A stretch of DNA of 64,000 bases from Strigamia acuminata. Taxonomy: Eukaryota. How positions within the stretch are numbered: position 1 is the stretch's first letter; each line of letters begins with the position of its first letter. This document shows positions 1 to 64,000 of the stretch, piece by piece. Made by a program: the position numbers and the translations under genes. Where the stretch lies: positions 29,512,001 through 29,576,000 of the forward strand of contig OX442314.1 of NCBI GenBank assembly GCA_949358305.1, in the 5' to 3' direction. The notes beneath the pieces were generated by a model. It saw only the letters and a program-made list of their open reading frames with translations, did no database searches and was not told the origin of the DNA.

Positions 1-251
1 TCAAATTAAATTTAATTAAATTTAATTTACACGCATGAAATTACTCTCAATTTTATTTTATTTTATGTTAATATAAAATTCGAGTATTATATCTCCGTAT
101 TAAATATCCCTAGCAATCTAATATCACATATACCAGAATATTTTAGTACTTTTACATACGTCACTAGTCCCGTTGACAACGTCATATTTTTCAACCAATG
201 ACGGCAAAGTAAGCAGAATGCACCCCTCTGATGTTGCAAATTATTGTAATT

Positions 252-1315
252 TGTGGTGACCTCAAATATTCCTATTTGAGTGCGCACCATATTTCCAAAT
301 TGTCTTATAAACATATTCAACAAGCTTATATGTTTTGTTTCAATGTAAATTGAAATAAAACATACATTAATAAAATATAAAACAAGACACAATATTACCC
401 AAATAATATTGTGTTTTGCAGCAAGTTTTGGCCCAGCAACAGCGTCAACCAATCGCGCTGCAGCGTGCATTGCTTTGATGATGCTGCTAGGCGTGTGCCT
501 GGGCGGAGCATCCCTTCCCCTCGCGCGTGCCCGGCTCGATTGTTGCACACGACCCGAAGGCGGCCGTGTGTGATCTTCATGCAACTCGTCATCTGCGCAG
601 CTTTTCTGAGCAGATTTAGAAGTGAGCCAAACGGTTTTGGCCCACTCTTCCCGCATTCTTGATTCTGCTTCCAAACCATTCACATCTGTGTCAAACTTAT
701 GCCAACCATTGCTAAGTGTGATCTGTGATATCTGGAAGAGTTGAGATTCATTGCTGGTCCGTGCCAACTGTACGGAATAGCGCCTTTCTGCTTGAATTAC
801 TACGCGTAATTTAAGCCATTTCTGTGTGGAATTGACATAGAGCTTGCTCTGTCAATTTGAAGGCTTTGTGTTGAGTTTAACTCCACAAAGCGAACTGTGT
901 TAAGACGGATTGTTACGTCGAGCTTGCTCCGTAATAATCACTTTCACTGTGTGTGAGAAGTATTCTCGTGTCGAGCGTGCTCCACGAGGATTTTAGAATA
1001 TTTAGCAACGTATTTTAGCGTCGAGTTTACTCCGCTAAAATCCCGCGCTCACACGACGCCGTCGACGCCATCTTGGAGCCAACGGTCAACTGTGAGTGTA
1101 CATTTGAAGAAGAAGCCAGATCGACCCCAAACATTTTAAATAATACCTCCTTTGTATTTTGAACGATTAAAACTATCTAATTTTTCCTTTACTCTGTGTA
1201 AAATCATTCCCCTAGACAAACATTTGGCCACAGAGTAGAAGTCCTGTACGGCATCTCTACGACGATTGCTTATTGAATTTACATAATTTAATAAGTAAAA
1301 ACCCGGATCGCCGCA
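252..1315 (+). repeat. 5' LTR
   Basis: Starts TGTGGTGACC and ends GGATCGCCGCA (imperfect terminal inverted repeat). Repeated at offset 11734; ORF-track translations inside both copies are identical. Confidence 0.97.
790..1054 (+). other. Structured RNA domain in the LTR: five bulged TAR-like hairpins (830-857, 863-891, 908-939, 962-991, 1012-1041) plus hairpin 790-816
   Basis: Each unit is an 8-10 bp stem, a UA/UU/UC bulge, then GAG-loop-CUC. Lower stems differ in sequence but keep pairing; the only non-Watson-Crick pairs are G-U on the + strand. Confidence 0.85.
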
Positions 1316-1317
1316 CT

Positions 1318-1335
1318 TGGGGGCCCGTCCGGGAT
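1318..1335 (+). promoter_or_regulatory. Primer-binding site, tRNA-Pro type
   Basis: TGGGGGCCCGTCCGGGAT lies 2 nt after the 5' LTR and differs by one base from the MLV tRNA-Pro PBS TGGGGGCTCGTCCGGGAT. Confidence 0.9.
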
Positions 1336-1407
1336 AGTTTTGATTGTTAAAATTCGATTTTTGCAAAAAAATCCATTATTTCCATTGTTCTTTTTCAATT
1401 TGACAAA

Positions 1408-4302
1408 ATGGCGACGCCAATGCAAATTGTAAAACGACAGCGAGGTCGACCAAGCACTCAGAAACGAGCAGCGACGGTTTTGCCGGCTCTCGAGCCTGAA
1501 ATGCTTATGGAGAAAATTATTTCCGAGGAAATAACACCAGTTCCAGATCCGAAACAACTTAAGGATGCTGAAAATGAAGTTGCTAGAGCATTAAGCGCTT
1601 CAAGTGCGAGTTCTAACGACCAAGAACTCCCGCCACTTCCACTGGAGGAAGTGGAAAATACGTTACGTGAAATGGAAAGTGAATCGTCTCACGAATCACC
1701 TCCTCGCATGACCATGTTGGATGCTTTGAGAAATCAAGCACGCCAGGATGGCGCCCAAATAACGGACGACATGACGGTGGAAGAGATTCATCGCGCCATG
1801 ATACGACTTCACACTGACCGAGCCGTTTCAAATTTAAAATTTGAAATGGAACGGAAAGAAGCAGAGCTTCAACAACAAAAAGCTGAGGTTGAGCTTCAAC
1901 ACATGGAACTCAATCGACAAAATGAGGAATTTCTAGCCCAAAAAGCTAGAGAATACCGATTAAAAGGTGAAGTGGAAGATCTTTCTAAAATGAACGCTAG
2001 AAATGAACTTTCAATTCGCTCACACCAAGAGGCGCGAAGACAGCTCGAGCTTACCAAAAGTAAGCTGGAGCAGAAAAATAAAGAATTGATTGATTTGGCA
2101 GACCACTACCAACGCAATCATAATCAATTAGTGAGATATGCTGCTGAATTAGACACACGTGCTAAAACACAGCGTACTCGCGAGAGCAAAATAGCTAAGC
2201 GTGAAGATGAGATTTTCCACTCGCTGGATCAACCCAGTACGAGCGGACAAGTCAAGTCTAGCGACCCTGCTAAGCGATTACAACCAGAAGAATCGCAAAA
2301 TCAAATAAATGAGAATGAAATTCTCCGAGCTGATTTGTTGCGCGCTCAAGAAGAGCTTGCAGAAATGAAAGATCGTTTGCAAGCAAGGAATTATACTGAC
2401 CAATTGGTGCAACCAGAAATGGCTGCGCCAACTGTTCCTATTTTGACTCCCGAAACAATAACAATTTCTGTTGTTTCAGAGTTAAGTAGCCAATCTGGAT
2501 TATCGAGTGATGACGACCAACGTTCGCGTCGTCGCCATCGCTCAAAAAGAAAACGTCCTTCAGATTCTGAGGAACGGAGAGCTGATCGCAATCCACTTCC
2601 TGGTAATCGAAATCCTATTTTTCACAACAGTGACCGACTGTTGGGGATGGTAGACGATCGAAATAGACGGCATGAAACTGGTATTCATGTTACTCGAACG
2701 ATACCACTGGCTCAACAGCAAGACTCGTCAAAAAGAAGTCGACGAGACACGAATCCAGCACGCGAACCACCCGACGGACATGAAAGCCCGCCAGGTGGGG
2801 GTCAGTATAGAAGAAATCCACCAGATGGAGGAAATCCAGATGGACACGGAGATGGACCACCTGGAGGTGGACGTCGACCGCCAGACGATGACGGCGACCC
2901 ACCCGACCCACCTGAAACACCACATTTTAACACGCCTTCAAATTCACAATCTGATTCAAGGTCGGATTCTGATGTGAATGCGCAACAAGAACGCGATAAT
3001 CGACATCGATCTCATCGACGTCGACATCGAGGCCATTCTTCTCGGCGTAATACACATTATTACACCGCTGAAGAAATTGATCGATTATTAGCTGATCGTC
3101 GATCTTCCGATCGATCTGACGCTACTGCCGATAATGCTGACATCGCATTACGACAGAAAATTGCCCAATATACTGCAATCAACTGGACACACGATCTAGT
3201 TGACGAAAGGACTATTAGATGGGATCACATCAAACCCGCTTTATTCGATGGAGAATGGGAAGCTGGATCCACTCTTTTAGATGAAGTTTTACGAATTTCA
3301 AGGTTGAATGGCATTGCATGTCACACTGCTTTGAAAAGAGTAGTACCAAAAGCTCTTATAGACCGAGCTGAGAAATGGTTTTATTCTAAACAATTTCAAA
3401 ATTGGAACCACTTTGTAGAAGAATTCATGACTGAGTATGGAGAGTCAAGTGAAGACTTATTACAAATGTGGGATAATCTTTCTCAAAATAAAGGCGAAAG
3501 TCTTCGCTCTTATTTAAGAAGGACTGAGGATTTATTGGTCACTCTCCCTTATACGATGGGAGATGCAGCCATTGATCGTCAATTCCGACGTGGATTGACA
3601 GATTATTCAAAAAATGTTCTACTTTCAGTACGAGCACCTTATCCGGGTGGTTTCGCTGAATTAGCCAAATTTATGCGAGCCAATCAAATAAGGATTGACG
3701 AAAATTATAAAGCTTATCTACCAGCTGATGAAAAAGTTGCGTATGCTAAGCGACAGCAACGGAGAAAGGAATTAGCTAAAGATACACGTTTTGCTAATAC
3801 CCCTCTTTTGCAACCCCCAAAACGAGGAGATTTTTTGGCAGAGACTGCTAAGGAATCTAAAAAGGGATCGGATGGGAAAAATCCACATCCAACCCCTAAA
3901 GCTCACTTAGCCGAAGTGACAGAAATGGAAACTGTTTCTGAACCAGAGAAATCTGACTCGGAACCAGAAAGCGAGGCTGCAGCTGCTTTATTAGCCCGTA
4001 ATAACGCAGTAGCTCGAAAATTTGGACCAAAGATGGCACCTAAAAACGTTACTTTTGGTTCACCAAAGACAGACGCGCTCAGTAGATCGAAGTCGCCGAC
4101 CCCTAAAAAGGACGAAGCCAAACGTTCAAGTTCGCCTTCGCCAAAAGTCGCGAAATCGCCTGCTACTGACCCGTGTAATATTTGTAAAAAATTGGGACAT
4201 TGGGCTAAAGAATGTCCTGACAGAAAATCGAGCAAAGACAAGATTATAGAAGAGTTCGAGAAATCGATGAAATCAATCGGCGAACTTCTAAAAAACTTGT
4301 AA
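1408..4302 (+). CDS. gag: Gag polyprotein, 964 aa (long coiled-coil/disordered N-terminus, capsid-like region, CCHC zinc knuckle)
   Basis: First ORF after the PBS; knuckle CNICKKLGHWAKEC; capsid-like segment (AEKWF...WNHFVEEF...QNKGESLRSY). Confidence 0.92.
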   Translation: MATPMQIVKRQRGRPSTQKRAATVLPALEPEMLMEKIISEEITPVPDPKQLKDAENEVARALSASSASSNDQELPPLPLEEVENTLREMESESSHESPPRMTMLDALRNQARQDGAQITDDMTVEEIHRAMIRLHTDRAVSNLKFEMERKEAELQQQKAEVELQHMELNRQNEEFLAQKAREYRLKGEVEDLSKMNARNELSIRSHQEARRQLELTKSKLEQKNKELIDLADHYQRNHNQLVRYAAELDTRAKTQRTRESKIAKREDEIFHSLDQPSTSGQVKSSDPAKRLQPEESQNQINENEILRADLLRAQEELAEMKDRLQARNYTDQLVQPEMAAPTVPILTPETITISVVSELSSQSGLSSDDDQRSRRRHRSKRKRPSDSEERRADRNPLPGNRNPIFHNSDRLLGMVDDRNRRHETGIHVTRTIPLAQQQDSSKRSRRDTNPAREPPDGHESPPGGGQYRRNPPDGGNPDGHGDGPPGGGRRPPDDDGDPPDPPETPHFNTPSNSQSDSRSDSDVNAQQERDNRHRSHRRRHRGHSSRRNTHYYTAEEIDRLLADRRSSDRSDATADNADIALRQKIAQYTAINWTHDLVDERTIRWDHIKPALFDGEWEAGSTLLDEVLRISRLNGIACHTALKRVVPKALIDRAEKWFYSKQFQNWNHFVEEFMTEYGESSEDLLQMWDNLSQNKGESLRSYLRRTEDLLVTLPYTMGDAAIDRQFRRGLTDYSKNVLLSVRAPYPGGFAELAKFMRANQIRIDENYKAYLPADEKVAYAKRQQRRKELAKDTRFANTPLLQPPKRGDFLAETAKESKKGSDGKNPHPTPKAHLAEVTEMETVSEPEKSDSEPESEAAAALLARNNAVARKFGPKMAPKNVTFGSPKTDALSRSKSPTPKKDEAKRSSSPSPKVAKSPATDPCNICKKLGHWAKECPDRKSSKDKIIEEFEKSMKSIGELLKNL

Positions 4303-4335
4303 GCGCGCATCCAGACGGTCTAGTGGATGCGACGC
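4290..4335 (+). promoter_or_regulatory. -1 programmed ribosomal frameshift signal (gag-pol)
   Basis: Slippery heptamer A AAA AAC (4290-4296) is in gag phase. A stem GCGCGCATCCA/TGGATGCGACGC starts after a 6-nt spacer. The -1 frame is open into pol. Confidence 0.85.
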
Positions 4336-7300
4336 CTACCGCCTCGGAAAATGAACTAACACCATCTCAAATTTTAGATGAATTTTTGAATACTCAGATT
4401 AAATTAGAATTAGAAAATAATTTAATATTTCCAAAAATTGATGTTTCCAGTTTAAGGCTTGTGCTGCAAAATGAAAACATCACTGAAGAATTTTTTAAAG
4501 AAAAAGTTCAACAATTAAAAGTTGATTGGGAATCTAAAATGAAAGATGCTGTTACTTTACTAGATGGAAAAGCTAGGCCCACACCTGAAATCACTGAAGG
4601 ATCAGATAAAATTGATTTACCTGGTCTTGATGAATGTATTGAAAAATTACTGGCTACAACATTAGTCACTAATGATTTATTGGACGAATTACCATTGGAT
4701 CCGCCGATAAAAATTAAACCACCGCGACGTTTTAAATGCAAGTACGCGGACATACCAAACAGCAATGATTTGCCGACGATTCGATTGCAGACGGCAAACG
4801 GTATGATAACAGGGATGTTAGACTCTGGAGCTAATCGAAGCTTCATGGCCTACTCCGTAGTAATTTCACTGAAACTGGAAGATGAAATTCGACCAATTGG
4901 ACCGGATGTGAGAGTTACGACTGCTTCAGAAGATGTAGTCCCTGAAGGAACTCTCCTACTTTCTTTTGCGTGGACACACGGGATGTTAAGTCATCCATTC
5001 ATAATTTTAAGAAACAAATATCCTATTATTTTATTAGGATGTGATTTCATGAATCGACTCAATATTCAACCAAATCCTAAGACCATGTCTTGGAATTTTG
5101 TCAAGTCTTTGAAAGAAGATTTACCTTTTGTTCCTCAAGCGATTCTTGATCGTTATCAAGAGTTCCTTGATCCACCTGAAGAAATAATGAATAGCGACTT
5201 TATTAAAGTAAATCACATGAAAGCTGGTTCCGCCACTGCATGTCAAGCTAAAGTTGCCGATGAAGAAAATATAGTACAAAGACTTGTTAGCGACGCTAAT
5301 TTGTCAATGGAAAATAATTTAATGCTTGAAAGAGTATTAAAGAAACATGAAAAGATTTTATCACGCCGACCAGGTAGAACACACCTCGTTAGGCATGAAA
5401 TTAAACTGGACACTAAAGTTCCTATTAGAGTTCCGTTTAAAAGCGTAAATCCACAGAAACGTGAAATTATCCGTCAAATCTGTCAAGATATGTTGGATAA
5501 TGGGTACGTTGAACAAGCCACTGGAGACTATGGGATGCGAATAGTTCTAGTGATGCGTCCGGATTGTGATCCGAGACTATGCATTGATTTTAGACCACTC
5601 AATGCACATACATTATACGACCCTCCTCAAATGCCCAGCATTGAGGAAATCTTGCGAGAACTCGGAAGGTTTGAATGGGTCACAACAATAGATTTGTCAA
5701 AAGGCTATTGGCAAATAGAGGTTCATCCGAATGACCGTGCTAAAACTGCGTTTTGGAGCCCTTTGGGTCGACTTCAATTTCGAGTCATGCCCTTTGGTCT
5801 CGTAAATGCGCCGTCAACTTTTCAAAAGTTGATAGAAAAAATTTTGGGGGACGCCTATCGAAAATTCGCATGGGCATACCTCGATGATATAATTATTATA
5901 TCAAAAAATTTTGAAGAACACATGATTCATCTGGAAGAAATTCTGAGTAAACTTGAAAATGCAAATCTTCATGTTCATCCAGAAAAATCAAAATTTGGCA
6001 GAAAAGAATTAACTTTTCTTGGTTACAAGTTAAGTGTTCAAGGAGTTAGTGTCGACCCTAAAAAAGTCGCAGCTATTAAAGAAATGCCAGCTCCTTCGAA
6101 TTTGAAAGAGTTGCAAAGATTTTTGGGAATGGTGAACTTTTTTCACCGATTACTTAAAAATCTTGCAGTAATGACAGAACCTCTACGTCCTTTACTCAAA
6201 AAGGATGTGGAATTTATTTGGTCAGAAATTCATCAAGAAGCTTTTGATCAAATAAAAGATGCTTTGACAAATGCAGAAACAATGGCCATGCCTGATTTGA
6301 CAGAACCATTTATTGTGCATACCGACGCCAGCAGAAAAGGACTTGGCGCCGCGCTTATGCAAATGAGGGAAATCGATGATCAAAATATAGAAGTGCCTTG
6401 TGTTTATGCCAGCAGAAGTTTACAACCTGCTGAGATAAATTACAGCGCCACAGAATTGGAGTGCCTAGCGGTAATCTGGGCATTACGTAAATTTCGACAT
6501 TACTTGGAATTTACAACATTCATAGTAAGAACTGACCATCAAGCACTAAAATGGTTGATGCAGTTAGACGAACCTGCCGGAAGGTTAGCGCGTTGGCAAA
6601 TGGAGCTAATGCGCTACTCTTTCGAAATACAATATATTAAAGGTCCACTAAATGTTTTAGCGGATGCTTTATCCAGATCACCGATTGATAAACCGGAAAA
6701 TCCTGAAGATGATGGAGATAATGATGAATTATTATCTTACTGTCCATCACCACAACGAAATTGGAAAATGGGAAAATTTCATGAGCTTCCTGTCTCCACG
6801 CTGGAGGAAAAGGAAGATCACGAATTCGTCAACTATTGGACTAAAATCTATGACCCCTCTGAGGAATCAGATGACGTCATAAGAGCGCAAATTTCAAGGA
6901 AATTCCAAGTTCCTTCGTCAAATGTTTTAATAAAAGCATTTGTCGCCAAAATTGTAGAGCGTCTTGATTGTGAACCCCCCACAAGGGAAGACATAATCAA
7001 GGCCCAAAAAGAAGATAAAGTTTGCCAATTAATGCGTAATTTTTTAAATTGTAATCAATTTCCGCCTGACGTCACAACGCGACTCCAGAGGAAACAATAT
7101 AGAAAACACGCAACCACCTTCTTAATTGAAGATGACTTATTAATGCAATTTCATCCCACAATGTCTGATGAATTGGGGGAGGATGGGAGAGCACTCAAAG
7201 TTTTTGTACCTCAGACATTGAAGTATAAAATTATTTGGCTAATGCATGGCCACCCACTTTCTGGCCACCCAGGAATTGCAAGGACTCTTTATCGAGCACG

Positions 7301-8771
7301 CCGAATTTATACCTGGAAAGGCATGAAATCGGACATTACGAGATTCATTCGACATTGTGAGCGTTGCCAAGCTTGCAAGCCTCGAACGAAAGGACAAATT
7401 GAAGCAGCGCAAATGGGTCCTTACAGCCCATTTGACTGCCTAAGTGTTGATTTGACCGGCCCAAAACCTCGGACGCGCAAAAACAACACACATATTTTAG
7501 TCATACTTGACGTGGCAACTCATTGGCCAGAATTATATCCAATGTGTAACCCCACTGCTGGAAAAGTAGCAAATTGTATTTATCACCTTTCCATGAGCAT
7601 GGGATTCCCTCGTAAAATTATTTCTGACAACGGCCCGCAATTTCGTGCCCAAGTCTTTAAAAAATTTTGTGAAAAGTTCAAGATGGTTCCAACACCAACT
7701 TCAACGTATCACCCACAAGCTAACCCGGTTGAAAGGGTTAACCGTGACATCAAATATTTGGTTGCAATTTATTCATCGGTTCATTCCAAATGGGACGAAT
7801 ATTTGCGTGAATTTGCATTTAGTTTGAGAACTACGGTGACGAGAGGAAGAGACTTCTCTCCCGCATTTCTTAACTTTTTTTGCGAACTCAGAGTACCTTG
7901 GGATCCAAGAATACCTGAAGGAATTTTGGTCGTAGATCCAAAAAACCCACATTTATACGTGCAAAAATTAGAAGCCGTTATCGCCGAAACATATCAGCAC
8001 ATGATGTCACACGTGTTAGATTTGCGTAGACGAGTTAATCTTAAAAAAGAAGGTGAGAAGTTCTCCAATTTTAAATTAAACGATTTAGTTTGGAGAGATT
8101 CTCATGTTTTGTCGAGCGCTGCCCGCGGCATTGCAGCTGGCATCGCTGATAAAAGAACAGGACCATATGTAATAACCAAAGTATTACAGGGAGGATCCGT
8201 AGAATTGAGAAAGCTAGAAAATAACGAAATATTTCCAGCTGTCCATTCGTCTGAATTAACTCCGTATTTCCCGAGTTTCGATCAGGAAGTATGGTTAGAA
8301 GGCGAAGAAGTCGGTCAAAAGACTGAAAATATAATTAATACGTTAGATGACGATGAATTAAAGAAAATACCTGTCGATAATTCATCCAAACCACAAATGG
8401 AGTCAGACCTCGTGAATAACGACGTTGAACTTCGTGACAGTTTCAAAAAGCTTGAAATTGCTAAAAAATTAAATAAAAAGGTGTTTTTAGAAAAGAAACA
8501 AAAAACATCTGAAATAAAAGACTCATCTGACTCAGTCTCCGATGACAATGAAGACGGCGATTTAAATACAATAAATCCCTCGCCGACAAAGAGATATAAT
8601 CTTCGGACTCGTAAACCGAGAGGAAAAAACAACATGTGTCTTCTCCCCTCGATAACCTCGAGATCCAGGGATCAGCCGTATGACGTAAGGAGCAATTCCT
8701 CAAGCCATACTCAAACCAATCAAACAGTAAGATTGGATGACGTCACTAACAGCGACGTTACCCAAACGTAA
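4290..8771 (+). CDS. pol: Pol polyprotein (protease, reverse transcriptase, RNase H, integrase), expressed by frameshift
   Basis: Protease LDSGA; RT YLDD; RNase H TDAS...ELECLA...TDHQAL...ADALSR; integrase HHCC (HGHPLSGH...CERC), DLTG...SDNGPQF...VERVNR and a GPY motif; no internal stops. Confidence 0.97.
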   Translation, partial: KKLVSAHPDGLVDATPTASENELTPSQILDEFLNTQIKLELENNLIFPKIDVSSLRLVLQNENITEEFFKEKVQQLKVDWESKMKDAVTLLDGKARPTPEITEGSDKIDLPGLDECIEKLLATTLVTNDLLDELPLDPPIKIKPPRRFKCKYADIPNSNDLPTIRLQTANGMITGMLDSGANRSFMAYSVVISLKLEDEIRPIGPDVRVTTASEDVVPEGTLLLSFAWTHGMLSHPFIILRNKYPIILLGCDFMNRLNIQPNPKTMSWNFVKSLKEDLPFVPQAILDRYQEFLDPPEEIMNSDFIKVNHMKAGSATACQAKVADEENIVQRLVSDANLSMENNLMLERVLKKHEKILSRRPGRTHLVRHEIKLDTKVPIRVPFKSVNPQKREIIRQICQDMLDNGYVEQATGDYGMRIVLVMRPDCDPRLCIDFRPLNAHTLYDPPQMPSIEEILRELGRFEWVTTIDLSKGYWQIEVHPNDRAKTAFWSPLGRLQFRVMPFGLVNAPSTFQKLIEKILGDAYRKFAWAYLDDIIIISKNFEEHMIHLEEILSKLENANLHVHPEKSKFGRKELTFLGYKLSVQGVSVDPKKVAAIKEMPAPSNLKELQRFLGMVNFFHRLLKNLAVMTEPLRPLLKKDVEFIWSEIHQEAFDQIKDALTNAETMAMPDLTEPFIVHTDASRKGLGAALMQMREIDDQNIEVPCVYASRSLQPAEINYSATELECLAVIWALRKFRHYLEFTTFIVRTDHQALKWLMQLDEPAGRLARWQMELMRYSFEIQYIKGPLNVLADALSRSPIDKPENPEDDGDNDELLSYCPSPQRNWKMGKFHELPVSTLEEKEDHEFVNYWTKIYDPSEESDDVIRAQISRKFQVPSSNVLIKAFVAKIVERLDCEPPTREDIIKAQKEDKVCQLMRNFLNCNQFPPDVTTRLQRKQYRKHATTFLIEDDLLMQFHPTMSDELGEDGRALKVFVPQTLKYKIIWLMHGHPLSGHPGIARTLYRARRIYTWKGMKSDITRFIRHCERCQACKPRTKGQIEAAQMGPYSPFDCLSVDLTGPKPRTRKNNTHILVILDVATHWPELYPMCNPTAGKVANCIYHLSMSMGFPRKIISDNGPQFRAQVFKKFCEKFKMVPTPTSTYHPQANPVERVNRDIKYLVAIYSSVHSKWDEYLREFAFSLRTTVTRGRDFSPAFLNFFCELRVPWDPRIPEGILVVDPKNPHLYVQKLEAVIAETYQHMMSHVLDLRRRVNLKKEGEKFSNFKLNDLVWRDSHVLSSAARGIAAGIADKRTGPYVITKVLQGGSVELRKLENNEIFPAVHSSELTPYFPSFDQEVWLEGEEVGQKTENIINTLDDDELKKIPVDNSSKPQMESDLVNNDVELRDSFKKLEIAKKLNKKVFLEKKQKTSEIKDSSDSVSDDNEDGDLNTINPSPTKRYNLRTRKPRGKNNMCLLPSITSRSRDQPYDVRSNSSSHTQTNQTVRLDDVTNSDVTQT

Positions 8772-8813
8772 CTTCCGGTATTTGAACTGATCACTTCGCG
8801 TCTGAGTTCACTT
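8681..8813 (+). promoter_or_regulatory. Candidate internal promoter for the accessory gene
   Basis: TGACGTAA 8681, CCAAT 8716, ATTGG 8732, TGACGTCA 8738, ETS-type ACTTCCGG 8771, Inr-like TCACTT at 8791 and 8808, followed by a GTAAGT donor at 8895. Confidence 0.5.
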
Positions 8814-8979
8814 CGATCTCACACGTGTGCTAAGTGCTCATCTCCGAAAAACCAAAAGCGAAACAACTGGATAAATTCTCCCGAATCTTCAATTGTAAGT
8901 AGTTTTTTCTTTGGAATTTTCCAAAGAAAAACTAATAAATTAATTTTCGTTTTTCTTTCCATTTGGATTAGTCGTTCAA

Positions 8980-11812
8980 ATGGAAGGAGAGGAACCGAAA
9001 GAAGGAAGCGAAGCCGGCGCCAACAGCCTCGAATTAGAGACAAATTCGACGCTGCTTGGTTCCGCAAACACTTCGAATACATCCGTGGATGTCACCGAAG
9101 AATCCGCCGAAGCGTCCGCCGAAGCTCAAGCCGCTCTGGCCGACGCTGCTGCCCGTTTGCCAGTCGCGCTGCCCCGACTACGAGGAGGCCTATTCGCCGA
9201 TCCGAACGGCGAAACTCGTGCACAGAGACACGACCGGGTAAATAATTCAAAATAAAATTACCTTTCAGTCATGAAAAGTAATTAAAAGTGCATTTTCACT
9301 CGGAAAAAGCGAAAAGTTCGTTGGTAACGCCTTCGCAAGAAGGCGCCGCCATTTTTATCATCAGATGGCGCTGTGTCTCATTTTTGAGGCGTTGCTACGG
9401 CAACGCTCCAAACACTGAAACATAGCCGTCGGAAACAACGTTTTTCACGATTTTTCAAACATTTTGAAAAATTTAACGAATCTAAACTGTCGAATGAAAT
9501 CTCACCCGTGATTTTATTCACTGAAAATTCGGAAATAATTAATTTTAACGAAAAAATGGATTTTAATTATTTCTTCGAATATTTTACAGATCATCCAGCT
9601 TCGGGAGACGCATCTCGAACTACACCCCGATGTTCCAACAGCTCCTGGTGTCTGGCGACATGCATTGCCGCCAGAAATCATCAAGTCCAAAGGAAGACTG
9701 ACGTTTTGGGCGGCCCGACACAAATTCTCCAAGGCCTTAAACAAGCGATGGGGAACAAAGTTTCGGATCGCCTACTTAATCGATGGATTCGGTCATCGCG
9801 ACGCCCTCGAGTGGGCAATGAAGCGCGACACCTTCGGACCACTGCGAAACGTGTTGCTCGACTTCGCCTTCACAGTGATCGCTCAAGAAACGCGAGACCA
9901 TCGCCGTTACTTCAACGCTCCTGCGTGGGAGCGCCGACAGATTTTGGAGGACATTTTCCAACGCTTGGACCAAACCAAAGCCGAGGTTGTACGCCTCTAC
10001 CACGAATCTTTCCGTGTAACAACGGACGGAAAGAAACGTTGGGTGCCGACATGCCAGTCGGAAATGCATCAGCTAGCCATGGGCGGATGTTTCCATGCTG
10101 ATTTCGTGCCAAACCCGTATCCAGAGCCTGAGCCCCGGGTACAGGTCGCTTCCACCATCCACGTGGTGCCGCCGCGCTCCACGTCGAGGTCACGATCATC
10201 GAGGTCGCCCTACAGTGGCCGTCGCTCCTCCCCAACCCAGTCGTCGGGGGAAGGCGCCATTGGAGGGTTACCTCCACTCCAGAAGACTCGTCATCGCTCA
10301 CATCACCGACGCGAGTCGACGCCGCCAAAAAGACATTCGAAGTCCGTGTCGAGACCCGCATCCCGAAGCCGACCTCGAGTGCAATCGCGCCAATCTTCCA
10401 CGAGGAGTTCACTCTCGTCGCGCGAAGAAAGATCCAACGCTTCTCAGCTTAGCGCTTCCACCTCCTCCTGCCAGATTGACTGGTCGGACGAGATAGCGAA
10501 GGAAGATCGTCGCATCGCCGCTTTGCAAGCCGGTCAAGGAGACGTCAACACCTCTTTGCCGTTCGCTTGCCGTCCAGTCACCAGCGACATGCGACCAGAC
10601 CCATCGGTGCCCGTGCCACAAGTGACATCGGTCATCCGTTTTGAGGGATACGTCTCTCACGAACCATTTCCCGCACAGGAGTGCGCTGATCTCTGGAGGC
10701 GATTCTCATCGTTTCCCGAGACAGCCCAAACGATGTACCTCGCGCATCTGGACGAATACCAACTCGCTCAGATCCGCGAAGGAGAGAAGGAATGGCAATG
10801 GCTTGCCCGAGAGCTTGCGTCGTGCAAGTCCGACAAGCAACTGCAACGGACGCTGCAGAAAATGAACAGGAAATTGTCGGAGGGACTTCTTCGAATCCTG
10901 TTCCAAGGAGTCTTTCCCGACCCACAGATTGCTCTGGCGGCCGCCACTCGATTGTGGACCGTGCCGTTAGGGCTTCCACGAGCCTTGCTGGACGATTGGG
11001 AGTCAGTTCGCCCCGATCCTCCAACGATGCTCGCCGAATTGACGCAACAAGCCGAGGCGACTGGCGAAACTCCGGCTGGATCCGCCATTCGACTACGGCA
11101 GGAATGGGCTGCGCTGAAGCAGCGACGCGCAGCAGAACGAGCTACCGCCCGTCCCGCTGGCGCACCACCGTCATCCGCAGCTCCACTCCACGCTGCCATC
11201 ACGGCAACGTCGAGTGTTTCCCGTGCAACCGAGGCACCGAGTTGCAACATCTCGTCTCCGATGGAATGGCTCGACAGCGACGATCGCGAGTTCGTCGTGC
11301 CTGTGGCCAGCGGTGCCAGACCAAAGACGCGCACCCCGGCTTTGCGCAGATCCAGATCCCTCTCGATCTGCAAAAAGTCGCCGCCACCGCTGCCTCCTCC
11401 AAAGGATTCGCCGCCGAGAGATAGGGGATCGAAAATGGCCACCTACCTCACTGCCTATCAACGTTTGCGCTCTTTATACGCTTTTTGCTACATAACGAGC
11501 GCGACGAAAACGATTCTCCAGAACAGCGAGGATTTATGCAACCGAGTCCTCGCGTGGCTGGAAAACCATATCAAGGAACAACAGCCGTGGATCCTGCATC
11601 AACGTCTGGTGTTCGCTCGAATTACGCCTCAAGACCCGCAGGAGTATTTCGAGATGGGTTTTGGACGAAGGGATGGTGTGGACCGCATCAAGCAAGTGTG
11701 GCTCCACATCAACCCTGGCTTCCGGTCAGGACCAAACGCCGGCCGACCTTTGTGCACCGTCACCGAGCACAAAGATCCAAACGATCATTCGACGGACATG
11801 TTGCCGAAATAA
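8980..11812 (+). CDS. Spliced accessory protein of unknown function (~826 aa; coding exons 8980-9237 and 9590-11812), Arg/Ser-rich, not env-like
   Basis: Donor CGG|GTAAAT (9238) and acceptor TTTTACAG|ATC (9589) join the 91-aa and 715-aa ORFs in frame (phase 0). An upstream intron at 8895-8971 has GTAAGT, a CTAAT branch point and a pyrimidine tract. No signal peptide or transmembrane segment is visible. Confidence 0.8.
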
Positions 11813-11971
11813 TTAGGGAACACGCCCGTTCATTAAAAATAATTCCTTTTTTATTTTTATATTGTAATAAAAAAGAATAAATATATATCCTGTTCCATTT
11901 TACTTTGAAACCTTGTGTATTTATTCCTATACTTACCTGTCTCTTTTTGGAAAAGAATAAGATTCTTTCTT

Positions 11972-11985
11972 AAAAGGGGGGAAAG
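11972..11985 (+). promoter_or_regulatory. Polypurine tract
   Basis: AAAAGGGGGGAAAG immediately before the 3' LTR. Confidence 0.92.
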
Positions 11986-13049
11986 TGTGGTGACCTCAAA
12001 TATTCCTATTTGAGTGCGCACCATATTTCCAAATTGTCTTATAAACATATTCAACAAGCTTATATGTTTTGTTTCAATGTAAATTGAAATAAAACATACA
12101 TTAATAAAATATAAAACAAGACACAATATTACCCAAATAATATTGTGTTTTGCAGCAAGTTTTGGCCCAGCAACAGCGTCAACCAATCGCGCTGCAGCGT
12201 GCATTGCTTTGATGATGCTGCTAGGCGTGTGCCTGGGCGGAGCATCCCTTCCCCTCGCGCGTGCCCGGCTCGATTGTTGCACACGACCCGAAGGCGGCCG
12301 TGTGTGATCTTCATGCAACTCGTCATCTGCGCAGCTTTTCTGAGCAGATTTAGAAGTGAGCCAAACGGTTTTGGCCCACTCTTCCCGCATTCTTGATTCT
12401 GCTTCCAAACCATTCACATCTGTGTCAAACTTATGCCAACCATTGCTAAGTGTGATCTGTGATATCTGGAAGAGTTGAGATTCATTGCTGGTCCGTGCCA
12501 ACTGTACGGAATAGCGCCTTTCTGCTTGAATTACTACGCGTAATTTAAGCCATTTCTGTGTGGAATTGACATAGAGCTTGCTCTGTCAATTTGAAGGCTT
12601 TGTGTTGAGTTTAACTCCACAAAGCGAACTGTGTTAAGACGGATTGTTACGTCGAGCTTGCTCCGTAATAATCACTTTCACTGTGTGTGAGAAGTATTCT
12701 CGTGTCGAGCGTGCTCCACGAGGATTTTAGAATATTTAGCAACGTATTTTAGCGTCGAGTTTACTCCGCTAAAATCCCGCGCTCACACGACGCCGTCGAC
12801 GCCATCTTGGAGCCAACGGTCAACTGTGAGTGTACATTTGAAGAAGAAGCCAGATCGACCCCAAACATTTTAAATAATACCTCCTTTGTATTTTGAACGA
12901 TTAAAACTATCTAATTTTTCCTTTACTCTGTGTAAAATCATTCCCCTAGACAAACATTTGGCCACAGAGTAGAAGTCCTGTACGGCATCTCTACGACGAT
13001 TGCTTATTGAATTTACATAATTTAATAAGTAAAAACCCGGATCGCCGCA
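11986..13049 (+). repeat. 3' LTR (second copy of the hairpin array at 12564-12775)
   Basis: Direct repeat of 252-1315, followed by the AATT TSD. Confidence 0.97.
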
Positions 13050-13432
13050 AATTGTATAGAATGTTAATGTAAATTAGATTTGGAAATTTGTATTCCCATT
13101 CATTTCACAAGCCTAAAAATTAATGACTAAAGATCCTATGTTTCCAGCTTTTAAAATTTATGGGTTTATAACCAGATGGCGAACATAATTCAAAACTAAT
13201 TCAAAATTTATATTTATTAAATATGTGATTGGTTTTATCATTTCTACTTCAACAAATAATTAGATTATTATTGTTAGAGTTAGATAAATTAAAAAGTTGA
13301 CACAAATTTTGTAGTGTAACATTTTAATTTGATTCTAGAATTTGTTACACCATCATATCAATGCGAGTTTTTATCACTCCCTTCAGTTGATTTTGCTTAT
13401 TTTTTGTATTAGGCTATGGTTATGGTGATGAG

Positions 13433-15062
13433 TACTACGAGCGACATGGGTTGGCGCGACACGCACATTCGCACCTACGCATCTGGGTAGTTGCGTGTAA
13501 GCATGCCGGTGGTATGATCTGGCGCGACACCGTGATGTTTAGCGACACGCAAGTATTACGTGCCTCTCGTGTTTAAAGTTTGATTTTTTCGATAAATGAA
13601 AATTTTATGTGTATTTTATTCGTCCCACCTATGTAAATAAATTAAAAGCACCTGAGTTTCAAGTTGTGATACATAATTCAATCGCAATCCGAAATTGCAG
13701 CAAAGAAATCCGCTGTTTGGTCCAGTTTAAAAGACATCTTATATGCATAATTCCTTCTGGCCATATTAATTTTTTTTTTTAAATTATTAAATTGCTTGAA
13801 CTTTTGCTATACGTATGATTTGATTTGTACACGGCATTTGCAAGTTAGTGCACGCTCAAAGTCTAACAGGTTAATCTAAGCCAAAATATTTGGCTGCAAG
13901 ACACGATTTGCTCGCGAAGTAAACTGTGTTCATGATTTTTCACTTGGTAATTAACTTGATGTTTTCACCCAACGTTTTCTGCAAGTTTATTGCATTTCCA
14001 CGGGGTATGTCTGGCTAAAAAATGGCGTGACCTGGGAATTTGGACAAAGTGACGAAACCATCCACAATTCAGCCGACCAGAACTGCGTGAAAATTCGTCC
14101 CAAAAACCGTCAAACTGTCACGGAAGATAAAAAACAAGTATTCATCCTTGTGTATGCACGAAGGCGATTGTCGCGCTTATTCATCCGCGTGTATGCACGA
14201 AGGCGATGTCGCGCTTATTCATCCGCGTGTATGCACGAAGGCGATGTCGCGCTTACGCATGCCAAGCACAGGGGTTGGCGCGACGTCGCGCTCCCGAATA
14301 CGTAGTCAGTGTTGTGCGCGGTCCGCGGTCCTGGTACCGCGGTCCTGTTCCGGCAGCTAAAATGAACCGCGGTCCCGGTCCGCGGTCCCTGGACCGGGAC
14401 CGCGTTTTGCGTTACATCTCGCGGTCCACGAGAAAACACGAGATCTCGTGTTTTCTCGTGGATCGCGAGATATACCGCAAAATACTGGAATCTCGTCGTT
14501 TTCAAAATGCGTAGGTAAAACGTTCACTGCCTAGCGCAAACGTCAAACACACAAAAGCAAACATTCAATCCAATTGAAATGAAATGACAATCGAGTGTAA
14601 TAGCATTTTTCATAAATTTTCATAATTTTTTCAGTTTTAATTAGTTTTAAAACGTTTTTTAATGCTATTACACTCGATTGTCATTTCATTTCAATTGGAT
14701 TGAATGTTTGCTTATGTGTGTTTGACGTTTGCGCTAGGCAGTGAACGTTTTACTTACGCATTTTGCGGTATATCTCGCGATTTCGTGTTTTCTCGTGGAC
14801 CGCGAGATGTACCGCAAAAGCGGTCCGCGGTCCACGGAATTTTAAAAGGAAAGCGGTCCCGGTCCGCGGTACTGGACCGGCCTTTTAAAAGTACTGCGGT
14901 CCCGGTCCGTACCTGCCGCAAAAGGAACGCGGTCCCGGTCCCGGTCCAGGACCGCGGACCGGCGGTCCTGGATCGCCGGTCCGGGACCGAGACCGCGCAC
15001 AACACTGTACGTAGTGTATTCGAGAGTGCGACGTCGCGCCAACCCATGTCGCGCGTCGTACA
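13433..15062. mobile_element. Non-autonomous inverted-repeat element hosting a nested MITE
   Basis: GCGACATGGGTTGGCGCGAC at ~13441 is inverted at ~15035-15054; internal ~38-bp tandem repeat x3 at ~14140-14255. Confidence 0.55.
14307..15007. mobile_element. hAT-type MITE
   Basis: 17-bp terminal inverted repeats (TIRs) CAGTGTTGTGCGCGGTC; 8-bp TSD TACGTAGT (14299-14306, 15008-15015); internal inverted repeat with ~105-bp arms (~14505-14763). Confidence 0.88.
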
Positions 15063-15089
15063 GCACCCCATGATTATAGCCTTGGTTTA

Positions 15090-15430
15090 TGAATTCAGGA
15101 TTCAAGATTATTGGATTCAAGACTTATGAATTTTGAATTCAGGATTCAGGAATGAATTCAGGATTTAGAATTTATGATTCAGGAATGAATTCAGGATTTA
15201 GAATTTATGATTCAGGAATGAATTCAGGATTTAGAATTTATGATTCAGGAATGAATTCAGGATTTAGAATTTATGATTCAGGAATGAATTCAGGATTTAG
15301 AATTTATGATTCAGGAATGAATTCAGGATTTAGAATTTATGATTCAGGAATGAATTCAAAATTCAGTAATTGATTTAGGATTCAGGATTCAGAAATGGAT
15401 TCAGGATTCAGAATTCAGGATTCAGAAGTG
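15090..15430. repeat. 33-bp minisatellite (AGGAATGAATTCAGGATTTAGAATTTATGATTC)n
   Basis: About six perfect units with degenerate flanks. Confidence 0.95.
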
Positions 15431-15959
15431 AATCCTCTGCATATTTTCAGGATGTATTGAATTTTTATTGAAATTTCTAGGGATTTATTTTTACGAGATT
15501 TATTTTGAGATTTAACTAATTTAGAATTTTTATTAAAAAAGAAATATCAAATTTTATATTTGGAAAGTTGTTATTTACATTTGGAAATCTTAACTTTACT
15601 GGTTGAGAAATATGTGTTTAACTGTTTGGAAATTTAATATATCATGCTATGAAAAGTAGTTTGGAAACGGTTGCATTCAGTGTTGGGAAGTCATTGGAAA
15701 TTTGATGTTTGTACAATTTGGAAATATCGCATTTCAATTATATTTCCAAAATATTTTATCGACGAAAATCTAATTTTTTTTTCAGTGTTAAGTCAAATAC
15801 AATCATTAAATGGTATTTATTGACCTGTCCTTTAATTTTAATTAAAATTAAAATTCTAGGGCGTAATTGTGATTATTCTGAATTTTGAAACGATTTTTAA
15901 AAATACAGTTCAAAGTCTATTTTTGAACGTATCGCAATTTTGAAGTATCATACGTTAAC

Positions 15960-18029
15960 ATGGAGCAATTTCTAAAAGAAAACGAGTCGGCTGAGATTTC
16001 TGTTCGACAGGTGGGACAAAACAATGTATGCACAACTGGAAATTCGGTAACAATACATTTTCAAAACTTCAGTAAGCGCTAAAATCGAAAACAATGTCCG
16101 ATGATTTTAATTGTTCATTTGAATGTTGTTTAATTTTCTTTTACAGGTCTTACACAAAGTTTGGAAAAACCGTATTCTCATAGTAAGATTTCATAAAAAA
16201 ATTTTGTGATAAACTCTTATCATTCTTTCATTTTCTTTTGTTTTTTTTTATTTGTTTTGTTTTAGACAGTTCTGATATCAATCCTGATGTTTTGAAAAGT
16301 TTAATACCAATATTTGAGAACTACAGGTGTGTAATATTACCAGACATTGCCACAGAAATTGATGATTTTTTATCGCAGGGTGGAAAGATTTGAAATAAAA
16401 ATCAAAAGTCACAGAGGAATGATAAATCTTGATGTTCATCCAATGGATACAATCCAAAGCATCAAACTAAAACTACAATTGGTGTATGGAATACTCTTCA
16501 GCAAACAATACCTCATATTTGAAGAAAAAGTGCTGGATGATGTCGAGAAATTACAAGACTGCAAACTCTCCGATGCCAGTCTCATACACATGGTCTACTC
16601 ACTAGAAGAAACCGGAACTGTAGTATTTTTCAAACGTATACTCGGACGTCTGTTTTGTCTTCGATTTAACCAAGAAACTACAATAAGAGACGTAAAATCA
16701 AAAATTGAGGAAACCGAAGAAATACCTGTCAAGAGGCAACGCTTGTTTCTTGATGAAAGCACGACTTTGAGAGATGAGTGCAGAATATTTGATTATAACA
16801 TCGGCAACAAAATAGTGAAGATTGCCATTGCTGTGGAGCAAGATGAAATGAGGAAAGTTATGGTCAAGTCACTGACTGGAAAAATGTTGTACTTGGTTGT
16901 TGGGCTTTACGACACGGTCGAGGATTTAAAATGTCAACTCGAAGCCAAGGACGGAGTTCCACGAGAAAGTGTGCGAATCATTGTCAACAGTAAGAGTTTG
17001 AAAGATGATTGCATGCTATGTACTTGTTTCGACACTAAGATTACGATATTTCACCAATTCCGGAGACTGAAGGGAGGGGAAGAATTTACTCCTGATTTAA
17101 GCATCCACACTGCAATTGGTGAAATTATTTCACTTGGTCCCGTGATACCTTTTAACTCTAGAATTCTGCTGCGATCCGGGTTTATGTGAACAATTTCTAA
17201 TAAATTGCACACAACACCGCAGTTGAATGCCACTAAGGACTTATATCGATATGGCCTTAAATTATCTAGGGTTAATTTTACGGAAATAAAATACAGTTTT
17301 ATCAATAAAAACACACAATCTTTTATTCGGTTAAATACAATAAGATACGAGAATAAATGTGATAAAATATGGAAAGAAACAATAGAAATACTCGCAACGA
17401 CTGTTGCGAGTCAAAAGCGCGGCAATGGCGCTTAAGAACGGCTGTTGTACAAGGTTTTGTACAAGAAAAGCTGGTGAATCTTGAGTATTAACACGGTCCA
17501 CTATCAGTACTTTTGTCGGAGCAGAAAGCAATGATGTTGTGGGTTGTGTTATTTTGTCAAGAGTCCCGTTCGAAGCTAGGGCGTGAGCCCGACACACTTC
17601 GAAATTGCGCAGATAATCTGCGCAATTAGTTAAAACTGGTGCGACAAAGGATTATTGCACCATAACGGCTAATTACCGTTTTCACCCTGGACAACCTGGG
17701 GTGAGATGTGCCTAGGGAAGATTTCTCCCCTCGGTCACATGATCTGACTTAACGTGTGCCAAGCCAAATTAATTAGAAGATAAAATAAATTCACCTTCTA
17801 AGTGGTGAAACAGTTTGAGATCACTACACTTCTTGCCGTTAAACAACAGGTGTTTCAAGCAAGGGGATTGTCAGTTTGGAGTCAAAGACTATTCATTGTG
17901 AATGAAGAACTGGACGACAATAAAGCGGTGAATGAAGAACTGGACGACAATAAAGCGTTGAATGACTATTTTACTCCACGGAAAAATCATCCGCCGGTTG
18001 TTTTTGAGATTTTAATGATGATGATGTGA
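15960..18029 (+). CDS. Poly-ubiquitin-like protein paralog 1 (four UBL domains, fourth interrupted); exons 15960-16071, 16147-16182, 16266-16326, 16379-~17150, ~17802-18029
   Basis: GT-AG introns keep frame. UBL signatures: LDVHPMDTIQSIK...QYLIF, VKSKIEETEEIPVKRQRLF, VKSLTGK...LEAKDGVP...RRLKGG. The fourth domain resumes after ~650 bp of unrelated sequence. Confidence 0.75.
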
Positions 18030-18109
18030 CATTTCTGTGTTGTCATTGCTAATTGGTGATTAAATGAATTAAAAATTTCACAGTTGGTGTTTTTTTAATG
18101 TATCCAGGG

Positions 18110-18377
18110 TAGGGTTTCTGTTTTCCCACCTTTTTTTTAACTCTCGGTTCTCGGTACCAAAATGGCCGGTACTCCCGGGACTTAAAAAAGGTCAGGCGAA
18201 AAAAATGGCCATTTTAGTCATTGAAATATTACAAAATGTAACATTTCAATGACGAAAATGACGTTTCAGCAACGTTTTAACAATTTTGGACAGAACCGGT
18301 TATTTTTTCAAATTTCTCGGTTCCCGGTTCTGTGATTTTTCAACCATGTTTCACGGGAAATCGGTACCGAAACCCTA
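18110..18377. mobile_element. hAT-type MITE
   Basis: TIR TAGGGTTTC...GAAACCCTA; 8-bp TSD ATCCAGGG on both sides. Confidence 0.85.
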
Positions 18378-19411
18378 ATCCAGGGCCACCGCTTGGAGGA
18401 TTTCTTTGTTTAGGGTTGTATTTTGGCACCCAATGGATGGAGGCACCTTTGTTTAGGGTTGTATTTCTGTGCTCTCATTTTGCACTGATGTGTTGCACAA
18501 CTGGACGCGGCAGCCCTGAATGTATTATTATTATTATTATTATTATTTATTACATTTGCAGCTTTTCAAATGCTTGTGTTAGGACAACTCGGTGCAGGAT
18601 TGATTTGTTGTAGGGTTGTGAGTGGCGGACAAACATCACGTTGCATGAGGAATGTCGTGGTAATGCTGGACGCATCTCGCTTAGATAAAAACAACAACTA
18701 TAGAAACTGTATTTGTATGGTTTATGGCCTTTATTTATATGGTTGCCTAGGGGTTAGTTTCCAGAAGTGTTTTCTAGCTTGAGTTGCATTGCTGCAACCC
18801 AACCCAATATCAGCCACTGACCATGTGGTCAAGAGACCTCATGGGCAGCGAGTTCAGACTTCTGCCATGCCTCTGCACGAGCTTGCTGATCGCTTCAGGT
18901 CGCTTCCAAATCGGCACATATGTGTGCGGTCGTGGCTAACAGCGTGCGCTGCCTAGGATAGCAACTATTAGTAAGTATTAGTGACCAATGGTCAAAGGGT
19001 CCAATGTTGATGTGGTAAACATTGGTGATTCTCCTAAACAGGATGCCTTCTATTCTAGAGAATGGTGCAGTTTAGTGAGTGTCATCAACCCCCGATGTTA
19101 AAGATTGGGTGGTCAATGTATTTGTTGGTCCTACAGATTGGTCAAGAAGGTTTACAAGATGATTTATAAGATCAGAATGTCTGAAGGCTAGTTAGTTATC
19201 CGACACAAATCAGCTACGCATAAGCTTATTCTCGCTGTTTGGCAAAAGACTGAGTCAACCATCAATATCAGTGGCTACAATTTTAATGCCATGTACAATT
19301 ATTTTAAAAGAAAATTCAAAATTACAATTTTAATAAAGAAAAAAATATCCAATCAAATACTATTAAAATTAAGTACCAGTAATAACTTTACAAAATGTTT
19401 AAAACCAACTT

Positions 19412-21263
19412 TTAGATTACAAAACCTTTCACAACCAATTCCAACGTAATTTCAGGTCCGAATTCTTCGCATGGTCTTGAACTTTGATATTGAAGAATGT
19501 AATATTTCAATGGTTTGTCATCATCAACTAATTCTTGATCGCATAAGAACAAACGTTGATTCTCAGGCAGAAAACTCTTATTCGATTCATACATTTCTTG
19601 TTTAATGGTGCAAATCTTAAACTCTTGATAACCGTTGTACACTCCAAGAGAAAATATTTGTCCAATCGACGTTCTCACTGACAGCATAGTAAAATTGCTT
19701 CCACCTACTTGTCTCATGTAAACATGCAATGTGGCATTTCTTGTAATTACGTAATCGTTCATATTTTTTTCGTCTTCAAGGCTTTTGCAATTAAATACAA
19801 TATTTAGTAAGTGTGGTGGACACATCATAATCTTTTGAATTTTTCTCTTAACATCATTATCTGTTTCGTACATGCCAACTTCCAAGCATGTGTCTTGACC
19901 ATAACCCCGCAGAAAGATGGATTTAAAGTCCTCTTTCATAACCTTGGCTGCTAACTTGAAAATGGTTGTCTCAACTGGGTAATCGTTAATTGTGCCGCCA
20001 TCTTGCATCACCAGACCAGTCTCTGTAAACAACTGTTGCCTGTCTACTGGCAGTCTTTCCTCTTGTTCTATTTGTGTTTTCACAGTTTTTATAGTGCAAT
20101 TTGGTTCAACTTCGAGTTTAAATATTCTTCCATGGATTCTTTGGATTAGAATAAGTATTTTATCTGTGTGCGACAAGTGAAATAGAGTTATGTTATCGTT
20201 GTTGTTAATATTGCATTCCTTGATGGTGTTTTGATTTTGCAGAATTTCTTCTCCAAATACGAGACATTGTATCTAAACTCTATTCCAAAAAGTATTACAA
20301 ATACTCCCATTGGTTGGTTGGTTGAGACACTTTAAAAAATCTTCGCACAAGTCTACTGGAATCTGAAAACAGCATCATATTCAAGACACAACTGAACTGT
20401 GAATCTCCCAACCAATGGGAGTATTTGTAATACTTTTTGGAATAGAGTTTAGTTTGAGTTTAGTCGTTTGTATTGTATCTGAAGGATGGACATCCAGAAT
20501 TACATATTCATCGTTGTTCTTTATTTGAATTTGGATTCTATTTTTTCTGAAAAGTGAATCAAAATGTATAATTGAAATACAATGTTTTCACAGAATATAG
20601 AAATGAATTACTGGAAGAAAATAACTAGTGGGTTTTTATAAATAACCTTACCTGTGGTTCTCGAATAATGATAACAAAGAACTTATTTTATTGGGATCCT
20701 TGTCAGCTGCAAAAAAAAAATAATATTGTTACACAAATACAAATCTCAATCAATGTGTTCCATTTTTGATATGCGATGAATTACGCAATAACAACCGCCC
20801 AATTGTCCCCCCGATGAGTTGGCCACAAGATTACTTTGCACGCGATTACCTGTCTGCGTAATTACCTGTCCGCGCAATTACCTGTTCACGCGATTATCTG
20901 TCCACGCGAGTACGGTGGCTGTACACTATGAGTGGTCGCGTGATGATAAGTTGCCGTACAAAAAAACAATTTTTTACACATAAAAAGTTTATATTTTGTA
21001 TTTTTATATTTTAAAAATGTTCATTTTTGCCAAACTATCAAAACTAATTAAAATTATTTGTTATCAAAGAAATTTAGTTGATGGGAATTTCCCTTTTGAA
21101 TATACTGACCGCTTTTTACATGGATTACTACCATGTTGTCTCCTATTGTACAAGAATTACCGTCTCCCTGCTGCGAGATACTAATTTTGTTCAGTTCTGT
21201 CTTCACCTCTTTAACCGAAACACAGTTATTCTCTTCTTCTTGACAAGGAGTGATTTTATCCAT
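19412..21263 (-). pseudogene. Poly-ubiquitin-like paralog 2 (four UBL domains), first UBL disrupted by a MITE; exons 21263-21110, 20706-20652, 20546-19412
   Basis: UBL motifs (LEVEPNCTIKTVKTQIEQEERLPVDRQQLF; TLHVYMRQVGG). Exons are homologous to paralogs 1 and 3. The MITE introduces in-frame stops. Confidence 0.75.
20276..20449. mobile_element. TA-flanked MITE inside a UBL exon
   Basis: ~42-bp TIRs AACTCTATTCCAAAAAGTATTACAAATACTCCCATTGGTTGG; absent from paralog 3, which has ~26 bp of coding sequence at this position. Confidence 0.85.
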
Positions 21264-22530
21264 AGCTCAAAGCATCAAGATTCAAGAAACTGCCGGTATG
21301 AACGTAATTCTCTCTCCCGAATTGATAATAAGCTTACCCAACATCGCAATTTCCAAGAAAGTTAATGCTGATTATGTTTGATAAAAATAATAATAGGTGC
21401 ATTCAAAGTTAAAATCCAAATTTGACTTATCATAATCTGAATTATCAATAATTCATATAAGTCATTTGGCTAAACTCCATACAAAGTGAACAATTATTTG
21501 GCTGATGTGGCTGAAATATCTTACCAGTCACAGGAAATGATGTAATTTACATCACTGAAAAGATAATTCAATTGCAATAAGTGGCCTATTGATAAGTCAC
21601 TCCAATCATGACTTATCAATAAGTGGCTGATGGAAAAATTCCTCCAATCATGGCTGAGCACATGAATTATTTGGCCACTGGAATAAGTCATTCAAGATGG
21701 ATGCCCCCAGTCAGTCTATAATGAAAAGAGGAATCCAGCAAGAAACTGGTCAAGGACTCAAAAAATGAGCAGTGCTCATTACCTAGCTGAACAGCCATAC
21801 TTAGGCAAATGCAAGGTTAGTAATTGCTGACATTTTTAAACACAAATTTATGTTTTCGAGCGCACGCCGATCGTACGATTGCCAGGACCGCACATTTCCG
21901 ACACGTTCGCGGCGTCAACCGCTAATCGACGAGGAACGTCGCACGGACGTTCGCGGACAACGAGGAACGTCGCACGAACGTTCGCGAACAACGAGGAACG
22001 TGCAGCACAGAAAGCGCCCAGACGACGATTTGTACCATTTGGACTCGTGCGAGGCATTTTTGAACGTTTTGCATGTTTTTGGACGTTTTTTGAACCCAAA
22101 TTTCGAGAGGAAAACACACGTGAAGTGTGGGAATCGATTTGGACACCATAGACCAGCGAAAATTGCGAATTTCGGACATTTTGACCAGAAAAAAACACGT
22201 GAAGTGTGTGGATTGTTTCGGATATTTCAACCAGTAGAATTATGGATATTTTGGACCAGATTTTCAAGGAAAAGCACGTGAAGTGCACCAGATGACTTCA
22301 CAAACCTTTCAACTTCTTGAAAACATCATTTTTGAAGATTTTCTTGATTTATTTGAATTTTTGAATTTTTTTTTAAATTTTTTTTTGAATTTATTCATTG
22401 AATATTATTGTAAACTAGCTTAGTGTTGTGTTAGCATTTTACTAACCTAATTATAAGAGCGCTACTAACCTGCAAACATTGAACCTCGTTTGCATGTAAT
22501 TTATGTTTTGAGCATTTCCACTGGGCAGTG

Positions 22531-23646
22531 TGTAGTGACCCTAGTGGTCAATAGATGAAGAACAGAAATGTGTCTGGAAATATTTTATATATTTCATATT
22601 TTTATTTGAGTTTATTTTTTATGCCTGAACAGGAAGTCTGGCATAACTTGAAGACATGAGGGTGGTTGCCAGGGCAACCAGCCCATGAGCTTCCTGTAAC
22701 AGGAAATGCTTCCTGCAGAGAATGAGGAAAAATCTTCAGTCCGAAATCAACTTTGAGAGCAACAAGTCACAAAATCTACCCTGGGAAAATACAATTCTTC
22801 AAGTGGATTTGGTGAAAGATTGCCTGAGTATTTAGACTCCTTCTTGCAAATTGCTAAAGCAGTTTTGAGATGTTCTTGAGTATTGAGACTCATTTCTTAC
22901 AATAACATAAAGTTATTGTGGGAGTTCTTGCTACTGTGTACATCCAGTAGTGGGAAATTTATCTTGCTGATTGAGCATATTCATCAGTGGGATTTTCATC
23001 TTGCCAAGCAGCCATTGTTTGGAGAGATCATCATTCTTGCCAAGCAGCCATTGTTTGGATGAGAAATCCTCATTGGGAAATTTGTCCCAGTCAACATAAA
23101 GCGGAATTTGCCGCAACCACGGAGTCATCAAGGAAGAAGAGTCGGAATTGTGTCCGAGTTCAAGTCACCAAGAATTCGGAAATTTGTCCGGTTTAACCAG
23201 GAATGAACATCGTGAGTAAAGAGTGAAGTTTAGACGCCGTTTTGAGGTTTGGAGCGGGCATTGAGGTCCGAGAGCGAGTATCGAGGTCCGAGAGCGAGCG
23301 TCGAGTGAAGAACGAGGTTCGAGAGCGAGCGTCGAGTGAAGAACGAAGTTCGAGAGCGAGCGACAAGCCATCGCCGCTATTTTGTATTATTTTCGCCATT
23401 TCACCTTCAATTATTATTACTTTTACCTTTAATTCCTATTATTTAATTGTATTTTACTATTAGTTTATTCAAGCCAAGAATAAATCTTTTTCCTTTATTT
23501 AAGAACTAATTAGTGATTATTTCTTCTTTGATTAGTCAGTTAAGATTTTAGAGTTGAGTTTTAGTAGAATTTTGATAAGTCCCGATGCGGCACCAATGAG
23601 AAAGAAATTTCACTATTATTTTATAGTGAAATTTGAGCTCATTACA
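22531..23646 (+). mobile_element. Solo LTR (1116 bp) of a second LTR family
   Basis: TGTAGTGA...TCATTACA ends; 4-bp TSD AGTG (22527-22530, 23647-23650); AATAAA at ~23479; internal ~31-bp tandem repeats. Confidence 0.8.
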
Positions 23647-23989
23647 AGTGGATTTTTTTTTAGTGAAAATAGTACTTTTTCAACATTAATATTTTTATTT
23701 TTATAAAGAGTTAATTTTTCAGTAAATATATTGGATTAAATTAAATTAAATTAAATAAATTAAATAAAATATGTTTTTTTTTTGTGAATATATTAAAGTA
23801 AGTTAATTTTTTTGTGAACATATTAAATCAATATTTTTTAAATAAATGAATGTTTTTCTGTAAATATCAAAAAATACATGAGTGCTATTTAGTAAATATT
23901 TTTTTAAAAAAATGCATGCTTTTTAACAGATTTTAAAACATATTTTTTATATATGTAAAAATGGATAAAATAAATCATTAAAAACTAGT

Positions 23990-24345
23990 AGGTAAAAATC
24001 ATGAAAAACTGGGTGAAAATCGTAAAAAATCGTGAAAAACAAGATAAAAATTGTGAAAAACTCGGTAAATATCGTGTAAAATCGTGAAAAACGATAAAAA
24101 TCATGTAAAATCGTGAAAAACTGGGTAAAAATCGTGTAAAATAATGAAAAACCGGGTAAAAATCGTGTAAAATCATGAAAAACTGGGTGAAAAAGGTAAA
24201 AATCGTGACAAACTGGGTAAAAATCGTGAAAGCCTCAGTAAAAATCGTCAAAAACTGTGTAAAAATCGTCAAAAACTGTGTAAAAATCGTCAAAAATCGT
24301 CAAAAACTGGGTGAAAAGTCTTGAAAAGCTTGTAAAAAATCATGA
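23990..24345. repeat. Degenerate 10/20-bp minisatellite (AAAAATCGTG/AAAAACTGGGT)
   Basis: Visible tandem periodicity. Confidence 0.85.
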
Positions 24346-24682
24346 AAATAAGCAGATTATGATTTTTCAAATTTCGATTATCATCTGATGATGTAAATTG
24401 CATCATTTCCTGTGACTGTTAAGTCAAATTAGTCAAATCAGTCAAATCAGTCATTTCAGACAAATAATTCATTTGACTTTGAATGCACCTATTATTGTGT
24501 AAATACTCCGAGATAAAAATGTCTTTAAAAATAGACAAATATCATAACTGTGTTATAAACACTCGAGTTGGTCACTTTCTAGTTGTAATTCGAAGTGTAC
24601 TTACGGTTAGAGCTCGGGTTTCTAGTTAACTGCGAGTATCCAGTAGAGCGCGGGCACATTATAAGGGGTTGCATATGATGGG

Positions 24683-24953
24683 CAGGGACGTCTTAACACT
24701 TTTCAGCGCCCTGGGCTTAAAAAAAATCAGGCGCCCATTGCCCTTTGTCGTAATTAAAAAAAAATCATTTTTACCTTTACAATTTCACAGGCCCGTTCCT
24801 CGGGCACCTTTCTCTGCCCGGCACCCCTCTCTGCCTGGCGCCCCTCTCTGCCCAGCGTTCCTCTCTGCCCAGCGTTCCTCTCTGCCCAGCATTCCTCTCT
24901 GCCCAGCCCCTCTGGGCTGCAGCCCAGTTAGCCCAATGGTAAAAATGGGCCTG
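24683..24953. mobile_element. hAT-type MITE with internal CCTCTCTGCCCAGC repeats
   Basis: CAGG...CCTG imperfect TIRs; 8-bp TSD ATGATGGG (24675-24682, 24954-24961). Confidence 0.8.
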
Positions 24954-25461
24954 ATGATGGGGCATGTCAGAGTTGGACTTCTGTTCAAACTCGTCCCATG
25001 TCCAGATGTGCTGATTCTGAGCGCATCTGGACGTTGCTTCCCAACTCAAGAATTTGAAAGCATACTAATCAAGATTGGATTCGGTGAACACCGCAGAAAG
25101 AACTCGATACCGGAATTAATGCCAAGCTTATTATTTTTGGAGTGTTCGGCTCTCTAATTTCTGTCACGTGTTCTCTTATGTTAATTTGTAACCCATTTAC
25201 GCGCGCCGCGCCCTCTGTATTAGCTCCGTGAATAAACACTTATGCGAATGGTCGCTTTGTGATTCTCTTCATGCAACAATCCAACAATACTATAATACAT
25301 CCATTTGATCACAAACAGGAAAAACATCAATTTATAAATTTATTTTCAGAATTTCTGGATTGATACAAAATGTATAAAATTGGATGCCACGTGGTCAGGG
25401 GAGGTCCACGGGATGCTGGACGCAACACACACGATGAATTACCAACGAAATAACCCCTGCA

Positions 25462-26818
25462 TTAAAAAGGAACAATGTTTACGTTGTTATATCGGAAATT
25501 TTCAAATGTAGGGGTATTGAATATGTATTCAATATTCCGATAATAATTTTCATCATAAATCGGTTCATTGGGAGCTACAAAGCCAATTGGTTGAGGTTGA
25601 CTGCAGCTTTGCAGAGAAATGGATTTAAAGTCCTCTTTAATCATTCTGTCTGCTAACTTGAAAACGGTTGTCTCAACTGAATATTTATTAATTGCGTCTT
25701 CATCTTGTATTATCTGGCCACACTCAGTAAACAACTGTTGCCTGTCTACTGGCAGTCCTTCTTCCTGTTCTATTTGTGTTTTCACAGTTTTTATAGTGCA
25801 GTTTGGTTCAGCCTCGAGTTTAAATAGTCTTCCATGGATTCTTTGGATTAGAATAAGTATTTTATCGCTGTGCGACAAGTGAAATAGAGTTATGTTATCA
25901 TCGTTGTTAATATTGCATTCATTGATGGTGTTTTGATTTTGTAGTATTTCTTCTCCAAATACGAGACATTGTATCTTGTTGTCTACCCCAAAGATCAATT
26001 CTAGTTTGAGTTTAGTAGTTTGTATTGTATCTGAAGGATGAACATCAAGAATTATATTTTCATCGTTATTCTTGATTCGAATTTTAATTCTATTCTGTCT
26101 GAAAAGTGAATCAAAATGTTTAAATTGAATACAATATAATATTCCTATAGATACAGAATATAGAAATAACTAAATACTGTATACCTGTGGCTTTCAAATG
26201 CTGATAACAAAGAACTTATTTTGTTGGGATCCTTGTCGGCTACAAAGAAAAATATAATTTATTTCACAAGTACGAATCTCAATCAATACGCCATTTTATT
26301 TTTGTAGTGTTTCAAATTTAAAATTGCAGTTTCATTTGTCTAAAATGTGCAACTTTTGCACAAAATTGCAGTTTTGTTTATTCAAAATGAATTTTTGCAC
26401 AAAATTGCAGTTTTGTTTATTCAAAATGAATTTTTGCACACAAAATTTCTGTTTTATTTGTCTAAAATGAATATTTGCTGATAAAATGTCAGGCATTATC
26501 TAATCAAAACCAAAACGGATGTTTGCAAAATTTCAAGTTATTTTCTTAAAAAAAATCATTTGTGTGTGTAAAAATGAATTTTTTTTATTCTTAATTTTAA
26601 AAATCTTCATTTTTTGCCATCTTTTCTTGTCAAAGAAAATTCCCCTTTTAAACATACTAACCTTTATTTAAATGGACAAACAGCATGTTGTCTCCTATTG
26701 TAATGGAATTACCATCTCCCTGCTGCGATATACCAATTTTGTTCAGTTCTGTCTTCACCTCATCCTTAATTGAAACACAATTATTGCCGTCTTCTTGCCA
26801 AGGAACAATTTCTTCCAT
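25462..26818 (-). CDS. Ubiquitin-like paralog 3, truncated to two UBL domains with an unrelated tail; exons 26818-26662, 26239-26185, 26098-25462
   Basis: Close duplicate of paralog 2 with the same splice sites. Homology ends after EDFKSI (~25615), but the frame stays open to 25462. Confidence 0.7.
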
Positions 26819-27045
26819 CGCTCAGACCATCAACATCGAAAGAAACTGCCGATATAAACCTAATTCTCTCTCCCGAGTCGATATCAAACTCGCCCAATGA
26901 CGCTATTACCGATAAACTTACTGATTACGTTTGATTACCAAAATAATTGTGTACATTTTATAAGATAAAATAAATAGACGAATATCATAATTGTTTTATT
27001 AACACTTCACAAAACATACACCATACAACAGTGGTGATAAATTAG

Positions 27046-27590
27046 CTAACGGAACTCGTAGAAATCTCCTAAATTTACAGCCGGTTCCGCAGTTGTAGTT
27101 GACTTTTCAGTTGTGCTCTTACGAATCTTACGAGTAGTTTTGCGAGGCTTTGATTTTGTACCAATCATTCTTGCTCCAGGATTAGGTGCACCAGGAGTAG
27201 TTGCATTAGTTGCACCTGCAGTTTCACTTGTTGAACCACCAGTTTCAGTTGCATTTCCTGACGTTGTCATGTTATATAGATTCTAAAAAAACATTAAACA
27301 TTAAAAATTAAAATTTAAAACCTTAAATACATGGTTTAGTACTAAACATACCGTTGTAGTTTCGTTTAACGTCGCAATAATTTCATAAAAACACTGTATA
27401 GCCTCTTTCGCTGACTTTTTGCAACAAACTGTGACAAATAAGATAATTTAATGCAATAATTCTAAAGAAATAGGATAGATTTACTGTCAAATATTGGTTT
27501 TGGTGCTTCTGTGCGTGGAGGAGGTACTGGACCAGCTAAATTAATACTAACAATAATAATAACAAGTAATATAGCTATCCATAAAAGCAT
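27046..27590 (-). CDS. Small secreted Thr-rich (mucin-like) protein, ~139 aa; exons 27590-27485, 27428-27352, 27282-27046
   Basis: Signal-peptide-like start MLLWIAILLVIIIVSINLA; two GT-AG introns preserve frame; several NxT sequons. Confidence 0.7.
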
Positions 27591-28143
27591 TAAACAGATG
27601 ACCAAGATTTTGTCTTTGCCTTTGCTTCCTCTGAAATTTGTAAATTATAATTTTTTTTCATATTTAATTATGATTGTGAGAAAAACCTTTCTGGAGGCGG
27701 TGAGTCGTAGTCATCGTCCATTGAATTAGCATGTAGAAAATTCCGAACTTCAGTTCACTCATTCAGAAAGAGAAGGAGGCTTAAATTTAAATAAAACAAA
27801 CAATGAAATTGAAACTGCCCTTTGTTATTCTTTGTTTGTTTGTTTCGGTTTCATTTTCTGAAGATTTTGTTTGTGATTTTATTAAATTAAATTAAAATCG
27901 ACGTAAAATTTCGTGGAATTATTTGTTATTTATTAAAAAATCTATTTGAATTTTCGTAGTTCCCGCCTTTTGATGGGTTAGTTTTGTAGTGAGGTGTCGT
28001 TCTTTACGTAGACAGCTGCGATGGTGGCGCTAACTAGTGGGAATTGACAGCGGCGACTCCGCCATCTCCCGTTTCAAACACCTTTCGTGAGTGAAGATAT
28101 CCGTGTTTCAAACAGGCCGTTTCTACACTTTATTTTTGTTAAA

Positions 28144-30230
28144 ATGGCTAGTTTATTAGCGTACTACAATTACATAGTTTTGGCGGTTTTGGTATCGTCT
28201 TTAGTTATATTCGGTAAATGAGACAAACGCGAAGAAAACGAGTTTGAAAAAAGTGATATGAAATCACATGATTTCGTAACTGAAATATTTTTGCTTTGAT
28301 TTCAGGTCATTACTATTTAATTAGCGGTTTAGGTCAAAGAGTAGATTTCGCCTGGTAAGATTTGATAGAAATAAGTGATACAAAACGATAGAAATTCAAT
28401 TTGAAATTATTTTTTCTTCGCTTTAGGTTTTTATCCAACACTTCGCCATACTTATGGGCGAATGTGGGGATAGCGTTGGCAATTTCACTTTCGGTGGTCG
28501 GAGCAGCTTGGTAAATGATAGAAATGGAAAGAAAAACATATAAAAACACGTTATATGTATTGTATTTCGTGTTTTGAATGTTGAAACTACATTTTTCATT
28601 TTAAAAACGTGGAATAAGTAGCAAAATTACGACATAAAATTTAGAAAAATACTTAAAATCTTATATATTTCATACTTTTAATGTAAAAAACATAATTTAA
28701 ACGACGAAAATGATTAAAAATGTATAAAAATACATAAAATTTTTATATATTTTGATATTTCAATGTTTAAATTGCATTTCTCACGCATAAAACGTGAATT
28801 AAAGACTAAAATTGTGAATTTAAACACAAAATGTTATATTCTAATAATGAAATATTGTATTTTTCATATTTTGAATGCTGAAATAGTGTTAATTTTGATT
28901 ATTTTAATTTTTTTTAGGGGAATTTACACAACTGGCGTGAGCATCGTTGGTGGTGGAGTCCGAGCCCCGCGAATTAAAACGAAGAATTTAATCAGTATTA
29001 TTTTCTGCGAGGCAGTTGCAATTTACGGAATCATAATGGCTATAGTGATCAGTAGTGTAGAGGAGCCGATTAAATTGGCCGAGATGCACGATTCGGAATC
29101 CATCAACCGAAATATGCTAGCGGGTTTGCAATTTTAAGTGTTAGAAATTTGAATCGATTGATTAAAAATTTGTCGTTTCAGGTTATTCAATGTTTGCAGC
29201 TGGTCTTACCGTCGGTTTTACGAATTTATTTTGTGGTATTTCTGTCGGCACTGTCGGGTCAGGGGCAGCTTTAGCTGATGCAGCTAATTCGAGCTTGTTC
29301 GTCAAAATTCTGATCATTGAAATTTTTGGCAGCGCGATTGGTTTGTTTGGGTTAATCGTTGGAATTATTCAGGTAATAAGAAATTTGAAGTGTTTTTGCT
29401 TGAAATATGAGGAAATAAGTCCTAATTACATTATACACAACGTAAACTTGGCGTTTTTCATCGTAAACACTATAGTTAATGTAAAATTGATGTAAATGCA
29501 TCTGTAAAAATGTAAAATTAATGTAAATACATCAGTAAAATTTTAAATTGATGTAAATACATCAATAAAAATGTAAAATTGATGTAAAAACGTCAAAATT
29601 ACGTAATAATTTACTTAAAGTTGACGTAAAACATCAAAATTACGTAATAATTTACTTAAAGTTGACGTAAAACATAAAAATTACGTAATAATTTACCTAA
29701 AGTTGACGTAAAACATCAAAATTACATTATATTTCATGTTGAGTCACGTATTAAATCGAGGTTACCTTATGATTAACGTAAACTTTAATTAAAACGCTGC
29801 GAATATGCATTAGAATTAACAAACTTCAATCAAAATGTTGTAATTGATGTAAACCTTCACATAAAACGTTATAATTGACGTAAACATTTACGTAAAACGT
29901 TGTAATTGACGTAAATTTTATCGTAAAATATTTTAATTGACGTAGACGTTTACGTAAAACGTTGTATTTGACGTAAGAAGTCATAATTATATAATTATAC
30001 CATTATAATTAACGGAAACAGGACTTAACACGTCTCAATTATGACGTAAAGCGTTATAATTACCGGTAACTTAATTTTAACGTTTTTACAACCGCTTACT
30101 AGAATTTCCTTGTAATTCGAGAGTCGAGACACATTGCATTTCTTCTTACAAACACTTGTCTGAATTTAATTATTTTTAATTTATTTTTTAAAGATATCCA
30201 AGGTAAAACTCGGTGGTACGACGAAATGAA
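28144..30230 (+). CDS. ATP6V0B: V-type H+-ATPase 21-kDa proteolipid subunit c''; exons 28144-28213, 28306-28354, 28427-28510, 28918-29123, 29182-29372, 30195-30230
   Basis: Conserved [27 protein letters not shown] and [36 protein letters not shown]; all introns are GT-AG and in frame. Confidence 0.95.
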
Positions 30231-30954
30231 CACAGGAAAATGCAATACAAAAACTTTATAAAGTAAACTAAGAATAAAAAAAAAAACAAGACCACAAAGA
30301 AAAAAAATCAACCAAGATCAATTCTAATTGAATTTATTTGTAGATTATGTGAAATTTGTCTTTAATTTCTGTAAATAGTGTATGTTTAACTTAGATGTCG
30401 TGGTTTTCTTTTGTATATAAACAAGATATTACTTAAATCCATGACTTACGGAGCGAGAAAAAAAAAATACTTGTAAGCATTCCAATGTAGCCACAATAAG
30501 TGTTTGACATGGTTGTCATGGAATGATTAAATAAATACACCAATGTATTTAATTCAATGTTATTTAATCTTGAATTCATCTTGATAAAATACTTACGTAG
30601 TTAAATTTAAATAATTTGTTTTTTTATTTTTATTTTGGTGGTATATTCAACACTTGTTTCCCGTTCATTGGTGGACCTCGTTGGGTGAGTAAAATTATAA
30701 CTGAAACCATTTTGGGCTTGAAAAGGTGACATTTTGTTGCAAAATGCAATTTTTTTGGCTCTCATTTGGTTCATTTTGCACTACATATGAAAAAATGCAT
30801 CTGTGCAAAAAAAGTACTTTTATGCACAATAATCCTTTAAATTGCGGCCCGGACTTTGATTTATTTGTTGGACCTGACTCCCGATCCCTATTTGAACCGC
30901 GGCGGGTATTCGGGTAGGCGGAAATTAAAAAAATCAGTGATTTTTTTTAGTAGA

Positions 30955-31400
30955 AATGCATAAATGTACTTTTTTTGGCAAAAATGCATTTTACAAATGC
31001 ATAAATGCACCATTTTTGGCAAAAATGCATTTTACAGATGCATAAATGCACTATTTTTGGCAAAAATGCATTTTTCAGATGCATAAATGCATTATTTTTG
31101 GCAAAAATGCATTATTTTTGGCAAAAATGCATTATTTTTGGCAAAAATGCATTATTTTTGGCAAAAATGCATTATTTTTGGCGAAAATGCATTATTTTTG
31201 GCGAAAATGCATTATTTTTGGCGAAAATGCATTATTTTTGGCAAAAATGCATTATTTTTGGCAAAAATGCATTTTATAGATGCATAAATGCACTATTTTG
31301 GGCAAAAATGCATTTTACAGATGCATAAATGCACTATTTTTGGCAAAAATGCATTTTACAGATGCATAAATGCACTATTTTTGGCAAAAATTGCATTCTA
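30955..31400. repeat. 20-bp minisatellite (GCAAAAATGCATTATTTTTG)n
   Basis: Tandem, quasi-palindromic units. Confidence 0.95.
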
Positions 31401-31958
31401 CACAAGCAAAAATGCTCTTTTTTGGCAGTAAAATTGTACATCTCTGGTTGCAAATTCATTTTAATTGCCTTTATTTACAGGAAAAGCCAAAGTCTTAAAT
31501 TTCCAACAAAAAAAAAACCCTTGAAATAATAAATCCCACACAATGCTTTCAAACCTATCACTTTTATTACCACTTGACTAGACAATTACAGCTATCATAA
31601 ATCACCTACCATTTAACGTAACCAAAAAAATAAATTATACATATTAAACATATCAAAACATTCATGCAAAGCTGACCAGCAAAATATTACTCCAATATTT
31701 CAACATACACTCACACAAAAGCCCACTCTTTCACAGAAATATGTCCAACTGAATTATCTTCTTATTTTTTCCACCAAGTTTGAGCAAACTGATATTATTA
31801 TTATTATTATTATTATAATTTGCAGATATGTAGCTGTCACAGCCCAGCAGACAATTTGCAGATGCCCATTTAGGATTGAAAAAAAGGTAAACATGCCAAA
31901 AGTGGTATTTAAAAATAGCATTTTGTATATTAAAAAATTTAGAAAAAAGAGAGATAAT

Positions 31959-34900
31959 CTATTGCTCGGTTCTATCCTCGTGTACGGACTCGATAGTCTC
32001 CTCGACTACGGTGTTGGCGTCCTGTTTCTTCTGCTTTCTGCCAAAGTTCTCGATTTTTTGATGCAGATCTTGTTGGAATGCAGGATTCGGACCGAAGGGG
32101 ACCTTGGTTCCTTTACCGTTGGAGTAGACTCCGCGATATGTCCGGGAAGAGGTTTTGCCGAAGGAAATGCGTGGTATCCAGAACCAGCGGAAGAACCTGG
32201 AATTGTCTTCGGGTCTGGGCGCCATTATTACTTCTGGTTTGGGTTTGGGCGAGTGCTCGCGGAATAGATTCATGATGAAAACACCCTGAAAGTGGATGGG
32301 AATTTTGAGTTTTTTTTTAAAAAACAAAGCTTGAAATGCATTTTTAGAGGTCTAAAATGTAGGAAATTGGCCTAAATTTCTATAAATTTACAGAAATCTT
32401 TATAATAAACATTCAGAATATCTAGAAACTTCAAATTTCTGGCCCAAATTCTGACATAACTATTCGTACGGGCGTTTTTAATTAAAATTTCTAAGGGTTG
32501 TGTATTTTATTCGATGCAGTTAACAGTGTTGTATCGAACGCAAACTAATAGTTAGCGTTTATGAACGACGTTCATTAGTTCATAAACGAAGTTCGTGAAC
32601 TAGTTCACTTTTACAGATGAAAGTAAATTTCCAACTTCGTTCACTTTTAGGAGTGAACTTGAACGAAGTTCATGTTCACCATGTTTGATGATGAAAACGT
32701 TGCAAAAATGTTAGTTTAAATGTTTAGATGACGTTTTTATCATCAAAACATTCATTTCTAATCACTTTTTACAACGAAAACAGCCATGAAAACGATAAAA
32801 ACGACTGCTTTACTAAAAAACGTTTTTTTTGTCATCTGCAATCCACAAAATGTAACAAAAAACATTTTAATTTAAAAAAAAAATCTGAAAAATGAACTTG
32901 AACTTTTGATTCAAGTTCATGAACTTGAACTTAGTTCACTTCGAAAAAGATTTTAGTGAACGCGAACACGTTCGCATGGTCATGAACGCGAACTTGAACG
33001 AATTCACAATTTAGTGAACGAGATACAACACTGGCAGTTAATACTCACAAAATATATAGCAACACTGGTTCCAATAGCAAAACCAATAGCTACATCTTCC
33101 CAATGATTTTGGTTGGTCATTAATCGGGAATATCCAGCCAAGAGTGAAAGACCACCAGTGATCAATAATAGAAGTGGGCGTAAGGCATAAGTTCCATGCA
33201 TTCGCAGCATGTTGTGGAAATATATCTGAAAATAAAGCAATTCTATTAATATTTATCACGTTTTGCATTGCGTTTCTACGTACCATTATATAAACCGCAG
33301 AGTAGGACGAAATTGAAGCATAAAAAGATGGAAATGACAATCTGAAAAATATTTAAAAATATTGAAATAGATTTTGGTTGTCTGTTTATAATAATCAATT
33401 CAAACCTTGCGTATCGAAGCTGAAATGCATCTTTGGTTGAACAGAAACTGGTTCCGTTGATAAGATCACTTGTGCTTAATTTACAGGAAATGCCATCAGG
33501 ATCACACAGGGTTAAGAAGTATGGACGTGGACGGCCGGACATAAGTTTAATGCCATCAGTTAAAATAGATGTAGAAAAAATACCCAATAAAAAAGCTCCT
33601 GTGAAAGAAATTAATGGAATTAATATATAAAATTATTTTAAAAAAGTAAATCGTAAACATCAAGCAGCGCTGCACAGTGGTGAAATACAGAATTAAACAT
33701 TACTCACCAATAAATCTGAGCAAACGCCTTATTATTAACGTGATTCGACACGATGAGCAGTGTACACGAATGGTTTTTCTAGGTTTTGTTGAAAAAATCC
33801 AATATCCAAGTTCTCCAACGAGAATCTGTTTTTTCAATAAGAATAAATAACAAAAACAATAAATAAATAACACGGATAAATTTAATACGAGAGGGAGCAA
33901 AATGCGAGCATGCGCATAAAGTTAGTTACACGAGGAGAAAGCATGGCGGCTTTGATACGATCGACAGTTGGGGCAAGTGGTTTTAATTTATTTGTGTCTT
34001 AGAAAAATGTTCTTACCATGATTGGAGGTAGTAAACAACTGGCAGTGTAGAATATGTGAAGATCCACATCAAAAATGGCGTTGTAGTTGTAGAGCGGCGA
34101 TTTCAATGTCGAATCGTTGCAATAAATTGGTCGTTCAAAAACTGGAAATTCATCTGTGAACCTAAAACCGAAATATGATTATTTAAACCTTTTTCTATAA
34201 AGAACAGGCAAGTATAACCTCTTGTAATTCGTAGCTAGTTTTTTAAAAAAAACGTTTACTTGAGCGAGAATTTATTTTTCTGGATTTTAGGCGTGCTTCA
34301 GACAAATACGAAATGGCGGCTAGTACCAAATCTACGAAAGCATTTTCGATATTTGAAAAGGTCAATTTGTATAACGTTTGCAACTAAAAATGCATCCATT
34401 TGTCTATAGAAGTATCTTTTTGCTTATAAATGCATCTTTTTTTTGTATAAATGAATCTTATTGCTTAAAAATGCATCTTTTTGCCTGAAAATTAATCTTT
34501 TTTTCTTAAAATGCATCTCTTCGGCTAAAAAAAACTCATCTTTTTGCATTTTTCTGTCTAAAATGCACATTTTTGTCTAAAAATGCATTTTATTTTGCTC
34601 CAAGATCCATATAAGAATATAAAAATGCACTTTTTTGGCTTATATTTTACTTTGAATTCAAATTTTTGTTGAAAAACTTGTTTGAAATTTAAGGTTTATT
34701 TTTTAATTGGAAATTTATAGAAACCCTCCATTCTCATTTCTATGGTTGGCTTTGAACAATTCAATTCCAGTGCCATTCCAAAACTGAATCTGGTCGAGTC
34801 AACTACACAAATGCATATGAACAATTCAAGGGGCAGAAAGCTTAAAACTTAAAAAAAAAAAATTATTGGCACAACAATAAATTTCCCAGTTAACATTTGC

Positions 34901-36127
34901 AAATTAGATTGCATTGGCTGCTAGTTGTGATTGCTTTTTCAAAAATTTAATATTTATAAAATTCTAATTTTTTCTTAATCTCTTACAGGGCTACATGTGA
35001 ATTGGACTTTGCCTACCCTGTCTCAAACCCTGTAATAATTGCACAAGGTATTAGTCATGCAATCATAAATACACCAGGCATTAATTCTCAAACTGGGAAG
35101 TTACGCAACACTAAAAACAAAGGTATTTATTTTTCTCCAATAAAAAAATAGACACAAAATGGTTCAATTTTCTGATTTGAAAAAAAAATTGAAAATTGAG
35201 TCTTAGAGAACAGATTTGTAAATTTTGCGAAGTAATGAAGCAAAATACTAATTGTACGAATAACAAATAAATAACAAATAATACGGACAAGCCATAAATA
35301 ACATCATTTATTTGTCGATGTTATACAATTGCTTTTTGAGACGTAGCGACCCAAAACATTTTGATGGCTCCACTAAAACTTCCTCCCAGGGGTATCAATA
35401 ATTTTGCAATCATTTTTTTTGCAACAAAACGCTTCTTAATTTAATTTTTTCCCTTTACAGTCGAACCTCATTATAAGGAACCGCGATATAACGAATTTTT
35501 GGATATAACTAATACTTCGTTGGTTGGTTGGCCATAGAACACCATGTTAAAAAATTTTGATATAACGAACTTTCGTTATAATGAACCGATTTTTCGGGTC
35601 CCTTGCAATTCGTTATAACAAGGCTCAACGGTATTTTGCTTTGCGTGCCCCAGTGCAAACTGAGCAGGAGACTTTCCTCCCCATGCATTAATAATTCTGA
35701 TAGAACCTCGAGTCGACTTAAGCAACAAAATGAACCGACAGTAACGGAAACCTCCAAAATTCCAATACCGCTATGGCAACGCTTGCCATTCTTCCGCAGA
35801 CGCAATAGCATGGACTTTAGTCCACACCTTTGCCTGCAACCAGGAATTGGACAAGTTACACAAGTAATAGTTGCAGAAAAATGCTTTTTTCTTGCATTTT
35901 CTGCATTATACAATAAAAAAGATTTGTTCTTACCTCAGGTAATAGGCAAGCAAGGCTAGGCACATTAATATTAATATTTCCATTGTGAGTACTGGCAGTA
36001 AAAAGTGATTGATCTTAAGATGTGACTCCTCCCCCTCCATGAATTGCAAGGAATCAACTTCAGTGACGTCAGGTTTGATGCCACTCGACTCCTGACACAC
36101 TACAATATCATCCTCACTTTTGCTCAT
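31959..36127 (-). CDS. Phospholipid phosphatase-related (PLPPR/PAP2 family) membrane protein; exons ~36127-35934, 34161-34017, 33825-33708, 33598-33407, 33341-33283, 33225-33048, 32286-31959
   Basis: LLAYYLR|FTDEFPVF...YCND; C1 KLMSGRPRP; C2 SFPSFYA; C3 SRLMTNQNHWEDV. A further 5' coding exon is possible, and internal boundaries are approximate. Confidence 0.85.
32524..33033. mobile_element. hAT-type MITE in a PLPPR intron
   Basis: TIR CAGTGTTGTATC; 8-bp TSD GCAGTTAA on both sides. Confidence 0.88.
35456..35633. mobile_element. TA-flanked CAGTCGAA-type MITE
   Basis: TACAGTCGAACCTC...AGGCTCAACGGTA ends; internal sequence is shared with the 50863-51553 cluster. Confidence 0.6.
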
Positions 36128-38113
36128 GCTTGGCTTGTGGGTGAAACTTGATTCAGATATGGTGTCATTCTGCGAGAGAAGGAAGAGAAAAGAAAAGAAA
36201 TTGGTTAGATTGTGTTGGCACAGTTGCAAGCAGTGACTGACATGTCTCCAAGTGGCCACAAATGGGGCTGGCACTTTGAACATTTCCATTTTGCAAATAT
36301 AATTGAATGGGAACTTGATGAGTGATCTGTTGGGTGGTTTGGTTACTGTCAAGTGGTGCCTTCTGGTGGCTGAATGTGAGATGTGTTGGATTGAGATCCA
36401 ATTGCAGGAATGCAATATGACTATTAAGTTTTAATGGTGAGGTTGTTGGAATGTTACATGTTACGTGTGTGGTTTTGTGACATAAGTTGATTGGCAGGGC
36501 CTTTGAGAGGTGGCCACGCACAAATGAGGGGTCTGTGTGAATAAAAACTGATAAATGCACTTCAAATTTTTTTTTTTTTTTACTGTTTATTCTTAATTAT
36601 CCATTTGCTGATTATTAAACCCCGGATTAATGCATACATGCATAGAATATATTTATATTGAATAAAAAGCTGAAAAACAGATTTGGATAATCGTGTAAAA
36701 AAAGAAAAGTGCTGCATTCAAAAAGTCGTCTTAGGTGTTTGTGTTTTGTTTCGTGATGTGAAAAGATGAAATCAAATACAAGCATTGAAAACACTTAAAA
36801 TACGACTTTTTGAATTTAGCTAACTGTGTAGCTTTTTAAAAATCGTGTAGGACCATAATTGAATTTATTTTACTAGATTGTGTTAAATGAAAATTGTGTA
36901 CAATAAATTAGGTACAATTGTAAAGACCGAATTGTGGGTGTACAGTACAGCATCGATTATCTGAATGATCGGTTATACCAACAGTGGTGATCGATGTTTT
37001 GTCGATTTTTTATTGATGTTTATCGGTTTTTTATCGATTTTTTTTATGATTTTTACCGATTTTTTATGATTTTTACCGATTTTTTATGATTTTTACTGAT
37101 TTTTTATGATTTTTACCGCTTTTTTTTAATGATTTTTACCGATTTTTACCGATTTTTTATGATTCTTACCAATTTTTTTTAAAATGATTTTTACCGATTT
37201 TTTTTCAAACGATTTTTTTCAAATGATGTTTACCGATTTTTTATGCTGTTTTCCCGATTTGTATCTGTTTTTAACGATTTTTATCCATTTTGATCGGTCT
37301 TAAAAATGCTTTTTAAATTTTTTTATCCATTTTGATCGGTTTTAAATGCTTTTTAACAGTTTTCGATCTTCGTATGCTGTACCTAGTGTTCGATTATGCG
37401 AACAAATCGGTTTTATGAACACCTCTGTCTCCCAATTAGTTCGGATAATGCTTTACTGTATTTGCTTCTAACTCGATTACCCCTGGACTTTAATCAGTGA
37501 CTTAGCAATCGGGAGCGCAGCTTATGCATGGACATGGAACCATGAGACTAGGGGCCCATAGAGGGTAAAAAATTACATTTTTTTGGTTTTTGGAGGATTA
37601 AAATTCTAGCAAAGGCTCTGCTAAAGGACTCATCAACCCTACATGCACACGGGCCCATTGATTTCTTGCAATGTCACTGACTTTAATGGCTGGGAGTGCG
37701 CGCCAAGTGGCCTGCTAGCTGAAGAGAAAATGTTTTCTTTTGATGACCTAAAAGTTTTTCTTAAAATAAGTTGCGAGCTTAGAACTTTGCTTGCCAGGCA
37801 ATGAATAAAAAATTATAAGTTTTTATTCCAGTAGTAGATTTGCTTCTGGGAAGCACAAGAGAGACCGGCTGTTCAGTTCCCAGTCATGGATTCGATTCTA
37901 CATGTGGACTGTTCTCCTATTCTGTAGCAGCATTAAGAATTGATAGTTTTCTATTATGTTCTGGTGGAATCATCCATTAATGATGTCATGCACTATTCTC
38001 GATTGAGTTTTGATTCCCTTCTTTTGTCTCGATTTTTGAATGGAAGTATCTATTTACAAGGGAAAATGCTTTGGTTCAAAATGCATATTGATAGGTAAAC
38101 GTGGCTCACACAA

Positions 38114-40103
38114 CCGTATTTTACCGATTAAGAGTCGCACTCGAATAAGAGCCACGACCGAGAGTGGGAATTTGATATAAGAGCCGCACTCGGATAATAG
38201 AGGACGGCTACAGCGAGGTTATTGTTACTAGTGTAACGAGAAACGAATCGAATGGGAACTGAAACGCACAAAATGACGAACATTTCAAGCTATACTCCAA
38301 ACCGATACAATGTTGTCCAAACTCCTATTGGTTGATCCGGATTACGCCTAACTGTGGGCTGTGCTCTACTACACGCAAAAGTGTTTCTGTTTATTTTCAA
38401 TGAATTTTAGTGTAAAAAGTGATTAGAATGATGGATTTTATTTATTTGGTAATAAAATATTTATTTCATTTGCTAAAATAAGCTTTTTTTCCTTTTAATC
38501 AATCAAACAATGTTAGTATAGTTAGTTGGTTTCCTTTGTCAACAAAGGTTTAGTTTTTTACTGGTTGTTTTGCCTAGTTAGATAATAATTCTAGTGTTAC
38601 GGGCTACTTTTTTGTGCCACTACACCAGTGATACGGCTCAACCAATAGGAGTTTGGACAACATTGTATCGGTTTGGAGTATACTGTAGGTGATGTTAAGA
38701 TTAATCTTGAGATGAAAAAATATTTTTTATTATATTTAGAGTAACTAAATGGGGCAGGTGCCGTGTTGGCAAAATCATAAGGATTCTTCAACCGGATTGG
38801 CTTAACACACTGATGTAGGCCAGCCTAGGTTAGGGCTTAGGGCTTCATTTGGTGTGAACAGGGTATAAAGAACCCACTTCAATATAGAACCAGAGGAGGA
38901 CAGAGACTGTTTTGATAAAAGTTTGTAGTAAACAGGAAATTAATTTGTTGCTATTGTGACAATAAGACTTTAGTCCACATTTATAAATAGAATCACCTTT
39001 GGAACAAGGTTAGGATGAAAGAATAGCATGAATGAACTTTCAGCACAGGAGATCAATGGTCATTGATCTTTGATTTTAGGTGCTGACAGACAATTCTCAG
39101 AGGAATCCAGGACTGGGAATTGAACCACCAGATCCCTTGATTCTCAGAAGGTGCACAAACAACTAGAACTTAAAGGGAATATAACTGTAAATACACTGGG
39201 TGCATTCAAAAAGTCTAAAACGTATGCAAAACTCGTTTCGTGTTTGAACGTGACGTCATTCCCATTGAATAACATTCCCATGTTATTCATTGAGAATGAC
39301 GTCACGTTCAAACGCGAATCGAGTTTTGCATACATTTTAGACTTTTTGAATGCACCTACTGATTAACATTATTTCTCCTACTATAAATTACTGCTTTATT
39401 CTCATTGGGTGCCTGTGAGACACTATGACAAATAAATAATGTAAAGTCGTGGACAAAAAAAATTCCCTTCAGTTTAGCTGTTTTAATTTTATCTGCCAGG
39501 TGGCATAATAATCCATTGAGATTGAATGACATCAATCTTGACCGGGTCTCTCGTCTTGCCCTAAAAACAGTATTAAAAGATAGACCGGGCAAATAATGGT
39601 AGATAAACTGAAAACAGCAAAACTGAAGGGAAGTTTTGTCCACGACTGTACATTCCATCTGTCGTCCCAATGCTCAAACTTTTTGCGGGCAAATGGCGGA
39701 CAATTGACATCCCGCATTTACATTTTTGGCGGACATTAGAACGAAGTTCAATTTTATTTAATGTTAGATTTAAAAATAATATCTAATAATGTAATAAATA
39801 ATTTTCAGACATTATTTTTAACTTAAAAATAAAATATAAATGTTCTCTAAAAATGCAAATGCGGGATGTCATGTCAGTTGTCCGCCATTTGCCCGCAAAA
39901 TTACGTCATTTAGTGCCATTTCGACCGGATGGCGCTACGAATCACTTTACAGTCTAACAATTAAATTGTGCTAGATGTGAAGTCCTGTAGTTAATCGTCC
40001 TAGGTTACATTAAACAAATGTAACAAACGAAAAACCAAAATTGTAATTGCTGACAAAAATGCAGTTTGAATAAGAGCCGCAGCTCTTAATCGATAAAATA
40101 CGG
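38114..40103. mobile_element. CCGTATTT-ended non-autonomous element holding nested palindromic MITEs (38291-38682, 39199-39356, 39441-39650, 39681-39900)
   Basis: TIR CCGTATTTTACCGATTAAGAG / CTCTTAATCGATAAAATACGG; each nested unit has its own inverted ends. Confidence 0.75.
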
Positions 40104-40649
40104 TAATTCAAAATGAGCAAGACTGTCCCTTTAAATAGCTTGTTTAAACTCCATACTTTAGCGCACCAAGTTTGGGCAAAAAATATATTTTACTGCAATT
40201 TTAAACAATGAAAATTGTTTTGTTTAAATGACTATCTGAAACCATAGAGCTAAATTGGTTGAAATGAGGTAAATTTAGCGAACTTTCGGTTTCATTATTA
40301 CATTGGGAGACGAGGCTCCAATTCCTGACAAGATTTATGAGTTTTCCATTGTACTTATGCGCCCCTGTAATTCCAGAATTCAAATTAACGGTTAAAAGGA
40401 TTTGCGCTTGCGATAGAACCTATAATTCAGTGATGGTGGCAATTGCGGCTCGAGCAGGGTGATATGTAAGTAATTGTCTTCAAACCCCGAATGCCAAAAT
40501 TGGTGCTTGAACACGTGTTTTAGAAACCGAAATAGTGGTTCGAATGTCTCCGCTACAAATTGTTAATCGAGACCACAAATCGAGATTTTAAAAATAAAAT
40601 TAATTAAACTCAATACTAAAGAGGAGAAGTCAGTCTCTGCGTGAGAGTT

Positions 40650-40800
40650 AGCACTTCCGGAAGTGTAACTTTTAATGTAATTCCGGAACCGGAAGTGCGT
40701 CATTTTTTGTGTGATTTTTTTTCGGAAGTGGCGCCACCTGTTGGCGGTAACTTCGGGTAATGTGTAACGTCAAGATGGCCGCCAATTTCAACACTTCCTG
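40650..40800. promoter_or_regulatory. Cluster of ETS, YY1-like and CTCF-like motifs (promoter-like)
   Basis: ACTTCCGGAAGT, CCGGAAGT, CGGAAGTG, GCGCCACCTGTTGGCGG, CAAGATGGCCGCC and ACTTCCTG within 150 bp. Confidence 0.5.
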
Positions 40801-41939
40801 TTTTGTCATTTTTTTTTTCAAATAATTTCTATTAATTTCAAGTAAAACCTTTACCTTTTTATAATTGTATTTGAGTGTTTCAGCATTCTGAATGCTGAAG
40901 CAATACAACCACGTATACTATTGATTTCCCTTATATAGCAGCCAAAAAAGTTGCATGTAGTAGGCTGGTGCGTCGAATGTACCCCCATCGGAATAAATTA
41001 TTAAAAACGACTTTTTCGATTTGAAATGACATTATTCCTGTGTAGTTTTATGTGTTCTTTTTAATGATAAAGAGAAAACAAACATTAAATGTTGTTTAAA
41101 TGGAGAAAAAGCGAAATTACGGCAATTTTAGTAGATCGTAGCGCCACCTGACGGGAGCCGTGCGTACTAATAGTAATGCAATGTTCGCTTCGATACGTTT
41201 TTTGAGGTTGTCTAGGTCGTAATGAGGTCCAAAAATTCTAAAACCAAGCCCATTTGAAAGGTAATACAATTCTGCACAACCCTGTATATTTTTTAATTCC
41301 ATTCGGTCAAGGAAAGGTACCGATTCGGACGTTTTTAGCGGGTGAACGAATGTTAAAAATTACAAAATCTTCGTCGCGATATGTTTTTCAAATGTTTCAA
41401 CATCAAGATGAGCTTGGAAAATTCTGGAACTAAGCTCATTTTGAAGAGGAGACAATTCTGCACAAGCCTATATTTTTTATTTTTTGATTCGGGCGAGGGA
41501 AAGTGCCGATACGGACGTTTTTAGCGGGTAAACGAATGCAAATTCAGACGGAATTGTTCGTCGCGATCGGTTTTTTGATGTTTTCTATGCCGAAATGAGG
41601 TCAGAAAATTATAAAACCAAGACCATTCGATTGGAAATTGAATTTTGCACAAGCCTGTATTTTTTATTTTTTAATTCGGGCGAGGAAAAGTTCCGATTCG
41701 GGCGATCTTAGCGGGTGACCGATTGGAAAATTTAGTCGAAATTTGAATTTCATCATGTAAAAACCCAAAATTCGTAAAATTAACCGAATGAAATGTTTAG
41801 AACATGTTTCCAGAGTAAAAACCCCTGCTGAAAACGATGGTGTGAATAACTTTTTGATCGGAATTATGGTTGGCGTTTAATTTGAAAAAAACGATCTTTT
41901 TTGGGTAATTTTATCCAAAAAAATTGATAAATTGGTTGG

Positions 41940-42240
41940 ATAATAAACCAGGAGAAAACAACGGGTAAATAGGAGAAAATGGCGGGTAAATAGGAGAAAG
42001 TAGCGGGTAAAAACATAAAATAGCGGGTTAAAATTAAAAACATTTGTTAGCAAAACCAGGAGAAAACAGCAGGTAAATAGGAAAAAACAGCGGGTAAATA
42101 GAAAAAAACAACGGGTAAATAGAAAAAAACAGCGGGTAAATAGGAAAAAACGGCGGGTAAATAGGAAAAAACAGCGGGTAAATAGGAGAAAATAGCGTGT
42201 AAAAACATAAAATAGCTGGTAAAAATTAAAAACATTTGTC
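41940..42240. repeat. ~20-bp minisatellite (AAAAACAGCGGGTAAATAGG)n
   Basis: Visible tandem units. Confidence 0.85.
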
Positions 42241-44702
42241 AGCAAAAGCTGCCGACAGATGGCGCTTTTTCCAAAATGCTGTGTGGCTGGATTGGGTATT
42301 GGCCTGATTGGCGTTGGGTTTGGTTCTGTTTTGGTTTGGTGTAGTTTGGGTTAGGGTTGCATTTTTGTGTGGTTTAACAAAAATGTGTTTTTATATTTGT
42401 TTGATCTATGGTTTTGAGTGATTTATCATTCTGCGGGTGAACAGCTAGTCAAATTAAACTAAAAATAAATACATTGATGTTTGAGTTGGGCTTTTAATGA
42501 CTCATTGAAAATTATATAGAAGGTGAAATTGGAAAACTGACTCATTAAAAAAGTCAATACTTTTCTTACTACTCATTTTGTTTATTTTTAAACTGATGCT
42601 TTTGAGCAATAAAATTTCAATAATTTATTTTTATTTTTCTGCAAAATCGTCAAAAAACATTAAAAATTGATTAACCCTCCCCACCCCATTCTAGCGTCAA
42701 TTTTGACCTCCAAAAGTGTTTTTATTTTCTCTCTCGAAAACTATCGGGATTTTCATTCTGAAATTTCATGTATTTTCTTTTAACATCATAACAAACAATA
42801 AAAAAAAATAATTGATTTAAAAATTGCAAAAGAAAATTTTCACAAAATTCCTTTGTTTACTCACTACTTTTGAATACAATGTCAATTATTTTTGTCGCTC
42901 TCTGTTGTCAAATACCGAATTGCTTAAATTTCTTTATAAACATGAAATAATCGACGAATAAAATCATTTTCACTCATTTTTGGAAAAAGTTTTTCGGCTT
43001 GTGGTCAAAAATGACCCGGGTTGGGTGAGTAAGAGATTTTCTTTAGGTTGGGGTACTGTTAGGGTTAAAAAACAAATAAAAATCGGTAAAAGATCGATAA
43101 AACATCACTTACTGCCGTTTGGTTAACCGATCGTTCGTATAACCAGTGTTCCGATAATCAAAGCTCTACTGTAAGTGGGAGTTGTTTAGTATGCCTTTAA
43201 AATGACTCCCTTATTTATTTGTTTATTTATTTATAGCCATTTTTAAACATTTTAGGTGTGAAATATTTTTATTATTAATGTTTTCTGATGTTGACACTGG
43301 GTGGCAACAGCTTTACCCATAAATAACTAGGGATAATTACTTATGAAAAGGTGGATGTGATTTTAACACATTTTGGCACTTTCAGATTGAATTCAAGATT
43401 GAGATTAAATTACTTGTTGATTTGTCATTACATTAGGATAATGTCAAGTGGATCAATTTCCTGCTACTTTTTCTAAGAACACGGGCAATTAATTCATACT
43501 TAGAAATTTTTTTTCCTTACAAAAAACGAGGAAATAAAAAAAAAAATCGAATATCCCTATTTTTAGAAACGATTCAGTCTCCCCATCGCCCCATCCCTAC
43601 CACAACCCTCCATCTTGGACGTGGCACGTGCCAGATGCAACACTACAGCTGGGGGGAGCAGGAAGGGCATTGATACATGACTCACAGACGTGTATTTTGA
43701 CTAGAATTTCAACGTTAAATAATCGCGTTTTAAATTAAAAATTGCGCGTAAAAATTAAATTAAAATATAAAAAACACGTTTTTATCAATGCAACGACGAA
43801 ACAACAATGGGATAATATAAAAACGAGCGTTTTATCTCATTTTAAGCCATTAAAAATGAGATAAAATTGAAATTTGAATGAAATAACGCTCGAAATGATT
43901 TGATTTTGCATCAATAAAAGCGAACAATTGAAATAAAAGTGTCAAGTTTGAAAAATTTGCCCTTGCGGTTCGCAATGAATCGTGAAACGGATACTTTGTT
44001 TCTAAATATATATTTGTATGTGGGTTTTGTTGTGTAAAATAAAAAATGGAGACGGAATAAAATATTTGTTTAGGATTCCTACCTGTTCGCGAGTCAATTT
44101 GAGTTGCTAGTGGAGTGGAAAGAATTTATTTTACCAATTCTGTGACCAATTTCAAATCCACTCCTCGGGATACAAAAGCTGCTTCTGTTGATGATGTGGT
44201 ATGGCGCACTGCACATGCGCGTTGCTATGGGGTTGTCAGGAGAAGCCTGAATCAATAGAATGGGGTTGTAAAGTGGGAATTTATTCGCTGCATTGAAAAA
44301 TATGGCATTGGGTGGGTGGGGGGGGGGTAAGGTACAAAATGGGGAGTTGTTTTTATATATTTTATATTTATTTATTTATTCGTGTTATTTTATGTTTGTT
44401 AATTTTTTTTTTATGTAATATAAAATTAGAGTGGTTGTAATGTGAATTGTTTGTTCAATCAATGGAATCAATTGATTTTTGGGGATATTATTTCATTCTA
44501 TTGTTCATTGTGTTGGGTTTGCGTGTACTAGTTTTGTGTTGATGTGTAATTTTAGTTGTTTTTGGTTTGGTGGGTGTGTATGGAGGTGCCCTCTGTCGAG
44601 TGATTTTTTTTTAGTTTAAAGGAGCAGTGTGTGTGGGGATTATTGTAAATGCTCTTAGTGAGCGCGGGGATGTTAATTGAACGCGTATCTTTTACAACAC
44701 GT

Positions 44703-45178
44703 GTCTAAATTGAACAAAACGACTAAAATAGATGTCTAAATTGAACAAAACGACTAAAATAGATGTCTAAATTGAACAAAACGACTAAAATAGATGTCTA
44801 AATTGAACAAAACGACTAAAATAGATGTCTAAATTGAACAAAACGACTAAAATAGATGTCTAAATTGAACAAAACGACTAAAATAGATGTCTAAATTGAA
44901 CAAAACGACTAAAATAGATGTCTAAATTGAACAAAACGATTAAAATAGATGTCTAAATTGTGCAAAACTGCTAAAATTAATGTCTAAATTGAACAAAACG
45001 ACAAAAATAGATGTCTAAATTGAACAAAACGACTAAAATAGATGTATAAATTGAACAAAACGACTAAAATAGATGTCTAAATTGAACAAAACGACTAAAA
45101 TAGATGTCTAAATTGAACAAAACGACTAAAATAGATGTCTAAATTGAACAAAACGACTAAAATAGATGTCTAAATTGA
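44703..45178. repeat. 31-bp minisatellite (GTCTAAATTGAACAAAACGACTAAAATAGAT)n
   Basis: About 15 near-identical abutting units with no spacers. Confidence 0.95.
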
Positions 45179-46159
45179 CCAAATCGATTGAATTCAGTAT
45201 TTTAAGTATAGGTTTTGTCAATAGAGTGCGGGTGTTCTGTCAGAGCTATTTACGGTAATCTACTGTTTGTGGTGATTGGTGAGGAAGTTTGCTGGAGGAT
45301 TGGGTTTATGAATGAATAAAATGAGGTTTAATTAGGTATGGAATTGTTTATTGAGCAATGAACAATGTAGAAACTTGAGAAAAGTGTTGATAATAAGCAG
45401 AGGTTTAGGTTTATCCTGGAGAGGAGCATGAGGGATATCCGTGAATATTCGATTTGGTTGGTTTAAAGGGAATGGAATTGTGCGTGGTTGATTGGAGTTG
45501 TGTGTCTCCATGAATGAAAGTTTTGGTGTGAGTGGAGGCAAAAATGGGGAAAGGTTTTTTAAACTATATTTGTGGGAATTTAATTGGATTTATGGTGATT
45601 TACGGATTTGAGTTGATTTATGAGATTTCGGTAGATGTCCATTAGTTTTAAAAGATTTGATTCGCATAGATTTTTATGGATGTGTGTGGATAGTTTATTG
45701 ATTTTTTAAATTTGCAAGGATTTTTATACACTTCTAACTATAATTTGTATACTAGTAGATTTGTTTAGTTTTTTTACAGATTTGTAAAGATTTTATATAG
45801 ATTTGTACAGATTTTATACAGATTTATATAAATTTTATACAGATTTGTGTAGATTTTATACAGATTTGTGTAGATTTTATACAGATTTGTGTGGATTTTA
45901 TGTAGATTTGTATGGATTTGTATAGATTTCTGTGGAGTTTGTATATATTTTTATGGATTTTGTATAGATTTATATAGTTTTTTATGGATTTTGGATAGAT
46001 TTGTAATGATTTTCGTCGAAGTTTTATAAATTTTTAAGAATTTCTATAGAAATGTATTGATTTTCAAGGATTTTCATTTATTTTTATATTGATTTCTAAG
46101 GAGTTCACTTTTTGAAACTTTTATTTCATATGCGTATCACTTCAGTGGTTTGTTACAAA

Positions 46160-46197
46160 CCACTGAAGATGGTTGAGAACAGCCAAAAGGCCTTTGG
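46160..46197 (+). ncRNA. Degenerate minimal hammerhead ribozyme (Penelope-like element remnant), copy 1
   Basis: CCA-CTGAAGA-TGGTTGAGAACAGCC-AAAAGGCCT-T-TGG; the conserved GAAA is mutated to AAAA. Confidence 0.6.
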
Positions 46198-46514
46198 AAA
46201 GACTAGCGTATTTTAATTTGTCATTTAATTCTTTTTAATAAGGAGTCAACTGTCTTTTTAAACATTTATAATCATTTTCTCAAATGTTTATAATTTTCTA
46301 TGACTTATTAAATGTACAATTATAGTCATAAAAATTGTCGCCTACTCCTTACGCCAGCACACGGAGAACGCAACAATTTTTATGACCGAGATTGTACAAG
46401 AATTTTCACAGGAACGTTAATCTATCAAAATCTAATAATAACAAAACAAAAACAAAAAAAAAATTCGATTTTTATCTCAAACCAAAAAATCTTTTTGCAC
46501 TAACTTAAATAATA

Positions 46515-47244
46515 CCGTATTTTACCGATTAAGAGTCACCCTTGAATTGTAGCCGCCCTCGATTAGTAGCCGCGGCTGAGACACCAGGGATATCGTATTT
46601 TTGCAAAAGTACGGTATTGTTTTCGTATTTAACCTCACAAACGATGACGCTTCGTTCGTGATGTTCTGACTTTGTTTGTTAACCTTTTGAGGCATAAGGC
46701 TTTACGGATTTACGGACAAGCTCTTTCTTGAATAGGAAAATTTTTTTTTCTATTTATTTTTTTTGCTGAAAATATGTGATTTTGTTTATATCATACTGAA
46801 CCTTAACTCAGGTGAAATTTTAAGTCATGGGTAATTTATTTAATTAATTACGCTAAATGCAAATTTTCTGCCCCTTAAAACTCCAGCAAAACTTTTATTC
46901 TGGCTTTGCTGCCTAAGAAAGAGTGCTTCAGTTAACAGCTTTTCGCATTTCCCAGTAGTGTTTAAACCAACCACTAGTTGGTAAAAAAAATATATTTTTT
47001 TACTGTTCAGAACTAGCGCCCTTTATAAAATTAGTTACGAACTTTAAAAAATTGAAACGCCGCTTTAACTAATTGACCTGAAAATTGTCCATAAATCCGT
47101 AATGCCTAAGACCAGAACGGCACATTTTACCCTTATTGCCTTCGAGGGTTAAACAAATTTAACAAACGAAAAACCGAAATTGTAATTGCTGACAAAAATG
47201 GCAGTTTTGAATAAGAGCCGCGACTCTTAATCGACAAAATATGG
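46515..47244. mobile_element. Second CCGTATTT-ended element
   Basis: Same TIRs and right subterminal sequence as 38114-40103; TA-flanked. Confidence 0.75.
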
Positions 47245-48122
47245 TATACTGTCTGGCAGTAAAACATGGTCGATTGTACTCCAATTGCCCGATAAAAGAA
47301 CGACAAGCAATGAGGAATTAGTGACACATTTCACAAGTTTCCAAGTTTTCGGCCACTGCAATGGACTTAAAAGTGGAACACTGGTACCAAATGACACATG
47401 TCTGAAAAACCAGAGATCAATATTTTTTTTTATTTAAGAAAAAAAGTCCTGAGGAAAAGTGTAGCTGGTTTTTCGATGTCTCTCCGACTTGTCTTGAGAT
47501 TGAGAGGCAGCTTGGAGTCGACGCGCTGCAGAGATCGCTATTGGCAGTATTCTGAAGGCAGGGATTTGGTGAAATGAAATCCCTCTTAAAGGCTGTGACA
47601 GGAAGTGAGGCGTTCCTCTGTTTCCCCTCATCACACCGCTTGAGGTTGTCTCTTTTGAGCTCTTTAGATTCAATGCGAACTTGGTAAACACCCCTGTTGA
47701 CACAGTTACACTTGAGACCACACTTCTACCACAGTTGTACCACAGAAAATACTCAAATATTAATTAGTGACAATAAAAATCAATTTGTTGTCGAGTGGAC
47801 TCTTGGGAATTGACGTGTACACATTGTTGTGGGAAAATGTGAGTCCTCTGTTTTGTATTTGGATGGCATCCAAAGGGATCATAAAACGATTTTTTTGGGA
47901 GTGTATTTTCCTGTTGAGTTTTTTTATTATTTATATCCATTAAACATTCATTGTTTTTTCAGATTGTGTTGTCAAATGTGGAAATTATATTGAAGGAAGT
48001 TGCAGCTGAAAACGGATAAAGTGAGCGGTGGAAATTGTGATGAATTGATACGTATGTTGCGGTAAGCTGAACAACCAATTCATATTTCTTGCAATAATAT
48101 ATTTCTGTCTTGCAATACAGTG

Positions 48123-48396
48123 TACAGTCGTGTTCAAAAAAACTGGACCGTTGCTCTACGCTGGCAATTGAACTTGTGAGTAATTTTGTGTTTTGCCACT
48201 AGGTGAAACACCAGACATCAACAGGTAATGATACAGACAAGGTATGTAATATTATGGGGCCGCTTTTATGTGGGCCACCCGGTATTATCACTTGTTGGCG
48301 TCTGGTGTTTCACCTAGTGACAAAACAAGAAATTACTCACAAGTTCAATTGCTAGCATAGAGGAGTGAGGGTCTAGTTTTTTTGAACACGACTGTA
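48123..48396. mobile_element. TA-flanked palindromic MITE
   Basis: TACAGTCGTGTTCAAAAAAACT...AGTTTTTTTGAACACGACTGTA; partial copy near 54004-54085. Confidence 0.8.
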
Positions 48397-49088
48397 CTCT
48401 GTACGGATCGGACGTAGGACGGGACCCAGAAAGGTGTTCGTACTAAGCGGTTGTCTGGATAGGGGTGGGAAATTAACATTGCTGGGCGTAGGTTGAGTCC
48501 AGCAAACTTGTGCAGACGGTGCTGTGTGCGGCAGGGGTGGACCGGGAACAAATTTAGTACTGGGAAATCCGGACAAGGTTGGGCCACAAGAACAAATATA
48601 TATCGGGAAATCTGGATGATCCGGCCACAACAAAAAGAAATAAATTTACAGCATCAGGAAATTCCCGGTGTCCCGTCGGGCCAGTCCAGCACTGATGTCC
48701 GGTCTGTACAGAACAAACTGTATTTTGCAGTTTCTCTTAAGAAATAATTTTGTCGGTAGGCCGATTCTGATTGGGCAAAACGAGTCATATTGTATGTCGC
48801 AAAACTTGAACCATTGTATTGTATTTGTATTGCGTTTTTTTTACTCTTAGCGTGGTCATGATGATCTCTTCAGCTGAATGCTCTTGAGGGATATTAGGTC
48901 CCAACTTGACATTCACAGAAAACCCAGTTGGAGGCGGGTGGCAAGAGTTCTTGCTGCAGTAGCTAGATAAGAGACTGTATTTCTTAGATTCTAAGACCCC
49001 ATCGATTGTAAGAGGCACCCTGTTTTTAGAGATGTTTATATGGGGAAAAAAAGCGTCTTCAATTCGAAGAAATATGATAACAATAAAA

Positions 49089-49126
49089 AACAACCTTGAT
49101 TCCCAGCAGGTCACCCATCCAAGTAC
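49089..49126 (-). pseudogene. 5S rRNA-derived fragment (box C region)
   Basis: Minus-strand GTACTTGGATGGGTGACCTGCTGGGAAT resembles eukaryotic 5S GTACTTGGATGGGAGACCGCCTGGGAAT; the 5' part of 5S is absent. Confidence 0.65.
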
Positions 49127-50862
49127 AGTCCTCTATTTATAAACGAGTTCGGTTTCGACAAAATTGTTTGTAAGTCTAGCAGATGTGTACAAGGTGGAAG
49201 AATTCTTAAGATAACATTTTAAATATTATTTTATTATTTTAATTAGAAATATGTATAGCTGCTATAGTACTGTACAACCAAAAGGGGGGGAGGAGACATC
49301 AATAAGAGTATGAGTTTTGTACTCTGCCTAGTGACAGACACACAAACTAACTGTGGTGTAGTCGCAAATTTGAAGTTCGTACTTTTGAAAGTTCGTAACT
49401 CGATGTTTGCAAGTAGAGGATCCACTGTACTGCCTAGGCCCAAGGGTGCCAAAATCTATTTATGCTTCTTTGTGCTGATTAGTTGACTGCAATCACGTGT
49501 CATGCATTGCTTGCTAACTAAGCAAATTGTTAGTTTTAAGTTATAATGTTTGTATAACGTGATTTGAAAATGTGTGTTTGCGCGCGTTTCTTGAATGTTG
49601 TAAACTTCGAATCTCAGTTCGACTCTGTACTTCATAGAGTAAAGAATCACTTGTTATTTGTTCAACTTTTCACCGAAAGTTTCATCATTCATTTACCGAT
49701 CTACAAGCGATTTTGCTAACCTTACACATGTTTGTTACCTATTGTTATCCCAGAATACAGTGTGGCTGTGTATTATGTGGCGCCATTATTGTGTCTTTCG
49801 AGTTGATAGGTGTCGATGAATGTTGGAGTACGCAAAGAATGACCATGTTGGATAGGTAAATTAACATAACTGATTTATTCAAAAGGTAAAAATAGGTGGC
49901 GCTGAGAACAGCGCATCATAACAAACAAAATGGTCGATTGACCAATGGAGTCAAACACTCCAGCCATCGGTGACAAATCGCACTGATCATGTGTATACAT
50001 GTCCATGTCATCCTTGATTTATGGTAAGAACATTATTGTATCTTGTTTGCAGCGGACGGGTCAATAACCAAAGGGAGTTTGTCATAAGTCTTTGCAAACA
50101 GCGGCTAGCGGCAGTCTTTAATATCGTAATGGTAAATTTTTCCTCTGGCATTGAATTTCCATTTGTTTCAATAAATCAAGTCTACAAAGCTCTTCGACCT
50201 ATCCGGTAATCGCAAGCCGCAGTTATCAGTTGGTGGCGGGATGAAGAGGGCTTCTCCGCCTTAAGTAGTCATTTCTCTCTGTTATGCGCGTTGCTTGCCA
50301 ATTAGGCAAAATGCTCTCTTTGCATAATCACATTTTTTGAATTTTATTTTGCCCCCCCATCTTTTGTGGATGCTGATTATCTGCTTGGTTTCATTTTTCG
50401 CCTGAATGTGTATGTGCTTGCCTGGGCTTTATTTTTGGCTCATCTCTATTTCGCTTTTGAACGGCTCCCAATCACATTCAGTTCATTGGATTACCAACTG
50501 AGGATGGGTTCAAACATCTGCAACAAACGATATGGGTGAAATATGATATAAAACATTTTTCAATAAACATAAAAAAAAGATAAACTGAAATTTTAGATTC
50601 ATACCTAGACAGCATCGGAGCTCTTTCAAGGCACGTACTTCAAATAGGGGTAAGTAGTAAACAGAGTGACTTTCCATGGTCTTGAGGCTTTAGTTGGCTC
50701 ATACCTATGCTGCATTTGCAAAAAACTGCAAGTTTTTTTTATCTAAAAGTTAATATTTTTGCAACAAAAGTAGGAGTTTTCATTAAAAATGCAGGTTTTT
50801 GTCTCGAAATGCAGGTTTTGTCTTGAAATGCAGGTTTTTGTCTTGAAATGCGGGTTTCTGTA

Positions 50863-51553
50863 TACAGTCGAATCGCAGGGGACCAGAAAAATCGATTTAT
50901 TACAACGAGAATTCATTATATTGAATTTATTTAACATGGTGTTCTATGGCCATTCAACCAAACCAGCTATTTTTTGTTGTTCATTATATCGATAATTCGT
51001 TATATCGCGATTCGTTATAAAGAGTTTCGACTGTATCTATAATTCGTTATATCGAAATTATCTGGCATGGTGTTCTATGGCCATTCAACCAAACCAGCCA
51101 TTTTTAGATATTCGTTATATCGATAATTCGTTATATCGCGATTCGTTATAAAGAGTTTTGACTGTATTGATAATTCGTTATATCGCGATTTGCTTTTTAG
51201 AGTTTTGACTGTCTCGATAATTCGTTATATCGCGATTCGTTATAAAGAGTTTCGACTGTATCGATAATTCGTTATATCGAAATTATTTAACATGGTGTTC
51301 TATGGCCATTCAACCAAACCAGCCATTTTTAGGTATTTGTTATATCGATAATTCGTTATATTGCGTTATATCAAAATTTCGTTATATTGCGTTATATCAA
51401 AATTTCGTTATATTGCGTTATATCAAAATTTCGTTATATTGCGTTATATCAAAATTTCGTTATATTGCGTTATATCAAAATTTCGTTATATCTAGTTATA
51501 TCGATAATTTGTTACATCGCGATTCGTTATAGTTATAAAGGGTTTTGACTGTA
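50863..51553. repeat. Tandemly amplified MITE ends plus a 30-bp repeat (TTCGTTATATTGCGTTATATCAAAAT)
   Basis: Repeated ...TTCGTTATAAAGAGTTTCGACTGTA termini and repeated internal blocks. Confidence 0.75.
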
Positions 51554-54500
51554 CAACTGATGGTCTCTACCAAGGAATGTAAGCTTATGCACATGCGAAA
51601 ATCACTTCTAGAAGAGACATCTTGTCAAAGTTTTCTCTCGAAATTGAACACTTTCAACAACATTCTTTATTGTTGAAGGAAAAATAATAATAAAAAAAAA
51701 ATTATTGTGACTATAGGGTTGGCCAGAGGTCAGCATGTGGTCACTGATGACATGCTCTCAAAAGGATACCCTGGGAAAAGGAGTTCACAGGTCGTGATAA
51801 CACTTTGGTCGTAACGCTTGGCAATAGAGGTGGGTTGAAGCGCTCTGCCTCTTCGGGAAGCCATGAAGATCACCTTGTGACCAACAGATGGGGTGCTCGC
51901 ACTCCTAGAGAAGTGCTACTTGACGTGACATTTAATGTGGTGTCACGCAGACATGCAGTGGAATGGACGAACCAATCAGATAAACCGGGCATCGGTGCGA
52001 TTTTCTCTCTCGTGTTGGCTGGTGTAAGATAACAGTTTCGTTAAACAATTGGGAGCCGAGTGCAAACATTTGGAGCGATGTCGTGCCATCGTTAAGCAGC
52101 CGTGTAATTTGTAGCGTACGAAAATTTGAGCAATGAAAGTAGGGTATAATGTTTGGCATAAAGCTAATTATGTTTGTGGATGTATATTTAGAATGCGCAA
52201 ATGTGCCATTGGTGCTATCATAACCGAAATGGCGATACTGATTGCTGTGTGATATACAGGGTGTTTACATTAAAATGTTTGTGCTGAATAGCTTCAAAAG
52301 TGATGGTGAAATTAAAAATGCAATTGGATAAGCAGATAGGAATGTTGGGGTGACACTAAGAATGACGTTTTTGACCTTGGGGTCAAGACCAACTATTTTC
52401 ATCGATTGTCTCACTCAGTGCTTCTCGAACTATACTCTGTTCCGATACAACGTTGTCTTAATTCCGGTCGTATCACTGGTGTAGTGGGACAAAAAAGTAG
52501 CCCACAAAATTAGAATTGTATTCTAGCTTGGCAAAACAACCAATAAAAAACTAAACCTTTGTTTACCTGCCAAAAGAAATCAACAAACTACAGTGAGGGC
52601 AAAAACTAAGTTAACAAACGCATCATGTTGATTCTTACGGCTGTATCTCGGGGAAAAAAGAGAGGAAAATTTATGAAATTTTAACTGGAGACTCGTACAA
52701 CATCCTACTTTATTCACCTAAAATTTTATCAACATCTATCCATCAGTTTCTGAGAAAAAAATTCTTTTGTGAAGTGACATAAAAAATTAGAGGCAAAAAG
52801 TAAGTTAACATACCCATTACCAACAAACAATTAGCCATTCCCATTGTAAAATATGCGGCAAATATTAAAATTTATCCATAAACATATGTGTAGTCACTCA
52901 TACACTTCATTAAAACATCCAAACCGCAAGCAATGCCATTGTGAAACACTGAGCAATTGACTTGACTTTATGCTTAGAATCATTTTTCTGCTGAAATATC
53001 CCTGTCAAAGGCAGTTCATCATCTGCACATGGAAGCATAACAATCCTCTAATACTTTTTTTTAAGTATATTGGTCCATGATAACCTTAATTTAATGTTTT
53101 GGACCGACACACATACAGGAAACCATCCCCAAGCCATTTTACTATTGGGATGGTTTTTTCAACTTAGTTTTTGCCCTGACTGAAGGCTAACATTGTTTGA
53201 TTGATTAAAAGGTGGATAAGGTTTACCCTGCAATGGGAATGCATTCTGGGTAGCATGACATCACAAGCTAGTAAAGCTAGCTTAAAACTAGCTTATCCAG
53301 CTTATCTAGTTTGAAAACTGTGTGTTCGCATTACATTTTCACAGTTAAGCTAGCTTATCTTTGTAGTGCGAACGGGGTATAACTAAAATTTTCAAAAGCT
53401 TGATGCCGCTTAAAGCGTGTTAATTTGGTACAGTATTCGGTTGCGGTGAAATTTTGATGGAACTAGGTTTAGGTAATATTTATGTAAAACGTATCCAATT
53501 ATTGTGCAAATCGAAGACAAAAAAGATTCAGAGGAGCACAGTAGTAACTGGGACAACGTAGTTTCGTAAAGAGGGGATTAATTGTTGTTTTTAGAACCAT
53601 CTTTTGATGGGAATTATTGTTGCTGGTTGTTACGTCCGCTGTAGGGATGATGTTAGATTGTCCTCTTGGACAAAACGAGATTGATATCTTGCATATCATG
53701 CATATCTTTGTTTTTTGTTTATGCAGTTTAGAGAAACACCAAAATCCATCCAAACAAGCTTTTGCTGCCTAAATTTTCAATTTCAACATTCCTTTCGAGG
53801 TTGTAGGGAATGTTCCTTGCATGTAGATGACAAATTTATTAGCAACTATTTATTTATTCTCATCAATGTCTTATGTTCACTACTCTAGGCGGGGTGTTGC
53901 TGTGGTGAAAAGGTCATGTCCGCATGGCATACAGGATGTGCTACATCATGTGAAATAAATAATGTTCCAGAGGTAGAGTTTAGTCTAAACGTGGAATCAA
54001 ACGTACAGTCGTGTTTAACCTAGTGGCAAAACACGAAATTACTCACAATTTCAATTGCCAGCCTAGAGTGAGGGTCCAGTTTTACTGTGGATTAGTATGA
54101 TAGAAACAAACATTCCAGAACTTTTGGAAACATTTAATTTGGTCCACCATCTTGAATAATTGCAATGAGGTGGAGATAATTGCGAAGAGAACGGGTGCGA
54201 AGATACCTAACTTAGCGCAAAATAAATTAGGAATTGTCTGCCCCTCATTAATTTGTTAAATTACCAAACAAATTAATAGATTGAACAAGTGATCGTTAAA
54301 TTGGAAGCTGTTGGTTATTTCAAGCGAAAGGCGAAATTCATTGAGGTCGAAAGGCCGAAGATTTCCATTACCTTTATTTCCATTCTGTAGTAATTCTTAT
54401 CGATAATTCTTTTGCGAACGGTATGTTATTTATTATATGTAATCTGTTTATTAACCCTTCTTCAAGTCAGAGAAACAGTTTACTTTTTTATTTTCTAATA

Positions 54501-55024
54501 TTGAAAAGAAGTTTAAATTATGGTAGAACTAATTAATAAAAATATAGTAATCTAACAAAAATAGATGGGTTTATTGTCAAAAAATGATTTTTATCTAAGC
54601 AAAGTATTGCTATATTACCTCGCTTTAAGCCGCATGCCGTTGGACATGGGTTTACCAGGTTTCTGGAATTTCAGTCAAACAGTTTGTACTGTCATGCCGG
54701 TATAAAGTAAAACATGCCGGTGTTAGTGAAAAAGCTGATGTTTTGTTTTTTTTTTCCCTAAAAGAGCCAGGATAAATAATTATGTTGGAATTTGGGCCTG
54801 AAATTTGAGATTTCTTAATTTTCTAAAGATTATTACTAGAATCTGGGTAAATTTATATAAGTTTAGGCCATTTTCCTGCGTTTTTGAACATCTAAAAATG
54901 CTTTTTATGGTTGTTTAGGCATGGGAGTGTCACATGGTGCTGTGTATGGGTGTTTCTCTTGGTTTATTTTTAAATTTAATCAACTGTGATGGAAAAAATT
55001 GTTGTTTTATTTTTATTATTTGCA

Positions 55025-56123
55025 ATAAAAATTCATTTTTTTATTTGTAAAATAAAAGTTAAAAAAGGCAATCGGCGCTAATTTACGCTTACAATTCTTG
55101 TTGCCAATTAGCAACAATGTATGGCGATTAACGTCCGCCATACGTTTGGAATTGACGTATACGACGTATATAAACAGCAAGTTCCAGTTAATCATTCATT
55201 CAACAATGCCACGCAAACCAGCCTGCCGTTTTGGCAAGAAAAGACGAAGTTTTGTGCTAATTCTATTGTTATTCCGACACACCCGATTTGGCAAACGATA
55301 AGCGAAGATTTGGCATCGAAAATGTCGGCAGGTGCGAAACACACGTTCGTGAAATGTGACCGACATAACATGCATTGGCTTGACAAGTACCGAACTTTCA
55401 TTGGAAAGTGTCGAAGTTGGCGATATTAGCGTTGAAGACGACGGCATATGGAAAAATGTCTTTAATCAACGAATTTAAAATTTTGACCGCTTCGGAAGAT
55501 TGGGATTTGATGACTTGCAATGTGAAATATTCGCGTAAAAAAAAGCGCAATTGCTTACGACTAAAAACTCGCTGTTGTATACGTACGGACGTATGCAACA
55601 GCGAGTTTTTAATCGTAAGCAATTGCGCTTTTTTTTACGCGAATCTTTCACATTGCAAGTCATCAAATCCCAATCTTCCGAAGCGGTCAAAATTTTAAAT
55701 TCGTTGGTTAAAGACATTTTTCCATATGCGTGGTTAACCGGAACGTAATCGCCGTCGTCTTCAGCGCTAATATCGCCAACTTCGACTCTTTCCGATGAAA
55801 GTTCGATACTTGTCAAGCCAAGTTTACAATTTCACGAACGTGTGTATCGCACCTGCCGACATTTTCGATGCCAAATCTTCGCTTATCGTTTGCCAAATCG
55901 GGTGTGTTGGAATAACAATAGAATTATTGCCAAAACGGCAGCGCGGGAGACACAGCTGGTTTGCATGGCATTGTTGAATGGATGATTGGAAGTTTCTGTT
56001 TATATACGTCGTACGTCAATTCCAAACTTATGGCGGACGTTAATTGGCAACAAGAATTGTAAGTCAATTAGCTCCGATTGCCTTTTTAAACTTTTATTTT
56101 ACAAATAAAAAAATCAATTTTAT
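55025..56123. repeat. ~1.1-kb foldback palindrome with ~0.5-kb arms and a 4-nt loop at 55585-55588
   Basis: Arms are reverse complements with scattered indels; the ORF track shows mirror ORFs on both strands. Confidence 0.92.
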
Positions 56124-56194
56124 AACACATAACTCTTCGATGGCTACAATTCGGACTTAAAAACAAAAAAAATATTTCTATTTGACTGTTGTGT

Positions 56195-56462
56195 TTGGGT
56201 TCGACCAAACACCCACGGTCAAATCCAAAAAATTTCCCCCAAAAAATTTGTCAGCCATGCCGACCCAATCGCACCTTCTACGGCATCGGTCGAATCCAGA
56301 CACCATGTTTTTTCACGTATAATTTTTTGGATTTGCTGCCGTCGAAGATGCAGTTAAGTCGGCATGGCTGAGTTTACCCAACACCATTTTTTTTATTGTT
56401 TTTTTTTATTTATTTTGTTTTATTTATTTGGGATTGAACCGTGGGTGTTTGGCCGAACCAAC
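56195..56462. mobile_element. Palindromic MITE
   Basis: GGTTCGACCAAACACCCACGG is inverted as CCGTGGGTGTTTGGCCGAACC. Confidence 0.65.
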
Positions 56463-59190
56463 GTTGAATCCCCGTTACCCGTTCCGACCAAACATCGTGC
56501 TTTTTTTGCGTTTTTTGCGTTTTGTCTTTTTCTGATTGCCCGAAAGCGGCTTGTACAGACCAATACAAACGACAATTGGTACATTACAAATTAATACTAA
56601 CTGAATACTAAAGGAATCTGTAAAGAAAAGTGAAATTGGGGGAGTGTATTCCAGCGCCAAGTTGGCAGCACACTGCCTAGAATTTGTTGCAAACGATAAT
56701 TTATACATTACAAATGAACACTGCCAGAATACTAACAGAGTCTGCAGAAAAAAGTTCAAATTTGCAAAAGTGTGCTGTAGGCATATAGTTGACAGCACAT
56801 TGGAAAACCATGGTTTATTCCAGTTCTATCAGAATACAAATTGCCAAACTTGGCATACAAACAATACAAACCATGATAATGACTAACAAACTACAAATCT
56901 TACAGCCATTTCTGCAACAATGTGCTGTCAACTATACTTAAAAATCAAATAAACCCCTCAATAAACACACACAACCCAAAAAATGCCAATAAAACTTAAA
57001 AAACATGAAAAAAAAACAAGAAAACCATTTAAAAAAACACCGAAAAACCAAAGAAACCCAGGGGTAAATGTTGCTAAAACGTCACCGCGGTGCTAAGGTT
57101 TAGGCTTATTTCACTATAAAGTTATTTGGTACTATGGAGATCAGATAGTTGCTTTTGTAATGTCATTGTACCGGATAGCCGGAAATCAAACCGGCCCGAC
57201 AATACAAGGTTTACTAACTGCCAGATTAAATTGAACAAAGTTTACTTCAGCTTAAAAGACGTCAGAGAAAATACAGCCTCACAAAGTCTAGCATTACTCA
57301 CCAACGATCCATTATTTCCATTATAACAATGGATTATTGTTGTCGTCAAAGGTATCAAGCTCAGCACAGCAGTTGTCCTTTAAGCCAACAAAGTTATTTA
57401 TTAACCCTTACCAACACGTTTTCTTCATGATAAATGAAACGGGTGAAGGTTTTATATTTCCCAATACACTTGGATTTCCTCTCAAGTGAATATAATTTTT
57501 TCATAGAGCAATTAGATGTACATCTTGCTTTTTTTTGTTGGCTCTGTATATGTTTCCCTTGTGGCTCGTACAACTCAACGTCTGAGATCAGCAGAAGTGT
57601 TTGCCTTCAATTTTTAATTTTTTTTTATGCTGGTGTTGACCAAAATGCATTTAATGTGCATGTGATGATGATGTATTGTGTATGTGTAATTACGTAAGGT
57701 GTGTTGCATAATTATCGTATTACTTAGCCCGCTTTAATCCGCATGCAGGTATAACTCGAATTTTTACCAGCATGTTATAAATAAGTATAATTTTTTTTTC
57801 AATGGGAATTGAACCAAAATGAGCTTAAAAAGCATTTTTAGATGTGCAAAATGTAGGAAATTGATCTAAGTTTCTATAAATTTACTCAAATTTTAATAAT
57901 AACATTGAGAAAATCAAGAAAACTCAAATTTCTGACCCAAATTCTAACAATTATTCTTCCGGGCTCTTTTAATTAAAAAAAAACAGTAGCTGCATTCAAA
58001 AATAAAAATACAATTTTAGTTTAAGTGTATTTTAAGTTAAAATTTAAATTTATTATAATTATACTAAATACCGGTATATTATAAGTATATAATTATACCG
58101 GTAATTATGAATAAATAATTAATATAGTTTAATTTAATAAATAGGACAGGAAATGATGTCATTTTTGTTTTAAAATTGAAGTAAAGCACAAAATAATTTA
58201 ATTTTTGAATGCACCTAGTCTTTTCACTGATATCAGCATGTTTCACCTTTTACCGGAATCTCAGTATAGCGGCATGCAGGTTAATACGATACGGATGACC
58301 AGATGGCTCTTTGGGTTAGTGTATCTTAAAAATTAGATATTTTAAGATCACATTTCAAAATACATAGCTTTATCTTATATTGATTCATTGTTTTCTTTGC
58401 CCATAATTGCACCAAAAAAAATATGCTTGCTCCTGAGAAAAAGAGTTTTGTCGATGCCTGAATTTGGCCAAGTATTCTTCTAAATAAGGCCATTTTATTC
58501 ATTTCTTCAAACTCCCAAAAAAATCTAACCAAAAAATGTACATGACAGGTGAAATTGTAATAAAGTCTTTTAGCTTTTCCATTCTCGGAAAAAATGACTT
58601 TTTTATTTTTTTTTATTTTTAATTTAATCAGAAATTTTTTTTTCTCATTAATTGACCATTTAGTCCAATTTTCTATTGTTTTTTTTATTTTTCTAATTAT
58701 TCTTTTTATTTATTTTTTATAACTCTTTTTATAAATGTGTAAAGTTAAGGGTAGAGCAAGCTGCTGCCACTACTTAGTATGTCGAAGTATTAAAAAAAGA
58801 CAGAATTTGTTAATTTTACCTACTCAGCTTAACGACTTGCGAGCTGAAATTTGAAATTCACAATTAATTAAGAAATTTTATTTTTTATAATTCATTTTTT
58901 TTTAAATAATTGATTCTTTCACGAGTCCTAACCGGAATTCTGAAGTGTGAGGTGCACTCTCTTTTAGTACGAGGTCCATTCCTAGGGCAAGGGGATCTCC
59001 CAATGGTAATGATGAAAATAACTTGTGAAAATTGACCGAAGAGTGCTGCAACCTATGTCCGGCTACACAGAACACACTAGGTGCATTCAAAAACTCTAAA
59101 ACATATGCAAAACTCGTTTCGTGTTTGAACGTAACGTCATTCCCATTAAATCAAATAAATTTATAATTATTAAATGGAATTTATTCATTA

Positions 59191-59343
59191 CCGTACTGCC
59201 TCGATTTAACGCCGGGCGTATCTAAACGCCGGGCCTCGATTAAACGCCTGTGGCTAGGCGACGTGTAGTGCACTAAATGCCCGGGAGGGGGTCGGCTCGG
59301 GGAAAATTAATAAACGCCTCGGCGTTAAATCGAAGCAGTACGG
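59191..59343. mobile_element. TA-flanked MITE nested in a GGTGCATTCAAA-family element (~59080-59655)
   Basis: TIR CCGTACTGCCTCGATTTAACGCCG. Confidence 0.8.
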
Positions 59344-61086
59344 TATTATTAAATGAAATTAGTTTTAATCATTTCTAATGATTAATATTGTTGTTAGCTC
59401 CAAAAAATTAATAACTGCTGCAAAATTGTGTGTAGGTATCCGATTGACGCGATTGATCAAACGGAAATCCAAGATGGCAGCCAAAATGTGCGATTTGAAC
59501 GAGAAAACTCATTACATGGAGATTTAAATGACCTTTTTCGGTCGTTTATTTTCAGCTTGTTTAAACCCATTTAAATGAGCTTTTAATCAAGAATCTAGTT
59601 GAAAAGTTCGTTTAAACGGGTTGAAACAACTGTTTATGAGTTATTGAATGCGCCTAGTGTAACTAATTGCTGCATTGTTGTAAAATTTGTTGTGTAACTT
59701 TGTTTTAACCTTATTTATGTGTGTGTAAAAATAAATACCCCTTGTCTCATCAAAATTAAATTATAAAAAAAAAAAATAGCCGTCTTTTTGTATTGTAACA
59801 GACTTGACGTTAGTTTGACATGAACTCTGGTGGGGTCATCTAAGTCAGTTAAACCGGCACAAATCGATTTGCTTTGTTTTTGCTGAAATTACACGCCTGT
59901 TGGCACGTTTCTGCTGTTGTTTGTGGGAAGTTTTTTTTATTATTGTTTTCAGCTGGCATGTATTCCACGAACATGATCATTAAAATAATCATGACCACTG
60001 TAAATCAATCAATACGTGGAATAACAAATGCATAAATGGAAGTGATTGTTTTTAAAGTATCACATTTGATGTGAGAAATTTGTTTTGGTGCCAAGAGACA
60101 ATTTTTCTTTCCTCCAACTTCCATCTCATCAATTTTTAAGAACCATCAGAGCGAATTTTTTTATTTCTTTTTTTTATTTTCTTTTTATTTCTTTTTTTTT
60201 TTTTTTTTTTGTAAAAATCAATGGGAAGATTTACACAGTTTGAATCAAGTTCCTCTTCAATTTCCATCCCATTTATTGGCCTCATGCCATGAATCAAGGA
60301 TTTCTCAATTACCCTCCAGCCCCAACCTAAAATTGCAACTAGCAGAGCCAAATCTGAGTGTTTCTTGACCCATTACAACGTAATACTATATTGAAAAGAT
60401 TTAATTAAAAATTGTCAAATTACATACAAGCCTTTTCACTGGTGTAGTGATACTAAAACATACATCAAAACACTGGCTGACATTTTGAATGATGTCCAGA
60501 CAAAACAACCAATCATAAAATTGAAAATTGTTTTGTTCTCTGGAAGAAGCAAGCAATAAACTTAACAATGTTGAAATGTTGAAATAAATCAACATAAATG
60601 TTTATTTTATGACTTCAAGATACATTTTCTTAGAAAATGCAAACAACATTACATCATTTCAATGATTAAAATCATTAAACAAATTTAAAACCACTCTGAA
60701 CTATTTTTCCTGGTGGTAGCACAGAGTGAGTTATGAGGCTCAGCCAATCGGAACTAGGCCCAAGTTACACATAGACAGAGTACAGATGCGATATTTAATT
60801 GTTTATTGTGTTACTTTGGTTATTTCAGAAAAACACGCACTCTGTTGGGTCAAAATTGATCTTAGAATGGATGCAGAAGTGTTAAAGGTCAAGTGCACTG
60901 AGTGGGATTTTTACATTTTCTGAAAGCCCGTAAATTAAATTTATTAATGAGTTTATTGATGTTTATTTAAATTAAATTTAGATTAAATTTTTGCTGGACT
61001 TGAGAACAATTCGACTTAAGAACATGTTATCGGAATCATACTCGTTTGTAAGCTGAGGAGTTTCTGTATGGTAAATAACATGTACA

Positions 61087-61650
61087 TACTCTTGTTCGAG
61101 TCAAAAGAGTCCTTTCTCTCATTGGCCGAGCCTCATTACTCCTAACTCCAGACTGTATACTACCACTAGGAGAAGTGGTTTCTATTTTTATTTATTTTTG
61201 AGATTATTATGACCATTTAAATTGATATAATTTTGATTGTTTTTTATTATAAAATGATTTTTCCATTTATAAAATAAAGTTTTATGCACTTTTAAATTTA
61301 AAACTCATGTTTGTTCTGTTTATTGGTTGCTTTGTCAGGAAAGCAAACAATTTCCTAACAATAGGTCTATTTTTTTGGATCAAAAACCTAGGTTTAATTT
61401 CTAATAAAGGCTAACAAGGGGGGGCGCAGCCCCCCCTTGACCCCCCCGCGAACCTAACCTTACTGGTTTTTTGATGGAAACCACTTTTTTATCGTGTCGC
61501 GTCGCTAAAACCTTGGTTCTTGTGTCGCTAAAATGACATGTTCGCTAAAATGGGACTTTTTCGCTAAAATGAGCGTCGCTAAAATGACGCTAACCGAGTA
61601 AAATGGCTCGGCCAATGGGAGAAAGGACTCTTTATACTCGAGCAAGAGTA
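61087..61650. mobile_element. MITE with ~45-bp TIRs
   Basis: TACTCTTGTTCGAGT...ATTGGCCGAGCC is inverted at the right end. Confidence 0.75.
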
Positions 61651-61767
61651 TAGTTGACATAAAATAAAGTCCTATTATTTAAAACTTTTATTTCTTAGTG
61701 TTTTATTAAAAAAAATAATAATTAAAAAGACAATTAAAATACGCTAGTCTCTCCTAAGGTCTTTCGG

Positions 61768-61805
61768 CCACTAAAGATGGCTGAGAGCAGCCGAAAGGCC
61801 TTTGG
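61768..61805 (+). ncRNA. Degenerate minimal hammerhead ribozyme (Penelope-like element remnant), copy 2
   Basis: CCA-CTAAAGA-TGGCTGAGAGCAGCC-GAAAGGCCT-T-TGG; CUGA is mutated to CUAA; preceded by an inverted partial copy (~61725-61768). Confidence 0.6.
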
Positions 61806-64000
61806 AAAGACTAGCGTATTTTAATTGTCATTTAATTCTTTTTAAAGAAGTCCCTTTATACATCTCGGCATTTCTCAAACCTTGGGTCGGTTACTTCCTA
61901 GTGTCAACACAAGTGTGAACCAACCTGAACACTTAAACCTGGACGTTTTTGAATGCACTTACTGCTTACTTTTGTAGAGAAAGCAATTTCCAATCAAACC
62001 TGCTTTACTCGCATTTGCTTTTTAGGCTTACTTCTATTGTTGGGACTAATCCTGCAGCTTGAAACTGATAAAGAAAAGCTGCTTCATGTGCGAGTTTCAC
62101 TTACCAATGAAGTGAGTGTTATTTTTCTTTCTCTCTTTCATGGACCAAGAAATTAATTTAAAAGTGAGGAAAAAAAAGGGGGAAAAAGTCCCATTGACTT
62201 TTCAGCTTGAAAGTGCTTTCATCTAAATTGTTCCAGTATAGAGTTCAATTTTTAAAGATGACAGCAATGGACCAATGGTTGAAAGACATATAATTTGGCA
62301 TGAATTTATTGCTGTGCAGTTTAGTGGAGGGAATAAAACAGTGGGAAGAAACATGTTGGATGGGGAAATTCAAGATGTAGTGGGTAATAAGAGTGTTGAG
62401 AGCCCCCTAGTGGATGGAGTGAGTGAGGAGTTAATCAGCTTGAATTGTGGATCCTTCGTTTTGCCACTTTTTTCTTCTTTCGCTTGAAATTAAGACAAAT
62501 TTGGGTGGAGGGATCTTGTGCAGTTGTTGGAATAAATTTGTACACGGTGTTTGTCCTTTGATTTGTTTGTTGACATTCTTGGGCACAAGTTGGGGATAAA
62601 GATAGAATTACATATTAAATCTGCTGTCAAGATAAAGTCAACATGTTTCTCACATTAAACAAGAGATAAGGAAGTTGGAGTGTAATTGAATATTGTAATG
62701 GACGAAATGTTTGTTATACACTTAAGCCTAATGTGGCAGAAATTACATTTAAGTTGCACATGGTGGGTCAACATCTGGTTAGAATTAGTTGTTGCCTACA
62801 TGCTTATGACTAATAGATGATCTTTATTAAGTCGTAAAGGTGTGTTTTAGATACTATTACAAGGGGAAATTAAAGAAGAGCTACGGTAGGATAGCGGTGT
62901 GTCCTTTCTAAGGGGCAGATATTTCAATGTTGATTAAATAAATGAATAAGGTATAAAATAGACTTCGACCGATATCGATATTTTGTAGTATCGCCGATAC
63001 CGATAATCGGCAACCGAATATTGGCCGATACCGATACCTGTGCCGATATTAAAATTAAAATGTTGCACCTCTGAGGGTTAAAGTGAAAATCTGCATTAAT
63101 GGACTTCGGCTGTGTTGCTGTAGCGAAGCGCCATTGTTCTTTAGCGGTGTATGCTCTTGATGGAGTAATACTGTTTTAAAGTTGCAGTTATTATTGCCCA
63201 CATTACATTTGAGCTCTAATTCACTTAACCTGTCCGGGGTTAACAGTTTCCCAGGATCTTGGCAATATGGTCAGTGTAACCTAAAATCGCCCACATGTGC
63301 CAGTAATTTGAAGAGAATTAATAATCATAATTTGCATGTTTGAAACGTCTTAGCAATTAATTTAGGACTCGATTTTATAATATATATATTTTTTTTATCA
63401 ATTTTTTATTAAAAATTTCTGTGTTTCATTTTCGAGTAATCACCCTCTGTATTGGCTATTTGGCAGTTTTGTGACGGGTATGGTCTTTGCCATAGAAGCC
63501 TGGGGACTGGTTACCAAAGTGTGGGACGCATCCTTATGTAATAATTAGACAGGGACTCCAGATTGTTGGTTGTTGGCCTTTAATCCGTTGTCTAGGGGTT
63601 GGAGTCTCCCACTAACCCACGTGTTGGCAGTGCCGCAAAGGCACGCTACACCTGTGATGTGTCGAGCAGACGCATCACGAAGAGTTTTAATTTAAAAAAA
63701 GAGACTTGATCATGTTTGGAACATTCGTGTGTCAGTTCCTTCGTGTGTCGGTTGCTCGCTGAATGTGTATCGAATGAATATGTAAGTTTTGTTTCCATAT
63801 GATTTAATGGGATTTTAATTGACTTGTTTTGCGAAAACTCATTTTAAAATAAATAATGTATATATATTTGATATAAACCAGTTGGTCACATTACACACCA
63901 GCAACCGACCCGTCATACACAGGTAGTGATCCCCATTGATGACGTGGCCGGTTGGACTTAACTTTTCTGCCATACTCACCCATACAGCCCATCTAACCGC

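What the first reader, a model, noticed from the sequence alone, without database searches (positions are those of the whole stretch)
830..1041. Array of five TAR-like bulged hairpins in a Ty3/Gypsy LTR
Seen: AATTGACA-TA-GAG(CTTG)CTC-TGTCAATT; GCTTTGTG-TT-GAG(TTTAA)CTC-CACAAAGC; GATTGTTACG-TC-GAG(CTTG)CTC-CGTAATAATC; ATTCTCGTG-TC-GAG(CGTG)CTC-CACGAGGAT; ATTTTAGCG-TC-GAG(TTTA)CTC-CGCTAAAAT. The lower stems are largely unrelated in sequence yet all pair. Their only irregular pairs are G-U on the + strand. What is invariant is purine, U-N bulge, G-C, A-U, G-C. GTGTGAG (951-957) and CTCACAC (1048-1054) can enclose hairpins 4 and 5. Established: HIV TAR is a stem, a U-led pyrimidine bulge and GAGC...GCUC; the bulged U with the following G-C and A-U pairs forms the arginine-binding pocket, and HIV-2 TAR has 2-nt bulges and tandem hairpins. 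Inference: this is a selected, multimerised RNA site for an Arg-rich protein. The CUGGGA cyclin-T loop of HIV TAR is absent. I do not know of such an array in an invertebrate retrotransposon.
Basis: partly seen in the sequence, partly recalled or inferred. Interest (0 to 1): 0.92.

Follow-up and report, generated by a model that had tools for sequence, protein, structure and literature searches.

The report
TAR-like hairpin array in centipede retrotransposon
A young jumping gene in what is likely a centipede genome carries five RNA hairpins that each repeat the protein-binding core of HIV's TAR element and keep it intact across copies, and they likely serve as a landing pad for the element's own arginine-rich accessory protein, which would be a retrovirus-style control circuit in an invertebrate retrotransposon.

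Summary
Five hairpins at 829-1041 (again at 12563-12775) share purine, U-N bulge, GAG, short loop, CUC, pyrimidine. No such pair arose in 20,000 shuffles. They lie in the 1,064-bp identical LTRs of an intact Ty3/gypsy element, likely of a Strigamia-like centipede. Selection acts on the plus-strand RNA: lower stems covary between hairpins. Among listed copy variants, 0 of 35 core positions vary, against 4 of 5 second bulge positions and 19 of 62 linker positions. This matches the published Tat-binding determinants of TAR. The array lies in a 706-nt ATG-free stretch ending at the gag start (12 expected), so it is likely transcribed leader. The element also encodes a spliced, non-env orphan protein under purifying selection, with an Arg/Ser-rich patch. 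No binding, start site or expression was tested, and no related LTR from another species was found. Best reading: an arginine-pocket array for that protein, acting like Rev, Rex or C. elegans CERV (0.30). Rivals: Tat-like activation (0.22), Gag capture (0.20), host protein (0.15). It is not a TAR member, because the cyclin T loop and a Cys-rich Tat are absent.

The parts
252..1315 (+). 5' LTR, 1,064 bp, TG...CA
   Evidence: 100% identical to 11986-13049 over 1,064 bp; 4-bp target duplication AATT at 248-251 and 13050-13053
449..506 (+). CCAAT box (449) and GC box (501): candidate upstream promoter elements
   Evidence: motif scan only; function inferred
702..1407 (+). ATG-free stretch ending at the gag start codon; inferred 5' leader
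   Evidence: 0 ATG against 12 expected, 13 CAT; longest ATG-free run on the + strand of the window; 702-1041 alone 0 against 6.4, P 0.0016
790..816 (+). Hairpin 0: 11-bp unbulged stem ahead of the array
   Evidence: pair probability 0.99; the one listed variant inside it (805) is in the loop
829..858 (+). Hairpin 1: A-U below a UA bulge (UU in most copies), GAG/CUC
863..891 (+). Hairpin 2: G-C below a UU/UC bulge, GAG/CUC, 5-nt loop
908..939 (+). Hairpin 3: G-C below a UC bulge, GAG/CUC
   Evidence: no variant among the 40 rows shown
962..991 (+). Hairpin 4: G-C below a UC/UU bulge, GAG/CUC
1012..1041 (+). Hairpin 5: G-C below a UC/UU bulge, GAG/CUC
1045..1099 (+). Predicted stem that hides a candidate splice donor (GTGAGT, 1092-1097)
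   Evidence: motif (middling score); predicted paired; no joint from it among the 15 of 49 joints shown
1158..1177 (+). Segment holding the candidate poly(A) hexamer ATTAAA (1166-1171), predicted to pair with 1333-1352 at the 5' end only
   Evidence: only A(A/T)TAAA between 375 and 1315; duplex -17.5 kcal/mol, best of 231 element windows, 0 of 5,000 shuffles, 0 of 2,212 host windows
1318..1335 (+). Primer-binding site (tRNA-Pro-like by recall; no tRNA in the window to compare)
   Evidence: position 2 nt after the LTR end
1333..1352 (+). Leader arm that pairs with 1158-1177; lies outside the LTR
1408..4302 (+). gag, with long N-terminal extension, Arg/His-rich patches (nt 2521-2556, 3001-3042), capsid and one CCHC knuckle
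   Evidence: Pfam PF03732, PF00098; patches
4221..8771 (+). pol open frame (RT, RNase H, integrase), -1 to gag; candidate slippery heptamer at 4290
8980..9237 (+). Accessory gene (ORF3), inferred first coding exon, 86 acidic residues, after a candidate acceptor at 8971
   Evidence: in frame with the next exon across a phase-0 intron; its two listed variants both change the residue
9238..9589 (+). 352-nt GT..AG intron of ORF3
   Evidence: joined form in contigs of runs X1 and X2, not X3
9590..11812 (+). ORF3 main exon, 740 aa: helical regions, Arg/Ser-rich patch with an Arg/His motif (nt 10289-10312); no transmembrane segment
   Evidence: 9 of 13 listed variants synonymous against 30% expected, P 0.004; highest 19-residue hydropathy 1.09
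11972..11985 (+). Polypurine tract
11986..13049 (+). 3' LTR, with the second copy of the array at 12563-12775

Best explanation
Five hairpins in the LTR of a young Ty3/gypsy element repeat the U-bulge plus G-C/A-U/G-C core of HIV TAR and keep it across copies, and they likely form arginine pockets on the element's RNA for its own spliced accessory protein (ORF3), which would assemble on the five sites and protect or export the unspliced genomic RNA as Rev, Rex and CERV do. Shown by sequence and calls: the hairpins, their covariation and plus-strand constraint, the ORF3 intron, and purifying selection on ORF3. Inferred: transcription starts upstream of about 790 and the poly(A) signal is at 1166, which puts the array in R at both RNA ends (about 0.8). 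The bulged U forms a triple with the A-U pair and binds arginine (about 0.75). The ligand is element-encoded (about 0.75) and is ORF3 rather than Gag (about 0.65 of that). The step controlled is splicing or export rather than elongation (a little over half of that).
For: Core invariance, a free second bulge base, and wobble or compensatory stem changes match the TAR mutagenesis in PMC11885821: U23 essential, position 24 free, U25 deletable, flanking G-C pairs not swappable (passages). ATG-free leader. The element makes a spliced RNA, so its genomic RNA faces the intron-retention problem. ORF3 is non-env, selected, and has 17 RS/SR dipeptides in 100 residues plus an Arg/His motif. [quoted passage not shown] Rex and Rec elements lie at the 3' end or in U3R of the LTR, and Rex's is on all plus-strand transcripts (PMC3185809 passages). 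A candidate donor lies 50 nt after hairpin 5. Five sites suit a protein that multimerises (inference).
Against: No binding or expression data. The Arg/His patches are low-complexity and occur in Gag as well. The five NES-like patterns in ORF3 are loose regex matches. An array in R would not by itself tell spliced from unspliced RNA if ORF3 mRNA starts in the LTR. The 1092 donor scores only middling (rank 14) and its use was not seen. All conservation evidence comes from one element family in one species label. The variant table is cut to 40 of 58 rows and is not phased. One loose end upstream of 829 in run X3 looks like a decayed extra hairpin. The core is the TAR/7SK pocket, which in known cases serves P-TEFb control, not export.
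Confidence: 0.3

Rival explanations
1. Tat/TAR-like transcription control. ORF3 would bind the nascent leader through the five pockets and recruit elongation or anti-termination factors, raising full-length transcription in a positive feedback loop. ORF3 itself could come from an internal promoter after pol.
For: The core equals the TAR bulge and 7SK ASM3 at secondary-structure level (PMC6189040 passages). Position in the inferred R region is as for TAR, and HIV-2 TAR has tandem hairpins with 2-nt bulges (PMC1474061 passages). The first ORF3 exon is acidic. 8772-8979 has no ATG and holds a donor at 8895 and an acceptor at 8971; AATAAA hexamers follow the ORF3 stop.
Against: No cyclin T loop: the loops are 4-5 nt and vary. 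ORF3's 11 Cys are scattered. The array spans more than 200 nt and starts at least 40 nt into a structured leader, mostly beyond the usual promoter-proximal pause zone (recalled) unless the start lies near 790.
Confidence: 0.22
2. Gag capture or packaging signal. The Arg/His patches in Gag's long N-terminal extension would bind the five pockets, select the element's RNA and nucleate particle assembly.
For: Gag has two strong Arg/His-rich patches and only one CCHC knuckle. The array is in the gag mRNA leader. Repeated sites suit an assembling protein. The intron-less form in X1 and X2 may be reverse-transcribed spliced RNA.
Against: The array lies upstream of the candidate donor and would mark LTR-started spliced RNA too. 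This reading gives ORF3 no role. Known packaging signals mostly lie after the primer-binding site and bind nucleocapsid knuckles (recalled).
Confidence: 0.2
3. Host-protein site. The hairpins would mimic 7SK to titrate HEXIM and free P-TEFb near the element, or would recruit a transport adaptor such as Egalitarian-BicD.
For: 7SK carries the same pocket. Egl needs two stem-loops on one transcript and favours U-A pairs (PMC13186709 passages), and one U-A pair is invariant in all five lower stems.
Against: In human 7SK a G-C pair below the bulge abolishes HEXIM binding while Tat still binds; 4 of 5 hairpins have G-C there. Egl signals need 3'-strand bulges; these bulges are on the 5' strand and the upper helix is only 3-4 bp.
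Confidence: 0.15
4. No protein pocket. The hairpins would be a structural spacer, translation brake or strand-transfer aid that arose by tandem duplication, or GAG-N4-CTC would be a palindromic DNA site for a dimeric factor.
For: Hairpins 3-5 share 4-5 of 8 arm letters, as expected from duplication. Duplication alone gives a shared core at first. The LTR has other stable hairpins without the motif.
Against: The lower stems diverged by double changes while the core stayed fixed. The base next to the fixed U varies freely. G-U pairs and wobble-type variants are tolerated on the plus strand only, which a DNA site would not require.
Confidence: 0.1

Closest known systems
HIV-1 and HIV-2 TAR with Tat
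   Same: Purine-pyrimidine pair, U-led bulge, then G-C, A-U, G-C and a fourth Y-R pair; 2-nt bulge and tandem hairpins as in HIV-2; inferred place in R.
   Different: Five units, not one or two. No conserved hexaloop for cyclin T1. Not shown to be at the very 5' end. No Cys-rich Tat. The host is an invertebrate and the element a Ty3/gypsy.
Arginine sandwich motifs of 7SK stem-loop 1
   Same: Bulge pyrimidine placed to cap a stem pair, with a Watson-Crick pair before the bulge; several pockets on one RNA (PMC6189040).
   Different: The pockets sit on separate hairpins, not along one helix. There is no paired GAUC repeat. 4 of 5 have the G-C base that excludes human HEXIM.
Cer1 CERV of C. elegans (Ty3/gypsy)
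   Same: [quoted passage not shown]
   Different: CERV shares exons with gag and has a Cys loop and a G-protein-like domain. The passages read name no RNA element for it (0 hits for 'stem-loop' or 'response element'). Here there is a defined repeated RNA motif and an Arg/Ser-rich helical protein.
HTLV-1 Rex/RxRE and HERV-K Rec/RcRE
   Same: Response element in the LTR and a spliced regulatory protein (PMC3185809).
   Different: Those regulators are small (Rec 14.7 kDa); ORF3 would be about 826 aa. The elements are not described there as arrays of TAR-core hairpins.

Membership tests
Ty3/gypsy LTR retrotransposon (Metaviridae) | gag, then pol with RT, RNase H, integrase in that order | tested here: met
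   Pfam order
Ty3/gypsy LTR retrotransposon (Metaviridae) | TG..CA LTRs, primer-binding site, polypurine tract, short target duplication | tested here: met
Named Ty3/gypsy lineage (e.g. Osvaldo/Ulysses, recalled) | RT groups with named reference elements | tested here: inconclusive
   Tree of 116 RT-RNase H rows puts it with unnamed arthropod and fish elements at 46% identity or less; no named references were at hand
Errantivirus (env-bearing) | Third ORF is a membrane glycoprotein with a transmembrane anchor | tested here: not met
   highest 19-residue hydropathy 1.09 and 0.77 in the two exons; no Pfam env family
Lentiviral TAR | U-led bulge followed by G-C, A-U, G-C | tested here: met
   5 of 5 hairpins; determinants from PMC11885821
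Lentiviral TAR | Conserved apical hexaloop for cyclin T1 | tested here: not met
   loops of 4-5 nt with four different sequences
Lentiviral TAR | Located at the 5' end of the transcript (HIV-2: +1 to +123) | tested here: inconclusive
   ATG depletion places it in the leader; start site not mapped
Lentiviral TAR | Cognate Tat with Cys-rich domain and basic motif | tested here: not met
   no Cys cluster in ORF3; no Tat family hit
Lentiviral TAR | Trans-activation through P-TEFb | not testable with these tools
   needs reporter assays
Arginine sandwich motif | Bulge pyrimidine after a Watson-Crick pair, placed to form a triple with the stem | tested here: met
   secondary structure against the definition in PMC6189040
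Arginine sandwich motif | Base triple and arginine intercalation | not testable with these tools
   needs NMR or binding assays
7SK HEXIM site | A-U pair below the bulge (pseudo-ASM) | tested here: not met
   G-C in 4 of 5 hairpins; rule from human 7SK
Rev/Rex/CERV-type export system | Regulatory protein from a spliced mRNA | tested here: met
   GT..AG joint in X1 and X2; purifying selection on the main exon. The splice and the coding are shown; the regulatory role is not
Rev/Rex/CERV-type export system | RNA-binding motif and nuclear export signal | tested here: inconclusive
   Arg/His patch and five loose NES-like patterns
Rev/Rex/CERV-type export system | Required for export of unspliced RNA | not testable with these tools
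   needs cell assays
CERV protein family | Sequence or fold homology to CERV | tested here: inconclusive
   no homologue of any kind was returned; CERV itself was not compared directly
Egalitarian-BicD localisation signal | Bend from 3'-strand bulges | tested here: not met
   bulges are on the 5' strand in all five; rule from PMC13186709
Any Rfam family | Score at or above the family's gathering threshold | tested here: not met
   8 matches at E 1-8.6, all far below threshold

The most novel reading that the evidence does not exclude
An invertebrate Ty3/gypsy element has independently evolved a full Tat/TAR-type circuit: an orphan spliced protein binds a five-fold array of arginine-sandwich hairpins in R and switches on full-length RNA. 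This makes it a 'complex' retrotransposon whose RNA pocket converged letter for letter on TAR and 7SK.
Probability: 0.3. Interest if true: 0.92.

Novelty: new variant of a known kind. Interest (0 to 1): 0.76.

Why it matters
RNA response elements paired with a dedicated regulator (TAR/Tat, RRE/Rev, RxRE/Rex) mark complex vertebrate retroviruses. The one Ty3/gypsy regulator I found in print, CERV, has no RNA element named in the passages read. This element offers a candidate pair in one package: a small, five-fold repeated, naturally mutagenised RNA motif that matches the TAR arginine pocket, and an orphan spliced protein under selection. If binding is shown, it is a case of convergent RNA recognition. 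It would make testable whether TAR-type pockets are older and wider than lentiviruses, and how retrotransposons get intron-containing RNA made and exported.

Tried and rejected
No genome is held for this window, so copies could be seen only through two read lay-ups. No RNA holder listed; this says nothing on expression. Run X6 covered only three short diverged stretches and nothing of the array. Relatives: the RT search found none above 46% identity among the best 120 listed of 5,124. Protein-pattern scans found no locus in viral contigs or prokaryote genomes. The tandem-motif scan gave 3 viral and 35 metagenome stretches (34 loci listed); none of the 37 loci held the hairpins with lower stems or any gag, pol or ORF3 match, so I treat them as chance. 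Cross-species covariation is therefore untested. ORF3: no hit in the 7,997 candidates scored, in 1.84 billion representatives, Pfam (one weak Bcl-2 match at E 0.08, far below cut-off), PDB sequences or the Atlas. The full model was poor (pLDDT 38.9). A 170-aa helical part (pLDDT 68) gave no Foldseek hit and a best Z of 7.7 (rmsd 2.5, 91 aligned), which is ordinary for helical bundles. None of this shows a new fold. Rejected: the 951-957/1048-1054 enclosure; env identity of ORF3; the TATAAA at 306 as the genomic-RNA promoter, since five ATGs lie between it and 701, though uORFs are not excluded. The Arg-rich frame 8772-9245 has no ATG of its own before the candidate acceptor and is probably the shadow of the acidic exon, but its two variants do not decide this. 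Literature: 10 searches listed no report of such an array; ('TAR-like', retrotransposon, LTR, gypsy) gave 0 papers. Most subscription journals are not in the library and no supplements were read. Four look-ups of earlier findings returned nothing. No complex prediction was run, as the tool does not score RNA partners.

Full report
What the stretch is. Positions 252-13049 are one LTR retrotransposon. Its LTRs (252-1315, 11986-13049) are identical over 1,064 bp, with a 4-bp target duplication, primer-binding site and polypurine tract. gag (1408-4302) and pol (4221-8771, -1 frame) are open and carry capsid, CCHC, RT, RNase H and integrase domains in Ty3/gypsy order. The insertion is therefore very young. 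A host V-ATPase exon in the window is 90% identical to a Strigamia maritima protein, and no other listed hit covering the whole exon exceeds 77%, so the host is likely a Strigamia-like centipede. Three runs under one organism label hold many copies. Element contigs in run X3 reach depths of 2,000-3,000 against 27-49 for diverged ones, which suggests tens of copies, though the tool warns that depth is no copy number. The best RT relatives listed are 46% identical or less. A tree of 116 rows places it among unnamed arthropod and fish elements; I could not test a named lineage.

The observation. The five hairpins are present as described, and nowhere else in the window but the second LTR. Of 20,000 dinucleotide shuffles of the LTR, 3 held one such hairpin and none held two. 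The region folds at z = -4.59. In the 740-1420 ensemble all five form, with mean pair probabilities of 0.77-0.97; in some other folding contexts hairpins 1, 4 and 5 drop to 0.43-0.68. Aligned as paralogues, 55 of 55 cells pair and 7 of 8 lower-stem pairs show changes on both sides. None of 500 shuffles reach the covariation score, and slid registers pair at 43-53%. This control leans towards the structure, since it was drawn from the same five rows. The first and last loop bases also alternate between C..G and U..A, giving a fourth pair as in TAR. No Rfam family fits.

Selection among copies. One search lists 40 of 58 variant rows for 770-1075, unphased. Classed: 0 of 35 core positions vary (bulge U, GAG, CUC). 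The second bulge base varies in 4 of 5 hairpins, often commonly. 9 of 92 other stem positions and 19 of 62 linker positions vary (core against linker, P 9e-5). Of the 10 stem rows, five internal changes turn a Watson-Crick pair into G-U on the plus strand and one turns a terminal G-U into A-U. Two would break a pair alone but face a partner site that also varies: 832 with 855 (14.6% and 16.4% in X1) and 1036 with 1017 (4.3% and 4.4% in X1; in X2 and X3 the 1036 change is the commoner, so some mismatches may exist). Two break terminal pairs. Loose ends in the same output show, in words: a hairpin 5 form with A-U in place of G-C below the bulge, loop swaps between units, and an extra unit ahead of hairpin 1. 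One loose end looks like a decayed unit. A joint from 857 to 947 in three runs suggests relatives with other middle units. The constraint is thus on plus-strand RNA structure and on seven core bases per unit.

Match to TAR. PMC11885821 (passages) reports that U23 is essential, any base serves at 24, U25 can be deleted, and swapping G26-C39 or G28-C37 abolishes Tat binding. That is the pattern of fixed and free positions here. PMC6189040 (passages) defines the arginine sandwich motif and states that the TAR bulge and 7SK ASM3 share one secondary structure. It also reports that a G-C pair below the bulge abolishes HEXIM binding but not Tat binding; four of five hairpins have that G-C. HIV-2 TAR has two hairpins with UU and UA bulges and 6-nt loops (PMC1474061 passages). 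The cyclin T loop is absent here. The core is short, so convergence on a simple arginine pocket does not imply Tat's downstream partners.

Is it transcribed? No RNA data could be laid. Indirect evidence: 702-1407 has 0 ATG against 12 expected, with 13 CAT on the same strand, and ends exactly at the gag start. It is the longest ATG-free run on the plus strand of the window. The part up to the end of the array alone gives P 0.0016, the array alone only P 0.06. CCAAT and GC boxes lie at 449 and 501. The only poly(A) hexamer in the last 940 bases of the LTR, at 1166, sits in a 20-nt segment that pairs with 1333-1352, just past the primer-binding site and outside the LTR. This duplex is the best of 231 element windows, with 0 of 5,000 shuffles and 0 of 2,212 host windows as strong. 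A looser test (best of any 20-mer against a shorter shuffled leader) was reached by 20 of 300 shuffles. The stem can form only at the 5' end, which would hide the signal there. In the 3' context four of the six bases are still mostly paired in a weak local stem, so the contrast is partial. It could equally be a U5-leader stem. Together these place the array in the leader, probably in R.

The candidate ligand. After pol lies a further gene: an inferred acidic exon (8980-9237), a 352-nt GT..AG intron, and a 740-codon exon. The exact joined form stands in contigs of runs X1 and X2, not X3. The kind of these runs is not on record and their flat LTR excess looks like DNA, so the joint may come from reverse-transcribed spliced RNA. 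Either way the splice appears real. Of 13 listed variants in the main exon, 9 are synonymous against 30% expected (P 0.004); the list is the best-supported 40 of 561 rows. The protein has no transmembrane segment, scattered cysteines, and an Arg/Ser-rich patch with an Arg/His motif also found in Gag. Homology and fold searches are told under Tried and rejected.

Mechanism. Shown: the array, its constraint, the splice, and a selected accessory gene. Inferred: place in R, pocket formation, the ligand, and the step controlled. I rank a Rev/Rex/CERV-like role first (0.30). [quoted passage not shown] Rex and Rec elements also lie in the LTR (PMC3185809 passages). Tat-like activation (0.22), Gag capture (0.20), a host protein (0.15; Egl rule from PMC13186709 passages) and no pocket at all (0.10) follow. 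That an element-encoded arginine-rich protein binds the array at all I put near 0.6-0.7.

Comparison and novelty. It works like an arginine-sandwich or TAR core but is not a TAR member: the loop and the Tat protein tests were not met. Ten literature searches listed no such array in a retrotransposon. Passages of PMC13524379, PMC3601003 and PMC2774666 added nothing on it. The library lacks most subscription papers and I read no supplements. Both parts have known kinds (the pocket; the spliced regulator), but their joint presence in an invertebrate Ty3/gypsy LTR appears undescribed. Verdict: new variant of a known kind, interest 0.76. The main weakness is that all conservation evidence comes from one family in one species label and nothing functional was measured.

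Noticed in passing
window 1158-1170 with 8967-8979: The segment holding the candidate poly(A) signal can also form 13 pairs (-15.5 kcal/mol) with the candidate ORF3 acceptor just before the ATG at 8980; 0 of 2,212 host windows reached that energy, the best being -15.4. It may couple polyadenylation and ORF3 splicing, or be chance.
   Followed up: partly
window 8772-8971: ATG-free stretch after the pol stop with a donor-like GTAAGT at 8895 and an acceptor at 8971 (77-nt candidate intron); possible internal promoter or upstream exon for ORF3. AATAAA hexamers at 11866 and 11876 could end ORF3 mRNA before the 3' LTR.
   Followed up: partly
window 8772-9245: A 157-codon, very Arg-rich frame continues pol's frame past its stop and overlaps the acidic ORF3 exon. 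It is probably a shadow frame, but it resembles Tat/Rev basic regions and is not excluded as a product.
   Followed up: partly
window 329-418: Two AT-rich hairpins in the first 170 bases of the LTR, around AATAAA hexamers at 354 and 369 and TATAAA at 306 and 376.
   Followed up: no
window 1067, 1405, 9348: YY1/Pho-like motifs (motif recalled) after the array, at the gag start and inside the ORF3 intron.
   Followed up: no
window 6930-9103: A joint skipping 2,172 bases of pol at high depth in run X1 only suggests an amplified internally deleted form.
   Followed up: no
window 14268-15049: Nested inverted repeats (34-nt outer arms at 91%, 105-nt inner arms at 98%), likely nested MITE-like elements, followed by a 33-nt tandem array at 15088-15449.
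   Followed up: no
window 16335-17189 (+), 19412-20272 (-), 25462-26169 (-): Three diverged multi-domain ubiquitin-like genes in a cluster.
   Followed up: no
window 28919-29372: Exons of the V-ATPase 21 kDa proteolipid gene, used to place the host.
   Followed up: yes

What the first reader, a model, noticed from the sequence alone, without database searches (positions are those of the whole stretch)
252..13049. Candidate complete Tat/TAR-like regulatory circuit in a young invertebrate retrotransposon
One intact element combines an LTR array of TAR-like hairpins, a consensus splice donor just downstream of it, a candidate internal promoter, and a spliced Arg-rich accessory gene. That is the layout of complex retroviruses. 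Hypothesis: the accessory protein is made first from the internal promoter and binds the bulged hairpins to activate elongation, export or packaging of full-length RNA. The Arg/His tracts of Gag (RSRRRHRSKRKR, RHRSHRRRHRGHSSRR) are an alternative ligand, which would make the array a packaging signal. Host Arg-rich factors such as HEXIM are another alternative. LTRs identical by eye, an intact TSD and open ORFs suggest the element may still be active.
Basis: inference. Interest (0 to 1): 0.88.

Follow-up and report, generated by a model that had tools for sequence, protein, structure and literature searches.

The report
Five TAR-like hairpins in centipede retrotransposon
An intact, recently inserted gypsy-type jumping gene, likely from a centipede, carries five conserved hairpins shaped like the protein-binding core of HIV TAR and an extra spliced gene with no relative found in the databases searched; together they likely act as a switch that gets unspliced RNA out of the nucleus, though no binding has been tested.

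Summary
252-13049 is an intact Ty3/gypsy element: LTRs differ at 0 of 1064 positions, 4-bp TSD, open gag and pol. Each LTR carries five hairpins with different lower stems but one core: 2-nt U-led bulge, GAG, 4-5-nt loop, CUC. None of 1000 shuffles gave more than one. Among other copies, listed variation falls in linkers (22 of 62 sites). All 5 stem changes keep pairing, and none of 56 core sites varies. ORF3 (826 aa by exon arithmetic) has no homologue in my searches; 7 of 7 listed exon-B variants are synonymous. Its 352-nt intron is lost exactly in a few copies in both runs laid. 'Tat/TAR circuit' is not shown: the loops are not TAR's, ORF3 is large and RS-rich rather than Tat-like, and the start site is unknown. 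Best reading (0.4): a Rex/Rem/CERV-type switch in which ORF3 binds the array next to the LTR donor and favours unspliced RNA. Rivals: Gag packaging signal (0.28), Tat/TAR elongation (0.15), host ligand (0.13). No binding was tested, and no relative was found for a co-occurrence test.

The parts
248..251 (.). target-site duplication AATT (left)
   Evidence: sequence
252..1315 (+). 5' LTR, 1064 nt, identical to the 3' LTR
   Evidence: 0 mismatches
259..418 (.). strong near-palindromic hairpins at the LTR start; AATAAA 354 lies in a stem, AATAAA 369 between stems, TATAAA 306
   Evidence: z about -5 to -6 on both strands
447..600 (+). CpG/GC-rich candidate LTR promoter (CCAAT 449, GC box 501)
   Evidence: candidate only
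702..1407 (+). ATG-free stretch up to the gag start; inferred 5' leader
   Evidence: 0 ATG vs shuffle mean 12.1, 0 of 2000 shuffles as low; 13 CAT
829..858 (+). hairpin 1 (2-nt bulge, GAG/CUC, 4-nt loop)
863..891 (+). hairpin 2 (UU bulge, 5-nt loop)
908..939 (+). hairpin 3 (UC bulge)
962..991 (+). hairpin 4 (UC bulge)
1012..1041 (+). hairpin 5 (UC bulge)
1092..1097 (+). consensus splice donor in the LTR, predicted paired with 1045-1053; use not shown
   Evidence: the listed variant at 1053 keeps the pair
1318..1335 (+). primer-binding site (tRNA-Pro-like, from recall; not tested)
   Evidence: sequence
1408..4302 (+). gag, 964 aa, one CCHC knuckle, two Arg/His tracts (aa 372-386, 534-548)
4290..4331 (+). 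predicted -1 frameshift site (A AAA AAC) followed by a hairpin
   Evidence: read from the sequence; frames
4303..8771 (+). pol (PR-RT-RH-IN)
   Evidence: nearest RT-RH relatives 38-45% identical
8714..8778 (+). candidate internal promoter: CCAAT x2, CRE, ETS motifs over the integrase tail
   Evidence: post hoc motif choice
8895..8971 (+). candidate 77-nt non-coding intron (GTAAGT...TAG, 23% GC)
   Evidence: no joint among the rows shown
8980..9237 (+). ORF3 coding exon A, 86 codons, acidic
9238..9589 (+). ORF3 intron, 352 nt, GT..AG, phase 0, 4 in-frame stops; exactly absent in a minority of copies
9590..11812 (+). ORF3 coding exon B, 740 codons; RS-rich region (aa 196-281) between predicted helical regions; no homologue found
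11866..11881 (+). two AATAAA with U-rich downstream sequence, upstream of the PPT; candidate ORF3 poly(A) site
11972..11985 (+). polypurine tract
11986..13049 (+). 3' LTR (array copy at 12563-12775)
13050..13053 (.). target-site duplication AATT (right)

Best explanation
An intact Ty3/gypsy element carries a conserved five-hairpin RNA array and a spliced accessory gene, and these likely form a Rex/Rem/CERV-type switch in which the ORF3 protein would bind the array and favour unspliced RNA. Shown: the array is kept as an RNA structure with a fixed core; ORF3 is kept as a protein; its intron can be removed exactly, yet most copies retain it. Inferred: ORF3 is made first from a spliced message (internal promoter at about 8.7-8.8 kb, or the LTR donor) and enters the nucleus. 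Several molecules dock arginines into the five U-capped bulges. This complex, 50 nt from the LTR donor, holds back splicing (perhaps also early poly(A) at 11866-11881) and licenses export of full-length RNA for Gag/Pol translation and packaging.
For: Array. Five different lower stems share one core. Among 40 listed variants in other copies, 22 of 62 linker sites vary, against 5 of 120 paired sites (Fisher p 6e-8) and 0 of 56 core sites (upper stem, first bulge U, loops). All 5 stem changes keep a pair as G.U. The second bulge base alternates C/U at 3 of 5 hairpins. This fits an arginine-sandwich motif, a bulge-pyrimidine cap on the second pair above (PMC6189040, passages). Location. The array lies in a 706-nt ATG-free stretch before gag, 50 nt before a consensus donor. 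ORF3. 7 of 7 listed exon-B variants are synonymous. It has no signal peptide or membrane segment by hydropathy, and 17 of its 23 RS/SR dipeptides lie in aa 196-281. Need for regulation. The intron is skipped exactly in both runs (depth 915 and 235), a few times the level of single deletion joints (mostly 220-310 and 67-130) and far below intron-bearing sequence. So spliceable RNA is normally propagated unspliced. Precedent. [quoted passage not shown] MMTV RmRE overlaps the LTR and is on both spliced and unspliced RNA (PMC12789967, passage).
Against: Nothing links ORF3 to the array except that they share an element. ORF3 has no Tat/Rev-type Arg run; Gag has the stronger tracts (7 vs 5 Arg per 15 aa). 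The array lies upstream of the donor, so it would also be on spliced RNA, unlike the HIV RRE (recalled). Simple retroviruses export unspliced RNA with host factors alone (PMC3856414, passages), so intron retention does not demand an encoded factor. Exon A variants are 2 of 3 non-synonymous. Use of the LTR donor and of the internal promoter is not shown. Variant counts are not independent events, come from one study, and show 40 of 42 rows; one insertion (behind 990) falls at the foot of stem 4.
Confidence: 0.4

Rival explanations
1. The array is the packaging or dimerisation signal. Gag's Arg/His tracts bind the five bulges and switch full-length RNA from translation to encapsidation. ORF3 does something else, such as array-independent export or anti-silencing.
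For: The array lies in the 5' leader, where packaging signals usually sit (established knowledge). Gag has two tracts with 7 Arg in 15 aa and only one CCHC knuckle. Repeated identical sites suit a multimerising capsid protein.
Against: The array is upstream of the LTR donor, so spliced RNA lacking the PBS would carry it too; exceptions exist in retroviruses (recalled). The pentapeptide shared by Gag and ORF3 is not beyond chance: 596 of 1000 local shuffles share at least one 5-mer.
Confidence: 0.28
2. Tat/TAR-type elongation control: ORF3 binds the nascent hairpins and recruits P-TEFb to a paused polymerase.
For: The core matches the TAR bulge geometry: U cap, then G-C and A-U pairs. The array is in the LTR and would be on all LTR-initiated RNA. 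ORF3 has an acidic N-terminal exon and a candidate promoter of its own, like an early trans-activator. A start just upstream of about 750 is not excluded.
Against: TAR is the 59-nt 5' end and cyclin T1 binds its apical loop. The loops here are 4-5 nt, not TAR's hexaloop. No TAR-related Rfam family matched 200-1500 at E<=10 (8 weak unrelated rows). Promoter-like motifs are at 447-600 and plus-strand-specific structure starts near 750, putting the array about 80-480 nt from the likely start. ORF3 lacks Tat's Cys cluster and Arg run.
Confidence: 0.15
3. A host Arg-rich protein (HEXIM/7SK system, an SR protein or an export adaptor) binds the array. It then works as a constitutive element or a 7SK mimic, and ORF3 is unrelated to it.
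For: 7SK carries four arginine-sandwich motifs, including U.A-U caps. Host-only export elements exist in simple retroviruses. No feature of ORF3 points at the array.
Against: It leaves a conserved, spliced, non-membrane ORF3 unexplained. No Rfam 7SK match at the array.
Confidence: 0.13
4. The array is a neutral product of local duplication, or acts as DNA (repeated factor sites).
For: Short tandem duplications are common in LTRs. The shared core is only about 12 nt.
Against: Stems differ in sequence yet all pair. Three G.U pairs in this copy and five variant G.U pairs work only on the + strand RNA. Linkers vary freely.
Confidence: 0.04

Closest known systems
C. elegans Cer1 with CERV (Ty3/gypsy; PMC10309623)
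   Same: [quoted passage not shown]
   Different: CERV shares exons with gag, whereas ORF3 has its own ATG exon and candidate promoter and poly(A) signal. No sequence hit to any protein. The sections read describe no RNA response element for Cer1; here a candidate element is explicit.
HIV-1 TAR/Tat and 7SK arginine-sandwich motifs (PMC6189040, PMC10996279)
   Same: Pyrimidine bulge led by U, followed by G-C and A-U pairs, in an LTR-encoded hairpin.
   Different: Five copies instead of one; 4-5-nt loops; probably not at the 5' end; no Tat-like protein.
HTLV Rex and MMTV Rem/RmRE (PMC3856414, PMC12789967)
   Same: Multi-stem-loop element in or overlapping the LTR and present on spliced and unspliced RNA; accessory protein from spliced mRNA.
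   Different: No homology found; ORF3 is 826 aa; the element is a repeat of one small motif.
Foamy virus internal promoter and Tas
   Same: Candidate second promoter at the 3' end driving a regulatory ORF.
   Different: Tas acts on promoters. The promoter here is only a motif cluster.
Plant LTR retrotransposons with additional ORFs (PMC7264820); Strigamia CopiaMBD (PMC6673714)
   Same: Extra conserved coding module in an LTR retrotransposon; a retroviral-accessory-like role has been suggested for plant aORFs.
   Different: Those are antisense, env-like or a captured host domain. No hairpin array appears in the parts read.

Membership tests
Ty3/gypsy LTR retrotransposon (Metaviridae) | TG...CA LTRs, TSD, PBS and PPT | tested here: met
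Ty3/gypsy LTR retrotransposon (Metaviridae) | gag, then pol in the order PR-RT-RH-IN | tested here: met
   (protease hit weak, E 0.013)
env-bearing errantivirus | third ORF with signal peptide and membrane anchor | tested here: not met
   best 19-aa hydropathy 0.77 (exon A) and 1.09 (exon B), acidic N-terminus; no Pfam hit
HIV-type TAR/Tat | U-led pyrimidine bulge below G-C and A-U pairs (arginine-sandwich geometry) | tested here: met
   sequence level only: 5 of 5 hairpins (hairpin 1 has an alternative register); first U unvaried among listed variants
HIV-type TAR/Tat | apical hexaloop bound by cyclin T1 | tested here: not met
   loops are 4-5 nt; no TAR family among 8 weak Rfam rows
HIV-type TAR/Tat | hairpin at the extreme 5' end of the transcript | not testable with these tools
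   no RNA holder listed; start site inferred only from motifs and ATG depletion
HIV-type TAR/Tat | small protein with a Cys-rich core and an Arg run | tested here: not met
   826 aa, 11 scattered Cys, RS-type Arg; Tat's features are partly recalled
HIV-type TAR/Tat | trans-activation of elongation | not testable with these tools
   needs a reporter assay
Rev/Rex/Rem/CERV export system | accessory protein from a spliced mRNA | tested here: met
   exact intron loss in both runs; phase 0
Rev/Rex/Rem/CERV export system | conserved multi-stem-loop RNA element | tested here: met
   that it responds to ORF3 is untested
Rev/Rex/Rem/CERV export system | homology or shared fold with Rev, Rex, Rem or CERV | tested here: inconclusive
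   no sequence hit; single-sequence models weak and fold searches non-specific
Rev/Rex/Rem/CERV export system | nuclear localisation and a leucine-rich export signal | tested here: inconclusive
   5 matches to a loose NES pattern in exon B, uninformative
Rev/Rex/Rem/CERV export system | export of unspliced RNA depends on the protein | not testable with these tools
   needs cells
Foamy-type internal promoter | transcripts starting near the 3' ORF | tested here: inconclusive
   motif cluster 8714-8778 unique in the window; an upstream acceptor near 8806 is an alternative reading of the sequence

The most novel reading that the evidence does not exclude
An arthropod gypsy element has independently evolved a full Tat/TAR-like circuit: an orphan protein from its own internal promoter reads a fivefold array of arginine-sandwich hairpins, which mimic TAR and 7SK, to pull P-TEFb onto its own LTR transcript.
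Probability: 0.15. Interest if true: 0.9.

Novelty: new variant of a known kind. Interest (0 to 1): 0.64.

Why it matters
A protein-plus-RNA-element switch is the mark of complex vertebrate retroviruses. In invertebrate gypsy elements I found one accessory export factor in print (CERV), and the sections I read name no RNA target for it. Here the candidate RNA target is small, repeated five times and shows selection on exactly the bases that form an arginine sandwich, so a single gel-shift experiment can identify the ligand. If it is ORF3, complex regulation arose independently in an arthropod retrotransposon using TAR's motif. If it is Gag, this is an unusually explicit packaging code. Either way it shows convergence on the TAR/7SK motif.

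Tried and rejected
No whole genome is held, so family-wide alignment and co-occurrence tests were impossible. No RNA holder was listed, so start site, poly(A) site and expression are untested. ORF3 homologues: none among 7993 near-length candidates (longer and shorter proteins not searched); none at E<=0.001 in 1.84 billion representatives; no usable Atlas hit, whole or aa 355-525; 2 chance-level PDB rows. Exon A was scanned only against Pfam. Structure: exon B model pLDDT 38.9; middle domain 67.8. Foldseek gave no match at E<=0.001 in PDB or BFVD; the best VIA Z was 5.8, generic helical bundles. The N- and C-terminal domains were not folded alone. Array elsewhere: 0 of 8 viral-contig loci and 0 of 47 metagenome loci (48 stretches) held a bulged array; many were tandem repeats, and none hit gag, pol or ORF3 by tblastn. 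RT scans of viral contigs: none with the single protein; 1 locus at 37% identity with the alignment, without an array. RT-RH relatives are at most 45% identical and mostly unnamed, so no named gypsy clade is assigned. The RHRSH peptide shared by Gag and ORF3 was rejected as chance. ATG depletion at 8740-8979 is not significant (p 0.12). No joint from the LTR donor or across 8895-8971 is among the 15 rows shown of 31; a donor-spliced RNA would lack the PBS and is not expected as DNA. Earlier findings: three look-ups, all empty. Literature searches without a relevant precedent: TAR-like + LTR retrotransposon + gypsy, 0 papers; Osvaldo + TAR, 2 irrelevant; Metaviridae + accessory protein + arthropod + stem-loops + LTR, 0; Tat-like + retrotransposon + gypsy, 6 papers, listing only; TAR position dependence, 0. 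The library lacks most subscription journals. No supplements were read.
Full report
1. The element. Window 252-13049 is a complete LTR retrotransposon. The two LTRs (252-1315, 11986-13049) are 1064 nt with 0 mismatches, start TG and end CA, and are flanked by AATT on both sides. An 18-nt primer-binding site follows at 1318-1335 (tRNA-Pro-like, from recall) and a polypurine tract precedes the 3' LTR. gag (1408-4302) hits Retrotrans_gag and zf-CCHC. pol, in the -1 frame behind a slippery heptamer and hairpin, hits RT, RNase H and integrase, with a weak protease hit ahead of them. It is therefore a Ty3/gypsy element. The nearest RT-RH proteins are only 38-45% identical. A host exon at 29178-29375 (V-ATPase proteolipid) is 97% identical to the centipede Strigamia maritima protein and 74-91% to the other 119 listed, so the host is likely a geophilomorph centipede (one exon; inference).

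2. The array is real and not chance. Five hairpins at 829-1041 have lower stems of 8-10 bp that differ in sequence. They share a 2-nt bulge beginning with U, an upper stem GAG/CUC and a 4-5-nt loop. The motif occurs only in the two LTRs and only on the + strand in 64 kb. A motif-free strict count gives 4 in the LTR (hairpin 1 has an alternative register), against 0 in 994 and 1 in 6 of 1000 shuffles. Rfam has no relevant match.

3. The array is under selection as RNA. Two public runs of one study hold the family (kind not on record). Even cover of intron and exons, cover of the flank and many low-depth deletion joints suggest DNA (inference). Laid on 815-1110 they gave 42 variant rows, 40 shown. 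Within 829-1041, 22 of 62 linker sites vary, against 5 of 90 lower-stem sites, 0 of 30 upper-stem sites, 0 of 21 loop sites, 0 of 5 first bulge positions and 3 of 5 second bulge positions (always C/U). All 5 stem changes leave a G.U pair; about half of possible transitions would, so p is about 0.04 for 5 of 5. Paired versus linker gives Fisher p 6e-8. Of 8 listed indels, 6 are in linkers, 1 just outside the array and 1 at the foot of stem 4. Loose ends hint at more diverged copies: one with a longer loop in hairpin 1, one with an extra hairpin unit, and two ends that would give two double changes in stem 5 if they come from one copy, which is not shown. Caveats: variants are related by descent, come from short contigs and one study, and diverged copies may fail to align. 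The invariant bases are those of an arginine-sandwich motif, in which the bulge U caps the A-U pair two steps up, as in TAR and 7SK (PMC6189040, passages). The structure itself is predicted, not measured.

4. Where it sits. From 702 to the gag start at 1408 there is no ATG (shuffle mean 12.1, 0 of 2000 shuffles as low; 13 CAT), which indicates a scanned 5' leader. A CpG-rich stretch with CCAAT and GC boxes lies at 447-600, and plus-strand-specific structure begins near 750. The start site is thus likely between about 560 and 750. A short-U3 model (TATAAA 306, AATAAA 354/369) is also possible and would put the array still further inside. A consensus donor (1092) follows the array by 50 nt, is predicted to be paired with 1045-1053, and lies upstream of the PBS. 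None of this is mapped on RNA.

5. ORF3. Exon A (ATG 8980-9237, 86 codons, acidic) and exon B (9590-11812, 740 codons) are in phase across a 352-nt GT..AG intron with 4 in-frame stops. Contigs of both runs skip exactly this intron, at depth 915 (2 contigs) and 235 (1 contig). Single deletion joints lie mostly at 220-310 and 67-130, and single variant contigs of the element reach about 16,000 and 11,000. Depth is no copy number, but the simple reading is a family of tens of copies or more, of which a few derive from spliced RNA while most kept the intron. If a run is RNA, the joint is direct splicing; intron gain in the majority lineage is a less likely alternative. Of the 40 variant rows shown (354 more not shown), all 7 in exon B are synonymous; pol has 6 of 8, gag 1 of 1 and exon A 1 of 3. 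ORF3 has no signal peptide or membrane segment, so it is not env. It is 10.5% Arg (Gag 9.9%), with 17 of 23 RS/SR dipeptides in aa 196-281, between regions predicted helical. No homologue or specific fold was found. A CCAAT/CRE/ETS cluster at 8714-8778 is the only one of three motif kinds in the window (motifs picked after seeing them). A candidate 77-nt intron lies at 8895-8971, and two AATAAA with U-rich downstream sequence lie before the PPT. ORF3 may therefore be a self-contained gene whose poly(A) site the full-length RNA must read through.

6. How it likely works. The element must deliver RNA that keeps a spliceable intron, and perhaps an unused donor and poly(A) site. It has a conserved multi-site RNA element beside the donor and a conserved non-membrane accessory protein. 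[quoted passage not shown] Response elements in or overlapping the LTR and present on spliced RNA too are known for MMTV (PMC12789967, passages). I therefore favour a Rex/Rem/CERV-type switch (0.4). Gag as ligand, making the array a packaging signal, is close behind (0.28): Gag has the stronger Arg tracts, although the array would also be on PBS-less spliced RNA. True Tat/TAR elongation control gets 0.15. TAR is the 59-nt 5' end, with cyclin T1 on its apical loop (PMC10996279, passages), whereas these loops are 4-5 nt, the array is probably internal and ORF3 is nothing like Tat. A host ligand gets 0.13; simple retroviruses export with host factors alone (PMC3856414, passages). Nothing here links ORF3 physically to the array.

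7. Novelty. Extra ORFs in LTR retrotransposons are common and have been likened to retroviral accessory genes (PMC7264820, abstract and section 7). Centipede Copia elements carry a captured MBD (PMC6673714, passages). I found no description of a TAR-like hairpin array in a gypsy element (open-access library only, mostly listings), and no such array in the viral or metagenome contigs scanned. Verdict: a new variant of a known kind. The parts are real and selected; the circuit is a testable hypothesis. Interest 0.64.

Noticed in passing
window 11866-11881: Two AATAAA with U-rich downstream sequence lie before the PPT; full-length RNA would have to read through them to reach R, a possible second regulated step.
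   Followed up: partly
window 259-418 and 11993-12152: Three strong near-palindromic hairpins open the LTR (z about -5 to -6 on both strands); one hides an AATAAA and the next a GU-rich stretch, recalling an occluded poly(A) hairpin.
   Followed up: partly
window 752-815: Two further hairpins with G.U pairs just upstream of the array; the window 732-851 folds well only on the + strand (z -4.2 vs -0.3).
   Followed up: partly
window 6930-9103: A deletion joint at depth 1825 in run X1 only removes the integrase and the candidate internal promoter: a possible amplified non-autonomous subfamily.
   Followed up: no
window 9166-9176: Exon A varies more than exon B and has an in-frame 6-nt insertion in some copies.
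   Followed up: no
window 822 (loose end, run X2): One contig carries an extra unit of the bulged hairpin ahead of the array, so the number of units may vary in the family.
   Followed up: no
window 28718-29495: Exons of a V-ATPase 21-kDa proteolipid gene; one exon is 97% identical to the Strigamia maritima protein.
   Followed up: partly
window 16335-17189 (+), 19412-20272 (-), 25462-26169 (-): Three ORFs that look like tandem ubiquitin-like domains (resemblance recalled, not tested), possibly an expanded host family.
   Followed up: no
window 33276-33632 (-): Exon resembling a PAP2-type lipid phosphatase (recalled, not tested).
   Followed up: no
L056: An IMG/VR contig of 9984 nt with gypsy-like RT and integrase (37% and 26%) and a 123-nt terminal repeat; no hairpin array.
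   Followed up: partly

Follow-up and report, generated by a model that had tools for sequence, protein, structure and literature searches.

What does a gene with introns do in an element that is copied through its RNA, and what keeps those introns in place? The question is raised by a 12.8-kb Ty3/gypsy LTR retrotransposon that lies intact at positions 252-13049 of the window (the whole 64,000-nt stretch of Strigamia acuminata DNA analysed here) and carries an additional gene, ORF3, where retroviruses place env (Table 1). The element has LTRs, a primer binding site, a polypurine tract and a target duplication, and gag is followed by a pol with protease, reverse transcriptase, RNase H and integrase in that order, the protease match being weak (Pfam, E 0.014). 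The primer binding site looks Pro-like, resembling the 3' end of tRNA-Pro. Since the two LTRs are identical and gag and pol are open, the insertion is very young.

The named relatives of pol are arthropod and fish proteins. Its RT-RNase H segment is at most 48% identical to the 120 relatives fetched and occupies a long branch in a 53-row tree, the rows of which are the relatives up to P0045 plus the named ones, without named lineage references. Long LTRs (about 1-2 kb), a length of 10-12 kb and mostly 4-bp target duplications are likenesses to gypsy elements of the Osvaldo lineage, as far as the part of their description that was consulted goes; the Culex members described there have a tRNA-Lys primer site and one or two ORFs (PMC3286476), whereas the primer site of the present element looks different.

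The Gag protein (region 1351-4302) is long, at 964 aa counted from its ATG; a coiled-coil-like stretch lies at its N-terminus, and patches rich in His, Arg and Ser precede the capsid region. The pol frame continues for about 350 aa beyond the integrase core. With TATA-like motifs at 306 and 376 and AATAAA at 354 and 369, all close to the start of the LTR (252-1315), U3 would be short and U5 roughly 900 nt long. Donor-like sites at 622 and 1092 in the LTR could splice to the ORF3 acceptor.

Table 1. Features of the element and of ORF3 (positions in the window)
Feature	Position	Strand	Remarks
5' LTR	252..1315	+	1064 bp, identical to 3' LTR; 4-bp target duplication AATT
Primer binding site	1318..1335	+	from sequence
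gag	1408..4302	+	Retrotrans_gag and CCHC knuckle; frame intact
pol	4221..8771	+	PR-RT-RH-IN order, Ty3/gypsy; -1 frame overlap with gag; intact
Putative internal promoter	8716..8827	+	motifs only; overlaps pol end
Candidate intron 1	8895..8971	+	5' UTR, 77 nt, 23% GC, GT..AG, GTAAGT donor, CTAAT branch-like site
Long hairpin, predicted	8945..9000	+	intron-1 pyrimidine tract pairs with AUG and first codons; acceptor AG in loop
ORF3 first coding exon (exon 2)	8980..9237	+	ATG 8980, 86 codons, acidic, ends at phase-0 donor
Intron 2	9238..9589	+	352 nt, phase 0, GT..AG; exactly skipped in one contig
ORF3 second coding exon (exon 3)	9590..11812	+	740 codons
Helical N-terminal region, predicted	9704..10096	+	ends in 2 Cys / 2 His cluster; low-confidence model
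Ser/Arg-rich tract	10175..10474	+	31 S, 19 R in 100 aa; PY-NLS-like and PPKR basic motifs
Central all-helical domain, predicted	10673..11146	+	mean pLDDT 67 folded alone
Helical C-terminal region, predicted	11426..11710	+	low-confidence model
Two AATAAA hexamers, candidate internal poly(A) signal	11866..11881	+	between ORF3 stop and polypurine tract
Polypurine tract	11972..11985	+	from sequence
3' LTR	11986..13049	+	1064 bp, identical to 5' LTR

A gene under selection, and not an envelope gene

Translation from the ATG at 8980 across a single phase-0 intron yields 86 + 740 codons, the product of about 826 aa that was proposed in an earlier note on this DNA. That note had two canonical introns fusing two ORFs. 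Both have the GT..AG ends claimed for them (8895-8971 and 9238-9589), but intron 1 does not join two ORFs: its last nucleotide lies 8 nt short of the ATG, and the upstream frame that would feed the gene lacks an ATG and stays open for just 20 codons. It can be no more than a candidate 5' UTR intron; joining of pol to ORF3 through it is ruled out by the wrong phase, and its joint is absent among the 15 of 16 contig joints listed. By a rough score, the acceptor of intron 1 is weak (29th of 732 AGs) and that of intron 2 ranks 6th, with the two donors 4th and 5th of 558. The top-scoring donor of the element, at 8053 inside pol, sits in a long stem (8048-8110, z -5.4) and may be a buried cryptic or alternative donor. 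The exons are GC-richer than pol, as had been noticed (0.60 and 0.57 versus 0.39), and the GC contents of the introns are 0.23 and 0.34.

That this frame should be a GC-rich accident or a decaying relic with unused introns is very improbable. GC-rich DNA does favour open frames, homologues were not found and the structural models are of low confidence, but at the composition of exon 3 an open run of 740 codons would arise with a probability of about 1e-11 (the other five frames have 7-20 stops), and the variation between copies of the element also speaks against an accident. Variants were tallied for the best-supported 40 of 151 rows from two public sequencing runs (X1 and X2), which contain the stretch with all 30 bins covered. 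All eight listed variants in exon 3 are synonymous third-position changes, where a fraction of 0.25-0.29 would be expected (P 1e-5 to 5e-5); in neither of the other frames is any of the eight synonymous. The listed variants are synonymous at 10 of 11 positions in gag, 12 of 15 in pol and one of three in exon 2, the three remaining rows being non-coding. Seven indels are listed: five of 1 nt, every one of them outside coding exons, and two in coding sequence, of 3 and 6 nt. The ORF3 protein is kept by selection about as strongly as gag and pol, and the neutral decay in sister copies that the earlier note had named among the outcomes that would refute its reading did not occur. The synonymous bias, confined to the ORF3 frame, already largely refutes accident or relic, and the indel pattern and the exact skip of intron 2 described below point the same way.

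Homology searches used the two exons separately, exon 2 against Pfam alone. Pfam has no family for either exon, and no homologue of exon 3 was found in a collection of 5.8 billion proteins (near and shorter lengths) or, with phmmer, among 1.84 billion representatives; PDB sequences gave no match, and metagenome and viral contigs, searched also with pol as bait, no ORF3 relative. The ESM Atlas returned a blank for the whole exon and for the central domain, which shows neither absence nor novelty. Neither gag nor pol of this element resembles ORF3, the rest of the 64-kb window contains no donor copy, and the literature (mostly open-access papers, without supplements) yielded no description of ORF3. 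A clear match to env or to a captured host gene, another outcome that would have counted against the earlier reading, failed to appear in Pfam, the large protein collections or PDB, and the suggestion of a possibly new protein family would be compatible with these searches with separate exons. With no homologue or fold match and no membrane anchor (see below), ORF3 is not env.

The ORF3 protein

The signal peptide and transmembrane anchor of an envelope protein are missing from ORF3. Its N-terminus is acidic, as described, with 16 D/E and 7 K/R among the first 86 aa; no 19-residue stretch exceeds a hydropathy of 0.77 in exon 2 or 1.09 in exon 3, in keeping with the earlier remark that no anchor is visible; and exon 3 contains no RX(K/R)R site. 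What the protein does have is a basic tract in which the Arg/Ser richness first reported is real: 17 RS/SR dipeptides per 100 aa, against a maximum of 10 in 300 whole-protein shuffles, 6 in gag and 4 in pol; read in its other five frames, the DNA of the tract gives 0-5. It is no canonical RS repeat, however, the longest strict repeat being 4 residues (P=0.04 versus shuffles of the tract itself), and the RRM of SR proteins is missing from the picture: Pfam gives no family even at an E of 1, and the models contain no strands. The tract also includes a PY-NLS-like motif.

Modelled as a single sequence, the whole of exon 3 gives a poor prediction (pLDDT 39) of three helical regions with disordered linkers between them. 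The folded region that was said to end in a C/H cluster does contain the two Cys and two His, but at a pLDDT of about 30 the fold is doubtful and metal binding unsupported. The central region is predicted to be helical throughout, as anticipated (Table 1); among 48,161 chains its best match scores Z 6.7 over 140 aligned residues, at an rmsd of 6.4, and none attains Z 8, so that the likeness is to generic helical bundles only. There is no viral structure match at E 0.001. The model of the whole exon has no PDB match at E 0.001, which tells little, poor as the model is, above all in its N- and C-terminal regions.

A protein of this kind might work outside the nucleus. Ser/Arg tracts occur in coronavirus N and hepadnavirus core, and ORF3 could encode a cytoplasmic RNA-condensing or particle-associated factor, its nucleocapsid-like tract aiding packaging, storage or delivery. 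The env position, the basic tract, the predicted helical domains with disordered linkers, a PTAP motif and the PPLP motif within the proline-rich PPPLPPP pointed out earlier would all suit such a role. Short motifs arise by chance, however; gag already has a knuckle; ORF3 resembles neither gag nor pol of its element; and no capsid fold appears among the 50 structural matches listed for the central domain. We regard a role of this sort as rather unlikely.

Probable intron removal, RNA structure and a putative ORF3 transcription unit

The evidence for removal of intron 2 is one X1 contig that omits exactly its 352 nt (9238-9589), with GT..AG ends. The depth of this contig is 506, compared with about 16,000 for single element contigs and 75,000 for the summed bin in the same run; the intron-keeping sequence clearly dominates X1, depth not being copy number. 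The short side of the joint is 28 letters, and the joint is found in one contig of one of the two runs, being absent from the X2 listing. Joints in these runs are often tied to restriction sites: 12 of the 15 listed (of 16) touch GATC, GANTC, CTNAG or TTAA (18 of the 30 ends; the background rate is 21%), and two of these join GATC to GATC. Together with coverage that is even across the introns and pol, these cut-site joints suggest that the runs, X1 in particular, are Hi-C DNA, in which case the skip of intron 2 is likely to represent a rare intron-less retrocopy made by reverse transcription of spliced RNA.

A ligation product has to be weighed against this. The right (acceptor) end of the intron-2 joint contains a GATC cut site, and a GATC with one mismatch lies 2 nt upstream of the donor. 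A chimera ligated at a GATC variant there predicts a skip of 353 nt or extra letters, such as the 3362-5338 joint shows, whereas 352 nt are missing, and the donor end is at least 2 mismatches away from any cut end. The joint quite probably derives from a retrocopy or a spliced form, and splicing of intron 2 is very likely. Another GT..AG joint, 8805-9113, was rejected as an intron for its poor context and its left end at a CTNAG cut site. The premise of the earlier note, that introns are retained only if unspliced genomic RNA is the form that is copied, agrees with the small share of the depth taken by the intron-less form.

RNA structure in cis might by itself limit splicing, a possibility that had been passed over. 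The acceptor of intron 1 lies in a long predicted hairpin (Table 1), and opening it would cost 18.0 kcal/mol versus 8.2 in shuffles (0 of 60); for the acceptor of intron 2 the values are 9.0 and 4.6 kcal/mol (2 of 60), and donor 2 is predicted to be open (58 of 60 shuffles are more closed). Intron 2 folds at z -7.3, second of 31 windows of equal length, and includes 7-bp stems capped by GNRA and UNCG loops at 9328-9345 and 9389-9406, which occur together in 1 of 3000 shuffles. Intron 2 as the sole structured region was nonetheless rejected, the whole element being structured: 27 of 92 of its sense-strand windows, gag and pol included, have z < -3, compared with 4 of 106 host windows, and its strongest 352-nt fold starts at 2034 (z -10.9). 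Selective burial of cryptic splice sites of gag-pol in hairpins was also rejected, for a control that compared strong with weak sites showed no excess of burial in the strong ones (P 0.75, 0.26). In view of the structure found throughout and of this control, the acceptor hairpins and the fold of intron 2 may be unspecific. Two of the three listed substitutions in intron 2 and one indel touch predicted pairs, weak or terminal, with no compensation visible, and Rfam has no match anywhere in the element.

Judged from its sequence, ORF3 looks like a self-contained unit with its own promoter-like cluster and its own AATAAA, a point that the earlier note missed. Just upstream of intron 1 are CCAAT boxes at 8716 and 8731, a CRE palindrome at 8738, an ETS site at 8771 and an E-box at 8822. 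Three or more of these motif classes are found in only 3 (overlapping) of 1276 windows of 200 nt across the 64 kb, and all four are reached in none of 20000 local and none of 200 whole-element shuffles; because three of the four classes were first spotted by eye, the shuffle tests are post hoc and the cluster is suggestive only. AATAAA occurs 3 times in gag, 5 times in pol and nowhere in exon 3, downstream of which stands the hexamer pair of Table 1. At four-fold sites, the GC content of ORF3 is 0.58-0.59, versus 0.28 in gag, 0.33 in pol and 0.28-0.43 in four host ORFs. A transcript started at an internal promoter would have no primer site and so could not be copied into a new element, which helps to explain the survival of the introns; the genomic RNA must still cross both of them unspliced.

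So complete a gene anatomy, and a four-fold-site GC content so far from that of gag, pol and the four host ORFs, might betray a foreign or host gene, captured at the DNA level with promoter, introns and poly(A) site and conferring a benefit that has nothing to do with handling the element's RNA. Neither the 5.8 billion proteins, the 1.84 billion representatives nor the rest of the 64-kb window supplies a donor, however, and the promoter-like motifs, coinciding as they do with codons of pol, suggest that the promoter arose in place; capture appears improbable.

The anatomy would equally serve an early transcriptional activator or anti-silencing factor (similar to Tas of foamy viruses or VANC of plants) that switches on the LTR, with an mRNA that looks like a host mRNA and escapes silencing, and with structure alone retaining the introns. 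The promoter-like cluster reproduces the layout of foamy virus accessory genes, going by the consulted part of PMC6875641; the acidic N-terminus could serve as an activation region; the GC at four-fold sites is set apart from that of gag and pol; and excerpts of two further papers relate that introns shield against HUSH in mammals (PMC7619638) and that transposons have anti-silencing proteins (PMC13547354). The HUSH precedent is mammalian, however, and may not apply to this host, Pfam and the structure search with the central domain detected no DNA-binding or chromatin domain, and the Ser/Arg tract points toward RNA processing. An activator is, in our estimate, doubtful, although its chance is a real one.

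Precedents and a working model

Detailed knowledge of unspliced-RNA export in LTR elements covers few systems. The closest functional precedent for ORF3, by analogy and with no sequence link found, would be CERV of the C. elegans Ty3/gypsy element Cer1, which the consulted sections of PMC10309623 describe as an orphan protein of 517 aa, encoded by a spliced mRNA to which the gag frame contributes the first three of five exons, required for export of the genomic RNA and composed of an H domain, an M domain with four invariant Cys and a G-protein-like domain. ORF3 resembles it as an orphan of a gypsy-type element with three predicted folded domains, flexible linkers and a small Cys-containing loop. 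Both elements retain conventional splice sites, so that in both the genomic RNA must leave unspliced (PMC10309623). The differences are considerable: CERV shares gag exons, whereas ORF3 seems to lie wholly 3' of pol with its own ATG and 826 aa, no gag exon having been found for it; ORF3 has the S/R tract and, probably, a promoter of its own, and its predicted domains are all-helical, without a match of the G-protein-like kind; and its C/H cluster has 2 Cys instead of the four invariant ones of the M domain, a distinction drawn from the descriptions of the two.

Internal promoters drive 3' genes in other elements, according to the portions consulted of the papers on env of Oikopleura Tor3b/4b (PMC4402516) and on foamy virus tas/bet (PMC6875641). 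In these the 3' gene does not depend on the LTR but has a promoter within or just past the coding region that precedes it, an arrangement that the motifs suggest for ORF3 too. The 3' genes of the Tor elements encode membrane glycoproteins, however, and their internal-promoter RACE products are unspliced (PMC4402516), whereas ORF3 has its own intron(s); and foamy viruses also carry env (PMC6875641), which the present element does not. Extra ORFs of often unknown origin occupy the same site, between pol and the 3' LTR, and are conserved family-wide, as ORF3 of the bdelloid elements Juno and Vesta and as plant aORFs, to judge from the text seen of PMC5408684 and PMC7264820. The rotifer ORF3s have their matches among GDSL, DEDDy, coiled-coil or membrane proteins (PMC5408684), whereas the present ORF3 matches nothing searched. 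The word intron is absent from the main text of the rotifer paper (PMC5408684), and the accessible part of PMC13524379 has nothing on introns; in plant Copia elements, splicing is coupled to early termination (PMC5580714).

Our tentative reading, to which we give somewhat less than an even chance, is that ORF3 encodes a separately transcribed Rev/CERV-like nuclear regulator that keeps the genomic RNA unspliced and exported. From the end of pol, a promoter without a TATA box would produce a short, host-like, spliced transcript that leaves by the normal mRNA route, may terminate at the AATAAA pair upstream of the polypurine tract and, having no primer site, would never be copied into a new element. 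The LTR-driven genomic RNA spans the same introns and would have to remain unspliced, with the hairpins over both acceptors slowing splicing. The protein would enter the nucleus by way of its basic Ser/Arg tract, bind a structured RNA that spliced transcripts lack, with intron 2 as the candidate, and license export in the manner of Rev and CERV, and occasional leaks would generate rare intron-less copies. We count the S/R tract, the NLS-like motifs, the buried acceptors, the promoter-like cluster and the CERV precedent in favour of a Rev/CERV-like regulator; against it stand the lack of a recognised RNA-binding domain and a tract that is not a canonical RS repeat. Elements with only gag and pol also export their RNA without any such protein. 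The more specific proposal, that an active animal gypsy element has a full host-type gene for a new protein family, and that the protein reads a structured element in its own intron and so forms a feedback switch between regulator mRNA and genomic RNA, an independent invention of the Rev/RRE type beyond retroviruses and nematodes, is unlikely.

Short host-type introns that survive repeated reverse transcription beside a rare intron-less form make a natural test of the fates of spliced and genomic RNA. If the protein were the switch, retrotransposons would have a second Rev-like factor, unrelated to the first, and it would represent a new protein family; an anti-silencing role would extend that strategy to animal LTR elements. 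The finding pertains to one species, without homologues found, and to data at the DNA level.

Elsewhere in the window, three host ORFs have tandem ubiquitin-like domains (16335-17189 on the + strand, 19412-20272 and 25462-26169 on the - strand), two of them sharing a 300-nt stretch that is 88% identical, and an exon at 28718-29137 resembles the V-ATPase c'' proteolipid. Nested long inverted repeats at 14386-14838 and 55028-56121 resemble fold-back or MITE-type DNA elements, and there are many tandem arrays, for example at 44599-45311.
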